NCBI GenBank assembly: GCA_949358305.1
Contig: OX442314.1
Location: forward strand, 5,208,001 to 5,272,000
From: Strigamia acuminata
Taxonomy: Eukaryota
DNA: 64,000 nt
Reading direction: 5' to 3'
Shown: positions 1 to 64,000 of the stretch, one piece after another
Numbering within the stretch: the stretch's first letter is position 1
How the letters are laid out: each line of letters begins with the position of its first letter
The notes under the pieces: generated by a model
What the model was told of the DNA's origin: nothing
The model's database searches: none
Seen by the model: the letters and a program-made list of their open reading frames with translations, nothing else
Position numbers and translations under genes: made by a program

Positions 1-548
1 CAGTGAAATTTTAATTTTTTCAGTGAAATTTTAATTTTCTTAATGAAATTTTAATTTTTTCAGTGAAATTTTAATTTTCTCAGTGCAATTTTAATTTTCT
101 CAGTGAAATTTTAATTTTTTCAGTGAAATTTTAATTTTCTCAGTGAAATTTTAATTTTTTCAGTGAAATTTTAATTTTCTCAGTGAAATTTTAATTTTTT
201 CAGTGAAATTTTAATTTTCTTAGTGAAATTTTAATTTTTTCAGTGAAATTTTAATTTTCTCAGTGCAATTTTAATTTTCTCAGTGAAATTTTAATTTTTT
301 CAGTGAAATTTTAATTTTCTCAGTGAAATTTTAATTTTCTTAGTGAAATTTTAATTTTTTCAGTGAAATTTTAATTTTCTCAGTAAAATTTTAATTTTCT
401 CAGTGAAATTTTAATTTTCTCAGTGAAATTTTAATTTTCTCAGTGAAATTTTAATTTTCTCAGTGAAATTTTAATTTTCTCAGTGAAATTTTAATTTTCT
501 CAGTGAAATTTTAATTTTCTCAGTGAAATTTTAATTTTTTCATTGAAA
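1..548. repeat. 20-bp minisatellite (cagtgaaattttaattttct), about 27 copies, truncated by the window start
   Basis: Exact 20-bp periodicity is directly visible. Confidence 0.97.
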
Positions 549-639
549 TTTCACTCTTCTGTAAAATTTTCTATTTAAATAACCCTTATCATCATCGACG
601 AATGTTTCATTAACCATTTCCTGTTTGGTTACAAAAACC

Positions 640-763
640 CTCGAATAGTCACCGCGGCTACTAATCGAGAGCAGCTCTTATTTCAAACCGCTTCTCTGAG
701 GCGCGGCTACTATTCGAGGGCGGCTACAAACCGAGGGCGACTCTTAATCTAGAAACCTGAGTA
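640..763. mobile_element. Degenerate end of a Tc1/mariner (Tc2-like) non-autonomous element
   Basis: Repeated gcggctactattcgagg-type subterminal motifs; a related, better preserved end lies at 37248-37366. Confidence 0.45.
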
Positions 764-1800
764 CATGTAAACATGTACATAAAATGGGTCACAAAATAAC
801 ATATAAGAATATAAGGTTACAGCTCAATGTTTTATAACGCACAAGTACCCTTCCGCAAACTATAATTTTCTCATTATTATTATTTTATAATTAAGAGTCG
901 TCGTTGAATTGTAGTCGCGACAAACACAAGCGATTTGAAATAAAAACCGCGGTTCTTAATTGCAAAAATATGATGTGGGAAAAAAGCCGAGAAACGGCTT
1001 TTTTCCTCTGCTACAGACAAAGAAGCAAACAAAGAGTAGACAGATACTTGGTTGTATTATAGTGATATTAGGCCTGAAAAATTAGGCCTATGGGCTTCAT
1101 ATTGCTGAAACACAGGAAAATTCATATCATTACCAATAAAATCAATAAAAGCAATGAAACTAAATATATTTCACATTTTCAACCACGTTTGAACCATGTT
1201 AACTGTCTCCGCAGTACGAGATGCGGTTAGCATATTTAATGAAGAACAAATTGCAACAACAAATTCAGCTGTCCTCTTTGAAAAATCCTGACGATACCGT
1301 ATTGCCCCGCTTTAAGCCGCATGAAGAGCTATATTGTATAATTAATTACTATTTACAATTCATTTACATGCATTTATAGTAATACACCAAGATTTTTTAA
1401 TCTCCATTCGCCAATCGGGTTCTCACAACTCTATTCGACAATTGGATTTGGATTGGCAACAGACTGTGCAGGCATAAGTCTGTATCTATGAGTTGTAAGA
1501 ACAAACTGCCGAGAAGCATAAGCAACAAAGTAACCAGAAACAATCGGCTTACTGCCAGCCAATCACAAACAACCAAGCAATCACATTATCAATTCTCATT
1601 ACTTAATCACAATGTGCTTGCAACAAATCATTGAATTGGTTCAGACATTTCCCAAAATCTTAGAGCACCAATTGGATGATTAACTAAACCACTGTGTATT
1701 AGTGTGAACATCAGCTAAGTTACTTTTGTACGTGATTCCAGTAGACACCGAGCCGTATATTAGGCCTAGTTGACAAATTCATAACATTACTGTGTTGTAT

Positions 1801-2005
1801 TTGCACCACAAGGAATTATGCAGGTTTGAGCACAGTTAGGAAGTACAATGTATTGGCAACAATACAATGCATAAAGCATCATGCAGCTTCCATATTTTCC
1901 CCTAGCAACGTAATGATAATAAAGGATTTTTTACTTCTGTTAGTAAAGTGAAAGAAGAATGAGGTTTTAGGCGTAGATCTTGGCCTTGTGATTTTGTATT
2001 TGGAA
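1801..2005 (+). repeat. Dispersed repeat family, copy 1
   Basis: caccacaaggaattatgcaggtttgagcaca...catgcagcttccatatttt matches about 57815-57920. aataaaggatttt...ctgttagt and tttaggcgta...cttggc match 15090-15270. Confidence 0.8.
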
Positions 2006-2053
2006 GCAAAGATAGTTGTTGCGAAGTTGTTAATTCCTGTCAAAAGATGGCGA

Positions 2054-2121
2054 TGGTTTCCATTTCCGTTGCTGGTGCTGGTTTCCATTTCCGTTGCTGG
2101 TGCTGGTTTCCATTTCCGTTG
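2054..2121. repeat. 25-bp tandem repeat, about 2.7 copies
   Basis: ggtttccatttccgttgctggtgct units start at 2055, 2080 and 2105. Confidence 0.9.
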
Positions 2122-2539
2122 TGAGGATTGTCCTGTTTGACGTAGTTCTACATAAAAAGTATAATACACAAAACGCGCAGTTTTAATTCAGCTCCAAGTT
2201 ACTGCCATCTTTAGACAAACTCCGCCACCAGACGCCGCCTTTTATGGAAATCTCAAACAAATCGAGACTCCGTTCCGTAAACTTCCCACCGCATCAATGC
2301 AGTGATTGATCGTGGAAGGAAAAATAGACGGAGAATATAATTTGATTTGCCATAATCCCCGCAGAATAAAAAACAAAATGGTCGCCTGTGCAAATCCACT
2401 TACATCGGATTTGTCATCCTCCTTTTTTTCCACTTTCCCTCTTATTTATATTAAAATTGAACTAAATTGAAATTTCCAGTTCAGCATGTTCGATCCGAAG
2501 ATTCGGTTGCCAAGCGACCGAGTAATTTATAAAATTCTC

Positions 2540-3065
2540 CTCAAGGAAACCGCGATGGAAATAGTAGGGGGGTTTTGGGGGTCCGGGGTCAAAAGACACT
2601 TGGAATAAACGTTTAGTGAGATCTCTTTTGTCGTGCAACGACGGCATCTGGTTTCGTGGGCGGATGAGGTCACGGGGTGTTTTCGCCTCCCTTTTCTCCT
2701 CCCAGACACTTGTAGTTGCAACCGGGGTCGCGGGGGGTGTGGGGGGGTCTCTGGGCGCGTGCCAATCACAATCGAACACGCGTGACCCCCCACACAGCGT
2801 CCGAGGAGGCTCGTTAGACGAAGCGCAATCTGGGTTCGTCTTATCGGGGTGTTGGTCATTGTGGTCAACGTGCCTTGGACTTAGCGCTCTTTCATTGGGA
2901 GCCGGGTGTGCGACTCGCGACCCCGGCAACGCGCTCCACGTAATTTCCTGATTGGTTGGGTTGGGTGGGTTAGAGGGGGAGAGGGGTCGATGGATGCAGC
3001 GAGGATGTTGCTTTGCTTCTCTCTTCGGTGCCGGATGCGATCGGCGACTGCTCGGGTGGGCGAAG
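2540..3065. promoter_or_regulatory. GC/CpG-rich island, promoter- or enhancer-like
   Basis: Sharp rise in GC and CpG against the AT-rich flanks; CCAAT-box-like motifs near 2761 (gccaatca) and 2949 (ctgattgg); no convincing ORF. Confidence 0.4.
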
Positions 3066-3339
3066 GTTAAATTTAAAGGGAGAGTTGATCTTGTTTTTTG
3101 GGTGTTTTTTTTTTGTTGTTAGTTGTTTTTAAGGTATTGTTATTTTTGTTTTCAATTTTTATTTTTTATTTTTTTTTGTTATTGGTATTGCTGATTTGAT
3201 GATTTTTGTAGACTTGATACAAGCAATCATGTTTTGTTGAAATGTTTCTACTTGTTTTGAGTCGGTTATAAGGTTTTGTGGTGCTGGATTGGATTACATG
3301 CGCAGAGTCGAAAAGAATTAATTTCTCGATGAGAAAGAT

Positions 3340-3935
3340 GCACTGTTAGGCAGTAGAATGCATTTCTAGATGAAAAAGATGTATTGTTGGCAGAAAAATA
3401 CATTGTTAGGCAAAAATAATACTTTGTTAGACAAAAATAATGCTTTGTTAGACAAAAAATAAATTGTTAGGCAGAAAAATACATTGTTAGGCAAAAATAA
3501 TACATTGTTAGGTAGAAAAATACATTGTTAGGCAGAAAAATACATTGTTTGGCAAAAATAATGCATTGTTAGGCAAAAATAATGCATTGTTAGGCAAAAA
3601 TAATGCATTGTTAGGCAAAAAATACATTGTTTGGCAAAAATAATGCATTGTTTGGCACAAAATAATGCAATGTTTGGCAAAAAATGCATTGTTAGACAAA
3701 AAAAATATTGTTTGGCAGAAAAATACAATTTTATTCGAAAAGAATTGTCACGTTAGGTTAATGCATTGTTAGGCTAGAAGAATACAATGTTAAACTAGAA
3801 AAAAAGCATTGATAAGCTAGATGAATGCATTGTACGCCTAGAAGAATACACTGTTTAGCTAGAAAAATGCATTGTTAAGCTAGAAGAATTTATTTTCAGG
3901 AGAAGAATACATTGTTAAGCTGGAAAAATGCATTT
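3340..3935. repeat. 20-21-bp degenerate minisatellite (aaaaataatgcattgttaggc)
   Basis: Visible periodicity; it produces the repetitive spurious ORFs at 3508-3728. Confidence 0.9.
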
Positions 3936-6454
3936 TTGGGCATAAAAATGGCATTAAGACTAAACAGATGCAGTTTATTGCTAAATAGTGCCATTTTCAG
4001 GCAGAATACTGCATTTTGACCTATACATATTCTGAGATTATGATTTTTGCATTTCCTCCAGTCACACTCAGATTGTGGAAAGTTACATTTGTTCTTGCCA
4101 CTTTTCCCAGCGCATCTGCTTGAGACGTAATATGCAAGGCTGTCTTATGTGCTAACCAAATGGGTCTCCGGGGCCTCGGAATAATGTATACAATTTTCTG
4201 TGTTGTTTTTATATTGCATTTTAAATTCTTATTAAAATGTTTTGTGAAAAATTTATACTTTTTAAATAAATTTTGTTGACAACGCGATGCATTTGTGCAG
4301 CCATGCAAATTCAAATTGGATAAACAAAATTTGCTTAAGTGCTATAAGTTGATTAAGTTCTTTGAACTTGCGGATGTGACAAATCCATTGCTCAAGTCTT
4401 GCGGGCAAATTATATGAATAGTCCAATTCATCCATTTCTACTCCCAGAGGCCCCTGGGGTCAGTGTAATCCACTTATGCAATAGTCTTTGATTCAGGCTC
4501 AAGATACAATGTCAATCACTTAACTGACTCTGGGATTGGACAAAATATAAGAATCGGTCTTTGGCAACGGCGAAAAGGAGAAGTGGCATGTTTGGGTTAT
4601 TGTCATGGTAGGCACATAAAGCTTGAATAGATGATTCCATTATTGTAATAAAGAAAGAAATGTTATTGTTATTTCCCCTGAGGTTTGTTTAAAGTACAAT
4701 TTCTTTTTATTATTTATTTCTATAAATTATTTATTGGGTTTTATGGTGTATTGGGGTTTAAGTGAATTATTCTTGCTATTAGAGCGATTTTCAATTTATA
4801 TTTTTTTACATTTCCCATTTTGTATTTACTTCACTCATAACTCAATTGAAAGGGGATGAGAAAAAGCGGAAAAATCAATTGGGCTCTTTTTATTGAGCGG
4901 AAGCGGAAAAATGAACAGATATGAGAGAAGAAGGGGGAAAAATGAGCAAAAACTTTTTATTGGATTTAAACTTTGGCCATCTTGTGTTTATTTTTCACTT
5001 CTTGCAATAATGATAATCCGACAATACGTCTGCTATGGAATTATATTGTTTAGCGAAAACTACGTACAATAATGAAAGCGTCCCATGTGGTCTAACAAAT
5101 AATACCAGTGACAATGATAGCAATAAAATTTGTTTGTTGTGTTCTTCTTAGACTTTAGCACCATTGTTGTCAATAATCAATTTTGCGATAGTTTCAATTT
5201 TTTACCACTTGCGAAGTACGGTTATATTAAACATGTTTATTTTTGCATGTATATTTTTAGACTAATTAGAGTGTGCTCTACAACTTTTCAATTGGAAATT
5301 TTTCTCTATCTCGGTTGGTTTCAGATTTACCAATTTAAATACTACAAAGACGATCTTTAAGGTCACATTCAAGGTCATAACTGAATAACCCATTCTTGAC
5401 TTTCTTTTCAATGATAGTGGCAGAGTAAGTGGTCTTGTAGGCAAACGTGGAACCAGACCAAAAGCCTAGACATGCAAACAGGAAGTTGCGGGTTTCTCAT
5501 GTGACTGAACTTCCTGTTTTGTGTGATCACAGCACTACCACAGCGGTCACTTTTGGCAATGAAGGTTACGCATGTCTGTGATGTCTTCATCTTTAGTAAA
5601 AAGAACAAAATGAGTGTACCTTCCAACCATCCTCTTGTCAATAAATCGTATGTTTGACAATTACAATAAAATCCAGGTGTTCACTACTTAAAGACGATAA
5701 TGTCTGTCATAGAATAAGTATTGCATGTTTGTAGTCATAAACCGGTTTTACCTCTCTAATTATGGTTTAAAAATTATTTCCAACCGCGTAGAAGCTTGAA
5801 TGGGCAATAAAAATACATTAATAGCAGAAAGTTAGATAGGGGGAGCTATACCACGAGCAACCGGCTTTGGGTCAACAAATATGACTGTCCATGGGTCGAC
5901 TGAATGTAATCTGACATCAGGTGATCAGGGGCAACAACAGCAGTGCCCAGGCTTAGAGAGGGAAGGTGTAAGGTTATATTTGGATACGAAAGGAACGGCT
6001 TACCATGCCGGTCACTTGTTTCTATCAGAACACAAAAGTTAAGCGGCATTAAGGAGCAACGCCAGGCCACTGGAATGACGGACTGATGACTAATTTGATG
6101 GTAAAAGACGTGCTATTGTTGCACCTATTTTATTCCAAGAGCACTTTGTTATCTTTGTTCGTGCTGCGTCAACTCTCCGTTTGTTTTGTAATTAATTATG
6201 GGGAACAGAGTATACACATAAATAGAGAGAGATTTGTGTAATGGAAACTTAGGCTTTGTGTTGGAATTATTCAGCGTCCGTAAAACTTTACAAGTGTATA
6301 AAAACGTCCATGTGAGGTTAGTGTATTTTTTGGGTGTATAAACCCCTCTGTTTGTTCAATGAAATCAGTTCTTAATCAAAGTCGTTCCTTGCATGTAACA
6401 TTCGTTCTTTTAATTCGATCCCAGATATCCATAGATATCCTCAGCCACACTCCT

Positions 6455-6608
6455 GAATAGAAGTACACCCAAATTGTTGCTTTGAAACAATAGAAGAAGT
6501 GCACCCTATGGTGCTTTGAAACAATCGAAGAAGTGCACCGCTCTATGTTGCTTCGGAACAATACAAGAAGTACACCCTATGGTGCTTTGAAACAATAGAA
6601 GCACACCC
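6455..6608. repeat. About 34-bp tandem repeat, 4-5 copies
   Basis: aatagaagaagtgcaccctatggtgctttgaaac units. Confidence 0.8.
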
Positions 6609-6760
6609 TTCTATTACAAGAAATCTGGCAGGGCATTGTGTACTGCTTTTTTAGAAACATGTTGCTTAGGCCTTGCCCTCACCAATTTTCTTTTTCACCG
6701 AGAAAAGTTTGTCTTGGTCACATGATTTTCTACTCTTCTTTAGAGATGTGCCTATTACAG

Positions 6761-6813
6761 GTTTACACAGAATTCTGTGTAAACAATTGTGACAATTGTC
6801 ACAATTGTTTACA
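6761..6813. other. Two overlapping perfect DNA palindromes (24 bp and 36 bp)
   Basis: 6761-6784 (gtttacacagaattctgtgtaaac) and 6778-6813 (tgtaaacaattgtgacaattgtcacaattgtttaca) each equal their own reverse complement. Confidence 0.95.
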
Positions 6814-7144
6814 TTGGTTTTGTAAGTACAGCAATATTGTATGAGCATTTTACAGAATAGAGTAAATGGAGCAAATCAACTCTTGTGGTTTAACATGAAG
6901 AGATATAATGTTGCCAGCATTACCTACATTATATTAACATTCATAATCAAGAGTTGTGAATGTATCTACAACCCACCAAGCTCCACAAAGTCTCTATATC
7001 CACTTGGTTAATGAATTTAGCACACTCAATTTAGGAATCTGAGAACTAAAGATGCTTTTTCTTAACATACAAAGGAGAAATTGATGTTTATTTTCTTCAC
7101 TTTACATTAACACTTCATTAAAAGAGTGTTGGTGGTACATACAC

Positions 7145-7819
7145 TAGGTGCATTCCAAAACTCAGTGTTAGGCGTTTTAGGCGTTTTTGTTCCGTTTCGT
7201 TTTATGGTCGTTTCAGGCCTGTTTAGGAACGACAAAACGAAAATTTTTTTGTCCTTGTTTTAGCAATTTCGTTTTAGAAAATGCTGACCGGTTGGACACT
7301 TGTCTGTCACCAACCAAATTTCTACTATTCGAAAAATTAAAGTAGTTGATTGCTTAGCTAAAACTACACTTATTATGTTACAAGCTTCAGAAAATGATGC
7401 CGAAGATGAGGAAATTTTAGACACTTATGAATGGGTGAGAATACAAATACAAATACAAATACAAATACAAATACAAATATAATGAAAAGAAGCACATGCC
7501 GAATTTGTTTGTCACATTCGGCGAATTTGTTTGTTACATTCGGCGAATTTGTTGCCCACATTCGCCGATGTCATGTTTGACCAACGATTGCGCATGTCAC
7601 GTTTTTCAAACGTATGCCAATGTCACGTTGAATTCATTTTTTGATTATTTTTGTATAGAACGATGGCAGCCCTAATACTAAAATCGCTTCTACTAACACG
7701 TGTTTTAATACACGTTCTCGTTTCAGCCGTGTTAGCGCCACAGACACGGAATTTTTCCGGATGTGACGTCATAATCGCTAACACGAAACGGCTGAAACGG
7801 GAGTTTTGGAATGCACCTA
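7145..7819. mobile_element. MITE with 19-bp perfect TIRs, containing an (ATACAA)n microsatellite at 7441-7480
   Basis: taggtgcattccaaaactc (7145-7163) is the reverse complement of gagttttggaatgcaccta (7801-7819); no clear TSD. Confidence 0.8.
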
Positions 7820-8027
7820 CTATCTCTGGATTTACAGTATATTAGACAATTACTACAAGACTTTCCGTCTGGAATTTTTGTGAGAACAATGTACAAACGT
7901 GAAACAGTCACCACCTGTTGTTGCTATATTACAACTTGCCACAGACAATGGTGGATAACCCATTGTTGGCATTTTTGTTAGATTTGAATAGTTTGAGGTT
8001 TTTTCGGAGAATGATGTTGTGTTGTTA

Positions 8028-8730
8028 GATTTTACCAGACAACATTGTTGCATTTTATCAGACAACATTGTTGCATTTTATCAGACAACATTGTTGCATT
8101 TTATCAGACCAGATTGTTGCATTTTATCAGACCAGATTGTTGCATTTTATCAGACAACATTGTAGCATTTTACCAGACAACATTGTAGCATTTTATCAGA
8201 CCAAATTGTCGCATTTTACCAGACAACATTGTCGCATTTTACCAGACAACATTGTTGCATTTTATCAGACAACATTGTTGCATTTTATCAGACCATATTG
8301 TTGCATTTTATCAGACCAGATTGTTGCATTTTATCAGACAAGACAACATTGTAGCACTTTACCAGACAACATTGTTACATTATCAGACCAGATTATTGCA
8401 TTTTATCAGACCAGATTGTTGCATTTTATCAGACCAGATTGTTGCATTTTATCAGACAACATTGTAGCATTTTACCAGACAACATTGTAGCATTTTATCA
8501 GACCAAATTGTCGCATTTTACCAGACAACATTGTCGCATTTTACCAGACAACATTGTTGCATTTTATCAGACAACATTGTTGCATTTTATCAGACCATAT
8601 TGTTGCATTTTATCAGACCAGATTGTTGCATTTTATCAGACAAGACAACATTGTAGCACTTTACCAGACAACATTGTTACATTATCAGACCAGATTATTG
8701 CATTTTATCAGACAAGATTGTTGCATTTTT
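8028..8730. repeat. 23-bp minisatellite (ttgttgcattttatcagacaaca), about 30 copies, with a 302-bp higher-order duplication
   Basis: The diagnostic variant block at 8331-8400 recurs at 8633-8702. Confidence 0.95.
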
Positions 8731-11700
8731 AAACAAAGAATTCGTTATATCGCAGTTCGTTATAACAAGGTTTCCGGTAAAGTAAAATATTTTACTTTTC
8801 CGGAAAACTGTGTGCGTGTGAACTGTGTTCGTGATTCCATTTGACTGCGAGGAACGATATGAAGAGAATGTTACATGAATTTTCGCAGTCAGGTGTTCAC
8901 GGACTCATATAAATGATGATGTTTGAAAAGGAGGAGGATTTTGGGGCGGCAGAGAATAGCGTGAAGGATGGGGGGGTGTTGGGGGGGACATCGGAAAAGG
9001 CGCGGAACGGGGCGTATAGTGAGTAGATAAGGAGAAAGTGAAGGATGGGGGCACAAAGGGGTAAGTTGGTAACGTATGAGTTTTGTGGCGACTGTAAATA
9101 TGAGGATTGTCCTTTGGCTAGGCGTGAGTCGTGCGCACGCGCACTCGGTGGAACATTGAATTCCTCTTTGCACTTACTGATCCAGTGCTAAGTGCACTCG
9201 GTCGGCCATTTGTCTTTTTCAGAAAACGCTTCAGCCGAACGAGTCGTTTGGGATTCGGCCAAACGAAACTTTAGCACGTTTTTGTCCACTATTTTTTTTG
9301 TGGTCACTTGTTTCAGTCAACAATTTAAATTTCTTTTTTTTTTATTGTTTTATTTTTTTGGTTTTATTCCATTTCAGAATGTTTTTGTCCATTTTTTTTT
9401 CTTTCGGTTTTATTTATATTTGCAGAGGGAATTGCTCAACCGATGTAAATTTTTTGTTTTCATTTTAAAAAATAATAATTCATTGTAATTTTTGTTTCTT
9501 TGTGCACATTTGCATAATCTTTTTGGATTTTAGTTTTGAGTGGTTTATGACACTTTGGGGTAGTGGGTGTGGCTTCAGACTGTTTTTTGGAAGTGAAATG
9601 TTATAAGAAATTGATGAAATTTAGTTTCAGAGTGAAAAATAAGGTGTAGTGTTGGCTTTTTTGTTACCACAAACAATGCAACAAAGTACAGGGTGATCAT
9701 CAAGTCTTTAGACAATTTTAAAAAAAAACTTTACAGGCTAACGTTAGGTGGTAACAAAATAATTCTTTTTGCGCATACCGGTAAATATGTCATTATTAAT
9801 GTTTTTAAATAAAATAGTTTCCTTACTTCTTCTCGAAAAGCTCAACCTTCCTGCAGAGCAGCGTATGCAAAAATACTGGAATTAATCACCGCAATGCAAC
9901 AAATGGAGCAGCTTCCGAAAAAACAAAGACGTTCTCTATGTTTCTTGTTTTTGAGACCAATTAAGAAATAAAAATAATTAGAAAAGGAAAAGCATTCCCA
10001 AATGGCTACTCCACAAATAAAAACAACTCACAAAGTTCTTCCTAAGAATCTGAGGTGGCCCAATTCTTTGGACTTCTTTTTGTGGGTATATACGAAAGAT
10101 ATTGTGTAGCGTAGTCAAGGCTTTCCATCCTTGTCTGATTAAGGTGTTGTTCCATCAACCTCAACTGGGTTTTGCTGTGGTTTTCCCAGTTGTCAGTGGG
10201 TATGCAAGGTTGGGTGCTCAAGAAAGTCATCCCACAGACTGCAAAAAGGGGAAGGTTATCTTAAGTTTGATGTATGACTTCTATTGTTGGCTCTTGCCTG
10301 GAGTGCCATTATCTCTTGAGAATTATTATTTTTATTATTATTCCAGCAATCCAAATGGGCATAGAGTTAAACCTTCTTGCCACTAGAGGTTTAGTTTGGA
10401 TGTTGCTTGACATTTTATTACATGGTTAGTTGGTTTTTGACAGCAGCAATTGTACCCTTCTTAGATTTGACCGAGGGGTCAAGCAAACAGGGAGTTTTAA
10501 TCTTCAATTATTAATGCAGTGTCATAAGTTTCTTGAACTACAAGAGAGTTTGGATATTTGAACAGCCTGTTTTCATTATTGTACTGGGTGGAAAAAAGTC
10601 CTTTCTTCAGTAAATATTGTTGGAAGTGGCTGAAAATATTTTTAATTTGGCGATAGATTGGTAGGAAATGGGACTTGACAAAACCAATGATACATGTGAA
10701 TGTAGCATTGTTGCAACATTGTTTTTCAAGTCCTAACTTTTTAACAACAATGCTAGACAAAAAGTGTAAATTATAAAGTTGTAGAGCATCATTTGTTTAG
10801 TACAATGACTTCATAAAAGCAATATGTCAGTGGGAAATTTTTTAAAGAATAAAGCAAAAAAAACAATCGTGCTTTGATTTCGCAGGAAATTTATGGATAT
10901 ACAAACAAAAGCTTAAGTGTTAATCTGGAAGTATATATTTGTGGAAATTAAACTTTTATTCCATTTACATCATTTGTGTGGTTTTAATGCATTATATCAC
11001 CCTTGCAAGTGGAAACAAATTGTTTCCAGCCCCGATGGTGCACGGAAAAATTTAATTGTTTCAGACTCTGAATAAGAGGATAAAACATTCCGTTTGAAAT
11101 GGTGCTGTTGAAAAATTAAGACTGTAAAAATATTTAGACTCTGAGTACTATGCTTACGGTAAGTGTATATTCTACTCCGGCTTGTTTTTCACCGGCACCG
11201 TTGCTGGTACGGTCAAACGGAGTCTCGCTAACACTGACTTGAAAAGGGCATTTGTCAAATCTGTATTACTAATTGCATTTATTTTCTGATTTCCAACAAA
11301 GGCATTACCCTGGCGTGGTTGGGCTTTGCGGCTCCCTACCTGTGGCCCTCCGAAGAAATGATGCTGGAAGCGGAGGAGAACGAGCATCTCCGAAAGAACT
11401 TCACGCGCAAGAACTGGAGTAAGAAAAGAAGATGATTAAGACGCTCCGTCTGCCGTGGTCTCCACTACTGAAAACAACAACCAACCACCAAATTTGACAG
11501 TGAGTGAGTGAGTGATGTGTAGTGCCATCAATGACTGGTATGACCAAAAACCTAACATTGCCACCTCCCACCATTCCCCATTCCCCAATCCTCTTCCTCA
11601 GCCCTCAAGGACGAGTGACACTTCTCCTTATTGATAGAACAAATCCCTCGGATAAGAGGATTTGCTCTATGTGCAAAACAAACTGCTCTTACCCAGCCTA

Positions 11701-14700
11701 TTGTCAGGAGCATGCGCACAACTCTCCCATTTAATCTCGATTTCAAATTATAACCTTTTATCTCTCCCCCCCCCATCCACCCCCCTAATTAAACTGACAT
11801 GATTTTTTAATTCATATCACGTGACGTTTTAGTTTTAATTAAATCAAAGTTAACTGTAGTCTGGAAGGATCCGAAGTCTTCTGTTCCACCCAATCAATAA
11901 ATAATCACAACTCTTGCGCTTCCTTTCCACCGGCTTCTTCGAAACAATTTTATTTTCTTGTTTACTTTTTTTTGTCTTTACTCAAAAGTCATAAAAAGAA
12001 TGGAAACAAAATGGCCGCCCATAATCCCCTTTTAGTAGTGGGAGAAACACAAAAGGGATTATGGGAAGAAATGGTTGTTGAGGAATGTTGAAGATTGATG
12101 CTACTAACTTGTTTTTCACATTGATGCGTTTTTACCTCGTGCGGCGGGGGAGGCTTGGGGGTGGGAGGTTCATTAACCCTGGTTGTGGAGGTGAAAAATG
12201 GTGGAGGGGAGAAAAAGAAGTCATTTATTCTGAGTGTGTAAGAAGGAGAGAAAAAGTGACAAGAGAGGAGGAAAAAATTGGCTGGATGTGTTTGGCGCGG
12301 CGTGGGGAGGTCGGCGTAAAATTGTCATGATGCCGGAGCAGCGGCTTTTCCCACATGCACCAAACCAACACCATTAGATTGTCTTAGGCCTTGAAAATTA
12401 TCTTGACTGTTGTTGCAGTTCATTAAGGATTTTTTTCCTACTATATTTTTTTTTTTTGCTGTTGGGGGTATTGGAAATGCCGACACCTGGTGCTGAAAAG
12501 GCGTAAACATATTAGAGGGATGTAGGGAGCGCCATTGATGGCAATCAACTGCCACCCAACTGAGCTAGGACAAAGCTGGAGATATTTAAGAGTGATGTAG
12601 CGATCCGGCAAAATGATTGTATCACGATTAGGCTTATTCCTTTGTTTTCGCCATCTGGCGGTGGTTTATTCTCAACGCTTAGGCCTATTTCAGTTCTTTT
12701 GTTGGATTTTTTCCATCCATTCTTGGTTTAATCTGGTCTTTCATTGTTTAGAAATGAAACAATCTTGCGATTATAGCGCCGGCTGCAGCCGAAATGCAAC
12801 AAAGAGATGTCTTTTGCGGACAAATGGCGAATTGTTCAAATCTAACAACAATTGGTTGTCCTAGTTTCTGCAGAAAGTTGTAATATTGCAACAACAGATG
12901 GAGTGCTTGTATCAAGCTTGTACTGGTTGACATTGTGCACACAAAAATGGCCGACGGGAAACCCTGTATTGATCGATCTAGGCCACATCAGCTCCTACGG
13001 TTGATTTCGCAGCGCTAAACAAATGATTAATGCAATTAATATGCATCTATGATAATTTGGATTAAGCAAATTGCATCCACAAGGTTAAATACCCAAGTTA
13101 AGTCTTCGCCAATTAATTAATTTTTATGGGACATTAGTATGGATAGTTCACACAGCAAATCATATGATTTATTACCAGAACCAAATTCATTACATGCAAG
13201 GAACCACCTTTATCTCAGATATCCAACATCACAAACCTGTGATAGTTTAAAGCAGCCATCTATTGACAGAATTAAGCCGCAACGGCTTAAAAATGCACTT
13301 GCACCATATGAGTTTGTTTAGCATTTTATACTTTTTCAATTGTTGCACTCATTATTCCACTCCTCCTCTCCCAACAGTGCAAAACAAGTAGTAAACAGCA
13401 GTTTGCTGAGTGCTTAGTGCACTTAACCTATCTCTTTGCCTGAGGACTGCAAGCTCTAACCCAACTAATGAAAACGGATTTCTTCGTCAAGGAAGGAGAA
13501 AAAATTAAAAGCATTGCTTTTCCTTGGGATTTTGGATAGTTATTGCACTTTCTTTCCTTGGGTTCTACCTTTAAGAAAACGTTTACAGAGTCGAGCCTTG
13601 AGTCAATAGTGAGTCATTGAATTCATCCAAGAGATATTCATTGAGTGCTCTGTGTTTTGCATTCACGGAGCTAACTGTGCTTCTATTGACATTGCCATTT
13701 CCTATTGAAACTTTTATTATTCCTGATAAAAATGGAAATAGAATGGGAAAATATAGACAAGCTGTCAACTTAAACAATCTTTTCATAAATATGCTGTCTC
13801 TGTTAGATTTTGATCCACACACTGCATTGATTGTTGCTTAGCAGTGACTGGCAATATGGAAATGCCATTGTTTGTGTATCCAACAATGCCCACAGATATC
13901 TCCTGGACATTCATGGAATGCTGAGATGCTTCGCCAACACACTTGTTCTCAATATTCACCCGGATTATGTTGTGTTCACACCGAAAAGTTGATTCGATCA
14001 AACAAAACCGGGTTTTAGTAGCAACAGGTTTTAGGAACACCTCGCTACAACAGCTGCCAACATGATTTAAATTTATTTTAAATATACTACTTCTAAAATC
14101 TAAATGTACATTCTAAAAACATACAAAGGGGAAGCCAACTCAGTCTTCTGCAGGCTGTAGCATCATAGCCGGTTCACCGAACACTCTGGGATGTCGAGCC
14201 CCCATTTCTACATTTCTGTTTTTTTTTTAAATGAAAAGAACGAATTATGTTTAATTGAATTTATTGACTGAATCCTGATTGACATTGATTTGAATAACCT
14301 GAAGTTATTGCTGATTTTTATTTCTTTGTTCAGGAAATAAAGAGCCGGAACCGGCGTTATTACAGCTAGCGATGGCGACAATTAGCGAAATGTAAATTAC
14401 CATCACCTAACGAAGTTAAGCCGCTAGATTCAGCGGCATTTCACCGTTAGATGGCGGGATGATCGATATTCCCAAATGAATCTCCAGCCATTCTTTTTTC
14501 TTTGTTTTAAAGAGCGGAAATTGCACATTGAATGGTGTTTGGTGTTGTTTCTCTCGGGAACGGCTATTGCGCACTTCCGGTCGGATAGTAATTGTCCGGA
14601 AGTGGGTTTAATTGCGTGGGGATTTGTTTAGAAATTGAAACCGATTCGTTTGCAGTCGGGCGCACAAATTGCTCACCTGATTAATTCAATTAAGCTGCAA

Positions 14701-15087
14701 ACATGGCCGACAACTAATCCGCCGGATTAATTTGTCAGTGCGCGTGTCCTCCTTCTCGGAGCGCTTTTAATTTCTATTTATCTTTGCCGGGCTCCAAGGA
14801 AAACCCGAGTTGAATGACATTTTTCTTTTTCGCCCTCTCTCGCCTTTATCTCGCGGTCGGAGAACACGGACGACGCGCATCTGTGTAGGGTTTTTCATTT
14901 CCGGTCTACGCGGGGACCACGCGTCGATGGAAATGGGCGTCCTCTCTGGACAAGTGGCTGGTGTCATTGATCAAGCGGCTTTGGTGTCAAAATTTTGTTT
15001 CTCACACTTCAACGGCCGCCATTTTTGCCTCGTTGCATTTTTCTTTTTTCGTTTGGATTTCATAAAAACCAAAACTAGTGGAAAGTA

Positions 15088-15275
15088 AACAATAAAGGAT
15101 TTTTAATTCTGTTAGTGAAGTGAACAGGAGCAGAGGCTTGGTTTAGGCACAAATGAAGTTTTCCTATGTTTATTTTCCCATTTGAACCCAAGGATGGAAA
15201 AGTGGCACCCAAACGGGTACATAAGTAGTATAAGGTTTAGGCGTAAACCTTGGCTTGTTATTTTGCATCTGGACA
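15088..15275 (+). repeat. Dispersed repeat family, copy 2
   Basis: ttagtgaagtgaacaggagcagaggcttggtttaggcacaaatgaagttttcctatgtttattttcccatttgaac matches about 58320-58405 and partly 1918-2003. Confidence 0.85.
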
Positions 15276-15332
15276 AGAAAGATACTCCGTGGGGCCCGTC
15301 CGGGATGGCCAACCAAGCCGTTTTCAAGTATT

Positions 15333-15386
15333 TGTTATAACGAAAAATTCGTTATATCGGGGTTTGTTATAATGAGGTTCGACTGG
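15333..15386. mobile_element. pogo/Tigger-like MITE right end (similar end at 8740-8780)
   Basis: gttataacgaaaaattcgttatatcgggg...gttataatgaggttcgactg resembles the reverse complement of CAGTCGAACCTCGTTATAACG-type termini. Confidence 0.5.
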
Positions 15387-17704
15387 TCAGGCCTCGCGAA
15401 GCCGCATGTGAAAACAAGTAATGACTAATCAATCAAAAATACAAAATATTATAATTGATAAAGCAATGCCATCTGGTGTCAAATATTGCATACGCAGAAA
15501 AACAATATCCAAAGAGACGCAAAACTTTAAATGAGTTTACAACAAATAAAAAAAATAATAACGATGCCATCATCGATTATTGCACTTAATTTCCGGCATT
15601 GTCAAATGTGGGATGAAAACATAAATTTCCATCGCGTGGAATAGTTGTCTTGGCAACGAAAGATGGATTTCTCCATGCGCCATTTTTTACGCTCGGATTG
15701 GTGTCATTATACCTCAGGTGAAAGGAGTCATAAAGCGAAGCAGCGCCCTCTGCCGTGGGCATCATGACCCCTTGAATTTTTTTTTTTTTTTTTTTATATG
15801 TATGAAAAAAAAATCCATTGATCTGGGAGGCAGAATGCGCATGCACCAACTTTCCTCTCCTTTCCTTTCCTTTCCCTTCCTCTTGTGTGTGTGTGCAAAA
15901 GTCTTAAGCCTTTTGATCATATTTGGCCTAGAAAGATTGAATCGAGTCCACGTTTTGTGAGTCCCTCGCGTGGAATTCTGGGAGTTGCGTATGGCCAACA
16001 AGGGACAAATCATGCTCCAGGACGAGTTTGTACAACTCACTCGTTTGTACATAAATTTTTACATCGGTTATGAACAAGTACAAGGGGAAGAATGAAAAAA
16101 GGTACTAAAAATGGAAACTAGTCCAGGAAAAATATAGAGAAGATGAATTTCTTGTTTTTTGTGATTTTTTTATTTTATTTTATTTTATTTTATTTTTTAT
16201 TTTATTTTTTTTTTTTTTTAGTAAATATATTTTTTTTTGTAAAAAATGAAAAATGTTGAGAAAAAAATTGTCTGATTATTTGTCGTTTTGTGATGTGGTT
16301 TAGTTCTGTGTGTAATTGTGAATTTAGTGATAAAAAAAAAGAAAAAGAAAAAAAAATTGGAGGTGGAAAAGCACCCCCTGGATGTTTGAGGGAAGCTTTT
16401 CAGCACTACACTTGTAGCTTGCAATCTTGCATCAATCAAGGACTGCTAATCTCACTGGATCTAATGGAGGGATTGAATTTTTTTTAACAAACAAATAAGA
16501 GTTTCAAATCACTTCAAAGGCCTTAATGTGTTAATTGTTTGACAAATAATTGTTTTCAGAAATGTTTGTTTACATTTTTTTGATTTTGCAGTTCGATTTT
16601 TTGACAATTTTGGATTTTTCATTGTTCTGGTTTTGTTTAGTAAAAATACAACAATATATTGTTTGTTTGTGCATTCAATGTTTAGTTTTTATAGATTTTT
16701 TTTTAAATTTAAAAAAAAAAATCACACAAAAACCATTGAATTTTTATGTGGAAAATTTGGTTTTGTTCCAAACTTGACACTTGGTTTTGTTTTTCGCAGT
16801 TTATCAAATTGTTTGTCACTTTTTCCACATTCAATGAAAAGAAGAAAAAAAATCAAACATTGAAAACACTGTTAACTTGACCGTACATGACCAATCAAAG
16901 TAAAATATTAGAGATTTATAATTTTTATATATAATTTCAAATTGCAATCAATGGTTCATGGGAAAACAAAAAAAAAGAGATTAGTAGTCCTTGCATAAAT
17001 TTTTAAGCCGTATATTAAAGCTCCATTTCCTCAACACCCCTCCCCACCCCACCCCTAAAAAAAATTAATAAATTCACTAAAGTGAAAAATTGTTAATGTT
17101 TTTTATACAATATTAATTAAAACAATTGAAGTGAGAATTGTTGATTGATTGAACAAAATGGCGTGTATATCAAATATGGAGACGCGAATAAAGAGATTAA
17201 GTTTCTTTTCCATTCTTTTTTTTATTTGAGGAAAAAAAAATTATTTCGAAATCGCATGTTTCAATTACGGCCGAGGCAGAAGTACTTTGCACATTAATTT
17301 GCGACGCCGGCGTTCAAGAACGCAGTATAGACAGAGAGATAATTAATTAATCTCTAGAGCAAAGGAAATTCAGATATTGTTCTTATCACGAGCGAAATTG
17401 AATTTTTGATGTTTACTTGTATTCGACTCGTTTTCGGCCGATTATACCTTTTATGGCGACATTTGTCGCATCATCAAAGATGTCATTACGAGAGTCATTT
17501 GTATGTGCACGAGGTGATGATTGCGAATGGGAATGATAATAACAGGAACAAGAATCGATTAAATTAAAAGTGGACCCTTATTGGGCGTCTTGAAAGGGGA
17601 ATTTGATTTGCCCGTTGCCAGGGAAGAGGAGAGGGAGAGTATGGTTTGCGGCGACTAAGGCCATACTAGCACAGTGCGATAAGAAATCTGACATTTCGAA
17701 ATCC

Positions 17705-18135
17705 CTGGCAATTGAAAGTCTCCGACAATTGAAAGTTTCGAAGAATTAATAATTTCTAACAATTGTAGATTTCAGATAATTAATAATACGTATCTAAGAA
17801 TTGAAGATCTCAAATAATTAAAAATCTCCTACAATTGGAAATCTCCAACCATTAAAAATCCCCAACAATTAAAAATCCCCAACAATTAAAAATCCCCAAC
17901 AATTAAAAATCCCCAACAATTAAAAATCCCCAACAATTAAAAATCCCCAACAATTAAAAATCCCCAACAATTGAAAATCCCCAACAATTGAAAATCTCCA
18001 ACAATTGAAAATCTTGAACAATTGAAAATCTCCAACAATTAAAAATTCCCAACAATTATAAATCTCCAACAATTAAAAATCCCCAACAATTAAAAAATTC
18101 ACAACAATTAAACATTTCCAACAATTAAACATCTA
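17705..18135. repeat. 17-bp minisatellite (aacaattaaaaatcccc), left part
   Basis: Exact periodicity over 17860-17990 with degenerate edges; the array resumes at 19026. Confidence 0.93.
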
Positions 18136-19025
18136 AAGTGTTGTGCGCGGTACACCCAACGTGGACCGCCGTACAAGTATGCAGTACATCGGTAGATGCT
18201 AAAAGTATCGCGTTCCCGGTAGGCGGTACCTAGAGCGGTCCCGATACGCGGTATATCGTGTACCGCGTACCGGGACAGAGATTTGGCAGTACATGTCGCG
18301 GTCCACGAGAAAACGCGAGAGAACATGATAATCTCGTGTTTTGTCACGCTCTCCACTATCTATTTAAAAATTATTTTTAAATTACATTTCTTTTATTTGC
18401 AGGAATTTAAAGTCTATATTTATCGGTTAATTTATGTTTTGTAGTTGTAAAAGGTTAAATTAATAATAAATAATCTCTGTAGTTTAGTTTATACTGTTTT
18501 TTTAATTTTTGTGTCTTTGAATTAAATTAGGCCAGTGTGTTACCAGTAATAACACACTTTATAGTGCAAATTAATGTCCTAATCCAAATCAATCAACTAC
18601 ACTATGAATTAAAATTAATAAAATACACTTATTTCGGTTAAACTGACATTATTTATTATTAAATTTAACTTTTTACAACTACAAAACATAAAATAACTGA
18701 TTATACACTTTAAATTCTTGCAATAAAAGAAATGTAATTAAAAAACAATTTTTTAAATTGGTATTGGAGAATAAAAGAAAACACCGAGGATTTCGTGTTT
18801 TCTGGCGTTTTAACGTCGACCGAGAGATTTACGCAAAATCAGTCCGCGTTACACGGATTTTTAAAAGTAACGCGGTCCCGGTGCGCGGTACTGTCCTCCT
18901 GTCCTGTACTTACAAAAGTACCCTGGTCCTGGTAATCACCTGCCACAAAAGTAACGCAATCCCGGTCTCGGTATAGTACCGATATAGTACCGGCGGTTCT
19001 GGACTGCGTACCGCACACAACACTG
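18136..19025. mobile_element. hAT-like MITE (890 bp) with long internal inverted arms, inserted into the 17-bp minisatellite
   Basis: TIRs (a)agtgttgtgcgcggtac / gtaccgcacacaacactg; 8-bp flanks aacatcta / aacatctc (7/8 TSD); 18370-18470 is inversely repeated at 18650-18750. Confidence 0.85.
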
Positions 19026-19245
19026 AACATCTCCAACAATTGTCAATCTCCAACGATTAAAATCCCCTGGCAATTGAAAGTCTTCATTCTCAAAAAATAA
19101 AAAATCTCCAACAATTAAAATTTTCCAACAATTAAAAATCTGCAATAATTAAAATTTCCCAACAGTTAAACATCTCCAACAATTAAAAATCTTCAACAAT
19201 TAAAAATCTTCAACAATTAAAGAACTTCAACAATTAAAAATCTCA
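19026..19245. repeat. 17-bp minisatellite, right part
   Basis: Same unit as 17705-18135. Confidence 0.88.
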
Positions 19246-19429
19246 GGCTAATCAAAATTTTTGACAAACCAAAATCAGCCATTTTGAAATCTGACAAACC
19301 CCATTGCCTGGGAGACTGAGACTGTTTTCAGTTAGGTGAAATGGCCATTTTTGTTGTTGCGGTTGCATGTTAACACGAGCTTGGTGGGGGTATTAAAGGG
19401 TTGAAGATAGGGAATGATGAAAGTAGGCA

Positions 19430-19795
19430 CGTGCGGCGGCGAGAGAGCACTTAGAAGTGGCCAGCTCACTCAACGACCTCGTACAAATGGACGCTTGACT
19501 CGAATATGAAGAGGAGGCACACGGAGGAACGCGACAGGCACTCTGTTGCGTGCTACGCATGCGCAGGTAAAAGATTAATGTGTCAAAACTCTAAAGTTTT
19601 GCTTTTCCGAAAATCATTAAATTATTTGGTAAAGGAAAAAAATATTATTTTTTTTGTCAAGAGCGCTGCGTCCATTATCGAATTGATGGAACCGCGCGAC
19701 CACTTCCGGAGACGACAACCACGTGACAAGTGATAATGAGAAACGGTGACAAGTCATTGACAACTACTTTGAACGCCGTTTCAAACCAGGTGAGT
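19430..19795 (+). promoter_or_regulatory. Candidate promoter / first non-coding exon ending at a consensus splice donor
   Basis: CpG-rich; NRF1-like acgcatgcgca near 19555, ETS-like cacttccgg near 19701, E-box cacgtgac near 19720; CAG|GTGAGT at 19787-19795. Confidence 0.35.
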
Positions 19796-22129
19796 TCAAT
19801 TATCGCTAAGTTGACACTTGGTTGATCACTTTCTTATTAACAGCCAAAGAGATTCAAGTTGATTACGGTGAATCTATTTCGTCAGCATTTTACTAATACA
19901 TTTTTCGTCGTTCATTTTTTGACAGTTTTTATAAAAATTTTAGTCTTCGACAATTTTTTTTCAAAAAAATATTTTTTTTTATATTTTGAAAATCTTTGTT
20001 AATTTTTTTTAAATTTAGAATAATAGATTAATTTTTTGGTAATTTTTACTTTTTTGATAATTTCTACTTTTTTTGGTTAATTTTTACCCTTTTGGGTAAT
20101 TTTGACTTTTGATTGACAATTTTGACTTTTTATTGGCAATTTTGACTTTCTTTTGGAAAGTTTTACATATTTTTATAAAACTTATTAGTAAATTTTTACA
20201 CTTGTTAATGTATACACATTATAATATAATTAACCTAAATTTTTTTAATGTTTTCTAAATTTTTTAAATTTTTTTTATTTCTTTCCAATTTCTTTCAATT
20301 TCCAAAAAAAAATTAATTCTTTCCTTAAATTGTTTTTTCCCACTTTAAAGTTGTGTACCAATAATTTGAGCCACTGACCGACCCCTGGTGGCGTCTTTAA
20401 TGGCGGACCCCTCTCACAACTGACCATTATCGACTGAGTTGGTCAAATGCACTTCCCATCGACTTTCTGGTTCACACAAAAAGGAAATTCAACTCGAAAT
20501 GAATAGAAAGTAGAAACCAACTGATCACCATTTTTTTTTCTTTTTTTCTCTTCAAAATTATATTTCAACCCTTTGAACACTCACAATTCCATCTCCATCT
20601 CACAACTTCATTACAACAAAAATGTACATTTTCCCAATTGATTGTTTCCTCTTTATTGTTTTTATATTTTTTATTCAAACACCGTCTTTTGACAAAAAAA
20701 ATTATAACATCACAATTGTGTCTTCGGAGTACGGAAAACATGTCGTTGTCACCTGCAAAGTGGATTCACGAATAGTAATTGAATATGCCAACCAATTTTC
20801 ACTATGCCGACCTTTTTTTGATAGATTCTTTGATGTAAAGCGCCATCTGTTAACAGTTTACTTTCATTTTAAGCCATTATTTAGACTCTGCTAACACTTG
20901 GGCCCTGACCGGGCCCCTTCAAAAAAATCTTGCTGAAGACATTTTGTGATATCTTGGGCCCTTTTGAAATTTGGGCCCCCCACTAGGCCCTTTTATATAA
21001 AAGCTTAATAACTACATTTTGTGATATATGATATTTGGGGCCCTTACCAGGCCCCATCACAAAAAAATCTTGATTAAGACATTTTGTATTTTGGAATATC
21101 TTGAGCTTTTCTGAAATTTAGGGCCCCAACTAAAATTTTTCAAAAAAATTCTTGATGTAGTTCAATACTTCAGAATTGGGGCCCTATTTATGTCTATTTA
21201 GGCCCATTCATGCCTCTTCACGATATTTTTGGTCTAACTTTTATGAATTACTATTGAAAATGTTCATCTTTCGAGCTCGTCGAAAACTTATGTTCCTCCA
21301 GATCTCTTTGGGGGTCTTTCTGGGTATGGGGCCCTATCTCAGACAATCTTTGATGCCTTTCTGAACCCTTAGACCCTAATGAACCCCACTAGAAAGAGAC
21401 AATTTCCACTGTTTCATTGACTCTAAATGCTTCCCCAGCTCCAACTACCGGCAAAACACGCAAACAAACACTCCAACAAAAGGTCCATTGCAACCATGAC
21501 CCCACTAATTTAAACAGTTATCAATTAATTAATCCACCAATAATACCCACAAAATTAGCATTAACAATGCAATCCAATTCAAAATTCAACTTTAATTCTT
21601 ATTTGTAAATTTCATCCCATTATCCTCTCCGACGTAAAGCAACCTCAGTCAACACTTGAGCGCCATAACTTGACCAACACTTGATTACAATAATTACAGC
21701 GGCATATGAATGGCTCTGGTTGCGCATGCGCGGCCACAACCCACAGGAAATCGGTAAAAGGAGGAAATCTAGTCTCGTATTGATCCTCCTTTCCTTTCCT
21801 TTTCTCTCCGCGCGCCGTCCTGTGGCGATAATTAAAAGAAAACGCTTACAACTGTCATTTCTGGAGGTGGCGATCTCACTCGGCTTTTATAAGGCGCAAT
21901 AATAGCGCTCGTTTGGACGCTGTTTCCAGGGCAACACGTTCTGACCAGAAGCAAAACTCGACTGCGGAATCACCTGCGGATGCTCCCGTAACCCCAAATC
22001 GATAGGATCACGTGACTTGTAAAAAATAAATTTTTTTTTATTTATTTATTTATTTTTTTTTTTTTCAATTAATAAAATGAAATTTTGGGTTTTGGGTTTC
22101 AATTTGATGGAGATTGGTTTTGTTTTCAG

Positions 22130-22194
22130 GTGCGCGCGGTTGCCATGGCGACGACGGATGTTAATTGCGGGAGTTTTGCACCTGTTCCGTCAAG
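22130..22194 (+). other. Candidate 65-nt exon carrying a start codon (ATG 22145; MATTDVNCGSFAPVPS...)
   Basis: Acceptor ttttgttttcag|G, Kozak-like gccATGG and donor AAG|gtaggc; no homology recognised. Confidence 0.3.
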
Positions 22195-22627
22195 GTAGGC
22201 GGATTTTAGGACATTTTTAATTTTTTTTTTTTTGGGGAGGGGTTTTTAATTATGTGGTGTTGGGGAATGAGATTGGGATTTCGTTGTAAATTGAAGTGGG
22301 ATTTTGTTGGTGGGATGCTGGATGGGGAAGAGTTCATCTTTGGTTATTGTGACGTTGCTCGTTCACGTGGAATTCCATTACGGACACGATGAGAACGTTA
22401 ATTTCGGGGAGAAAGAGGAGGATGGGATGGATGGGATGGGATGGGGCGTTTGCTAGGCTGGGAGTATACCACTTGTGCGCGTAATGATGAGACAATCAGG
22501 AGCATGAGTAATAGAAGGGTTAATGTTACATACTTTTCGACGATGGAAATTTTTTAATTTTTAATTTATTTTTATTTTTAATTTTTATTTTTTTAATTTT
22601 AATTTTTTAATTTTTAATTATTTTTTA

Positions 22628-22659
<32 letters not shown>

Positions 22660-22719
22660 ATTTTTTTATTTTTATTTATTTATTTATTTTGTTTTCAAAT
22701 GTTTGAGATGTTTACATCG

Positions 22720-23390
22720 GGAATTTATTTTCAGGCTCCAAATTTGTGTTTTTAGGCTCTCGTATGAGATTTTAGGCTCAAAATGGGATTTTGGGTTCTC
22801 AAATTGATTTTCAGGCCCTGATGAATTGAGGGTATTTGGGCTCCCAATTGAGGATTTTAAGCTCCCAATTGAAGATTTTAGGCTCACAATTGAGGATTTT
22901 CTGCTCCCAATTGAGGATTTTAGGCACTCAAATTTGGTTTTAGACTTGCACATGGGATTTTAGACTCACAGATGTGGATTTTAGGATCGCAAATTCGGAT
23001 TTAAGGCTTTCAAACTGATTTTCAGGCTCTCAAACTGATTTTTAGGCTCTCAAACTGATATTTAGGCTCTCAAAATGATCTTTAAGCTTTCAAACTGATT
23101 TTCAGGCTCAAAATTGAGGATTTTCACTTTTTAGGCTATCAATTGAGAATTTTCATGCTCAAAATTGAGGATTTTCATGCTCAAAATTGAGGATTTTCAG
23201 GTTCTCAATTGAGGATTTTCAGGCTCTCAATTGAGAATTTTAGGTCCTTAGATTGGGATTGTTGGTTCTTAAATTGGATTTTGGGCTCTCAAATGAGATT
23301 TTAGGCTCTCAAATGAGGTTTTAGGCTTTCAAATGAGATTTTAGGTGTTCAAATGAGATTTTAGGCTTTCAAATGAGATTTTAGGTTTAA
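22720..23390. repeat. 20-21-bp degenerate minisatellite (aattgaggattttaggctctc)
   Basis: Visible periodicity. Confidence 0.88.
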
Positions 23391-24364
23391 AATAGAATAT
23401 TTATTTCTATTTTTATTTATCTCAGATCTCAAATTAATTTTTCCCCATAAAACGACTAATCCATAATCATCAATTCGTATTCACCATTTCATTGCCAGAG
23501 ATGGAGATAAACCGTAAACGACTTCCCTTCCTAGTAAACAAAAACACATTTGAAGCCGATTGATTTAATCACGTGAAAGCGAATCGAGTGCAGCAGGAAA
23601 GGGACGACAAAGCGAGGGTCATTTCCAGATCGAATCACGCCCCCTGGTGATGATCTTTGATCGCAGCTGTGGGAAAATGGGAATTAAGGGGTTGCTCGGG
23701 TGTCACGTGCCTGTCAACTCGAACTAATGGCCGATAAGACGAACACACGTGACTGCAGGTGCGTTTCCATTTACCTAATTAAACAATTGTCAACGCGCGA
23801 CCCAATTCCGCGTCGCCATGGCAACCCAGCATCCCATTGAGAAATCGGCGAGAAGAAAAAAAAAGGGAACGCAACCAGATGATGTTAAGTTGAGTGGACA
23901 CCGGTTCGAACGCGTGTCGCGTTCCTTATCAACGTGTATTCGTCGACCGGAAGACGATAACGGACACGTGACCCGTGCCACAAGTACCCATCAGAGGGCT
24001 CTTATCTTGCCCGAAACGTTTTTGGACTATTTCCGCCATTTTGGGGTCGGGGGGGCGACGCCCCCCTAGGTCGACGCCATTTTTTTGGGGGGGGGAGGGA
24101 TTTTAAGGGAATAAAAGAAAGGAGATGACGTTGCTATGGAAACATTGGTTTGGTTTTGATGTGGTTTCCGTTGTTTGATGACCTTTAAGGTCGCGGGCCA
24201 CCCGAGGGACGCGGCGTCCAATCTTGCAACGGGTTTAATGGTGCGCGTGGAATTGTTCTTCAAGCGTCCATCTCTCTTCATCACTCGAGGATTTATTGGA
24301 GGGGAAAATTTGTGAGGAAAAAAATTAAAAATTGGTGTTAATTTGAGGATTTTTGGGATTTTTT

Positions 24365-24880
24365 ACCGTTTCCAGTTTACTTTTGTGTTTGTAAGTAGAC
24401 TGGGAAAGAGCGGATTTTCTAGGTTTCGATTTTAATGAAGGTTTCGAGTTTTTAATATTTCCAGTTCACTTTTGAATACACAACTCAACTGGAAGAAGAA
24501 AATTACAAGGGCATTTTTTTCTTGTTATTGTGTTTCAAGTTCATTTCTGAATTCACAACTGAACTATCAAAAAGAAATCCAAAATTATATTTTTGGTGTT
24601 TTTGTAATTTCAGTTCACTTTTGAATTCAGGACTCAACTGGAAGAAGAAAATCCAAACGAATCACATTTTTTTATTATTGTGATTGCAGTTCACTTTTGA
24701 ATTCAGGACTCAACTGGAAGAAGAAAATCCAAACAAACCACATTTTTTTATTATTATTGTCTCTCTAGTTTACTTTTGAATTCAGAACTCAACTGGAAAA
24801 AGGAAACCTAACAAACAATTATCTTATTTTACCTTTCCACCGTTTCCAGTCCTCTTTTGAATTCACAAGTGAACTGGGAT
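24365..24880. repeat. About 75-90-bp tandem repeat, 7 units, each with a palindromic core
   Basis: Core ttccagttcacttttgaattcaggactcaactggaa recurs near 24370, 24460, 24537, 24610, 24686, 24766 and 24845. Confidence 0.85.
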
Positions 24881-25310
24881 CTTCCACCACATGAAATCCG
24901 CCGCAATTACAGCAAAAATGCTGTCAAACGCCAACGACAGCACTAGTAGGGCAATTCAAAATGTAAACACAGATGGTTGCAGCTGATAAAAAGCAAGACT
25001 AATCAGGTGGGATGATTTGTCGAGGCGCGCACGCACTCTATCGGCAATTTCCTTATCGTAGTGCAGCAGTAGGCATGCGCATTTAACAGCAACAATAGAT
25101 AGCGTTTTAGTGATTACGAATGCTAGACCTCCGACACACACACACACTCTCTCTCTCTCTCTAATTGTGGATCGCGGTCCGGTGGGAACGTGTTCACGTC
25201 CCTTTAAATTGAATGCGATTCGCTGGTGCGTTTATAACACCTCGAATGGAACTTGGCCAGGTGGAAATACAAAATTGACGGCCATTCACGAAATGACGTT
25301 ACCAAATGGA

Positions 25311-25705
25311 TTTTCCTGAAAAAGAAAAAAAAAGAAAATAAAAAATAAATTTTTTGCGCTTCGACGGCATTCTGATTTCCAGGCGGTCGGAGGCGCGTCG
25401 GCGGCCGCCCGAAAATCTCAACTTTCCCGTCGAAATTTTTATCGTTGAAAACCTGTTGCTAGAATTGGTTTAATTGATGTTTTGAGTGGTTTTAGTCATT
25501 TTTGTCGGTTTTCCTGAAACAGAAAAATAAAAAAATAAAAATAATTTTTTTTTGCGTTTCGACGACATTCTGATTTCCAGGCCGTCGGAGGCGCGTCGGC
25601 GGCCGCCCGAAAATCTCAACTTTTCCGTCGAAAATTTTATCGTTGAAAACCTGTTGCTAGAATTGGTTTAATTGATGTTTTGAGTGGTTTCAGTCATTTT
25701 TGTCG
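25311..25705. repeat. Recent tandem duplication of a CpG-rich segment of about 198 bp
   Basis: ttttcctgaaa...ggaggcgcgtcggcggccgcccgaaaatctcaac...gtcatttttgtcg is present twice, nearly identical. Confidence 0.92.
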
Positions 25706-27104
25706 TTATTATTAAGTTTTAATTAAAATAAAACATTTTGGAATGTGACGACAAACTCATCGTCATGACAACGACACTTCGGAGAGCTAATTTTTGGCGG
25801 TCAGCCAGTTTTAATTAATTAAAAGAGCTTTGCTTTGCTTGCTCTCTTCAGTTTGTTATGTCAGGTGTCAAGAGACCATCGTCTCGAATTCCACTTGACT
25901 TTTGACGGACGGCGCCGAATGACGTCATTAGTCGCAATTTCCACACTCAAAAACGAGATACAAATGTCCGGAAATGCGCCGTGTGTTTGAGTGCGTTTCT
26001 CGAGTGGTTCCACGAACAACGAACCGCATTCCAATTGATTTCCGCTCGAGATTTGACCAAACCCAACTCGAGGACCCTCCGAAAACCACGTGACCAGCAT
26101 AATAAACACAAAAATACAAAAAAAACTGAAAAATTCATTTTTGTCTCTCTTGCCCCCCCAAAAAATATTTTTGCCCCCCCCAAATTTTTTTTTTGGCGCC
26201 ATTTTGTGGTCACACACGGCAGTCTTTATTGCCATCAGCTGGCGGTTGGGTGTCGCAGTCTTGGCGTCCGTCCAAGGCGTCTGTCGGATGAAAATGGAGT
26301 GTGCACATTCGGTCTGTCATTCTTAACCAATAAGCAACTTAGTTTTTAACCCCTTCATCCCATCTTGTTTCACTTGACCCTTTCGTGGCTGATATCTCTG
26401 GTTTGCTTTGTTGATTCGTTTCGTTCCACTCGACTCGCCGCATTTCGGTCCACGCATGCGCAGCGTGCATAAGCTGATTGCGCTTGAAGGGTTGAGCTTC
26501 ACTCTCGCCGCGAGTCTGGCGGGGCAGCCATCCATCCATCGTTCAGGCGGAGCTTTTGCTGCTGTGCGCTTCGTTCTACTTGCGATTGCAACTCGATCGC
26601 TTCGTGGCTTTGCTCGCCAATCGCATTTTGATTGTTTATTTACATCGGGTTTAGTGGTTGGTTTTAGGGTTAATTTTGTGTTTTTTGTTAATATTCGTGT
26701 TGGGGTGAATTTTTTTTTTATTTAAATGGATGTTTTTTTTTAAGGTGAATGGAATTTTTGAGCATGGTAATGATTTTTTTTTCTAAATTTTTAATTTTCT
26801 GATTTGAAGTTGGAATTTTTGGCGATAAACATGAATTTTTCTGACTAGGAATTGCATTTTTGACCGTGAAAATGCAATTTTATCGTATAAAATTGGAGTA
26901 TTTTACTTGTAAATTGCATTTTTGACCGTGAAAATGCAATTTTGTCGTCTAGAATTGCAGTATTTTTGCTGTAAATTGCATTTTTGATCATGAAACTGCA
27001 TTTATTGGATTTAAAATTGCTTAAAATTTGCATTTTTGAGTTCAAAATTAAATTTTTTTGTCTAAAATTGTAATTTTTATAATTGCAATTCCATCTATTT
27101 CCAT

Positions 27105-27335
27105 TTTTGATCTAAAATTCTATTTTGTGATCTAAACTTCAATTTTGTGATCTAAAATTTCACTAGTTTTTGGTCTAAAATTTTAGTTTTTGGTCTAAAA
27201 TTTCAGTTTTTGGTCTAAAATTTCAGTTTTTGGTCTAAAATTCCAGTTTTTGGTCTAAAATTTCAGTTTTTGGTCTAAAATTTCAGTTTTTGGTCTAAAA
27301 TTTCAGTTTTTGGTCTAAAATTTCAGTTTTTGCTT
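27105..27335. repeat. 20-bp minisatellite (tttttggtctaaaatttcag)
   Basis: Visible periodicity. Confidence 0.9.
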
Positions 27336-28014
27336 TAAAATCGCAATTTTTATTTCTAAATTTCTACTTATTAGTTTAAAATTTCAAGAATATCACTCAC
27401 GTGAACAAAACTGAATTATCATTCGTTAAAAATTGTATTTTCTAGTCAAAAAAGTAACATCTTAGCCTAAACACGTACATTTTCAGTCTACAATCTTCAA
27501 TTTACAACTCCCCCTATAACCTTCCCTCTCCTCACTAAAATAAAAAAATTAAAATCCCAAACAATTAAACTGCAACTCGAATCTCCATTCATTCCCCTTG
27601 GCCTCTGCCTCTGCCTCTGCTTCTCCCATCATCCCCAACCACTCGAAACTTCTCCATATACAATATTATGGAAATGCAGCAAGAAAACGCGCGGTCGTGC
27701 AGTGCACGCGCATCGCATCGCATCGCATGGAGAGGATTGCGGCCTTCTTGCTTCGGGGATGCTGGTGTAGATAAGAGACGTCGGGTCAAGATGGAGGGGT
27801 CGGGGCCGGGTGAACGACTTGTTCCAAGGCCCACAAAGAACCATTAAACGCAGTCGACAACACAATGAGGTGCGTTCGACTCGTGTCACCTCAAACATCA
27901 CTTTTATCATCATCCCCCCATGGCCTCGTACCGCCCCTCACCCCCAACTACAACCACCTTACACCCTCCTGTGATCGTTTTGATTCATTTTGTGAGGATA
28001 AATCGGAAAAACAC

Positions 28015-28625
28015 GAAGAAATCGAAAAATACGAAAAGAAACTCGAAAAACACTTGAAAACTACAGCAAAAATCTCGAAAAATAGAAATAAAACTTAAAA
28101 ATGTAAAAGAAAGTCGATAACATTTTTAAAAAACTCGAAAAAGTCGAATTAAAACTCGAAAAACTCGAAATAAAACTCGAAAACGAAATAAAACCTGAAA
28201 AATATCGCAAAATATTACAAAAAATCTCGAAAAACACAAAATAACTGAAAAAACACAAAAAACTGGAAAAACACAAAAATAAACATGAAAAATACAAAAA
28301 TAAACATGAAAAATACAAAAATAAACATAAAAAAACCAAAAAAAAATCGATAACATTTTAAAAAAACTCGAAAGACAAAACAAAATTGACAATTCAAAAA
28401 ACACAAAATCGTAAGAGCACAAGAAATAATTCAAAACACAAGAAATAATTCAAAACTCAAGAAAAAATTTAAAACACGAGAAAAAATTCAAAACTTATGA
28501 AAAACTCTAGTAACCCGAAAATCACAAGAAGAAACTCGAAAAACACAAGAAGAAACTCGAAAAACACAAGTAGAAACTCGCAAGCACAAGAAGAAAAACT
28601 CAAACTCAAGTAAAAACTCTCAAAA
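28015..28625. repeat. A-rich degenerate repeat (aaaactcgaaa / aaaacacaaga)
   Basis: Low-complexity recurring motif. Confidence 0.7.
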
Positions 28626-29739
28626 CAAAAAACCCACTAAAAACTTTAGCAGTTTCCAACTTTTTTTTTGTTTGCTGGGCTTAGGTTGCTTGGGCGTGTT
28701 CTGTGCCCACTTTGCTAGGATAATTTCCTCGGCAGATGAGTCGAAAGAAGTTTGTTTGAGACATCGGAAAATAAAAGGGGGAGAGGAAAAAAAAAAGTAA
28801 CAAATTAGTGAACGTTTCCGCGCCAGTGCGCAATCTGAAGGCGAACGCGCGCGTTTCGTCCGCTGTAATTGAGGGGCCTTCCACTCCCTGTTTTCCCGCC
28901 CTCTGACGGGGACGGGAGAAGGAGAAAATGCTATTGTACACTCGAAGCAAATGCCTCGTAACCAAACGCCCCTCTCCTCTTCTCTCTTTCGCTTGTGACT
29001 GCTTTGATTTTATAGTGAAGCGGCGAATAAAAAAGGAAAATGGCGGCTTGAGCTTTTTGTTGACTTTTCACTCAGTCTTAATGGCGCTGTTTGCTATTTC
29101 TGGAGGATAAATATGGTTAAGTAGGAAGAAGGAATGGAAAATTTATACAAAAATTGGTTCTTGTTTTTCTTTTATTTTTTCTTCAACTATTTCTTTTTAT
29201 TTTTTGTTATTTCTCTGGGGGGGGGGTGGGTGGGGGTTTTATGTTTATTTTATGGTAATGTTTTGATGTAGGATAATGAGTTTTTTTGGGTTTTTAAATT
29301 GTTTGATTGTTTTATTTTATTTTATTTTATTTTTTGATTGATTGTTTTTTTATATATATTTTTTAGTTTTGTTTGGTTAGGGGGAATTGGAAATTGAAAA
29401 TGAGATATACATACTTGTATCTTTGTTTTAAAGAGAGAAATTGAGGAATTCAATTTGATGATTTATTATGAGATTCTTAGGATTAAATTATTTTTTATTT
29501 TTGTTGCTTTTTGAGAATTATTTTTTATTTTTGTTGCTTTTTAAAAATTGTTTTTGATTATTTTTCATATTTTATATTTAATTTTGGTTATTTTGTCATT
29601 TTTAGCAATTACTTTTGATTATTTTGTCATTTTTAACAATTTTTTTATTTTCATATCTAACAATTATTTTTATTGTCATTTCTAACAATTATTTTTATTG
29701 TCAATTTTAACAATTAATTTTCATTTCTTGATTTTTTTA

Positions 29740-29901
29740 TAATTGTTATCGCGTTAATTTTTAATAATGGTTACCGTATTAATTTTTAATAATGGTTACC
29801 GCATTAATTTTAATAATTGTTACCGCATTAATTTTTAATAATTGTTACCGCATTAATTTTTAATAATTGATATCGCATTAATTTTTAATAATTGTTACCG
29901 T
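29740..29901. repeat. 25-bp minisatellite (aattgttaccgcattaatttttaat), about 6.5 copies
   Basis: Visible periodicity. Confidence 0.9.
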
Positions 29902-31596
29902 ATTGTTTTTTGTCACCTTTTAACAAGTATTTTTCATTTTTGTCGCGTTTTAACTATTGATTTCTTTTGATTTTTGAAATTTCTACAAAATTCACATAGA
30001 AATTTCACTATGTGAATTGGAAATGGAAAATTTCAATCTTTTGATCTTCGATTTATGTGATTTTTATATTTTTCCATTTTTTTTCTTTATTGATTTCTTT
30101 CACTTCAATTTTTTTTTCTTTTTTTGATTTTCTGATTTTTTTGATATTTCTTTTTATCTGTCAGCATTTGTGTCAGCATTCGAGATTAGCTCGAGTATAT
30201 GGGTAAATCGTCACGTGACAATAAAATGACGCTAATAGGAATGTCAAACACTCACCATTCCACCTCTTCGATTAACGACGTGCTAAAAATAAGACAAAAA
30301 AAATCATAAAACCCAAGAAAATTCCACTTTTTCCACCACCCATTACTCATCACCCTAATGAATTGAAGCTTAATTAACACCAATCAAATTAATCAAAAAA
30401 ATTTTAAAAAAATTATAAAAAAATTATAAAAATTTAAAAAAAAAATACAAAATTTGAAAAATTAAAAAAAATTCAATTAAAACAATTATCCAATCAATCA
30501 AAAAAAATTAAAACACCACTTTAATCCATTAAAAACCTAGAGAAAAAAAACATTTTTGCATTTCCAGTAGCACAGTCCATTCCCCGATATACAAACCTCA
30601 TTTTCTCCATGAGTTAGTGTCACTGTGTCTGCAATTCAAATGGCGTTTTCCTTTTTCCTTTTTTTTCCTTCTTTTTTTCTCCCATTCTTTCTCAACTCAA
30701 TTCCCCAAAATTTATGACAGTTTGAGTTTAGATGTGGACAAATATTTTTGTCAAATGTGTTTTTGTCTCGCTTTTAAGTGAGTGCAGCTCCAATATCTTT
30801 TATCTGACTACAATTTATCTTCTGCCAGAGATTCACACCAGAGGTTGTTTACAGGCTAGCGTTGCTGCAAAACGCACGCTCGTAAATTCACGCCCCGCCT
30901 TCACAAAACCCAACGCCGCCATTGCTCAAACTCAAACTCAAACAGGGTCAACGCCGTCACACGCGATTTGCTTCAATTTCACAAAATAATACCAAAATCC
31001 TCATCAAATTCAATTTCCCCCCACAAAAAATAAATTCCCCAAGCTGGACTACGTGATTTTCCACTCAAGGAACCTTGAATGCATATCCAATACAATGCAA
31101 CCCACATGGTTCAAAAATACATTGAAATTTACAGGAATTTATTGCAGTGTATTTTGAAATGTATTGGACTTTGATGCATTCTGCAGTGCCATTGGTTTGA
31201 AGATGATAACACACTTTGTGAAATGTTTTTTGAAATGCATTCCTAATATTATTATTTGTCAAATACGAATGTATTTTTAAAATGCATTTTTTTTTTCAAT
31301 TGTATTATGAAATGCATTATTTATTGTACAATTAACATACTTAAACCCTTGTTAGGCATTCTTAGGAATACGTGAGGCAGACTCAGCCTAAAAACGGCGG
31401 CGACGAAATAAATGGCGACGAAATGAATTGACTTCATATAAACTCTCATTGTTTACGGGTCCCCACTAGAGTGGATCTCTAATAAAGCACGGAAGAAATA
31501 CCTGTGTTGTCAATAGAGCATGGATGTTGTATTATGTTAGCCTATTAGTTAAATATTTTTTAAGTTTTTATTGCATATAGTTTGGTTTTGTATTAT

Positions 31597-32020
31597 CTCT
31601 GGTTCGACTCAAGAGGGTGTCCTTCTCCCATTGGCCGAGCCGCATTACTCCTACCACAAGTTTAATATTACTACCATTAGGAGAAGTAGTTTTTATTTTT
31701 ATTATCATTTGTGATTGCTATAACCATCTAGGTTAATATAATTTCGATTAATTGTATCCATAAATGTTACTTCCTTTGAAGAAATTAAGTTATATGAACA
31801 TATAAATCAAAAACTCATTTTTGTTCTGTTTATCGTTTTTTTGGTCTGGACCGAACACAATTTTTGAATTATTTATTGGATGCTTTTTCTGGAATAACGA
31901 TTACAAAATGTCTGCACATTGGAATTTCTGGTGTTTGGGTCTACATTTTTGGATCACTACATACACCAGTGATACGGCTCGGCCTATGGGAGAAGGGCCC
32001 CCTCTTGAGTCGAACCAGAG
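31597..32020. mobile_element. MITE (424 bp) with imperfect TIRs of about 50 bp
   Basis: ctctggttcgactcaagagggtgtccttctcccattggccgagccg is inverted relative to cggctcggcctatgggagaagggccccctcttgagtcgaaccagag; TA follows the right end; a related fragment lies near 36960-37000. Confidence 0.85.
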
Positions 32021-32359
32021 TATATGTATCTATTTTCTGTATTTGTTCTAACAACCAATGGGATTGCTGTATATTCCATTAGTCAATTTGAGGAGTGCCA
32101 TACTTACACTGAAACAGACTGTATTAAGTTTGTTTCTTAAAATGTGTTAGCACTTATGGATTGCTGTACTTTATATAGCTTAAGAGCGCCATCTATAGCT
32201 TATTTTTGTTGCTTTGTAATTTTGTCTCTCTACATTAAAGTGTATGTCGATGTTGGCCACGCAGATTTACATATCAAATAGTTCATAGTTTACTTATTTA
32301 ATGATTTTATGTTGACCCTGAACCACTATCCCATTCAATTGGATAACATATTAGCAGAT

Positions 32360-32505
32360 TAGTTCAATTTAGCGACGCCCATTTTAGCGACATAGCTGTA
32401 ATGTTCTTAGATGCGATGCGGTTAGGTTAGTTTAGGTTAGGCTAGGTTAGGTTAGGTTAGGTTGAAAAACGGCGTTGCTAAAATGGGCATTGCCAAAGTG
32501 AACTA
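32360..32505. mobile_element. Small inverted-repeat element enclosing a (TTAGG)n tract
   Basis: tagttcaatttagcgacgcccattttagcgac / gttgctaaaatgggcattgccaaagtgaacta are imperfect inverted repeats; about 8 TTAGG units at 32421-32463. Confidence 0.75.
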
Positions 32506-35397
32506 CATCAATATTACAGTATCTACGTTAGAAACCTACCAGTAAGCAAAAACTACACTTCCAAAGTTAGTTTCTACAATTTTACATCCGTAAATAAATT
32601 AATTATTGGTCTCGATAGGCAATCTTAGACGACAACACATTTCTGCTACAAAACCCCGTAATAAAAAAAAATAATAAAAATCACCACTAGGGGGCGGTTT
32701 TTTTTTATTATTTAAATAATTCTTTTTAAAAGTGTATGTGTGTATCCTACTGGATGCATCTTGGCCATTTTTTTTATTTCTCTTTTGGCACGCGCGAGAT
32801 AAAAAAGATTAACTCTGTTGCTATGGCGATGTCATAAGAAACTGTGCCTCGAGTGTTTAGCTGTCCCTCCCCCACATTTACAATTTTTTGTGTGTGTGTG
32901 TGTTGAAATATGCGTGTTGGTGGTGGATCCCACCGAGTTTAACGACCACCAGGTGGCGGAATGTCATTTAGAAACGAGGCTGAGTTTTGCACCGCTGGGA
33001 GATTTTTCAAATATACAAGAACACAGAAATTTTCCTTTTTGACGCCAAAAGTTTTTATTTTATTTTATTTTCTTGAATTTTAATATGTTTAAGGAAAAAA
33101 GGTAATAATGGCAATAAAACAATGTTAATGAATTAGTAAAATTTTAATAATTTAGCCATTGAGCAACAGCCGAGTCCCCCGCTTCGCTTAAAAAATGAAA
33201 TAGAACATTTAAAAGCCATAATTGGGGCGAATTTAAACTTGCAAGAGCGGCCCCTTGATTGTTTCTCTGCGGAGCGTGGCTGTAAAGCCGTGCAGCTTCT
33301 CGCGGCAGAGCTTTAAGGTTTGTTTATATTAGTTTGTTTAAGAATATATGCAGGTTAACCTTTAACCCCTGCCGGGTTTGACGGAAAAGTTTCAACTTTC
33401 GATGTCTTTTTTTTTTTTTTTAGTCATAATCGTTTTTTTTTCTTTCTAGATTTTGCAGCGCCACCTGGTTGTTTTGCATATTGAACTCATTGATTTAATT
33501 ATCACAGCAATTGCCGCTCATCCATTGCCGCGTTCACTAAATTTAGTCAGAACAGACTAAAAGGCATTAGCAAAAATAAACTGCTCTATTGGAATAGCGT
33601 AAAACTAAATTAATTGCCAGAAAACCAATTTGGTTGGAAAACAATTCAATTTGTTTGAGAATGAAAACATAACTTGTAATTGCAAATTCGTGTTAAAAAC
33701 ACGAGGATATAAAATCTAATTTTGAGTGATTGCATCACACGGAAACAAAGTGGAGGCAAATGTTATGTTCTGGTGAGACTATAATATACAATGACTATAC
33801 ATTCTATTCACCCCTTGTAAAATCTACCGATTTAATATTGTCAAAGTGTTAATTTTCATTTCTTATGTTAGTTTTAAAATTAGTCAAAGTTATTTGTTTT
33901 CTGAATTTATTGAATAATGATATGTTTTTACAGTGTTTTGAATTGATTTTAAGTGTTTTATCATTGAATATTATTGTTCTTATCGAGGGTTGTTACAAGA
34001 GTCCTCTGGTGTGTAAATTCAGTGACCGGTCCTTGCTGACCGGAAGTTGGCCCCGTTTTTTGGGTCCACCACCATCTTTTTTTATGTATGAATGTGTGTT
34101 ACCATGCGTTTCTTCGTACTAAAATTTCTACAATTAAATTAAGTTAATTTGACCATTTTTGTCTTCAATTGTTGCTCGCGCGTGTTGCAATCGCTACTGG
34201 GTTATTTTGTTAGTCGCAAAACCTCTAGCATTATTACTCATTATTATGAGTAATAATGCTGATGATGACCACCCACTGGACAACCCCTTTTTTCTTGCCC
34301 ACTTCCTGTCTTCTGTTAAAAAAAACAAGTCGCTTGACTATAAATGACCGCAAATATGAAACAATCCAAATTTAGCTATTTAAGCAATTATCCTCAAACG
34401 AATGGTGTAACAAAAAGCTTGAGTCACTCGTGGGATTTGCTTTAATCTTCGATATGGAATCAGTGAGTGGACAAGGGAATTACACTTAAATCCAATTGGG
34501 AATCGGAAATTAATACCACTAGCGATCAACTGGAAGGAAAAACTCAATCTGCGCATGCGTGCTTATTTTTTGCCAAAATCCGAAATGACTCGACATTTTT
34601 TTTCCAAATTTTCTTCATCTGAAATCCTCTCCAAAAAAAATGGAGTCCAAATTCGATCTTGATTTGATCTTCAAGTCAAGAATAAAATATCACTAACGAC
34701 TATCCCCAGAGAGGCGCTTTAATGCTATTAAATATTAAAGCCGGTATTAAAAATTTAAACGAATGTTTTCAGAGGAAGATTTTTATTTTCTGTTATTTTT
34801 TATTTTTTTGTCTATTTTATTTAAAGTTTCTGGGAGTTTTTTGGCAAATCGAATTTGCAAACATGATGCAGATGGATTACGCTGCAAAACGACATCAAAC
34901 TAAACAGGAAGTGAATGGAAATGAGGTTGAAACGCGCGTCAACTACCGGAACTCGACGCAGATTCAGCCGAGAGAGATTTGGGGGAATTAAGAAAACTTT
35001 TCTTCTTGGAAAAGGATGGGAGGGGTCTTGGGAACTTGGGTTTTAAGAGATCCTAATCACAGCTCGTAAAATGTCACCAGAAGAGTAAAAGGTTTTTTTT
35101 TTTCGGTGTGTGTATGGGGGGGGGGGGGGGTAATGGAATGGATGGGACATGGGGCTATGGGAGATGTGGATCAAATATTACTTTGACAATCTACTAATCA
35201 GATATGAATTGACGGGGCAAGTGAGGAAACTAAGATCAAAAGTGTTTGATGTTGTAGTTGCAGTTGCAATTCAATTTGATGTGTCATGAAATGCTTTTAT
35301 AACTTTTCTTTTACAATTGTTTCATTTTTTTAATTTTTTTTTGTGTAGCGGTGTTTAATTGATGAGTCCCACTGACAAGAATGGGGCTTCTTAATGA

Positions 35398-35552
35398 TTT
35401 GAGAAATTTGAGAAATTTTGGAGAAATTATGAGAAATTTTGGAGAAATTATGAGAAATTTTGGAGAAATTATGAGAAATTTTTTAAAATTTTGGAGAAAT
35501 TATGAGAAATTTTTTAAAATTTTGGACAAATTATGAGAAATTTGAGAAATTT
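35398..35552. repeat. About 21-bp minisatellite (gagaaattatgagaaattttg)
   Basis: Visible periodicity. Confidence 0.85.
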
Positions 35553-37247
35553 GCCAGAAATGTTGAAAATAAATATTTTAATTTTTATAAAGTGGCAAAG
35601 CAAAGCCAATTTTTTCAACATATATTTACAATATTTATCTAATATTTATCAAATTCTGAATGAAATTGCAAACAAAAGTTAGTTTTGGAATTTCCGGTAT
35701 CAAATTCATCGAATTTTGACTGAAAAATAAAAATATAAAGAAAAAGTACTTCTTACAAGTTTTAACAAAATTTTAATAAAATATAACAATTTTTGCAAAG
35801 TAAAATCGACTTTACTTAAACCTTAGGCAAAAATTTAATCAAAATTCGAGTGTAAATTGCAAAGAAAAGTTAATTTTTGCTAATTTTAAGCCGAAATTCA
35901 ATCAAAATTTGGGTAAAATTGAAAAAAAAAATTACTTTTATCAACTTTAAGCAGAAACTTTATCAAAGTTTGAGTGAAATTTCGTAAAAAAATTAACTTT
36001 CGCAACTTCAAGCAGAAAAATATCACAAATCTAAATATTTTACAAATCCCTCATTTTTAAAAAATATTTTTATTCCAAAAAAAAAAAAAAAAAATCACAC
36101 ATCAAAACTCTCCAAACTTACTTATTTCTGAAACAAACCAATTATGACAAACGTGCGAAAACTTGAATTATTAGAAAAGCAATCAATGCCGAAACGCCTC
36201 GCTGAGAAATATTCAATTTGTACGTAATAAATTAAAATGTTGCGACACAGTTGACCTGCACGCTGTTGTTTGACTCTTTTGCACAAAGAAATCGATTAGA
36301 ATTGCAAGTGTAAGGTGTTCAGTTGCACATTGAGCACTTGCGCATGCGCCGTTTGCTGCTGCCCGTTAATTTGTCTCGTTTATCAACGCGGCTATAAATC
36401 AAGCAGCGATCCACCGCTCACGCGTCGCCTGACGCCTCGACCGATACTTGACTTGCCCACGCTTTGGAATCCCCCAGTGGCCGACCGCAAAGTAACTGAT
36501 CGTGAGTGGGCTGTGATTACTTTGGGCCGGAAGTGGCCATTCATCATTCGCTGGATTAAGTTTCCCAGCGACCAGTGACTGAAAATTAATGAAACGCGTC
36601 AGGGCTAAAAACGAGCCAGTGCACATTTACTGCACTAATCTGCACATACACCATTAAACCCATGTTTATTTTATACAAAATTGCTTCTCGTCTATCGATT
36701 AATTAATTAGTTAAACATTGCCGACAAATCTGCACTCACGTTTAACCAAACAATTTTTATTCAATTTTTAAGTGTCTTTTTTTCTTGCAGGAAAAGAAAA
36801 GCCGAACTTCATAATACGGTTATATTTATGTCAAAATTTAGCCAAAACCATTGTTTTTTTTATTTTATATGTTCAATTGTCCTTGGAATTTTAGTTTGTT
36901 CCAAATTATTGCATTTTCCTCCATCTTTAGTTTAAAGCTATACTCTAACTCACTATAAGTTGGGCCTTTCTCCCATTGGGCGAGCCTCATTACGCCTAAC
37001 TGTAGACTGTGTACTGCAACCAGAATAAGTAGTTTTGTATTTTTTAAATTTTTTTTTGATTATTATAATGGTTAAAATGATTTAAATTTATTTGTTGGTC
37101 CTATAATAAGTCGCAGCAATGTGTCCCATATAAAACTTGAATTCATCGTAATGATTAAGGCTCGGATAAATGCACAAATGCATAGGAATTATTTTTATTC
37201 AATAAAAAGCCAAAATTGGCTATAAATGCATATTTTCGTAGATCAAA

Positions 37248-37366
37248 TCGCGGTAGCGGCTCTTATTCGAGGGCGGCTACAATTCGAGGGCGGCTACAAT
37301 TTGAGGGCGGCTATAATTCGAGGTCGGCTACAATTCGAGGGCAACTCTTAATCAATAAAATACGGT
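37248..37366. mobile_element. Tc2-like MITE right end with subterminal repeats of about 18 bp
   Basis: Five gcggctacaattcgagg-type repeats ending in aaaatacggt. Confidence 0.6.
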
Positions 37367-38992
37367 GCATACATCGGATCATTGTTCTAAATAAAATCAC
37401 ACTTGTATATTGTTCTCAATTGAATATGTCTTCTGTTTGAATTATTCTTTTTCCGCTGTTTCTTCGGAAACGAACGTTCCTTAGAACGAATTCCTCGACA
37501 ACCGAATAAAGGCAATAATCAAACCAAAGCAAGTGACTCTCAGTGTCTCTCCTGTATCATGAGGTGTTCACAGTGCCTTGTGGTCTTCCCTTGACCACTT
37601 GATTGCACGCACACTGGAGTGTTCGACTCCATTGGTCAGCTTGACCACTCGTTATTTTGTGACGCTACTTCGTGCAGCGCCACCTATTTTGTTTCTAATT
37701 AAAAACTCAGTTATGTTCATCCTTTGACCAACATGGTCGTTCTTTTGCCTACTCCATACACATCTATGTACATCAGCTCGAGAAACACAATACACACAAT
37801 TTTGACAACGGAGTTTCTACTCCTTGTTACGTATAGACTACCGCCACGGTCAGAGCGGGTCAAGTTTTGGCCCGCATAAAATGATTAATACCAAAATGCA
37901 GCAAACTAAGAAGCAAAAAACTTCTATTGAGCTAAACAGTTTCAACCGACTGTACATGGCCACTTTAGATATTAAATCTATTAGCTAAAGTGCTGGTACA
38001 ATTTCTCCAGTAATCCCCACCAGATGCTGCTGAAGATAACAAACTGAGCATGCTCAGTCAATCAGCAACTTGTAGGCTGCCTGGTGCTTGTAGATGACAT
38101 TATTCCACATACAATTGGGGTTGCCGCAAGCAGAACACTTTTTGCTGAAATGCAGTGAAGCTTAACTTAACCCTAAACAGGAAAATGCCAAGGGGCAGGA
38201 GCAATAAAATAAAACCAAAATGAAATTTACTTGTGTCAAATGCTGGTGGAGTTGTTGCTGCTATTTCTTTTCATGTTTAGAATAAATTCTTAATGTTTGC
38301 TGCCCCTTTTTTGTGATTATTTTTAATGATGTCGTGTTTACATCGCTGAATCGGCGCCAGACTAGAAGAAATTAGACAGGAAATGAGTTGCCAAGAATGT
38401 CTGTCTGTGTGCTTAAGTCCTTTTTGAAGTGTAGGGGTCGAGTTTTATATTTCACTCATTTGCAACTCAACACAATCCTGGCATTGAACAATTGAAAATC
38501 TCAGACATTTTAGCCTTATTGGCTGTTTTGCAGAAAAAGGAGGATGGGGAACTGCAGTGAGATTAGTTTTGAAATGACAGATAAGTTGGATGTTTAAGCC
38601 GGTAGTTTTTATTTTCATTTTTATTGGGATGTTGACTCGTAAGCACTAAAGTAGTTGTCTTTTGGGATGTGTATTTAATAGCAGAAATCTTCTAAGTGCA
38701 TACATGCAGTATATAAACATATACATTTTAAATAATTAAGTAGTGGATTATATTAACTGATTTTATGTTTTTCATTTCAGTCCATCCATTTGTGATCACA
38801 CCTCTAAGGAATTAATCTTGTATAATTTATTACCACATGTGTAGGAAAGATTTGAATACATTTTCCAGGGCATTTGATAGAGCACTGCATAGCATCTCAA
38901 CCACCAATAATGATTTGGACTTTTAGGTGAAATTTTTTTGTTTTCTAAATCTCGGCTAAAATCCCATGAATAGATATCTTTGGGGCTTGGAT

Positions 38993-39127
38993 GGTTGATT
39001 GATTAAGTGTTTGATTGTTTGATTGATTGATTGATTGATTGATTGACTGATTGATTGACTTACAGATTAATTGATTGCTGACTGACAGATTACTTGATTG
39101 ATTGATTGATTGATTGATTGACTGACT
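38993..39127. repeat. (GATT)n microsatellite
   Basis: Directly visible. Confidence 0.9.
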
Positions 39128-39735
39128 TTGACTTATCAGTCATAATCCAGACAGCAGAAAGACTACCCACCAAGGTACAGTCATGTTAAAAAAAACTGGA
39201 CCCTCACTCTATGCTGGCAATTGAAATTATGAGTAATTTCGTGTTTAGCCACTAGGTGAAACCAGACATCAACAGGTGATAATACTTGTATAATGCTTGT
39301 AAACAAGGGTATACTTGACCATGAGGTTAGGGTTAGCCACATGATCAAAACGGTCAATTTGCCTATTTTTACACTCAGCTCATGTGTTGCTCAAGTTACT
39401 AGAAGTAGCATCATTATGGTGAACAAGATTGGAAGTGTCCAGACACAATTTGTTTTGTCCGTCAACCCATCCTAGGACAAACTACCAACCACGTGGTCAT
39501 AGAACACATGATCGTAGAACACGTGGTCATCATTTACTGATGTGCCGTGTCATTACGCACGGCCCATTGGGCCGCTAAGGTTCCTGAAGTGTGCAGGGCA
39601 GACACTCTCTCCCAAGGTTGTAGCCATGAAGGATGGTTGTCCACAATGCTGGGTCCATCAAGACTCCTTCTTGGGCCATGCTGCAACCCATTGGTCCAGA
39701 GACCACTTCTGGGACTGCAGACCCTCTTAACATAT

Positions 39736-40718
39736 TGTAATGAGCCTGGATTATTGCTATCAAATTAATAACAGCAACAATTCTCTAAACTCATTAATGC
39801 TTAGACAAGACTTATCATAAAAATACTCTCTTTAAACTAAACTTCTTTATTCTAACTTAGAATAAGGTAAATTACAGTGATAAATAAGGCTTAATGGAAA
39901 TAAGAAATAAAATAATAGATGAAATGATGAAATAACTTCCAATCGACGTGGAAACGTTATCTTGACGATTCCAACGTTCTGGCGACGATTTCGGCTCGTT
40001 TCGTCGCGCTTCTACGGCTCTCTCCTCGACGCTCTTCTCGATATTCTCACTCACGGCGTCGCTCCCCGGTGAAACGGACTTATTCCGTGACTCAAACTCT
40101 CGAATTCCCTGGAAATCGTCTGATGCGAATCGACTCACGCCGACTCGCTTGGTCAACCGGACTCTTTCCGTATCGTCTACTACACGTTCTCCGCAACTCC
40201 GTCGTCGTGGCGGCGAAACTGCGACTCTTTCGCACAACAATCTCTTCTCAACAATGTCGTTGAGACAAGATGAAATCTCACAATTGTATTCGTACAATTG
40301 CAAGAATGGACTCTAGCTGGATCCCTCTCAGCAAGAGTGTGGCTTCCCGTGTCACTAGTTGTGGTGGCACAAGATGAATCTAGCTGGATTCTTCACAGCA
40401 AGATTATGAGTATAAAACTTCACTGAGGTTTTCACAAAATACTGGAGGGTTTCTCTGGGTTATTTTGTGTTGTTTCTCTGGCAAAGTTTGTGATCATACT
40501 GAGGAGTTCTCACTCCTCTCAGGACTCATTTCCTGTTTGGAGGCTTGTGGGCTGGTTACCCTGGCAACCACCCACATTTCCTCCCACTCTGTTCAGCTTT
40601 CTTGCCTGTAGACAGGAAGCATAAAAAATACAAAACTTCGACTTAAAATATAATAAATCAAAATATTATTTTACAGACTTTTTCTGTTGCTTCACTAGTG
40701 ACCACTAGGGTCACTACA
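39736..40718 (-). repeat. 3' LTR (983 bp)
   Basis: Matches 53832-54814 except at 39749 (g vs a) and 39975 (c vs t) by eye; AATAAA on the minus strand at 39851-39846. Confidence 0.98.
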
Positions 40719-40732
40719 CCTCCCTCCTTTTT
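40719..40732 (-). promoter_or_regulatory. Polypurine tract (AAAAAGGAGGGAGG)
   Basis: Pure purine run abutting the TG of the 3' LTR on the minus strand. Confidence 0.95.
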
Positions 40733-40764
40733 AGGAAGGATCTCCGATTCTTCCTTTTACTTCT

Positions 40765-43700
40765 CTACTCATCATTTCTGGACTCAAAGCTTGGACCTGG
40801 AATCTCGGATTCGGACACCGAAAATCGGGGCATGCCTTTCATGGGTCCAGATACTGCTCCATTATTTACATGAAACCATACTTCTTTAATGTGTTTCGTG
40901 CGTGGCCAAACTCGATCATAGTCCACGTCATATCTTTCCCGATTCCCTGTAGGTGCCCTTCGAACCGCAATGAGTCTTTGATGACGCACAATTCGTTGAG
41001 GCTCTCTCGACGAGTTTTCGAGCCACTTCAAAGCATCCCGACACAAGGTAGTGCTGTAAATCAACATTGTGCGGGTGGCGTCGGAGACTCTCAGTTTCGG
41101 GTACAGGTATCGAATCCTCCCGAAGTCCATGTTTTTGCTTCGTCTCATTCCAGTTTTTAATGGCTCTTTTGCTTTGGCAAGGCCACGACGCGATCCGTCA
41201 GTTTCTTTCGATGAGGAGTCGTCGCTTCGTCTGGACACTCCCTGCTCGGTGTTGGACTCTACACCGGACTTATTACTTGATTCTGCCCTTTCTAATGCCA
41301 TTCGATGAGCTGTAGGCGTGAACGTGGCTGATGGGGCCTTTTGTGTCGGAACTCGAAATTGCGGAGTTGGTTGCGACATCGCCAAAAATGTTAATGGACT
41401 TAATTCCATGGCTTCCTGAGTTTGGGGTTCGGGTGTCCAGTCAGGTAATGCCTGTGTCGAGAAATCTCGAAATCTCTGCTGGGCTGCCAGATTCGTGCGA
41501 TATTGGAGCCATTCTGCTCTCAGTCTTTGTGCGCTTTGAGATGGAGTTTCCCCACTTCTCAGGATCTCTCGAACCAATTCTGCTCGTAATTTTGGCGGAC
41601 TTCCCAATAGATTTTTCCAATTTCTTAACATCTCTCGTGGAATCCCCATCGGCTCTGTCCATACGAAACTTACCGCAATCAAAGTTGTTTCGTCAGTTGG
41701 GAATACCCCCGGAAACAAGAGTCTTATCAGTATTTTCCGAGCGAACGGCTTACAGTGCTCCAACCATTCGTCTGTCTGTGCTTCGAGGGGCTGTTGCACA
41801 AACTCGAGCGCAAGCTGTTTCATTTCTGCCAATGTCACTTGTAGTTGGACTTGCTGAAATTCATCCAAGTTAGGGGTCAACAGTCCTTGTGAGCTCATTG
41901 GAAATTTAATATACATTCCTCATAATGGCTCATAGTTTTTGTCATAATTCTCGTCTGGTTGCAGTGGAATGTTACCTTGCACAGTTGCAATGGCTGGTCT
42001 TGGCAATGTAAATTCAGTGTACGGACTAATTTCCGTTTGCGGCAACAAGTGTGGGTCCCTCTCGTTCATCACTTTAGCTTCACGAGGCTTCGCCTTCCTT
42101 GGGTCTCTCATTCGATGTGCTGGCCGCAATATCCTTTTCGGGCCTTGTCGTTTCGGCACTTGATTTTTCGATTTTTCCAACGCCTCTTCCAACGTCATTT
42201 TCTCCTGAATGATGGCAAATTTTGGAGGGGAAACTCTTTTCCGCGTTCTCTCTTCACGACGCTCATTTGGCGTTTCTTCCAAAGTGTGTTTTGATGGTTC
42301 CACATACTCGGGAAAACTCTCAAAAGTCAAGTCTTCTGGAGATGAGGCTCTGGGCGTCGGCGTCGTTGGCACGGATGTTGGGGTCCAGGTAATTGGTGAG
42401 TTACTCCCCTTTGATGGAGCTGTTTGAGGATGAGGAGTCTCTTGTTGTGGCGGAGTTTCCGGACGTGGTGGAGTTTCCTGACGTGGTGGAGTCTCCTGGC
42501 GTGGTGGAGTTCTAGGTCCCTTTGTTCTCTCCTCAGGCCTTTCTGCCTCACTCGACGTAGACTCTCGACATTCATCCATGACTACGTAATCTTCATCCCA
42601 CTTTTCATCTGCGGTGTGGAATGATGACGCCGATGACGAATCACTGTCTTGTGTGATTCGTACTCGAATCCCATCCTTTTTGCTCCTCAAAACTTCCCTT
42701 TTTGGACGCATCTTAGAATATCGATGACTGCTCACTGGACGTGGTTTGGAGTGCGACCTCTTTTCTGTCGAACTATTGCTTGTCTGTCGTCGATTTTCTG
42801 TTAACTGACGTTTTTTGTTTATCGGACTCAATTCCGGACTTCGACTGTCTCTTCTACGAGAAGAGGAAACATATTTTACTTTACGCCGCTCCGACGAGTG
42901 ACTTTGATGCTCCCTTGTTTCTTGTCGCATTCTTTCGTCTCGTTCAAGGGGTCTTGTTTCCCTACTTCGGTTTCTCGACGTACTTTGCTTCGGTGGAGTT
43001 TCTTTCCTCCGTCTGTCGCTTCCTCTGTACCGAAGTGCTCCTCGGGTCCTTGCTTCCCTTCCTCTTCGAGCTAACTCATGTTGTTCAGATCGGAATTCAT
43101 CGTAGTTTCTATCTCTAGAATGGTGACTTCTCGATGAATGATGAGGTTTCGGACTTAATTCCGATTTTTGTTGACTTCTGGACGCTGATCGACTTCTCGG
43201 ATGGCGTGCGGATGTTGTAGATCTTTCTGACCTCTCTGGCGGAGTCTTCTCTCGCTGCACCATACTTCGTGGTCGTCTTGACGAATACTCCACTTTTCGA
43301 GTTGTCTGGGGCGGTGTCTTTCTTCGACGCTCTGGACTTGGCTCCTGATCGGCCTGAGATCTTTTATCTCTACGCTCTTTTTCCTCCTTCTCTAGTCGTT
43401 GCCTTTTTACGTAATAGAGAGGTCCAAAGTCATCTCGCAACTCTGGTTTTTCCTTTGACACTGGAGTGATGTGGACACCAAGTACCCCTGCCATCGTCAA
43501 TTGATGCATTTTATATTGAGAGTCCACGTAATAGGGTGGTACAGTTTCCAAATCTGGTTCGTCCAGCAATGCCTGCTCCGCCTGCCATTTCGCCTTCTTC
43601 TCCAAATACTCGGCTGCCACATCCGCCATGCCCTCCTGAAGTCGATTCATTACTTGCCGTGCAAATTGGATTCGATTTGTCGCCGGGTCGCAATAGATGA

Positions 43701-44007
43701 CATAATCCTCCGCCTCCTCTGGAGTCATTGGGAAATCTTCACCTATTAATTCGTTCCAGATTGGTCCGTGTGTGTCCGTTAATATTGAAATTAATCGCAA
43801 CATTTCGTGGAAACACGTTTTGAAACCCTTGAATAGTCTCTTCAGGGTTCCCCAGCGTCGTTGCATGGCTAATGAGATGAATTGTCTGACGTTGGCTGGT
43901 TTGTAGCCTCTCCGCTCGAATATTCTTCTCAACTTTCGATGGATTCTTCCCCGATAGAAGGTTCGTGGGACTCTCGCGTTTTTGGGTAATGCGTCCCATG
44001 ACTCCAT
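40765..44007 (-). CDS. ORF3, unknown accessory protein of about 1080 codons (695 aa + TGA + Gly + 383 aa in one frame); Arg/Ser-rich, not Env-like
   Basis: The junction reads tta TGA gga ATG (41925-41914), so the two listed ORFs share a frame. It ends at TAG just before the PPT. No signal peptide or transmembrane stretch is visible. Confidence 0.85.
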
Positions 44008-44721
44008 TGCTTTCCTTGTCTATAAATTAAATTTCATTAATTTCTCATCTTTTACTAAATTATCCTCAATTGCGTGTGTCATTTTCTTAATTTTTACGTT
44101 TCATAAAATTCTCGCCAGATGGCGCTCTTTCGTATATCGCGACGTATTTTCATGTCGCTTTTCTCAAGTTTTTGCCAATTTTTACTAATTTTGTCACATA
44201 AAACTAATTATTTCTGATAGTTTTAACTTAGTTTTAGCCTTCTTAGCGATATTCCATGCTTATCTCGATCTTTTATCAGTTTTGTGATCGTGTCTCCGTA
44301 TTTACGACTTATTTCGCTTCGTCCCTTACAATCATCGATAAATTTTTACTTTTATGACACGCACAATTGATGAATAATTATAACTATTATTTTGGATCTC
44401 TTATCCTTAGTTTTCTCGACTTAATTCGATTTTTTACTACCTCTTCGTGTACTGGTTTCTTCGGTTTTGGCGGCGGTCGAAAATCTTGATTCATCGTGGT
44501 GTTGATGATTGTTCCGTCCGGACTTCCTTGTAAATCCTGTTATTTGTTCGATTGATGCTTGATCTATATTCCTTCAGCGTTTTTGTTGTTGTTTTGAAGA
44601 AGTCTTCACACATGTGATTTTGCTCCACGTTACATCAACATGTGGTTCGTTCGACCAATCACAATCGAGCTGCGACGTCGTCCACTTCCGGACTCCCGAG
44701 TGACGTCGCTACCTTCTATTT

Positions 44722-47700
44722 TTAGAGGTAGTCTGGAGGTTTAATCCTCCCTCTGTCTCGAAGTGGATATTTCTTCAAGACAGCTTTCTTTTTAATTGTT
44801 TTGGGTTGATTTTCGCGCAGATCTTTATATCTTTGTTTTGCTTTCACTTTTTTCACCACTTCTCCCCCCTTTTTAGGAAACGACGCAACTTGTTCGTCTG
44901 TTTCTACAACTAAATTTTCCGGAAAAAGTGGCGTTTCTTTCTGTGATTTTTTCTGCAAAGTTGCGCTTAAATCTTCATTAATTTCTTCACTTTGTTCGAC
45001 TTGCTGACCGCTTGGAATTGTAGATTCCCTTTCCTCATTATTTTCCGTGTCTGATGAACTTGGTGTTGTTTGTAATCCTTGTTGTTCTTGCGAAATTTGC
45101 GAATCTTGCAAATTTTGTGTTTGATCCAAAATTTGTGATTCCTCTGAATTTCCTTGATTTTGCGAATCGTCTAAATTTTGCATTTGACGCAAAGTTTGAG
45201 ATTCTATTGAATTACTGCCTCGTATTTGTTCATTCTGCACGTTTTGCGAACTCTCCATATTTGCAATTTCTTGCATTTCGGATGTTGATGGCTCGTCGAA
45301 CAACGTGTTAATAATTTTTCCTTCCGGGTTACTTTGTGTTTGGCCTTTTTCCCAAATTTCTTGATTAAATTCCGGGAAAAACGGCGTTAACTCGGACATG
45401 TGAATGGAACGTAAGATCTTATTATCTTTAAGTCGTCTTAATTTGACAGCTCCGCCCTGGTGGACTTTAATAATAACATATGGCCCACTTCTTTTGTCGG
45501 ATAATTTCGCAGAAATTCCCTGCGACGCTTTTGACAAAGTGTGATCTTCTTTCCATACGAGGTCATTTGTTCGAAAATCTTGGAATTTCCCATCTAATTT
45601 ATGGTTGTCCACACGCTCACGAAGGTCCATGATGTGTGCCATCATATGATGGTACGTGTCGCGAATGACCTTCTCCAATCGTTGGATGTAAATGTGCGGC
45701 TTATTTGGGTCAATTTTCAAAATTCCATCCAAAATTCGAGGATCCCACGGTATCCTGAATTCTCTGCAACAATTCAAGTATGCTGGCGAGTAATCTCGGC
45801 CTGTTGTTGCTGTTGTGCGTATACTAAACGCTATCTCTCTTAGATATTCGTCCCAGCGTTTGTGGATCGATGTGTAAATTGACAAAATATATTTCAGGTC
45901 TCTGTTGGTTCTTTCCACTGTGTTGGCTTGGGGATGATATGGTGATGTAAATCGCGGCACAATTTTGAACTTTTTACAAAATTCATGATAAAGTCGTGCT
46001 TTAAATTGCGGTCCGTTATCCGATATAATCCGGAGCGGAAATCCCCAGCCCATGCATGTGTCATACAAACAGTCCGCTATATCTTGTGCCACCGGGTCTG
46101 CCAGTGGATAAAGTTCTGGCCAACGAGTGGCTATATCCAAAATCACCAAGATATAGTTATTTCCTGTTTCCGTTCTAGTTAACGGTCCTACTAAATCGAT
46201 ACTCAAACATTCAAATGGCGCATATGGGCCGATTTGAGCTGGTTCCACTCGTGTTTTTGTTCTGGGTTTGCATGCTTGGCAGCGAGAGCAATGTTTAATA
46301 AATCGAGCTGTATCTCGTTTCATCCCTTCCCACGTATACACTTGTCGCATACGATAAAGTGTTCGTGCTATTCCGCAGTGGCTCGCCAAAGGATGTCCGT
46401 GCATTTGCCACAGAACTCTAAATCTTAATGATCTCGGCACTACAATTTTAAGTGCTCTCGAATCCTCTGTCAAATCATCCGACATTGTTGGGTGATATTT
46501 GAGTAAAAGGTTTTCCTCTACAATGTGTTTCGTTGCCAAGATGCGATATTTTTTCCTATGCAACGGAGTTTTCACGTATGTGGGAAATTGCTCAGTCTCA
46601 AGATAATGTCGCATGGCCTGACAGTGGCGGTCTTTGATTTGGTGATCAACGAGCTCTTCTCGTGTCGGCGGTGTGCAGTTCGCCTGTTCCGTCACTTTTG
46701 CAATAAATGCCGTGACCATCTCGTTTTCGGAAGTTGGCATGTACTGCCATTCTTTCTTTTCTTTTGGACTTGTTTCCATCTCTTCACTAGGCGCACTATA
46801 CACCTGACACCAATATGATGCAACTTCTTTGTCTACAGTCAATGGTCGTGGCAATTGATTCCAATTCCCCACCACCCATTTGCGTGGCTCAGTTGGACAA
46901 TATCTCAGATCGCCGTCGGCTTCTCCTGTGTCCTCCGCGTCGCAAATTATCTGAATTGGTGCCCTGGACAATGCGTCTGCCAAAGTGTTGGTTGTCCCTT
47001 TCAAATACTGAATTTGGAAATTGTAAGACATTAATTCCATCTGCCAACGGGCAAGACGGCCTGCTGGCTCTTCCAGTCTCATCAACCATTTCAGCGCCTC
47101 ATGGTCAGTTTGTACGACGAAGCTCGTAAACTCGAGGTACGGTCTAAATTTTTGTAGTGCTCATATGACGGCTAAACACTCGAGGTCGGTGGCGCTATAA
47201 TTGAGTTCTGCCTGCTGCAGACATCGGCTGATGTAAACGCATGGCGATTCTATCATCTGTCCGTCAATTTCCTTCATCTGCATTAAAGCGGCGCCCAAAC
47301 CCTTTTTGCTTGCATCTGTTCTTACGATGAAAGATTGATGTAAATTCGGCAAGTGCATTGTCTTTGCATCAGTCAATAACTTTTTTATTTCATCAAATGC
47401 AACTTGGTGCTCATTTTCCCATAGGAACTCTATTCCTTTCTTCAACAGTGGGCGTAGTGGTGCCGCTACAGTTGCCAAATCTTTCAGAAGGCGGTGGAAA
47501 AAGTTGACCATTCCGAGGAATCTCTGGAGCTCAGTCAAATTCTTTGGCGCTGGAAATTCCGAGATTGCCGCTACTTTCGCGGGGTCTACACTTAATCCAT
47601 TAATTCCTAATTTATATCCTAGGAATTTGAGTTCTTTTCTGCAGAATTTGGACTTGGTCGGATTCACATGTAATCCGGCTTGCTGTAGTTTTCCCAATAC

Positions 47701-49776
47701 TGAGTCCAAGTGCTTCATATGCTCAGCATATGTCTTTGATACGATCACTATATCGTCCAGGTAGGCCCAAGCATATTTCCTGAATGCTTCGCCTAATACC
47801 TTTTCAATCAATCGCTGAAACGTTGTCGGCGCGTTGACCAGCCCGAAGGGCATGACATTGAACATTAAACGGCCCATGGGGCTCCAGAAAGCCGTTTTTG
47901 GGCGATCTTCCGGTCTCAAATCTATCTGCCAATAGCCCTTTGTTAAGTCAATGGTCGACACCCATTGGAATTCTCCTAATTCTCTTAAGATTTCCGTAAT
48001 GGTCGGCATTTGTGGTGGGTCATAAAGGGTGTGTTCGTTTAGCGCTCTGTAATCGATACAGAGGCGTGGCTCCGAACCTGGTCTCATTACCAGTACGATT
48101 CGCGTTGCGTAATCCCCTTCAGCTTCCGATACATAGCCTTTGTCGATCATCTCCTGGCAGAGGGTCCTTAAAATTTCGCGCTTCTGTGGGTTCCATGATT
48201 TAAATGGAACTCGGATCGGTTTATCCGTGTCTAAGTTTATCGTGTGTTGGAGCACGTGTGTTTTTCCAGGATTCTTGCTGAGTATCTTCTCATATTTTCT
48301 CAGCACATGCTCCAATTGTGCTGCCTCTGTTAACTGCAGTTTAGCTTCTTCGATCATGTCATGGACTCCATTTCCAACCTTCAACCTTGCCTCGAATGCA
48401 CAAAAGCTACTTTCTTTTCTAAATGTCTTCAAAGACGATTCAGGCTCTTCTTTCTTTTGCTCATATTTATCAAGAAGATACTGTGGCATGTAAGGTTGCG
48501 GCACATCGATTGTCGTGATGAAATTCCATTTGCCGTTGAGTGGATTCGGCTGTATTTTCATCCTTTTCATCGCGTCGTTGCCGATTAACATGAACTTCAT
48601 GTCGTGAGGCAACACGAGAAAATATTGCTGCATCATCCCATGAGTCCATCTGATCATCATTCTTATTGTCCCCATAGGTTGGACCTTTTTGTTCGCTGTA
48701 TTTATAGTCATGTTGGCTTTGAGGGGCCAAACTTGTTTCTCCAATCCCATCGCTTGAATCAGTGGCCAAGAAATGCAACTGCGGTTGGCGCCAGAATCCA
48801 ACATCGCGGCGATCGAACCTTGTTCTGTCTTGATGTCAATGGTCGTCATTCCCTCTAAAACATCTTCTTCAGGGAGTAAAATGTTAAAGACTCTAATTCT
48901 TGGTCCTTCTGGCTCCAAAGTTGTTAGTTCCTTTAGGAGTGGGTCCCAGTCCACTGGTTCAACCGATGTATCAGTCATCCAAGCCGCTATTGATGGAGTT
49001 TCTTCATAGGTCTTTTTTACCTTTGTCCAAAAAGTAGTCGCCTCATTTTCTTGTACCAATTTTACATCTTTTAATGCTTCGGTCACTTTGACTGTGAAAT
49101 ATGATTTGTCAAATTCATTTGACCGGTAAGCTTCTTGTATTACAGACGGGCAATCTTTTATTTCTAAAGGTGGGAATCTCATTCCAACGAGTTGTCCACA
49201 CTCCATGTCGCAAATCATTTCCCCTCTTTTGGGCATCGTGCCGATTGCTTCTGGTGGCGTAAGTATTACAGGAATAGTTGTATTTTTTAGCGGTCCATTA
49301 TCGTATAAATTATCTGGTTTTGATGAACACCCGGCTACTTCCGGTTTTGGTTCCGTTGTTGCTTTTGGAGCTGGAAATTTTATTCCCACAACTTCACCAT
49401 CTTCGAAATCAACAACTATTGTTCCTCTTCCACCTTCCAAAGTTCCAATTACTTTGCGTGGTTTTTCAATCAATTCCGATTGCACATATTCTCCAGTTTT
49501 GCTATCCTTGATGAACCGTGATCCTGAAGGTGCTTTTGCTGTTGGTTGAGTCTCTTGGATGTCTTCAGTCAGATCTTGTGACTCCACCGATGTTTTTAAT
49601 ATTAATGAAGTCTCTATTACTTTTTCATCTATTGATTGGGTCTCCGATAACCCTTCTGAATTCTCCACTACTTCCACGGATAGAGCTGTTGTTGGTTGGG
49701 CATCTTGCAGTTTTTCCGAATTTTTTGTCAGCGCGAGCTCTACTGCTTTTCCTGAGCCCGCGCGTTCAAGTTTTTT
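44722..49776 (-). CDS. pol: Pol polyprotein (protease, RT, RNase H, integrase with GPY/F motif), -1 frame relative to gag, one in-frame TGA at 47163-47161
   Basis: LDSGA (~48797), IDLTKGYWQI, MPFGLVNAP, YLDD (47763-47752), TDAS, ECLAVI*ALQKFRPYL...TDH, H-H-C-C zinc finger, DLVGP / SDNGPQF / VER catalytic DDE, and SGPY. Confidence 0.97.
49731..49776 (-). promoter_or_regulatory. Programmed -1 ribosomal frameshift signal
   Basis: A AAA AAC in the gag frame (49776-49770), a 6-nt spacer, then a 10-bp stem gcgcgggctc / gagctcgcgc (one G-U pair) with a 13-nt loop; the pol frame is open from 49797. Confidence 0.88.
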
Positions 49777-52700
49777 GTAAGGTTGTCGGATAAAGAATTA
49801 ATGAGATGTTCCATTTCTTCTTTAGACAACATTCTCTTTGGCTGTTGACATTGCCGTACTCAGTGTCCAACTTGGCCACAATTATGGCACGGTGCATTCT
49901 CCGGTGTCAATTTTACTTGACTGGTCTTATTACCATCTGCTGCGCCGCCTGGCGTAGAAGTCTGTCCTTTATTTTCACTTAATTGTGGAGTTTGTACTTC
50001 TAATTTTGAGTTGAAGTCGACAGAGTACGGTTTGGTCGGAAAGGACGAATTTCCTTGTGTCTGTGGCTGCACAACCATTTGATGTGGCAATCTTGTTTGC
50101 ATTTGCGGCTTGTATTTTGTTATCGCTGGATTGTTCCGTGTAAATAATACGCTTGCCGCATCCATCAAAGTGTTTAATTCATTTTCCGAGTAGTCTGTCA
50201 ACATTATTTGTGTATCACCGACTGATTCGGTTGCTTCGGACGGGTCTTGTACCCATTTGACCGTTGGTCGCGTTGGCACTCGTGGCTGTGGATAAGGTGA
50301 TGGTCCACTTTCTTGTTTTTTGGTGGACCCTTCCTCCCGAGATAATAAAAATTGCGAGCGTGGGCGCATCATTTTTGCACCGGATCTAGTGTAGTCTGAG
50401 TGGTGTCGCTGCAGGTCATCCCGTGCTCTTTGCTCTTCCAGCGGGAGGTCTGATGCATATCTGTCATCAATATACATTTGATTGTTCCTTATAAATTCTT
50501 GTAATTTCTCGAAAGAGCTGGCCATTGGTGCATCCACCATTCTTAATACCTTCTCGGAAAAGGGTGTCAGACCATTTCTGAATTTTCTATCTTCGTCGAA
50601 ATCGCTGATGTGATACGGGAGCTGAGCAATTAGATCTTCTGTTCGTCTTAAGTAAGACCGAATGTCTTCGCCCAACATTTGTTTGTGGTTGTCCCAATAC
50701 TTTATCATCATTGCATTGGACTCCCCGTATTCTTTCATAAATGCTTTTACAAATTCATTCCAATGCGTGAATTTATTTTTTCGGAACCAATTTGTTGCTC
50801 CACCAACCAACATTTTTGGTATCAACTTGTGTAAAGCCACATCTGGGTCCATTTCGTGACTTGTCACTACGTGCATCACTTCATCTAAGAACTGGGTTCC
50901 GATTTGCCATCCTCCGTCGAACATGTCCGGATTAATGCGGTCCCACTTGATTTGGTGTGGTGAGTTGTAGTAATGTGTCCAATTATCAGTACAATATTTC
51001 AGAATAAGCTTCCTTAAAACTTCCTCCATTTCCTGAGACTTCGAAGGAATTTGTGACAATTTTGAATCAATCTGTCTCGCGATGATTTCTTCTAATTCTC
51101 TGGAACTAGTTGGTAATGTGTTTGATGGGGGCGGATCTCTGTTATCCGAACGGGATTTCCCTCTATCCCATCTCTCACCTTGTGGCCTTGAGTAGCTATA
51201 CTCTTCTCTCCTTCCTCCTTGATGTCTGGAGAAATTGGGTTCTTCACGACGAAATTGCTCAGAATGTGAGTATTTTCTCTCACATTCGTGTTGTGATGGT
51301 GGTGGACTAGAACGTGACCTTCGTTGGTCTCGGTATGAGTCGTCTCGTCGCCTATCGGAATCTTCATGTCGTCTGCGTGACTCATCACGTTGCTCATGTG
51401 AATCTCTATTCGTATAGGATTCGTACCAATAGGAGCCTCCGTCTCGGCGCGATTCCCTTTGGTTATCACTTTGTTGACGTGGGTCGCTTCTGCTCATCGA
51501 CTCATTTCGATTGTAACAGCTTTGTCCAGTCGGACCGTAGTCACTTTGTTGACGAGTCTCGTCTCTGAAGCGGGCGTCACTTTGCTGGCGTGGTTCGTCT
51601 TGATAACACGATACATTTCGCATATCTGTATCATTATGCGCTTGCGTTTCATTTGCAAATCGTACTTCACTGCGCGAACGGGCTTCTTGACGATTGTACG
51701 ACTCATTTCGTAAATTGACATCTCGTCCTACATGTGGGTTTGGTCCAACATATCTGCCGTCTTTTGAACGAGAAGTATCTCGATTACACGACTCATTTCG
51801 TGGATTCATGTTTTCAGGTTGCTGTGAATATTTGCCCTGTAGATAGTCGTCATAATTTCTAATTTTTGTGTAACTGGCTTGTCCAGTTGCTCCATCTTGT
51901 CCGGTTGCAGCATCTTGACTATTGCTTTTATCTTGCTCCGGAACTTCTTGATCATGTTGGAATTTTTGTTTTTCACTTTCGCGACCCATTTCGCGTTGAC
52001 TATCCACTTGTTGTTTCATCTGTGTTTCCCGCAATCTTCGCCGATCCTCTCTTTCATTGGCTTCGGCTACCTGTTCAACCGCTTCCATGAACGTGTATGA
52101 CCTTCGATGGGCGGGGTTCTCATCGTCTCGAGCGTCTTCAAGATACTCTCCCAAAGCTTTGCCTCCACATGCGCCTTTTGTTGCAGGATTACTGACATTT
52201 TCAGTCTCTAATGGAGTTTTGCGGTCTCTGTCTTCAGAATCCATTTTTCTGCGTGCTGTCTGCCATTTTTGAAATTCGTCCGGATCCACTCCTGTTACTG
52301 CACCTTGTTTTTTAATTGGTCCAGCAGGTTGGTCCGTTGCACGCTGACGATTTCTCTGTGCAATCACGTCCAGCACGTCTGGATTTTTTGCTGGTGAAAC
52401 CGATGCTCTTTTAGCATCTCTTCTTTCATCCACCTCACCTCTCCTTTTTAAAGGATTCGCGGATGCGCCTGGAGATAGATTGACTACTTCTGGGCGATAG
52501 GATGGAACTCTCGTCGGTCGCTCGTAATTGCATTGTGCAATATACTTAATTTCATCCAATTCTCTCCGGACTCTCTCCGTTTCTTCTTGAGCTTCGAAAG
52601 CTGCTTGACGAAAATGATGAATATCTCTTTTCTCCGACTCGTCCATCGCCTTCTGTTTTGCAATTAATGCCAATCGTTCCGTCTCCACGCGGACTTTCTC

Positions 52701-53705
52701 CGCTTCAATTCTCTGCCTTTCGGCTTGGATCGCTGCTCGATCGGCCGCTACTTCCGCTAGCCGTTTCTCCTGCGAGTCTCGATACTCGTTCGCCATACGT
52801 ATTTTTTCTTGCTCGACACGTTGATTTTCGGCACGTATCGCATCTCGATTCGCTAATTCTTGCGCTTTACGTCTATCACGTAATTCTTGCCGTTCTGTTG
52901 CTAGGCGGATTCTTTCAGCTTCCATTCTGTCTTTCTCCGCTTGCATTTCTCTGTCCAATTGGTCTTTTTTGGCACGAATTTCTGCGTCTACTCGGTCTTG
53001 TTTGGCGCAGATCTCCGCTTCTGTCGCTTGTTTGGCCAATTCTGCTTCATACTTCGCCTGGCGTGCTTGGTGTTCCTCCATTTTTAGACGTCTCACCATC
53101 TCGTACTCTTCCAAATGGAAATCCTGTAGCTGCCGGGTGCTGGCTTTCATCGCATCCGTGATTTTCGCAACGTCTTCATCGGAAAGTGTAACGCCTTCTG
53201 CGTACTGACGCTGTCGCTCTGCCAATCGATCTGCATTTTCCTGCATGAGGTCGGCGATGCGCTGGCGTACTCGCGACAACTTATGTCGGGTCGGGGAATT
53301 TTCGCCCGAATTTTCCGCGTCGTCTTTCGCTCTCTGTTTAGCCGCGTTGTGATAACGTTTTATCAACTTCCCTCGTTTGTGAGCGACTGCAATCACTTGT
53401 TCCAATGACATGTTCGTTAAATCAATCTTACTGCTTGGAGTTGATGGCACACTGGGCGAAGTTTTGTCGACTGGCGAGTTGACACAGGGCTCTTCCCTTT
53501 GAGTTTCTGGTGACGTTTCTAACCAAAAATCTTGACCGGTTAGCCGGTGCTGTTCGGGGTCTTGATCCGATTCTTTTTCCGGACTGGATGATGAATCGAA
53601 ATACGGCTCCGCTGCTCTGCCGATCGCTCCTCCGGCCGTACCGCCTCTTGTGCGGACTCCACGTCTCGTTCCTCTCCCTCTCCTCGAATCTTGTGGCAAC
53701 GACAT
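49740..53705 (-). CDS. gag: Gag, 1321 codons, with one in-frame TGA (49862-49860) inside the CCHC zinc knuckle
   Basis: Capsid-like FDGG...LVGGATNWF...WNEFVKAFMKEY...QMLGEDIRSY; CHNCGQVGH*VRQC; the frame continues to TAG at 49742-49740. Confidence 0.93.
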
Positions 53706-53818
53706 TTTTGTTACACAGAATAGAGAAGAAAGAAACAGAAAAACTTTCTAACACAAATTTTAAAAGACAAAATGGTGGTCCCTCAACTGAAGATAGTTGT
53801 TAAGGTTCAAATTATTTA

Positions 53819-53829
53819 ACGGGCCCCCA
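53819..53829 (-). promoter_or_regulatory. Primer-binding site, tRNA-Pro-like (TGGGGGCCCGT)
   Basis: Lies 2 nt downstream of the 5' LTR; 10/11 match to the standard tRNA-Pro PBS TGGGGGCTCGT. Confidence 0.8.
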
Positions 53830-53831
53830 GG

Positions 53832-54814
53832 TGTAATGAGCCTGAATTATTGCTATCAAATTAATAACAGCAACAATTCTCTAAACTCATTAATGCTTAG
53901 ACAAGACTTATCATAAAAATACTCTCTTTAAACTAAACTTCTTTATTCTAACTTAGAATAAGGTAAATTACAGTGATAAATAAGGCTTAATGGAAATAAG
54001 AAATAAAATAATAGATGAAATGATGAAATAACTTCCAATCGACGTGGAAACGTTATCTTGACGATTCCAATGTTCTGGCGACGATTTCGGCTCGTTTCGT
54101 CGCGCTTCTACGGCTCTCTCCTCGACGCTCTTCTCGATATTCTCACTCACGGCGTCGCTCCCCGGTGAAACGGACTTATTCCGTGACTCAAACTCTCGAA
54201 TTCCCTGGAAATCGTCTGATGCGAATCGACTCACGCCGACTCGCTTGGTCAACCGGACTCTTTCCGTATCGTCTACTACACGTTCTCCGCAACTCCGTCG
54301 TCGTGGCGGCGAAACTGCGACTCTTTCGCACAACAATCTCTTCTCAACAATGTCGTTGAGACAAGATGAAATCTCACAATTGTATTCGTACAATTGCAAG
54401 AATGGACTCTAGCTGGATCCCTCTCAGCAAGAGTGTGGCTTCCCGTGTCACTAGTTGTGGTGGCACAAGATGAATCTAGCTGGATTCTTCACAGCAAGAT
54501 TATGAGTATAAAACTTCACTGAGGTTTTCACAAAATACTGGAGGGTTTCTCTGGGTTATTTTGTGTTGTTTCTCTGGCAAAGTTTGTGATCATACTGAGG
54601 AGTTCTCACTCCTCTCAGGACTCATTTCCTGTTTGGAGGCTTGTGGGCTGGTTACCCTGGCAACCACCCACATTTCCTCCCACTCTGTTCAGCTTTCTTG
54701 CCTGTAGACAGGAAGCATAAAAAATACAAAACTTCGACTTAAAATATAATAAATCAAAATATTATTTTACAGACTTTTTCTGTTGCTTCACTAGTGACCA
54801 CTAGGGTCACTACA
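53832..54814 (-). repeat. 5' LTR (983 bp)
   Basis: Direct repeat of 39736-40718, followed on the minus strand by the PBS and gag. Confidence 0.98.
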
Positions 54815-55122
54815 ATATTTAAGCACCCTTGGATAAAAACATTAGATGCTCCTCTGTCAGAAGACGGTGATCTTCCGGCTTATGGTGCCCTTTGCAGCAC
54901 TCGGCTTCCCTAGACTACAGCCCTTTTATAGCCGAAAGGTTAAGGTGGCCATACCCGGGTGCAAGGAGCTGCCAAGAGACACTATTGGTGCGGCAGTAAC
55001 TATGTCTAATATTGTGCCATTCAACCCTATCTTCTTCCTACAGGTCACCCAGTCCACTTCCAGGATCGGCAGCTTCCCTAGTGTCAACAGGGAATCATTG
55101 GTTAGTGTGCAGGACTGAACTG

Positions 55123-55503
55123 AGAACAAATTTAGTATCAGAAAATCAGGATACGTCGGGCCATGGAAACAAATTTTGTACCGGAAAATCTGGATACGTC
55201 GGGCCATGGGAACAAATTTAGTACCGGAAAATCTGGATATGTCGGGCCATGGGAACAAATTTAGTACCGGAAAATCTGGATCCGTCGGGCCATGGAAACA
55301 AATTTTGTACCGGAAAATCTGGATACGTCGGGCCATGGGAACAAATTTAGTACCGGAAAATCTGGATATGTCGGGCCATGGGAACAAATTTAGTACCGGA
55401 AAATCTGGATCCGTCGGGCCATGGGAACAAATTTTGTACCGGAAAATCTGGATGCGTCGGGCTCGGGCCATGGGAACAAATTTAGTACCGGAAAATCTGG
55501 ATA
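55123..55503. repeat. 43-bp minisatellite, about 9 copies
   Basis: gggccatgggaacaaatttagtaccggaaaatctggatacgtc; variants recur with a 3-unit period. Confidence 0.95.
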
Positions 55504-57809
55504 GGATTGACCACGACAAAAGGACGGGCCACCGGGGAATTCCCGGAATCCAGCCGGGCCAGTGTTAGTATCCTGCCGGGCCAGTCCAGCACTGTTAGTG
55601 TGATCATAGCTGTACTGCATGCCAAACAACACTACGAAGAGCTGCATGTGACACAACTATTATATACCAATCTTCTCCATTCATTCCCACAGATTTCCTT
55701 TATTTTAGGAAAGTGAACATTCCCTTTAATGTCAAGCTGCAACACATACAAATAGATGGCTTTGCTTCCAATCTATTGATCAAGAATGGGGGAAGGAAAA
55801 AAAGAGAGAAAGCCCAACACTATCATTTCCCTCGGTAAATGGCACCACTATACCTTGATGTCTTTTCAACTGTTTTCCTATTTTTCCACAAAGTTGGTCA
55901 AAAAAAATTGTTTCTTTTGACGTGATTCCTTTTTCTCCTCCTTTTACCATTTATAATTCCTCCGTTCAACGGTTTTCGATCGAGGAAAGCAATATGCTCT
56001 CCCAGCGGGATCCCTAATGACGATTTAGAGCTAAACGTATTTTGTTTCCTCGAGTTGCCACAAGGCGGCCGTTGCTAAGAGTCATCCAATCACCATGATT
56101 GATTCCCAATTCTGCCACTAGGATCTTATCACCAAGCGCCTCGAGAACACCTGGCGGCCGACTCCCGAATGTGAATAACGATCAAATAAAAGTTAATTAT
56201 TTCATTTCTCAAACGCATCAACTTTTAATTGTGCGTCGCGCACGCGCACGAAGGGGTTTCCGAGTGTGCCACTTTGGGTGTGTGTGGCACCTGACTTCTT
56301 TACGAGTCCTTATTGAGTTGTAGTCGTAAATCAAAGCTAATCTTAGCGAGGCGAATCAAAATTCATTTAATTTCGGGACCCAGCCACCCATTAAACGCCC
56401 CGCACTTATTCTTAATTTCATTGCACGACAACAAGATAAATGGCGGCGTCCAATCAAATTCATCGACTGCGGATCGTCAACGTTCCGTAACGAGAACCGG
56501 AAATTGTTTTCAACTCCGAAGAAATAAAATTAAAAAATATAAAATTAAATTTTTCTAATAATAAAAAAAAATTCCAAAAAAAGGAAAATGGATTTTATTT
56601 GTCACGAGCGTGTGTTCCAACCTTTTAAAATTTTCACTTTTTCTTTCGTTCCTCATTTATGTTCTTAATTTATGCGTGCGACCTTGTCCTATCTATTTAT
56701 TTTTATTACAATTTAGCGCGTATCTTTTTGTCACAATCGAGGATTTAAAAACCGAACGTTGTTACATATTTATTTATTTATTTTTTATTTATTATTTCTT
56801 TTATTTTTTTTTATTTTTTATTTATTATTTCTTTTATTTTTTTTTATTTTTTTTTATTATTTCTTTTATTTTTTTTTATTTTTTATTTATTATTTATTTT
56901 ATTTTTTTTTTATTTTTTTTTTAATTTTTAATTTAATTTTTCCTTTATTTGTTTGAATAGGAAATTACAAGATGGTTGATGGCGTTTGACAGCCGTCGTT
57001 TCTTTGTTGGGAGCGGAGGAGTATAAAGTAACGCGGGCGCACGTGAGAGGCGACGAAACGAGCGCTAGACGGCCCTCCAAATTAAGCCGCACCAAAAGGT
57101 TTTAAGTTTTATATATGCCTGGCCGTTTTCCGTGTTGTTTTTATTGCCTCTGCTATGGAAATGTTCACCACTTTGTCGTTACCAAAAAGCCTTATACCTC
57201 ACTACAGTTTTAAAATGAGATCGATTTCTTGCTTGCAAATTATTTTCCTCATTCTGCGAGCTTTGAAAAAAACGATGTCGCTAATGGCGAAACAAACAAA
57301 AAGATACGAGGATGGGTCGTTGGCTGCTTCGCCAATGATACAAAGAATACGATCGGATGATCATCAAAATCAATCACAACACATGCTAGGAAATGAGTTT
57401 GTCTTGGCAACGGACATGGCAGTCTGTAGTAACGGACATGCTCGCTCGAAGTGAATTAATTGTTAGTTGGAGCGATTTAATGTGATCTTAACCCTCTTTC
57501 GGTGAAATGAACAAGTTGTCGAGACTCTTTTCCGAAGCGCTTTAGTGTAATCAGCGCCCTCTTTCAATAAAGCAAACAAGTAATCGCGACTTTACTGATG
57601 CGTGAAGAAAGATGGCAGTCATTTGCCTGCTGACCAATCAGAATTAGAGGATTCTCAGATAAAGTTTATATTATTGCATCCGCACCTACGGGCTGATCAG
57701 TTACAGGTAAATCAATGAAATTTAAAAACTGACGTCACAATCTATCAGAAACCTGCTGCAGCAATGACACTAAATTAATTGCAACTATCGTATTTCTCCG
57801 ATTCTGCGG

Positions 57810-58410
57810 TGAATTTCACCACAAGAAATTATGCAGGTTTGAGCACATTAAGAAATTACATTGTATTGTTAGAAATACAATGCATAAGGTATCATGCAGC
57901 TTCCATATTTTTCTCCAGCAACAGTTGGCCAGGTTTTGAACAATAAAGAGATTTCACTTCTGATAGTGAAGTGGGCTTGGTTTAGTGAAGTGAACAGGAT
58001 CAGGGGCTTGGTTTAGTGAAGTGAACAGGATCAGGGGCTTGGTTTAGTGAAGTGAACAGGATCAGGGGCTTGGTTTAGTGAAGTGAACAGGATCAGGGGC
58101 TTGGTTTAGTGAAGTGAACAGGATCAGGGGCTTGGTTTAGTGAAGTGAACAGGATCAGGGGCTTGGTTTAGTGAAGTGAACAGGATCAGGGGCTTGGTTT
58201 AGTAAAGTGAACAGGATCAGGGGCTTGGTTTAGTGAAGTGAACAGGTCAGGGGCTTGGTTTAGTGAAGTGAACAGGATCAGGGGCTTGGTTTAGTGAAGT
58301 GAACAGGATCAGGGGCTTGGTTTAGTGAAGTGAACAGGATCAGGGGCTTGGTTTAGGTACAAATGAAGTCTTCCTGTGTTTATTTTCCCATTTGAAACCA
58401 AAGATGTAAA
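57810..58410 (+). repeat. Dispersed repeat family, copy 3, containing a 31-bp minisatellite (about 12 copies, 57973-58356)
   Basis: The flanks match 1801-1950 and 15112-15196; unit ttagtgaagtgaacaggatcaggggcttggt. Confidence 0.92.
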
Positions 58411-59384
58411 AGATTCAAAGATGCACTTTTTTTTCAAACATACATCTCCAAAATGGGGTGCGTTGAAGAAATAGGGTATCTTGCGGTGTGGCGATATTGT
58501 ATCGACATAAACATTCTATCTACTTTATGCCAGCAAAACAAAGTGCAATATTCATGGAGAACTATGAGAACTGGTCTGCAGATGAATGTCGCAAGATGTC
58601 TGGGAAAAAGCTTAACTGTATTTCTTGACCGTTCCGTATATATCCTATCTAAAGAGCGAAAGGACGTCTTCTATGTTGACATTCATTCATTATTCAGCTC
58701 CTTTTCATTTGTAATGCTTTCCTAACATGTTTCTCTATCAACACTTGACAGTGCTGGGATTAAAGGATAATGCCCAGACGACCGATTTCTAAAAGCATGG
58801 TCCCACTGGGTCACTTAGTTCAAGTTTGTCACATTCACAACAGCAGGAGCCCTTGACTCAACTTTTGTTTTATCTAACACTTAGCCGGCTACAAAAATAG
58901 CCATTGTTTAATTAGTGGAGAATTAAGTCAACGGTGTTTAGCCGGAGCAGTGATAGCTTATCTGAGGATTTTTATCCTCGTTGGTTTAGCATATACTGGA
59001 GATATCAGGGATTGATTATTGATTGGTCAAGTGAAATAATAATGAGAGAGAACAATGAGAGCTGAATAACCTTGTGGCCTTTGGGTATCGAATGTATATC
59101 GCAGGGAGGTGAATTTCACTATCAAATGAGTTCATCTAGACTGTATCTGCTGACAGTGTATTCTCAATTATTGGAGCTGGACATTGGAACAAAGACTGGA
59201 TATCTATATCTGCAGGTGCTGGAGATGGAATGGAAGTGTCGTAATTAGAATTAATATTGAACGGTGTTTGGAGAATACAAGTTGCTTTGTTAACCATTAA
59301 TAGCCGCTCAATATTTTTCCCAATAATCATTTTAATCAAGTTTAGCTTTAGCACAATTGTTACTGATTATTAGTTATTACTCAT

Positions 59385-59460
59385 AACACAAGTGTTTATT
59401 CTTAGCGATAACAAAAGTGTTATTCTTAGCGCTAACAAGTGTTTATTCTTAGCGATAGCA
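59385..59460. repeat. About 23-bp tandem repeat, 3 copies
   Basis: aacaagtgtttattcttagcgat units. Confidence 0.8.
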
Positions 59461-62279
59461 AAAGTACTCATTGTTACACGGGAAAAAAAGGAGATTTACA
59501 TACTTGTAAAACATTGTAAATATAAAGATAGATGCATTTTACAAGTTTGGAAATTAGATTTACAAAAAATTGAAAATAAGTTTTTATTAATATTAAATGC
59601 TCGGGATATTAAACGGGATGATACGGTACATGACTTTTTTTTACAATAACTTTACAAACATTTTCAATTGTGTAATTTTGAAATTTTACGATACATTTTC
59701 AATATATTTTCAATAAATTTCCAAATTTCCTACCATTATAAAAAATCTCCTACCCACCATTTTGAAAATTTCAAATACTCTAGATTGTCAGCAAGAAAAA
59801 CCTACTTTCACAAAAGTAACAAAAATTTAACAATAAAAAAATCGATTTTTACAAAAACTATTACTTTGCTCACATTATTCACAATTACATCATTCCAACA
59901 TCCAGTCTGATCTTATCGTAACGACAACATACGAAACACACGCATAATACAATCTGATTATGTCCCACCCCTTTTTATATCCCCTTTTTTATATTTATTT
60001 ATTTCCGGTTGCTGGTCCAACTCGGGGTCAAAACCAAGCAAATCGAGTCGAAACTTGGTCAAGTGTGCAGGGAGTGGACTAGAGGTTGAAGTTGCCTCTT
60101 AAAGCAGACGGAAAGAAAGAAAGACGCTCCATCTCTTTGTCCAAACTCGTCGGCCGCCATTAGAGGTAGAATGATAATAAAGGCGGCGTGCATTGCAGAG
60201 AAAATTACATTTACGTTGAGAGCAATTCGGGCTGAGAGCAGCACTGCCGTTGGTCGGCTACGGAGGCTCTTGTAAACACAAACACGCGGCGCACAATGAG
60301 ATTGTTATCGCCATGGTAACGAAATAGGTCTAATCCCAAATTGTTAGGCTATATCATAAAAAAGGAGGTCTGTATTTATTACGTTTTTCAAGAAGAAAAT
60401 GAGCGTTGAAAGGGAAAATAAAAACGATGAAAACTTCTTTTTATTGCGGCCATTTTTCGATTTTTTTTTATTTTTTTATTTTTTTTTATTTTTTATTTTT
60501 TTTTGGAACTTTTCTTTTAGTGATGATTTAAGAAATTGAAGGGAAAGAGAGAGAGAGAGAAAAAAAAGTGACAGTTGCGACGAGAATTTCATTTCAGCGA
60601 GGATTAGCCCAACTGACTACTTGTAAAAACAATAGCAGCATAAATCCAAAAAGCCGACGTCTGCTAAGGATCACATCAAATAGCGATTTTCTTTTTAAAC
60701 TGATGAAAAACTAAGTCGAACTTTATTGTTTTTTAGTGGACATAAAATGCAGATTATCAGTTTGACCGATCTAGAGTTGGCGGTGTAACGCAACAGTATT
60801 TAGATTTATTTTATTATATGTATGATTTTGCAATTTTGTAATTTTGCATTAATCACAAACTCAGTATTTATCGATGCCTCCAAAAGAGAGATTACGTTCA
60901 ATTAACCCAGTCAATTTTGTGATTGTGTGATCTGGACAATTTTGTAATTTTTCGCTATTGTCAAATGATATCTGTTCTACCAATCACATTCACATTCACT
61001 AAATTACAAGAGAGTGAAAACACAAAATCCTAAAAAGTTCTAAAAGGTAGTTTTTGTGATTTTGATAAGAAGTGATTTTGAGGCTTGTGAAACTCAAAAC
61101 AAAATGGAGGCATCCAACCTCTATCTAAGTGGCCAACTTGTATCCTTGTATATCTTCAATATGCTGATGCATCCGTGACTGTATAACAGCTAGGAAACTC
61201 AAGTAAAGGCTCTGGTGCAATCTGTGAAACTTATGTTTATTAAAATGCACTTTATTAAAAAAAAATTTTGTTCCATCACACAGATAAAACTAGTTATTTT
61301 ACATCACATTTTAAAATTGGTTGCGTACAACTAAAACCTAATATTGATAAATTCCAATTTTTAGGTTAAAAAATCGATATATTCTCATTTTTATGTGGAA
61401 AAAAAATCGATTAATTTCTAATTTTTACGTATAAAAATCGAAAAACTCACATATTTAAGTTAAAAAATCAATAACTTCGCATTTTTATGTTTAAAAAATT
61501 CCCATTCAACGTGCATTATAAATGTCACTATCGCAGTGACCCCCAACAGAAGAAACCGGTACAAACACCGAACTAAAAACAGTATTCGGTATTCGGTATT
61601 TTCTTACAAAACACCGGTTCTTGATACCGGTAAATACCAGTAGACAAACACTACATTGACGTCCACTCTCACAGTATATTAATTCCCTCTAGCGGGAATA
61701 TTAGATACCACCACTTGATGCGTGTTTTTCCAAGATGGAGGATCATGTTTTTACTAAGGGAGTAAATTATTTCATTCTTTTATTTTGTGCTGGACGGAGT
61801 CGGCGAGTGATTGTTGCTCGGCATGGGGGTTGCGGAGTCGATAATCCTCGGTGTATGTTTTTTTTGCTATGAATTATCTTTATTCGGGTGGAAGATAATG
61901 CGATAAAACATGAGGTTATAAATTTTGAATGTGTTTTTTTGTGCGTTTTAAATTATTTATGCTTGTAAATTAGGTTTCGCTTTTCGACATCAGTCATTGA
62001 ATGGAATTATCATCTCGGGTAGGTTTTTTACCGCTAATTTTAAATTTAAATTCCCTAATTCCCTAAATTTAACAATTTATTAAATATTCTAATCTGATTT
62101 TTGTAAATAATAATCGGCTAATGTAAAACTCTAAAGTTTTAAACTGCATTGAATTTTGTTGCGTTAAAGAGGAAGGAGCAGAAACCGTGTGCAAAACATC
62201 ACATGGGTGACTACACGTAGTTCCAGTTCAGTTTGTTTTTAGCTCATCGTAATGACATGGCGGGCACAAGAGCTCATTG

Positions 62280-63375
62280 TTGTGACTTGCATTGAGTTGT
62301 GACAGTTTGCTTGTGTTGGATATTCTTTGGTTGAGGTGTGACAGTTTGCTTGTGTTGTGATATTCTTTGGTTGAGGTGTGACAGTTTGCTTATGTAGTGA
62401 CATGTTGATTTGTTGTCAATATTGCTTGTGTTGTGTTATGAAACTTTGCTTGTGTTGTGTTGTAACACTTTGCCTGTGTTGTGTTGTGAAACTTTACTTG
62501 CATTGTGTTGTGGGACTTTGCTTATGCTACATTATGTTGTGTTGTGTTGTGACTGAGTTGTGTTGTGACTTTATAGTGACCGTGTTGTGCCGTGACTGAG
62601 TTCTGTTGTGACTTTGTAGTGACCGTGTTGTACTGTGACTGAGTTGTGTTGTGACCGAGCTGTGTTGTGTTGTGATTGTGCTGTATTGTGTTGTGACTGA
62701 GCTGTGTTGTGTTGTGACCGAGCTGTGTTGTGACTTTGTAGTGACTGTGTTGTGTTGTGACTGAGATGTGTTGTGACTGAGTTCTGTTGTGACTGAGTTC
62801 TGTTGTGACTGAGTTCTGTTGTGACTGAGTTCTGTTGTGACTTTGTAGTGACTGTGTTTTGTTGTGACTGAGTAGTTGTGTTGTGACTGAGTTGTGTTGT
62901 GACTGTTGTGACTAAGTTGTGTTGTGACTGTTGTGACTGAGTTGTGTTGTGACTGTTGTGACTAAGTTGTGTTGTGACTGTTGTGACTGAGTTGTCTTGT
63001 GACTGAGTTGTGTTGTGACTGTTGTGACCAAGTTGTGTTGTGACTGTTGTGACTGTTGTGACTAAGTTGTGTTGTGACTGTTGTGACTGAGTTGTGTTGT
63101 GAATGTTGTGACTAAGTTGTGTTGTGACTGTTGTGACTGAGTTGTGTTGTGACTGAGTTGTGTTGTGACTGTTGTGACTGAGTTGTGTTGTGACTGTTGT
63201 GACTAAGTTGTGTTGTGACTGAGTTGTGTTGTGTTGTGACTGAGTTGTGATTGTGCTGTGTTTGTGACTGTGTTGTGATTGTGCTGTGTTGTGTTTGTGA
63301 TCACTGTATCGAGAGATTTGACCGACTAAATTGAGAGATTGTGTTGTGTTGTGATATTTTGTTGCGTTGTGACAC
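62280..63375. repeat. TG-rich compound mini/microsatellite (tgttgtgactgagt)
   Basis: Directly visible; it explains the 276-aa T/Q/S/H ORF. Confidence 0.93.
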
Positions 63376-64000
63376 TTTAATTGTTTGTCTGTACAATCCA
63401 CTACCGCATAACAATCACCACAACTTTACCGAGATCCATCACTCACCGTTCAACAACCCTCACAACACCACCACCGCAAAAGTATCAATTTATTTATTGA
63501 AACTTCCCCCTTTAAAAACGAATCCAAATTCAAATTATCTCGCCAAGTAGCGAAAAACATCATCCCTCGCTGAATTCGTCGAAACTGGGTCGAATTTCTC
63601 TTTTATTAAAATACTTCACTTATGGCAAACCGCCAGAACCGGAAAAATGAAAGAAGAAAAAAAGAAAAAGAAAACGTGAACCACTCCCATAATCCCTCTA
63701 GCGAATAATGGCACAAAAAAACGACATTTTCATTCACTTTCCTCACCCATTTTATTATTTTCATCATTCCGACGCAAACAAAAGAAAACAGATCGAGCGG
63801 CCGGCCGAAGTCGGCCATCTTTGCTTCTTCCCGCGTGGCTCGTAAACGCTCGTAAACCTTCGGAATTTACTCGGCGATGAGCTCGGTCGCAATTTATGAC
63901 CAGATCACTCTCCATAAAGTGCTCTTGTTGAACCAGAGGCAGGAAATAAGCGTCCTTAAAACGACTCTCTTCCATTCGAAATCAACTGCAACCGTCATCT

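Follow-up and report, generated by a model that had tools for sequence, protein, structure and literature searches.

Origin of three in-frame TGA codons in a young Ty3/gypsy retrotransposon copy of Strigamia acuminata

Introduction

Dead Ty3/gypsy copies with nonsense codons are common. One retrotransposon in the 64-kb window (the whole stretch of DNA that was analysed) raises the question of why each of its three open reading frames is interrupted by the same nonsense codon in the same context. A sequence-only reading of the locus had regarded neutral decay as unlikely and had proposed deaminase editing, a programmed switch or a consensus error instead.

Results

Anatomy of the element

The element is a Ty3/gypsy LTR retrotransposon and a young copy. 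Paired TG...CA LTRs and a short target-site duplication are both present, and the coding order runs from gag to PR-RT-RNaseH-IN (Pfam and PDB matches). The LTR pair differs at 2 of 983 bases, exactly as the sequence-only reading had counted, and about 12.3 kb of coding sequence is without frameshift, as are the 19 homopolymer runs that the ORFs contain. The PBS-like stretch may resemble the 3′ end of a tRNA-Pro.

Table 1. Features of the element in window coordinates
Feature	Position	Strand	Description
5′ LTR	53832..54814	-	983 bp, TG...CA
3′ LTR	39736..40718	-	983 bp
PBS-like stretch	53819..53829	-	2 nt past 5′ LTR; assigned from sequence
gag	49740..53705	-	1321 codons; Retrotrans_gag and CCHC knuckle (Pfam); interrupted by one TGA
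pol frame	44722..49797	-	1691 codons; PR-RT-RNaseH-IN (Pfam, PDB); interrupted by one TGA
ORF3	40765..44007	-	1080 codons; orphan, R/S-rich centre; interrupted by one TGA
A AAA AAC heptamer	49770..49776	-	-1 register, gag/pol overlap; predicted frameshift site
Polypurine tract	40719..40732	-	adjoins 3′ LTR; a sequence-based call
Target-site duplication	39732..39735 and 54815..54818	.	ATAT, 4 bp
gag TGA	49860..49862	-	after knuckle His; 86 nt upstream of slippery site
pol TGA	47161..47163	-	in RNase H; Trp-type column
ORF3 TGA	41920..41922	-	in frame

The closest solved structure was Ty3-G Gag-Pol (PDB 7q5b, E = 1.5e-105). The element resembles known Ty3/gypsy elements in its LTRs, 4-bp duplication, polypurine tract, CCHC gag, PR-RT-RH-IN order and predicted -1 frameshift, but departs from them in its total length of 15.1 kb, its 1321-codon gag, its 1080-codon orphan ORF3 and its RT-RH, which is 29-46% identical to the best 120 of 2592 database matches. 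The best identity among 32 shorter protein matches was 58%, and no close sister copy appeared among the matches listed in either protein search. A locus scan of metagenomes returned 2 distant loci (25% and 43%), and a scan of viral contigs gave no match. No second piece of the element was found elsewhere in the window. Among 136 stop-to-stop frames outside it, picked mainly by length and complexity out of 603 of at least 40 codons, there was no convincing Pfam match; an innexin match (E = 0.006) was under the cut-off and the remaining matches fell on tandem repeats.

ORF3 is a putative orphan, non-env accessory gene. It matched no Pfam or PHROG family and has no transmembrane stretch (highest 19-residue hydropathy 1.13); the lack of a Pfam match and of a transmembrane anchor, together with the R/S-rich centre, led us to reject an errantivirus env identity. 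Searches with the last 384 residues gave no match among 3331 longer candidates or among 1.84 billion representatives. Other long gypsy elements also carry a further gene that is not env, and ORF3 recalls such accessory ORFs as Cer1 CERV (PMC10309623) and the extra ORFs of Retand (PMC11963269). No sequence likeness was found for ORF3, however, and CERV is described with a Cys-finger domain rather than as an R/S-rich protein.

One TGA interrupts each frame

The sequence-only reading had described one in-frame TGA followed by G in each ORF, and we recovered all three on the minus strand (Table 1). Each is the sole TGA of its frame and has G directly 3′; the genuine terminators are TAG, TAA and TAG, and the rest of the frames are whole, with no frameshift. 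The TGG codons that are left, put earlier at about 50, number 52 (11 + 27 + 14), and the 17 that have G next are unaltered. TGA therefore makes up 3 of the 55 codons in the Trp box (TGA:TGG 3:52), that is, the element otherwise avoids it. The sequence-only reading had called W typical of the RNase H motif, and the pol stop column is W in 61, Y in 16 and F in 15 of 120 homologues.

We calculated the odds of this pattern under strand-symmetric neutral decay with the rate scaled by the LTR clock. At least three stops had P 0.07-0.09, three stops of a single class P 1.1e-3 to 2.5e-3 per copy, and a single class with all three ORFs hit P 2e-4 to 6e-4. The claim that neutral decay seldom yields such a pattern was borne out, with P 1.3e-5 to 3e-5 per copy for all three being TGG>TGA. 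G after all three stops had P 0.043 and a spread of one stop per ORF P 0.19; class, context and spread were all features picked after the fact.

Sister copies carry sense codons at the gag and ORF3 sites

The copy was compared over 8.1 kb with sister contigs from three public samples (X1, X2 and X3, from two studies). Individual sites are listed for 40 of the 143 differences, the gag and ORF3 stop sites among them, and for 40 of 1940 rows of another comparison that include none of the three stops; absence from a listing was not counted as identity. At the gag site (49860) the sense letter accounted for 22559 of 22559 depth in X1 (9 contigs), 1547 of 1547 in X2 (1 contig) and 1294 of 1294 in X3 (5 contigs). 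At the ORF3 site (41920) the corresponding values were 703/703, 291/291 and 106/106, with 1 contig each, and the X1 and X2 contigs there match the window in all but 3 of 359 letters (99% alike). A further sample, X6, yielded 4 contigs only. No RNA run was among those listed as containing the element, which says nothing about its expression. The longest contigs in the runs reach 29-48 kb and the runs look genomic, so the sense codons in sisters are unlikely to reflect RNA editing. Contigs lose rare variants and minority alleles, and because the three samples contain 46-55% of the words of the copy, its closest kin may lie outside them.

The copy differed from the near-fixed state of the sister contigs at 54, 66 and 111 places, so the earlier figure of around a dozen substitutions covers the late changes alone. 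The LTR clock puts these at about 13, with a 95% range of 1.6-48. Among 67 distinct rows listed, 29 were near-fixed in all three runs; these comprised 17 synonymous, 8 missense, 2 stop and 2 non-coding changes (P 7e-5 versus neutral). In the rows listed, divergence from the sisters is thus mostly synonymous, which indicates a lineage that was under purifying selection until recently.

The substitution spectrum and possible deaminase editing

We next consider whether, in the replication round from which this copy came, the minus-strand cDNA took a few hits from a host cytidine deaminase, each on the second C of CCCA (TGGG in the sense strand), and the copy was killed in this way. TGGG is the context of every one of the three stops, and for a TGA product this is an A3G-type GG target (PMC4574155). 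A motif restricted to TGGG with about 10% of sites hit gives a likelihood of about 0.09, and AID/APOBEC-like genes have been reported from nematodes, arthropods, molluscs and further invertebrates (PMC5889660). The 29 near-fixed rows listed also lean in this direction, with 15 G>A against 3 C>T, and a fourth GGG event may underlie the serine of the integrase motif LASHCG, a position that is G in 90 of 97 homologues. A conserved-column screen found 38 of 212 columns deviating; these deviations are mostly family divergence, so the screen cannot list private damage.

The complete tallies, which count every position where 90% or more of the depth departs from the copy, spoke against this explanation. 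Sense G>A did not exceed A>G in any of the three samples (15:16, 18:19 and 34:33). G>A outnumbered C>T (15:5, 18:4, 34:10), but A>G likewise outnumbered T>C (16:9, 19:12, 33:14), and Fisher tests of G>A/A>G against C>T/T>C gave P 0.53, 0.14 and 0.48. At the implied rate, a general GGG motif predicts about 12 further events in the stretch compared, whereas the X1 tally allows at most 5-6 (P 0.015-0.035). None of the 21 non-stop G>A rows listed lies at the middle G of GGG, and a 3′ G follows in 3 of the 21 (4.3 expected). Three TGA out of three has P 0.019 under an A3G-like GG process, and A3G disfavours G at -1 (PMC4574155).

By the criteria of PMC4866542, APOBEC editing is recognized by at least 10 clustered G>A changes in runs of at least 5, by dominance of G>A over A>G and over sense-strand C>T, and by a motif common to the edited sites. 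The longest G>A run was 4 among the 67 rows listed, which combine several sisters instead of comparing a single pair; G>A did not dominate over A>G; and among the rows listed TGGG was common to the stops only. Edited elements carry a mean of 22.7 clustered sites, with none found in 19 invertebrate genomes (PMC4866542), and A3G hypermutation is typically all-or-nothing (PMC3310730). The copy resembles APOBEC3-edited ERVs and hypermutated HIV proviruses in having Trp-codon stops through sense G>A (PMC4866542, PMC4574155 and PMC3310730), but unlike them it has no TAG or TAA products, clusters, excess of G>A over A>G, or GG/GA context bias among the rows listed. Among the papers listed in the literature search, none reported that a gypsy element of an invertebrate had undergone G>A editing. 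Of the deaminase proposal, the directional excess, clustering and context bias elsewhere thus failed to appear, while a sparse, TGGG-specific version survives; we rate deaminase attack as a doubtful explanation, though the best of the alternatives. Slightly more doubtful is the specific form in which the stops are the footprint of an invertebrate AID/APOBEC-like deaminase that has an unusual liking for CCCA and edits retrotransposon cDNA sparsely, and equally so its corollary that genome screens overlooked such editing because they required dense clusters.

Other explanations

A systematic assembly consensus error at one motif could have produced all three A's. The four-base context is identical at the three sites, the stops are absent from every sister contig at the gag and ORF3 sites, and of the two LTR differences, the one at 39749 versus 53845 repeats the trinucleotide change of the stops on the opposite strand. 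However, the intact homopolymer runs and the near-identity of the LTRs point to an accurate assembly, and the 17 TGG-G sites are unaffected. A motif fault should also hit both strands, whereas in none of the rows listed was the second C of a sense-strand CCCA altered. A literature search on motif-specific consensus errors and edited stops in retrotransposons gave nothing usable. We consider such an error improbable.

Marginally less probable again is that the stops are common to a minor non-autonomous subfamily, which intact sisters copied in trans and in which the stops built up over several rounds. The number of differences from the near-fixed sister state would suit a sub-lineage, one poorly sampled in X1-X3 and prone to loss from contigs as a minority allele. 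Against this, the divergence is mostly synonymous (17 of 25 coding non-stop changes among the rows listed), unlike that of a lineage freed from selection; X1 and X2 contigs almost identical to the copy at the ORF3 site carry the sense codon; and the single class of all three stops is left unexplained.

A-to-I correction of premature stops occurs in fungi. Programmed recoding would mean that the three proteins are gated by readthrough of UGA, by A-to-I editing or by a host code in which UGA is leakily read as Trp. It would fit a single stop in every ORF, each at a Trp-type position, with the rest of the frame whole up to the terminators TAG, TAA and TAG, a likeness to readthrough and fungal A-to-I systems; the local folds spanning the gag and pol stops had z -2.2 and -1.7. 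But the sisters have sense codons at both sites compared, the 120 nt downstream of the stops show no folding beyond that of shuffled sequences (z -1.44, -0.05 and -0.42), and a predicted -1 slippery site for Gag-Pol is already present. Stop leakiness follows the +4 base in the order C>U>G>A, and programmed readthrough contexts are UGA-C and CUAG (PMC4615788), so UGA-G, found at all three stops, is not a leaky context. The copy thus differs from readthrough systems in lacking family conservation at the gag and ORF3 sites, in its G at +4 and in the absence of any stimulatory structure found. At those two sites the proposed switch is refuted for the family as a whole; it has no support from context or structure and is very improbable. 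Further candidates were rejected: a UGA=Trp code (in the element's codons, TGA 3/55 against 64-74% A-ending in the Glu, Lys and Gln boxes, P 6e-20), RIP (too few changes) and selenocysteine (the pol column is Trp/aromatic, not Cys).

Discussion

Our preferred explanation, in which our confidence is evenly balanced, is that this is an ordinary dead copy that gained its nonsense changes late, their sameness being a coincidence picked from a large scan. We infer this look-elsewhere argument. A recently inserted copy of a multi-copy Ty3/gypsy family would have gained the three TGAs late, either during its final replication round or once inserted, as the LTR clock suggests. The gag stop would truncate the zinc knuckle, and its place ahead of the predicted -1 frameshift site means that Gag-Pol would be blocked as well; for these reasons the copy would be dead irrespective of the other two stops.

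Counted against ordinary decay were the low per-copy probability, the near-fixed bias toward G>A over C>T, and a CpG effect. The GC>AT rows listed are CpG-enriched (14 of 32, against 0.235), which would favour CGA-derived stops since 96 CGA codons are present, yet there is none.

The sequence-only reading judged correctly that such a pattern would seldom come from neutral decay, but neither its programmed switch at the gag and ORF3 sites nor a directional deaminase signature was found. What it had itself set against its interpretation, changes of every type without a G>A bias beside sense codons in sisters, is largely the picture observed.

As an ordinary dead copy the element is of little importance, dead young retrotransposon copies being ordinary, and the recoding idea fails where it was tested, at the gag and ORF3 sites. 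Restriction of LTR retrotransposons by invertebrate AID/APOBEC-like enzymes has been proposed from phylogeny (PMC5889660), though a screen of 19 genomes did not see it (PMC4866542), and if the deaminase explanation were true, the stops would be in vivo evidence for it. Apart from this, the orphan ORF3 offers a modest lead of its own.

Structure of the element and position of the stops

The element has 983-bp LTRs with TG...CA ends that differ from each other at 2 places, and is bounded by an ATAT target duplication. Its gag carries a CCHC knuckle and is followed by Pfam domains in the order PR-RT-RNaseH-IN. As the top PDB match was Ty3 Gag-Pol, domains and match together identify a Ty3/gypsy retrotransposon. 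Reverse transcriptase-RNase H identity to database proteins was at most 46% (best among the 120 matches listed), and the element is a young dead copy of an apparently undescribed gypsy family. The flanks (1-39735 and 54815-64000) are gene-poor, with many minisatellites (periods 17, 20, 23, 25, 31 and 43) and short inverted-repeat elements (e.g. 31597-32020 and 18363-18756); neither a tRNA nor a host exon was found in them. Such repeat-rich surroundings and the named homologues give the impression of an invertebrate animal as host.

The sequence-only reading had reported one in-frame TGA followed by G in each ORF, and all three were recovered when the minus-strand frames were read. The true terminators of gag, pol and ORF3 are TAG, TAA and TAG, respectively, and 52 TGG codons are left in the three ORFs, 17 of them with G next. 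Homologues have W (61/120) or Y or F (31/120) in the column of the pol stop. In gag, the stop precedes the A AAA AAC heptamer by 86 nt and would therefore abolish Gag-Pol besides Gag. A 10-pair hairpin is situated about 6 nt downstream of the heptamer (100 nt folded, z -0.3).

Features of the element
Feature	Position	Strand	Remarks
Element	54814 to 39736	minus	LTR at each end
gag TGA	49862-49860	minus	in frame, then G; sole TGA of the frame
Slippery heptamer A AAA AAC	49770-49776	minus	-1 register; predicted frameshift site
pol TGA	47163-47161	minus	in frame, then G; sole TGA of the frame
ORF3	40765-44007	minus	1080 codons; orphan
ORF3 TGA	41922-41920	minus	in frame, then G; sole TGA of the frame

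Comparison with sister copies

Sister copies were taken from three public runs (X1, X2 and X3; one species label, two studies) that contain 46-55% of the element's words; the source sample may be among the three. Their longest contigs, 29-48 kb, point to genomic DNA libraries, the library type not being on record and one being guessed as DNA. The short contigs matching the element (3024, 1763 and 1209, respectively) carry many alternative letters and thus represent a multi-copy family. A sense codon occupied the gag site in 22559/22559 of the X1 depth (9 contigs), 1547/1547 of X2 (1) and 1294/1294 of X3 (5), and the ORF3 site in 703/703, 291/291 and 106/106 (1 contig each); 3/359 letters of the X1 and X2 contigs over the ORF3 site were unlike the window. 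These data show that sense codons are the common family state at both sites. Since contigs lose rare variants, other copies may also bear the TGA.

Summed contig depth over 41142-42683 was about 15-fold below pol in X1 and was also lower in X2 and X3, and an X1 contig has a loose end at 40738. Contig depth is not copy number, and there is a weak hint that many copies may differ in the 3' half of ORF3. At the 5' end of gag, about 14 differences to sisters are bunched within 220 bp (53400-53618), a pattern suggestive of recombination with another subfamily. A G>A change at 40592 relative to all sister contigs aligned is common to both LTRs and so arose before or during the last reverse transcription.

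A second comparison covered places within 41840-49940 where 90% or more of the depth disagreed with the window; the 40 of 143 rows listed took in the gag and ORF3 stops. On the sense strand, from sister to window, G>A, A>G, C>T and T>C numbered 15, 16, 5 and 9 of 54 places in X1, 18, 19, 4 and 12 of 66 in X2, and 34, 33, 10 and 14 of 111 in X3. None of these full tallies has a directional excess of G>A over A>G; purine transitions lead both ways (Fisher P 0.53, 0.14 and 0.48). Near-fixed in all three runs were 29 of the 67 distinct rows listed in the first and second comparisons together (15 G>A, 8 A>G, 3 C>T, 2 T>C and 1 T>A; 17 synonymous, 8 missense, 2 stops and 2 non-coding). The synonymous excess among them (P 7e-5) indicates that most differences were inherited from a lineage under selection and that late changes are few. 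Among 21 non-stop G>A rows listed, none lies at the middle position of GGG, 3 are followed by G (expected 4.3) and 9 are in CpG. GC>AT differences listed across 39736-54814 were CpG-enriched (14/32 vs 0.235, P 0.009), and CpG observed/expected was 1.08 for the element vs 0.91 for the left flank; the enrichment may reflect methylation of the element's family or synonymous NCG turnover.

Origin of the three stops

Single-base changes in the three ORFs were counted by class, several spectra being assumed, and late decay was simulated, the LTR clock supplying the number of changes (2 differences/1966 bases, or ~13 changes, 95% range 1.6-48). At least three stops had P 0.07-0.09, stops all of one class 1.1e-3 to 2.5e-3, one class with all three ORFs hit 2e-4 to 6e-4, and all TGG>TGA 1.3e-5 to 3e-5. 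The claimed rarity under neutral decay thus holds per copy. Its degree depends on which features are counted post hoc, and the copy was picked from a scan of ~250,000 windows. The most likely reading, to which we give about even odds, is that the stops are late nonsense changes in one dead young copy and share one class by coincidence. Against it stand the 15:3 ratio of G>A to C>T among near-fixed listed rows and the CpG enrichment, which would favour CGA-derived stops; none is present.

A possible but unlikely alternative is that sparse motif-specific deamination made the stops. TGG-G to TGA is a product of the APOBEC3 type (A3G), but A3G chiefly yields TAG and disfavours G at -1 (PMC4574155), and if GG targets were hit equally, the probability of TGA at all three sites would be 0.019. 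Editing by A3G is typically all-or-nothing (PMC3310730). Edited vertebrate elements average 22.7 clustered G>A sites, with none in 19 invertebrate genomes (PMC4866542), whereas the longest G>A run among our listed rows is 4. AID/APOBEC-like genes occur in many invertebrate groups (PMC5889660); a literature search covering few subscription papers, without supplements, found no report of such editing of an invertebrate gypsy element. A general GGG-middle motif predicts ~12 further hits in the compared stretch and the X1 tally allows at most 5-6, but a narrow TGGG motif at ~10% of sites fits (likelihood ~0.09). Of the deaminase attack first proposed, the general form fares poorly, also for want of a directional G>A excess; the narrow version survives as the bold reading.

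Assembly error is improbable, as near-identical LTRs and 19 homopolymer runs free of frameshifts indicate accurate assembly, and no matching other-strand change occurs among interior rows listed. One LTR difference does fit it, being the same trinucleotide change on the opposite strand (39749/53845, TGG vs TGA on the plus strand). The other (39975/54071) is a CpG transition.

Programmed recoding of UGA at all three stops, the switch by readthrough or A-to-I editing put forward earlier, is very improbable: it fails at gag and ORF3, where sisters read a sense codon at full contig depth, leakiness by +4 base follows C>U>G>A so that UGA-G is not a leaky context (PMC4615788), TGA makes up 3/55 Trp-box codons vs 64-74% A-ending in the Glu, Lys and Gln boxes, and shuffled sequences fold as well as the 120 nt past each stop (z -1.44, -0.05 and -0.42), although windows of 150 nt with the gag or pol stop at their centre give z -2.2 and -1.7, respectively.

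ORF3

ORF3 had no family match in Pfam or PHROG, and its last 384 residues had 0 matches among 1.84 billion representatives, a separate small lead. Its R+S content is 0.41-0.42 at residues 271-450, the two ends being more hydrophobic. Having no family, no transmembrane stretch and an R/S-rich centre, ORF3 is not env. Its differences to sisters among rows listed are mostly synonymous, so ORF3 appears to be under selection. Our guess is that it may be an RNA-binding accessory protein.

Follow-up and report, generated by a model that had tools for sequence, protein, structure and literature searches.

A large non-envelope third open reading frame under purifying selection in a young Ty3/gypsy retrotransposon of Strigamia acuminata

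A Ty3/gypsy (Metaviridae) LTR retrotransposon of 15,079 bp lies on the minus strand of the analysed window (64,000 nucleotides of Strigamia acuminata, contig OX442314.1) and carries, behind pol, a third open reading frame (ORF3) of 1080 codons, which we are confident is a real, selected gene that does not encode an envelope protein (Env). Far more tentative is the role that we favor for its product, a nuclear regulator of the element's RNA comparable to Rev or to the CERV protein of the retrotransposon Cer1. How env-less LTR retrotransposons export their unspliced RNA and escape silencing is largely open, and CERV is the only experimentally studied case from an animal retrotransposon that our literature search found. 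Being young, multi-copy and naturally variable, and having a large selected orphan ORF3 with a predicted promoter, the present family would offer a second test case. The parts of the element are as follows.

53832 to 54814, minus strand: 5' LTR, 983 bp, TG...CA ends, 99.8% identical to the 3' LTR by self-BLAST
53819 to 53829, minus strand: primer-binding-site-like sequence, separated from the 5' LTR by 2 nt
49860 to 53705, minus strand: gag, 1281 codons up to an in-frame TGA, assigned with Pfam
44722 to 49797, minus strand: pol (PR-RT-RH-IN), in a frame other than that of gag and overlapping the gag end
40719 to 40732, minus strand: 3' polypurine tract (PPT), abutting the 3' LTR
39736 to 40718, minus strand: 3' LTR, 983 bp

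The element has the features by which Ty3/gypsy retrotransposons are recognized: LTR ends, a target-site duplication (ATAT, flanking both outer LTR ends), a primer-binding site, a PPT, and gag followed by PR-RT-RH-IN. The primer-binding-site-like sequence at 53819 to 53829 resembles a tRNA-Pro site. Gag matched Pfam Retrotrans_gag (E = 4e-5) and, partially, zf-CCHC; pol matched protease, RVT_1, RT_RNaseH, Integrase_H2C2 and rve. Pfam detected no chromodomain on the integrase, and nothing within the element matched Rfam. The two LTRs differ at 2 positions (self-BLAST within the window); the insertion is recent and the family young and multi-copy. Among the 120 RT-RH matches listed, the closest relative was 44% identical, and the named matches came from fish, sea urchins, ants, amphibians, a sponge, a tunicate, a nematode, a fungus and an alga. 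A FastTree phylogeny of 117 of these 120 matches (3 with short alignments were left out, and no named errantivirus was included) placed the RT on a long branch (end branch 1.07) outside any strongly supported group. Assignment to the Gmr1-type gypsy elements was rejected because the integrase does not precede the RT here and the integrase-first clade of the tree did not contain this RT. Searches with the integrase and RT against metagenome, viral and prokaryotic contigs found no related loci.

An earlier note on this DNA had proposed a long third ORF of about 1080 aa, in sense orientation between pol and the PPT, formed by a 695-aa and a 383-aa ORF in a single reading frame. The frame is present at 44007 to 40765 on the minus strand, in the sense of gag and pol. 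Its two parts do share one frame, but in this copy they are split by an in-frame TGA at codon 696, the only internal stop. The ORF3 ATG lies 714 nt past the pol stop, and the final stop (TAG) falls about 30 nt short of the PPT. The other two sense frames of this stretch contain 49 and 50 stops and the antisense frames 26-40, and stop-free runs in 500 mononucleotide shuffles reached at most 210 codons; the openness of ORF3 is thus far beyond chance. Being long, placed between pol and the 3' LTR and present in several copies, it is an additional ORF in the usual sense.

The stop that interrupts ORF3 is the following.

41920 to 41922, minus strand: in-frame TGA, ORF3 codon 696, absent from the bridging sister-copy contig

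In this copy gag (49860-49862, inside the CCHC knuckle, after which the frame continues for 39 codons to a TAG), pol (47161-47163, in RNase H; the pol stop itself is at 44722-44724) and ORF3 are each interrupted by one in-frame TGA. Because ORF3 is split, its 1080-aa product would not be made from this insertion unless the TGA is read through. For sister copies we used the contigs of three public sequencing runs (X1, X2 and X3), all of one organism. A single 440-nt contig of X1 spans the ORF3 stop and differs inside that codon (depth 703 of 703, at a site 121 nt from the contig end), which indicates that sister copies are open at codon 696. X2 has a contig with the identical span and the identical difference count; both X1 and X2 contain the flank junction of this insertion without differences and may be the source of the window, so neither run gives independent support. 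Judged from these contigs, the ORF3 stop represents damage to this insertion or to its close relatives. Since the stop is absent from the bridging contig, an alternative code or programmed read-through, considered because all three stops are TGA, was rejected for ORF3. Either may still apply to gag and pol, at whose TGA codons no difference at 75% or more was listed in X1, but a difference could be concealed by the shortness of the contigs. The data do not support strand-biased hypermutation of this copy, as the two directions of purine transition are balanced (7 vs 8 sites). Three stops compare with 0.46 expected (p = 0.011; p = 0.23 at the upper bound of LTR divergence).

We classed the single-base differences listed between this copy and the sister-copy contigs codon by codon, leaving out the stop site. 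In ORF3, 16 of 22 differences were synonymous, compared with 33.6% expected for transitions (p = 2e-4), and the approximate dN/dS in this small, contig-derived sample was 0.19. Fifteen of the 22 came from the complete X1 list, which by itself gave 9/15 synonymous (p = 0.03), and 7 from 40 of 1456 rows. By the same classing, gag had 16/23 and pol 11/13 synonymous differences. Within ORF3 the two end regions had 12/12 (7/7 in residues 1-215 plus 5/5), whereas the middle had 4/10 (Fisher p = 0.003) and is not detectably constrained; in residues 697-855 all 4 listed differences were synonymous. No indel at 75% or more was found in 41800-44007 among X1 contigs. Gapless contigs 86-89% alike span 41386-41797 in X1, X2 and X3, and two similarly diverged contigs over 42538-43341 contained 2 gaps each. 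A dN/dS near 1 with frequent frameshifts, which the earlier note had named as evidence against its own proposal, is therefore not what these copies show. We concluded that ORF3 is under purifying selection, concentrated in the two end regions, and that the protein is functional in the family, with constraint on its ordered parts.

The 3' half of ORF3 was thinly covered in the same runs. Relative to pol, summed contig depth over 41051-42601 was 0.07 (X1), 0.10 (X2) and 0.25 (X3); relative to the flank-junction contig, X1 depth was ∼7x for 3' ORF3, ∼31-54x for 5' ORF3 and ∼84x for pol, and these figures are depth, not copy number. Depth falls near 42600. Three X1 contigs match the element up to 40738, beside the PPT, and then run on unlike the window. 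No deletion joint spanning the ORF3 3' half was present among 15 of the 34 joints listed. These contig data hint that the ORF3 3' half is diverged or different in many members of the family, and this half appears more variable among them than pol.

The ORF3 product can be divided into the regions below, with a linker between the last two.

43363 to 44007, minus strand: residues 1-215, predicted mostly helical, with a basic start (net +15 in residues 1-70)
42643 to 43362, minus strand: residues 216-455, Arg/Ser-rich, net +41, by composition and motif scan
41923 to 42642, minus strand: residues 456-695, acidic/Ser patch, TPPRQE repeats, and a Pro/Thr-rich and basic linker
41443 to 41919, minus strand: residues 697-855, helical block predicted by AlphaFold2 (AF2) with low confidence
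40765 to 41127, minus strand: residues 961-1080, basic and aromatic, with short predicted strands, followed by the TAG

The motifs quoted in the earlier description (RSRSASRS, TPPRQE, LAEMKQLALEF...RLRAEWLQYR and FGRIRYLYPKL...KEVWFHV) were all found. That description called the middle Arg/Ser/His-rich, which is right for Arg (23% of residues 216-455) and Ser (17%) but not for His (just 4%); several basic clusters that resemble an NLS also lie in this region, together with S/T-P sites. TPPRQE is encoded by a tandem array at 42434-42510 with a unit of 18 bp, present in 4.3 copies. The helical and C-terminal end blocks both exist; they do not adjoin, however, and are separated by a Ser/Pro/Thr-rich linker of 105 residues (856-960). 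Over its whole length the product has a net charge of +54, 5 Cys, 11 basic clusters and 29 S/T-P sites, and the motif scan found NLS-like and NES-like patterns. The hydropathy maximum (Kyte-Doolittle, all 19-residue windows) is 1.13, and in line with the earlier claim no signal peptide or transmembrane (TM) helix is indicated by hydropathy. The lack of a hydrophobic segment, the few Cys and the high positive charge bear out the view that the protein is not Env-like, and its composition suits the nuclear, nucleic-acid-binding character that had been suggested for it.

Proteins of the SR family combine an RRM with a domain of RS dipeptide repeats. ORF3 shares with SR and SR-related factors an Arg/Ser-rich, basic, disordered tract and many S/T-P sites; unlike them, it has no RRM and no long RS dipeptide run, and its dipeptides are near expectation (22 RS/SR in residues 216-455 vs ∼19 expected from the Arg and Ser content). 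Gag residues 600-900 contain an Arg/Ser/Asp-rich stretch that resembles the one in ORF3; tracts of this kind may therefore be a general trait of the lineage. The idea of an RS-type factor in the sense of a protein family is not upheld by these observations.

No family was recognized for ORF3, in agreement with the earlier note, and neither an Env nor a captured host gene, either of which that note had said would overturn its reading, was matched in the databases searched. Six ORF3 segments compared with Pfam (E up to 10), and ORF3 segments compared with NCBIfam and PDB sequences, gave no family, and no Pfam family matched ORF3 at E below 0.2; the low-complexity middle (216-695) was scanned against Pfam and NCBIfam only. 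Residues 1-215 had no homologue among proteins of 594-1890 aa (840 candidates) or of 30-593 aa (509 candidates), and the 384-aa 3' part gave 0 matches in 1.84 billion representatives. Metagenome, viral and prokaryotic contigs contained no loci related to the ORF3 parts, and the ESM Atlas gave no usable match for either part, a result that says neither absence nor novelty. The sole low E-value, to a designed helical repeat protein, came from 4-5 bits per stretch and was rejected. A captured enzyme of the DEDDy or GDSL type was rejected for want of a match in Pfam or NCBIfam, and ORF3 had no Pfam match to F-type, gB-type or gp41-type fusogens. AF2 run without an alignment gave mean pLDDT values of 37.1 and 48.8 (the latter for residues 1-215), and Foldseek with these poor models returned nothing at E up to 0.001, a blank that carries little information at such model quality. 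By eye, some stretches resembled capsid/SCAN helices and a chromodomain. This likeness was rejected after profile tests in which the best score was 1.4 bits and the hhalign probability at most 1.1%. The capsid, SCAN and chromodomain profiles were built from Pol matches (13, 3 and 4 sequences, respectively); the capsid profile scored the element's own Gag at 38.2 bits and 94.5%, and the SCAN and chromodomain profiles, both shallow, lacked a positive control. The chromatin tether offered in the earlier note thus drew no support from a shallow chromodomain profile without a positive control. As even Pol has no close relative in the databases searched, these blanks point to an unsampled lineage and are no proof of new folds; the ORF3 blocks are possibly new domain families.

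Expression of ORF3 may depend on the following sites between pol and its ATG.

44601 to 44710, minus strand: promoter-like cluster by motif scan, candidate internal promoter or enhancer
44020 to 44035, minus strand: splice-acceptor-like site 12 nt before the ORF3 ATG, from sequence only

The cluster lies directly behind the pol stop and consists of two CRE-like motifs, ETS, CCAAT and E-boxes (44616-44708). Nowhere else in the element do 4 of the 7 motif classes fall within 100 bp, a number reached in 0 of 500 spacer shuffles, the motif set having been picked after seeing the sequence. ETS and CTCF-like motifs are common across the window, and the CTCF-like motif occurs 9 times vs 0.19 expected; this frequency and the named RT-RH matches would point to an animal host. 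The spacer from the pol stop to the ORF3 ATG contains 12 upstream ATGs, which makes simple scanning to the ORF3 start unlikely; together with the acceptor-like site they make a spliced or internally started ORF3 mRNA likely. A scan for strong splice donors picked up a single one in the entire element, located within ORF3, and none in the leader or spacer. Shielding of unspliced RNA in the manner of Rev would then be less needed.

A protein that is strongly basic, partly disordered and non-membrane, with conserved helical blocks, S/T-P sites and an mRNA of its own, would best fit a nuclear RNA regulator. A separate ORF3 mRNA would start at a promoter just past the pol stop or result from splicing at the acceptor-like site, and the basic clusters would import the protein into the nucleus. 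There the Arg/Ser-rich middle could bind RNA and form condensates, proline-directed phosphorylation at the S/T-P repeats could switch this region, and the helical blocks could oligomerize or dock a host export or chromatin factor, so that the product would bind the element's RNA and aid its making or export. The apparently greater variation of the 3' half is what a host-facing module would be expected to show. This mechanism is drawn from composition and analogy, and the RS dipeptides at expectation, the missing RRM, the similar tract in Gag, the middle without detectable constraint and the few strong donors speak against it.

We weighed several other roles for a basic nuclear protein. ORF3 could be an anti-silencing or transactivating factor that binds to the DNA or chromatin of the element, or to a component of the host's piRNA or heterochromatin system, and maintains LTR activity, with the variable 3' half facing the host. 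The basic helical N-terminus and nuclear-type signals agree with such a factor, as does the thin coverage of 3' ORF3 relative to pol, which would fit faster divergence, and an LTR-independent promoter would allow expression while the LTR is silent. There is also one PxDLS-like motif at residue 557, which we take to be a corepressor motif. Short motifs arise by chance, however, the motif scan found no PxVxL or LxCxE, and no chromodomain signal was obtained; moreover, contig depth is not copy number, and close copies show no excess of amino-acid change. We consider this role unlikely, though the most credible of the alternatives. A co-factor of integration, which would bring the pre-integration complex into the nucleus or tether it to chromatin in place of an integrase chromodomain, is very unlikely: the undetected chromodomain of the integrase and the NLS-like clusters favor it, but no reader domain was matched and a separately expressed protein would have to enter the particle by a path of its own. 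A further point in its favor is a second copy of the PPT region:

44862 to 44879, minus strand: second PPT-region copy inside the 3' end of the integrase region, matching at 17 of 18 nt

When up to 3 mismatches are allowed, the window contains 2 PPT-region matches, of which one is the PPT, where 0.07 would be expected by chance. The copy may be a candidate central PPT, or a relic of an older element end that predates the gain of ORF3. A central PPT has been described for Ty1, EVADE and HIV, and the feature is linked to nuclear import in other elements (PMC7197481).

Such a relic could mark an older element end behind which ORF3 was inserted as a captured host gene or as a passenger without a role for the element; alternatively, there would be two genes of 695 and ∼380 aa rather than one. 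The Met codons after the internal stop and the drop of depth near 42600 are further points for this group of readings. Purifying selection on either side of the stop and the bridging contig without the stop argue against both versions, as do, for a host gene, the empty searches with the 3' part (1.84 billion representatives) and with the N-terminal part (840 and 509 candidates), and we leave them a slim chance. Outside the nucleus, the product might act as a scaffold for RNA packaging or particle assembly that condenses with Gag and genomic RNA, or serve fusogen-free movement of particles between cells. Its highly basic disordered middle resembles an RNA binder of the nucleocapsid type, Gag has a similar tract, and the gene occupies the env position. 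Against this, the capsid and SCAN profiles were silent on all blocks (capsid profile on the element's own Gag: 38 bits, 94.5%) and hydropathy indicates no membrane segment or signal peptide, which makes such a scaffold decidedly unlikely. In favor of a highly diverged Env or other fusogen are the location of the gene behind pol and, as for spliced env, the acceptor-like site ahead of its ATG, yet the protein has no signal peptide, fusion peptide or anchor by hydropathy, 5 Cys in 1080 residues, more than 40% low-complexity basic sequence and no Pfam family at the threshold given above. The Env reading is effectively refuted by the sequence, and we give it almost no credence.

Carried further, the nuclear-regulator reading would make the element a member of a deep, unsampled animal gypsy lineage in which env was replaced by a self-promoted nuclear regulator of 1080 residues. 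Up to three undescribed domains would make up this protein, its N-terminal half being conserved and its C-terminal half exchangeable and turned toward the host. With an accessory regulator, an internal promoter and a central PPT, the element would be a 'complex retrotransposon' that acquired lentivirus-like extras independently. We regard this larger picture as doubtful.

Non-env third ORFs are a published class (PMC5408684; PMC11963269), and the value of the present case is that of a lead rather than a result. Our literature search, which largely covered the main texts of freely available papers, found no description of such a protein. ORF3s of the bdelloid elements Juno and Vesta are non-env, typically form separate spliced transcription units, and encode a DEDDy exonuclease, a GDSL esterase, or coiled-coil or TM proteins (PMC5408684). 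Among the additional ORFs (aORFs) of plant elements, e.g., Retand TRP28, those of Retand are antisense, and the protein of Grande is nuclear (PMC11963269). Like both groups, the ORF3 described here is a family-specific, non-envelope extra ORF between pol and the 3' LTR; it is in sense, comprises ∼1080 codons, is nearly half low-complexity and matches no family. The best functional model is CERV of Caenorhabditis elegans Cer1, an orphan nuclear protein needed for export of the genomic RNA and switched by phosphorylation at a site that its authors ascribe to a presumptive proline-directed kinase (PMC10309623). Both are large orphan proteins, and CERV has an NLS and three structured domains joined by flexible linkers. 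CERV has 517 aa, exons partly shared with gag, a Cys finger and a G-protein-like domain (PMC10309623), whereas ORF3 shares no gag exons, has no Cys finger and sits behind pol; no sequence or fold link between the two was found. In the Oikopleura elements Tor3b and Tor4b the third gene is driven by an internal promoter located either within pol or in the post-pol spacer (PMC4402516), but it encodes a transmembrane Env glycoprotein, whereas ORF3 is non-Env and its promoter is predicted from motifs. The hallmarks of Env, i.e., signal peptide, fusion peptide, Cys framework and TM anchor (PMC5408684), are absent from ORF3. ORF3 resembles errantivirus env in lying behind pol and in having an acceptor-like site ahead of its start (PMC13524379).

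The Ty3/gypsy element copy, whose LTRs differ at only 2/983 sites, carries three in-frame stops on the minus strand.

49860-49862 (-), in-frame stop in gag
47161-47163 (-), in-frame stop in pol
41920-41922 (-), in-frame stop in ORF3, the third gene between pol and the PPT

All three internal stops share one codon and an identical following base, and the normal termini of the gag, pol and ORF3 frames are the two other stop codons. Compared with expectation, three internal stops represent a mild excess (p 0.01-0.23).

The gag frame (49863-53705, minus strand) is unusually long at >1280 codons. The N-terminal region of its product is long, charged and coiled-coil-like, and the capsid domain is preceded by a tract rich in Arg, Ser and Asp. 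BLAST comparison of Gag (E 0.01) with the 120 listed database matches to the element's RT-RH gave no match. In the pol frame at 47164-49797 (-), ∼310 residues ahead of the protease had no significant Pfam match. At the other end of Pol, the integrase tail is Gln/Ser/Glu-rich over ∼200 residues. The end of the integrase coding region also contains a near-duplicate of the 3' PPT region (44862-44879, minus strand; 17/18 nt identical), which is a candidate central PPT or relic end.

A CTCF-like motif precedes the ORF3 ATG by ∼105 nt.

44112-44125 (+), CTCF-like motif

Over the whole window, 9 CTCF-like matches were observed vs 0.19 expected, and 7 ETS 8-mers vs 0.93 expected.

Two overlapping stop-free frames in the LTR, both within a CpG-rich stretch, probably arose by chance.

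39872-40312 (-), stop-free frame, 146 codons
39966-40316 (+), stop-free frame, 116 codons

Many further minisatellites flank the element besides a 43-bp array; two short elements bounded by inverted repeats are MITE-like.

55039-55548, 43-bp tandem array, ∼9 copies, ∼230 bp beyond the 5' LTR
31597-32020, inverted-repeat-bounded element, 53-nt arms, 91% complementary
18363-18756, inverted-repeat-bounded element, nested arms of 40-48 nt
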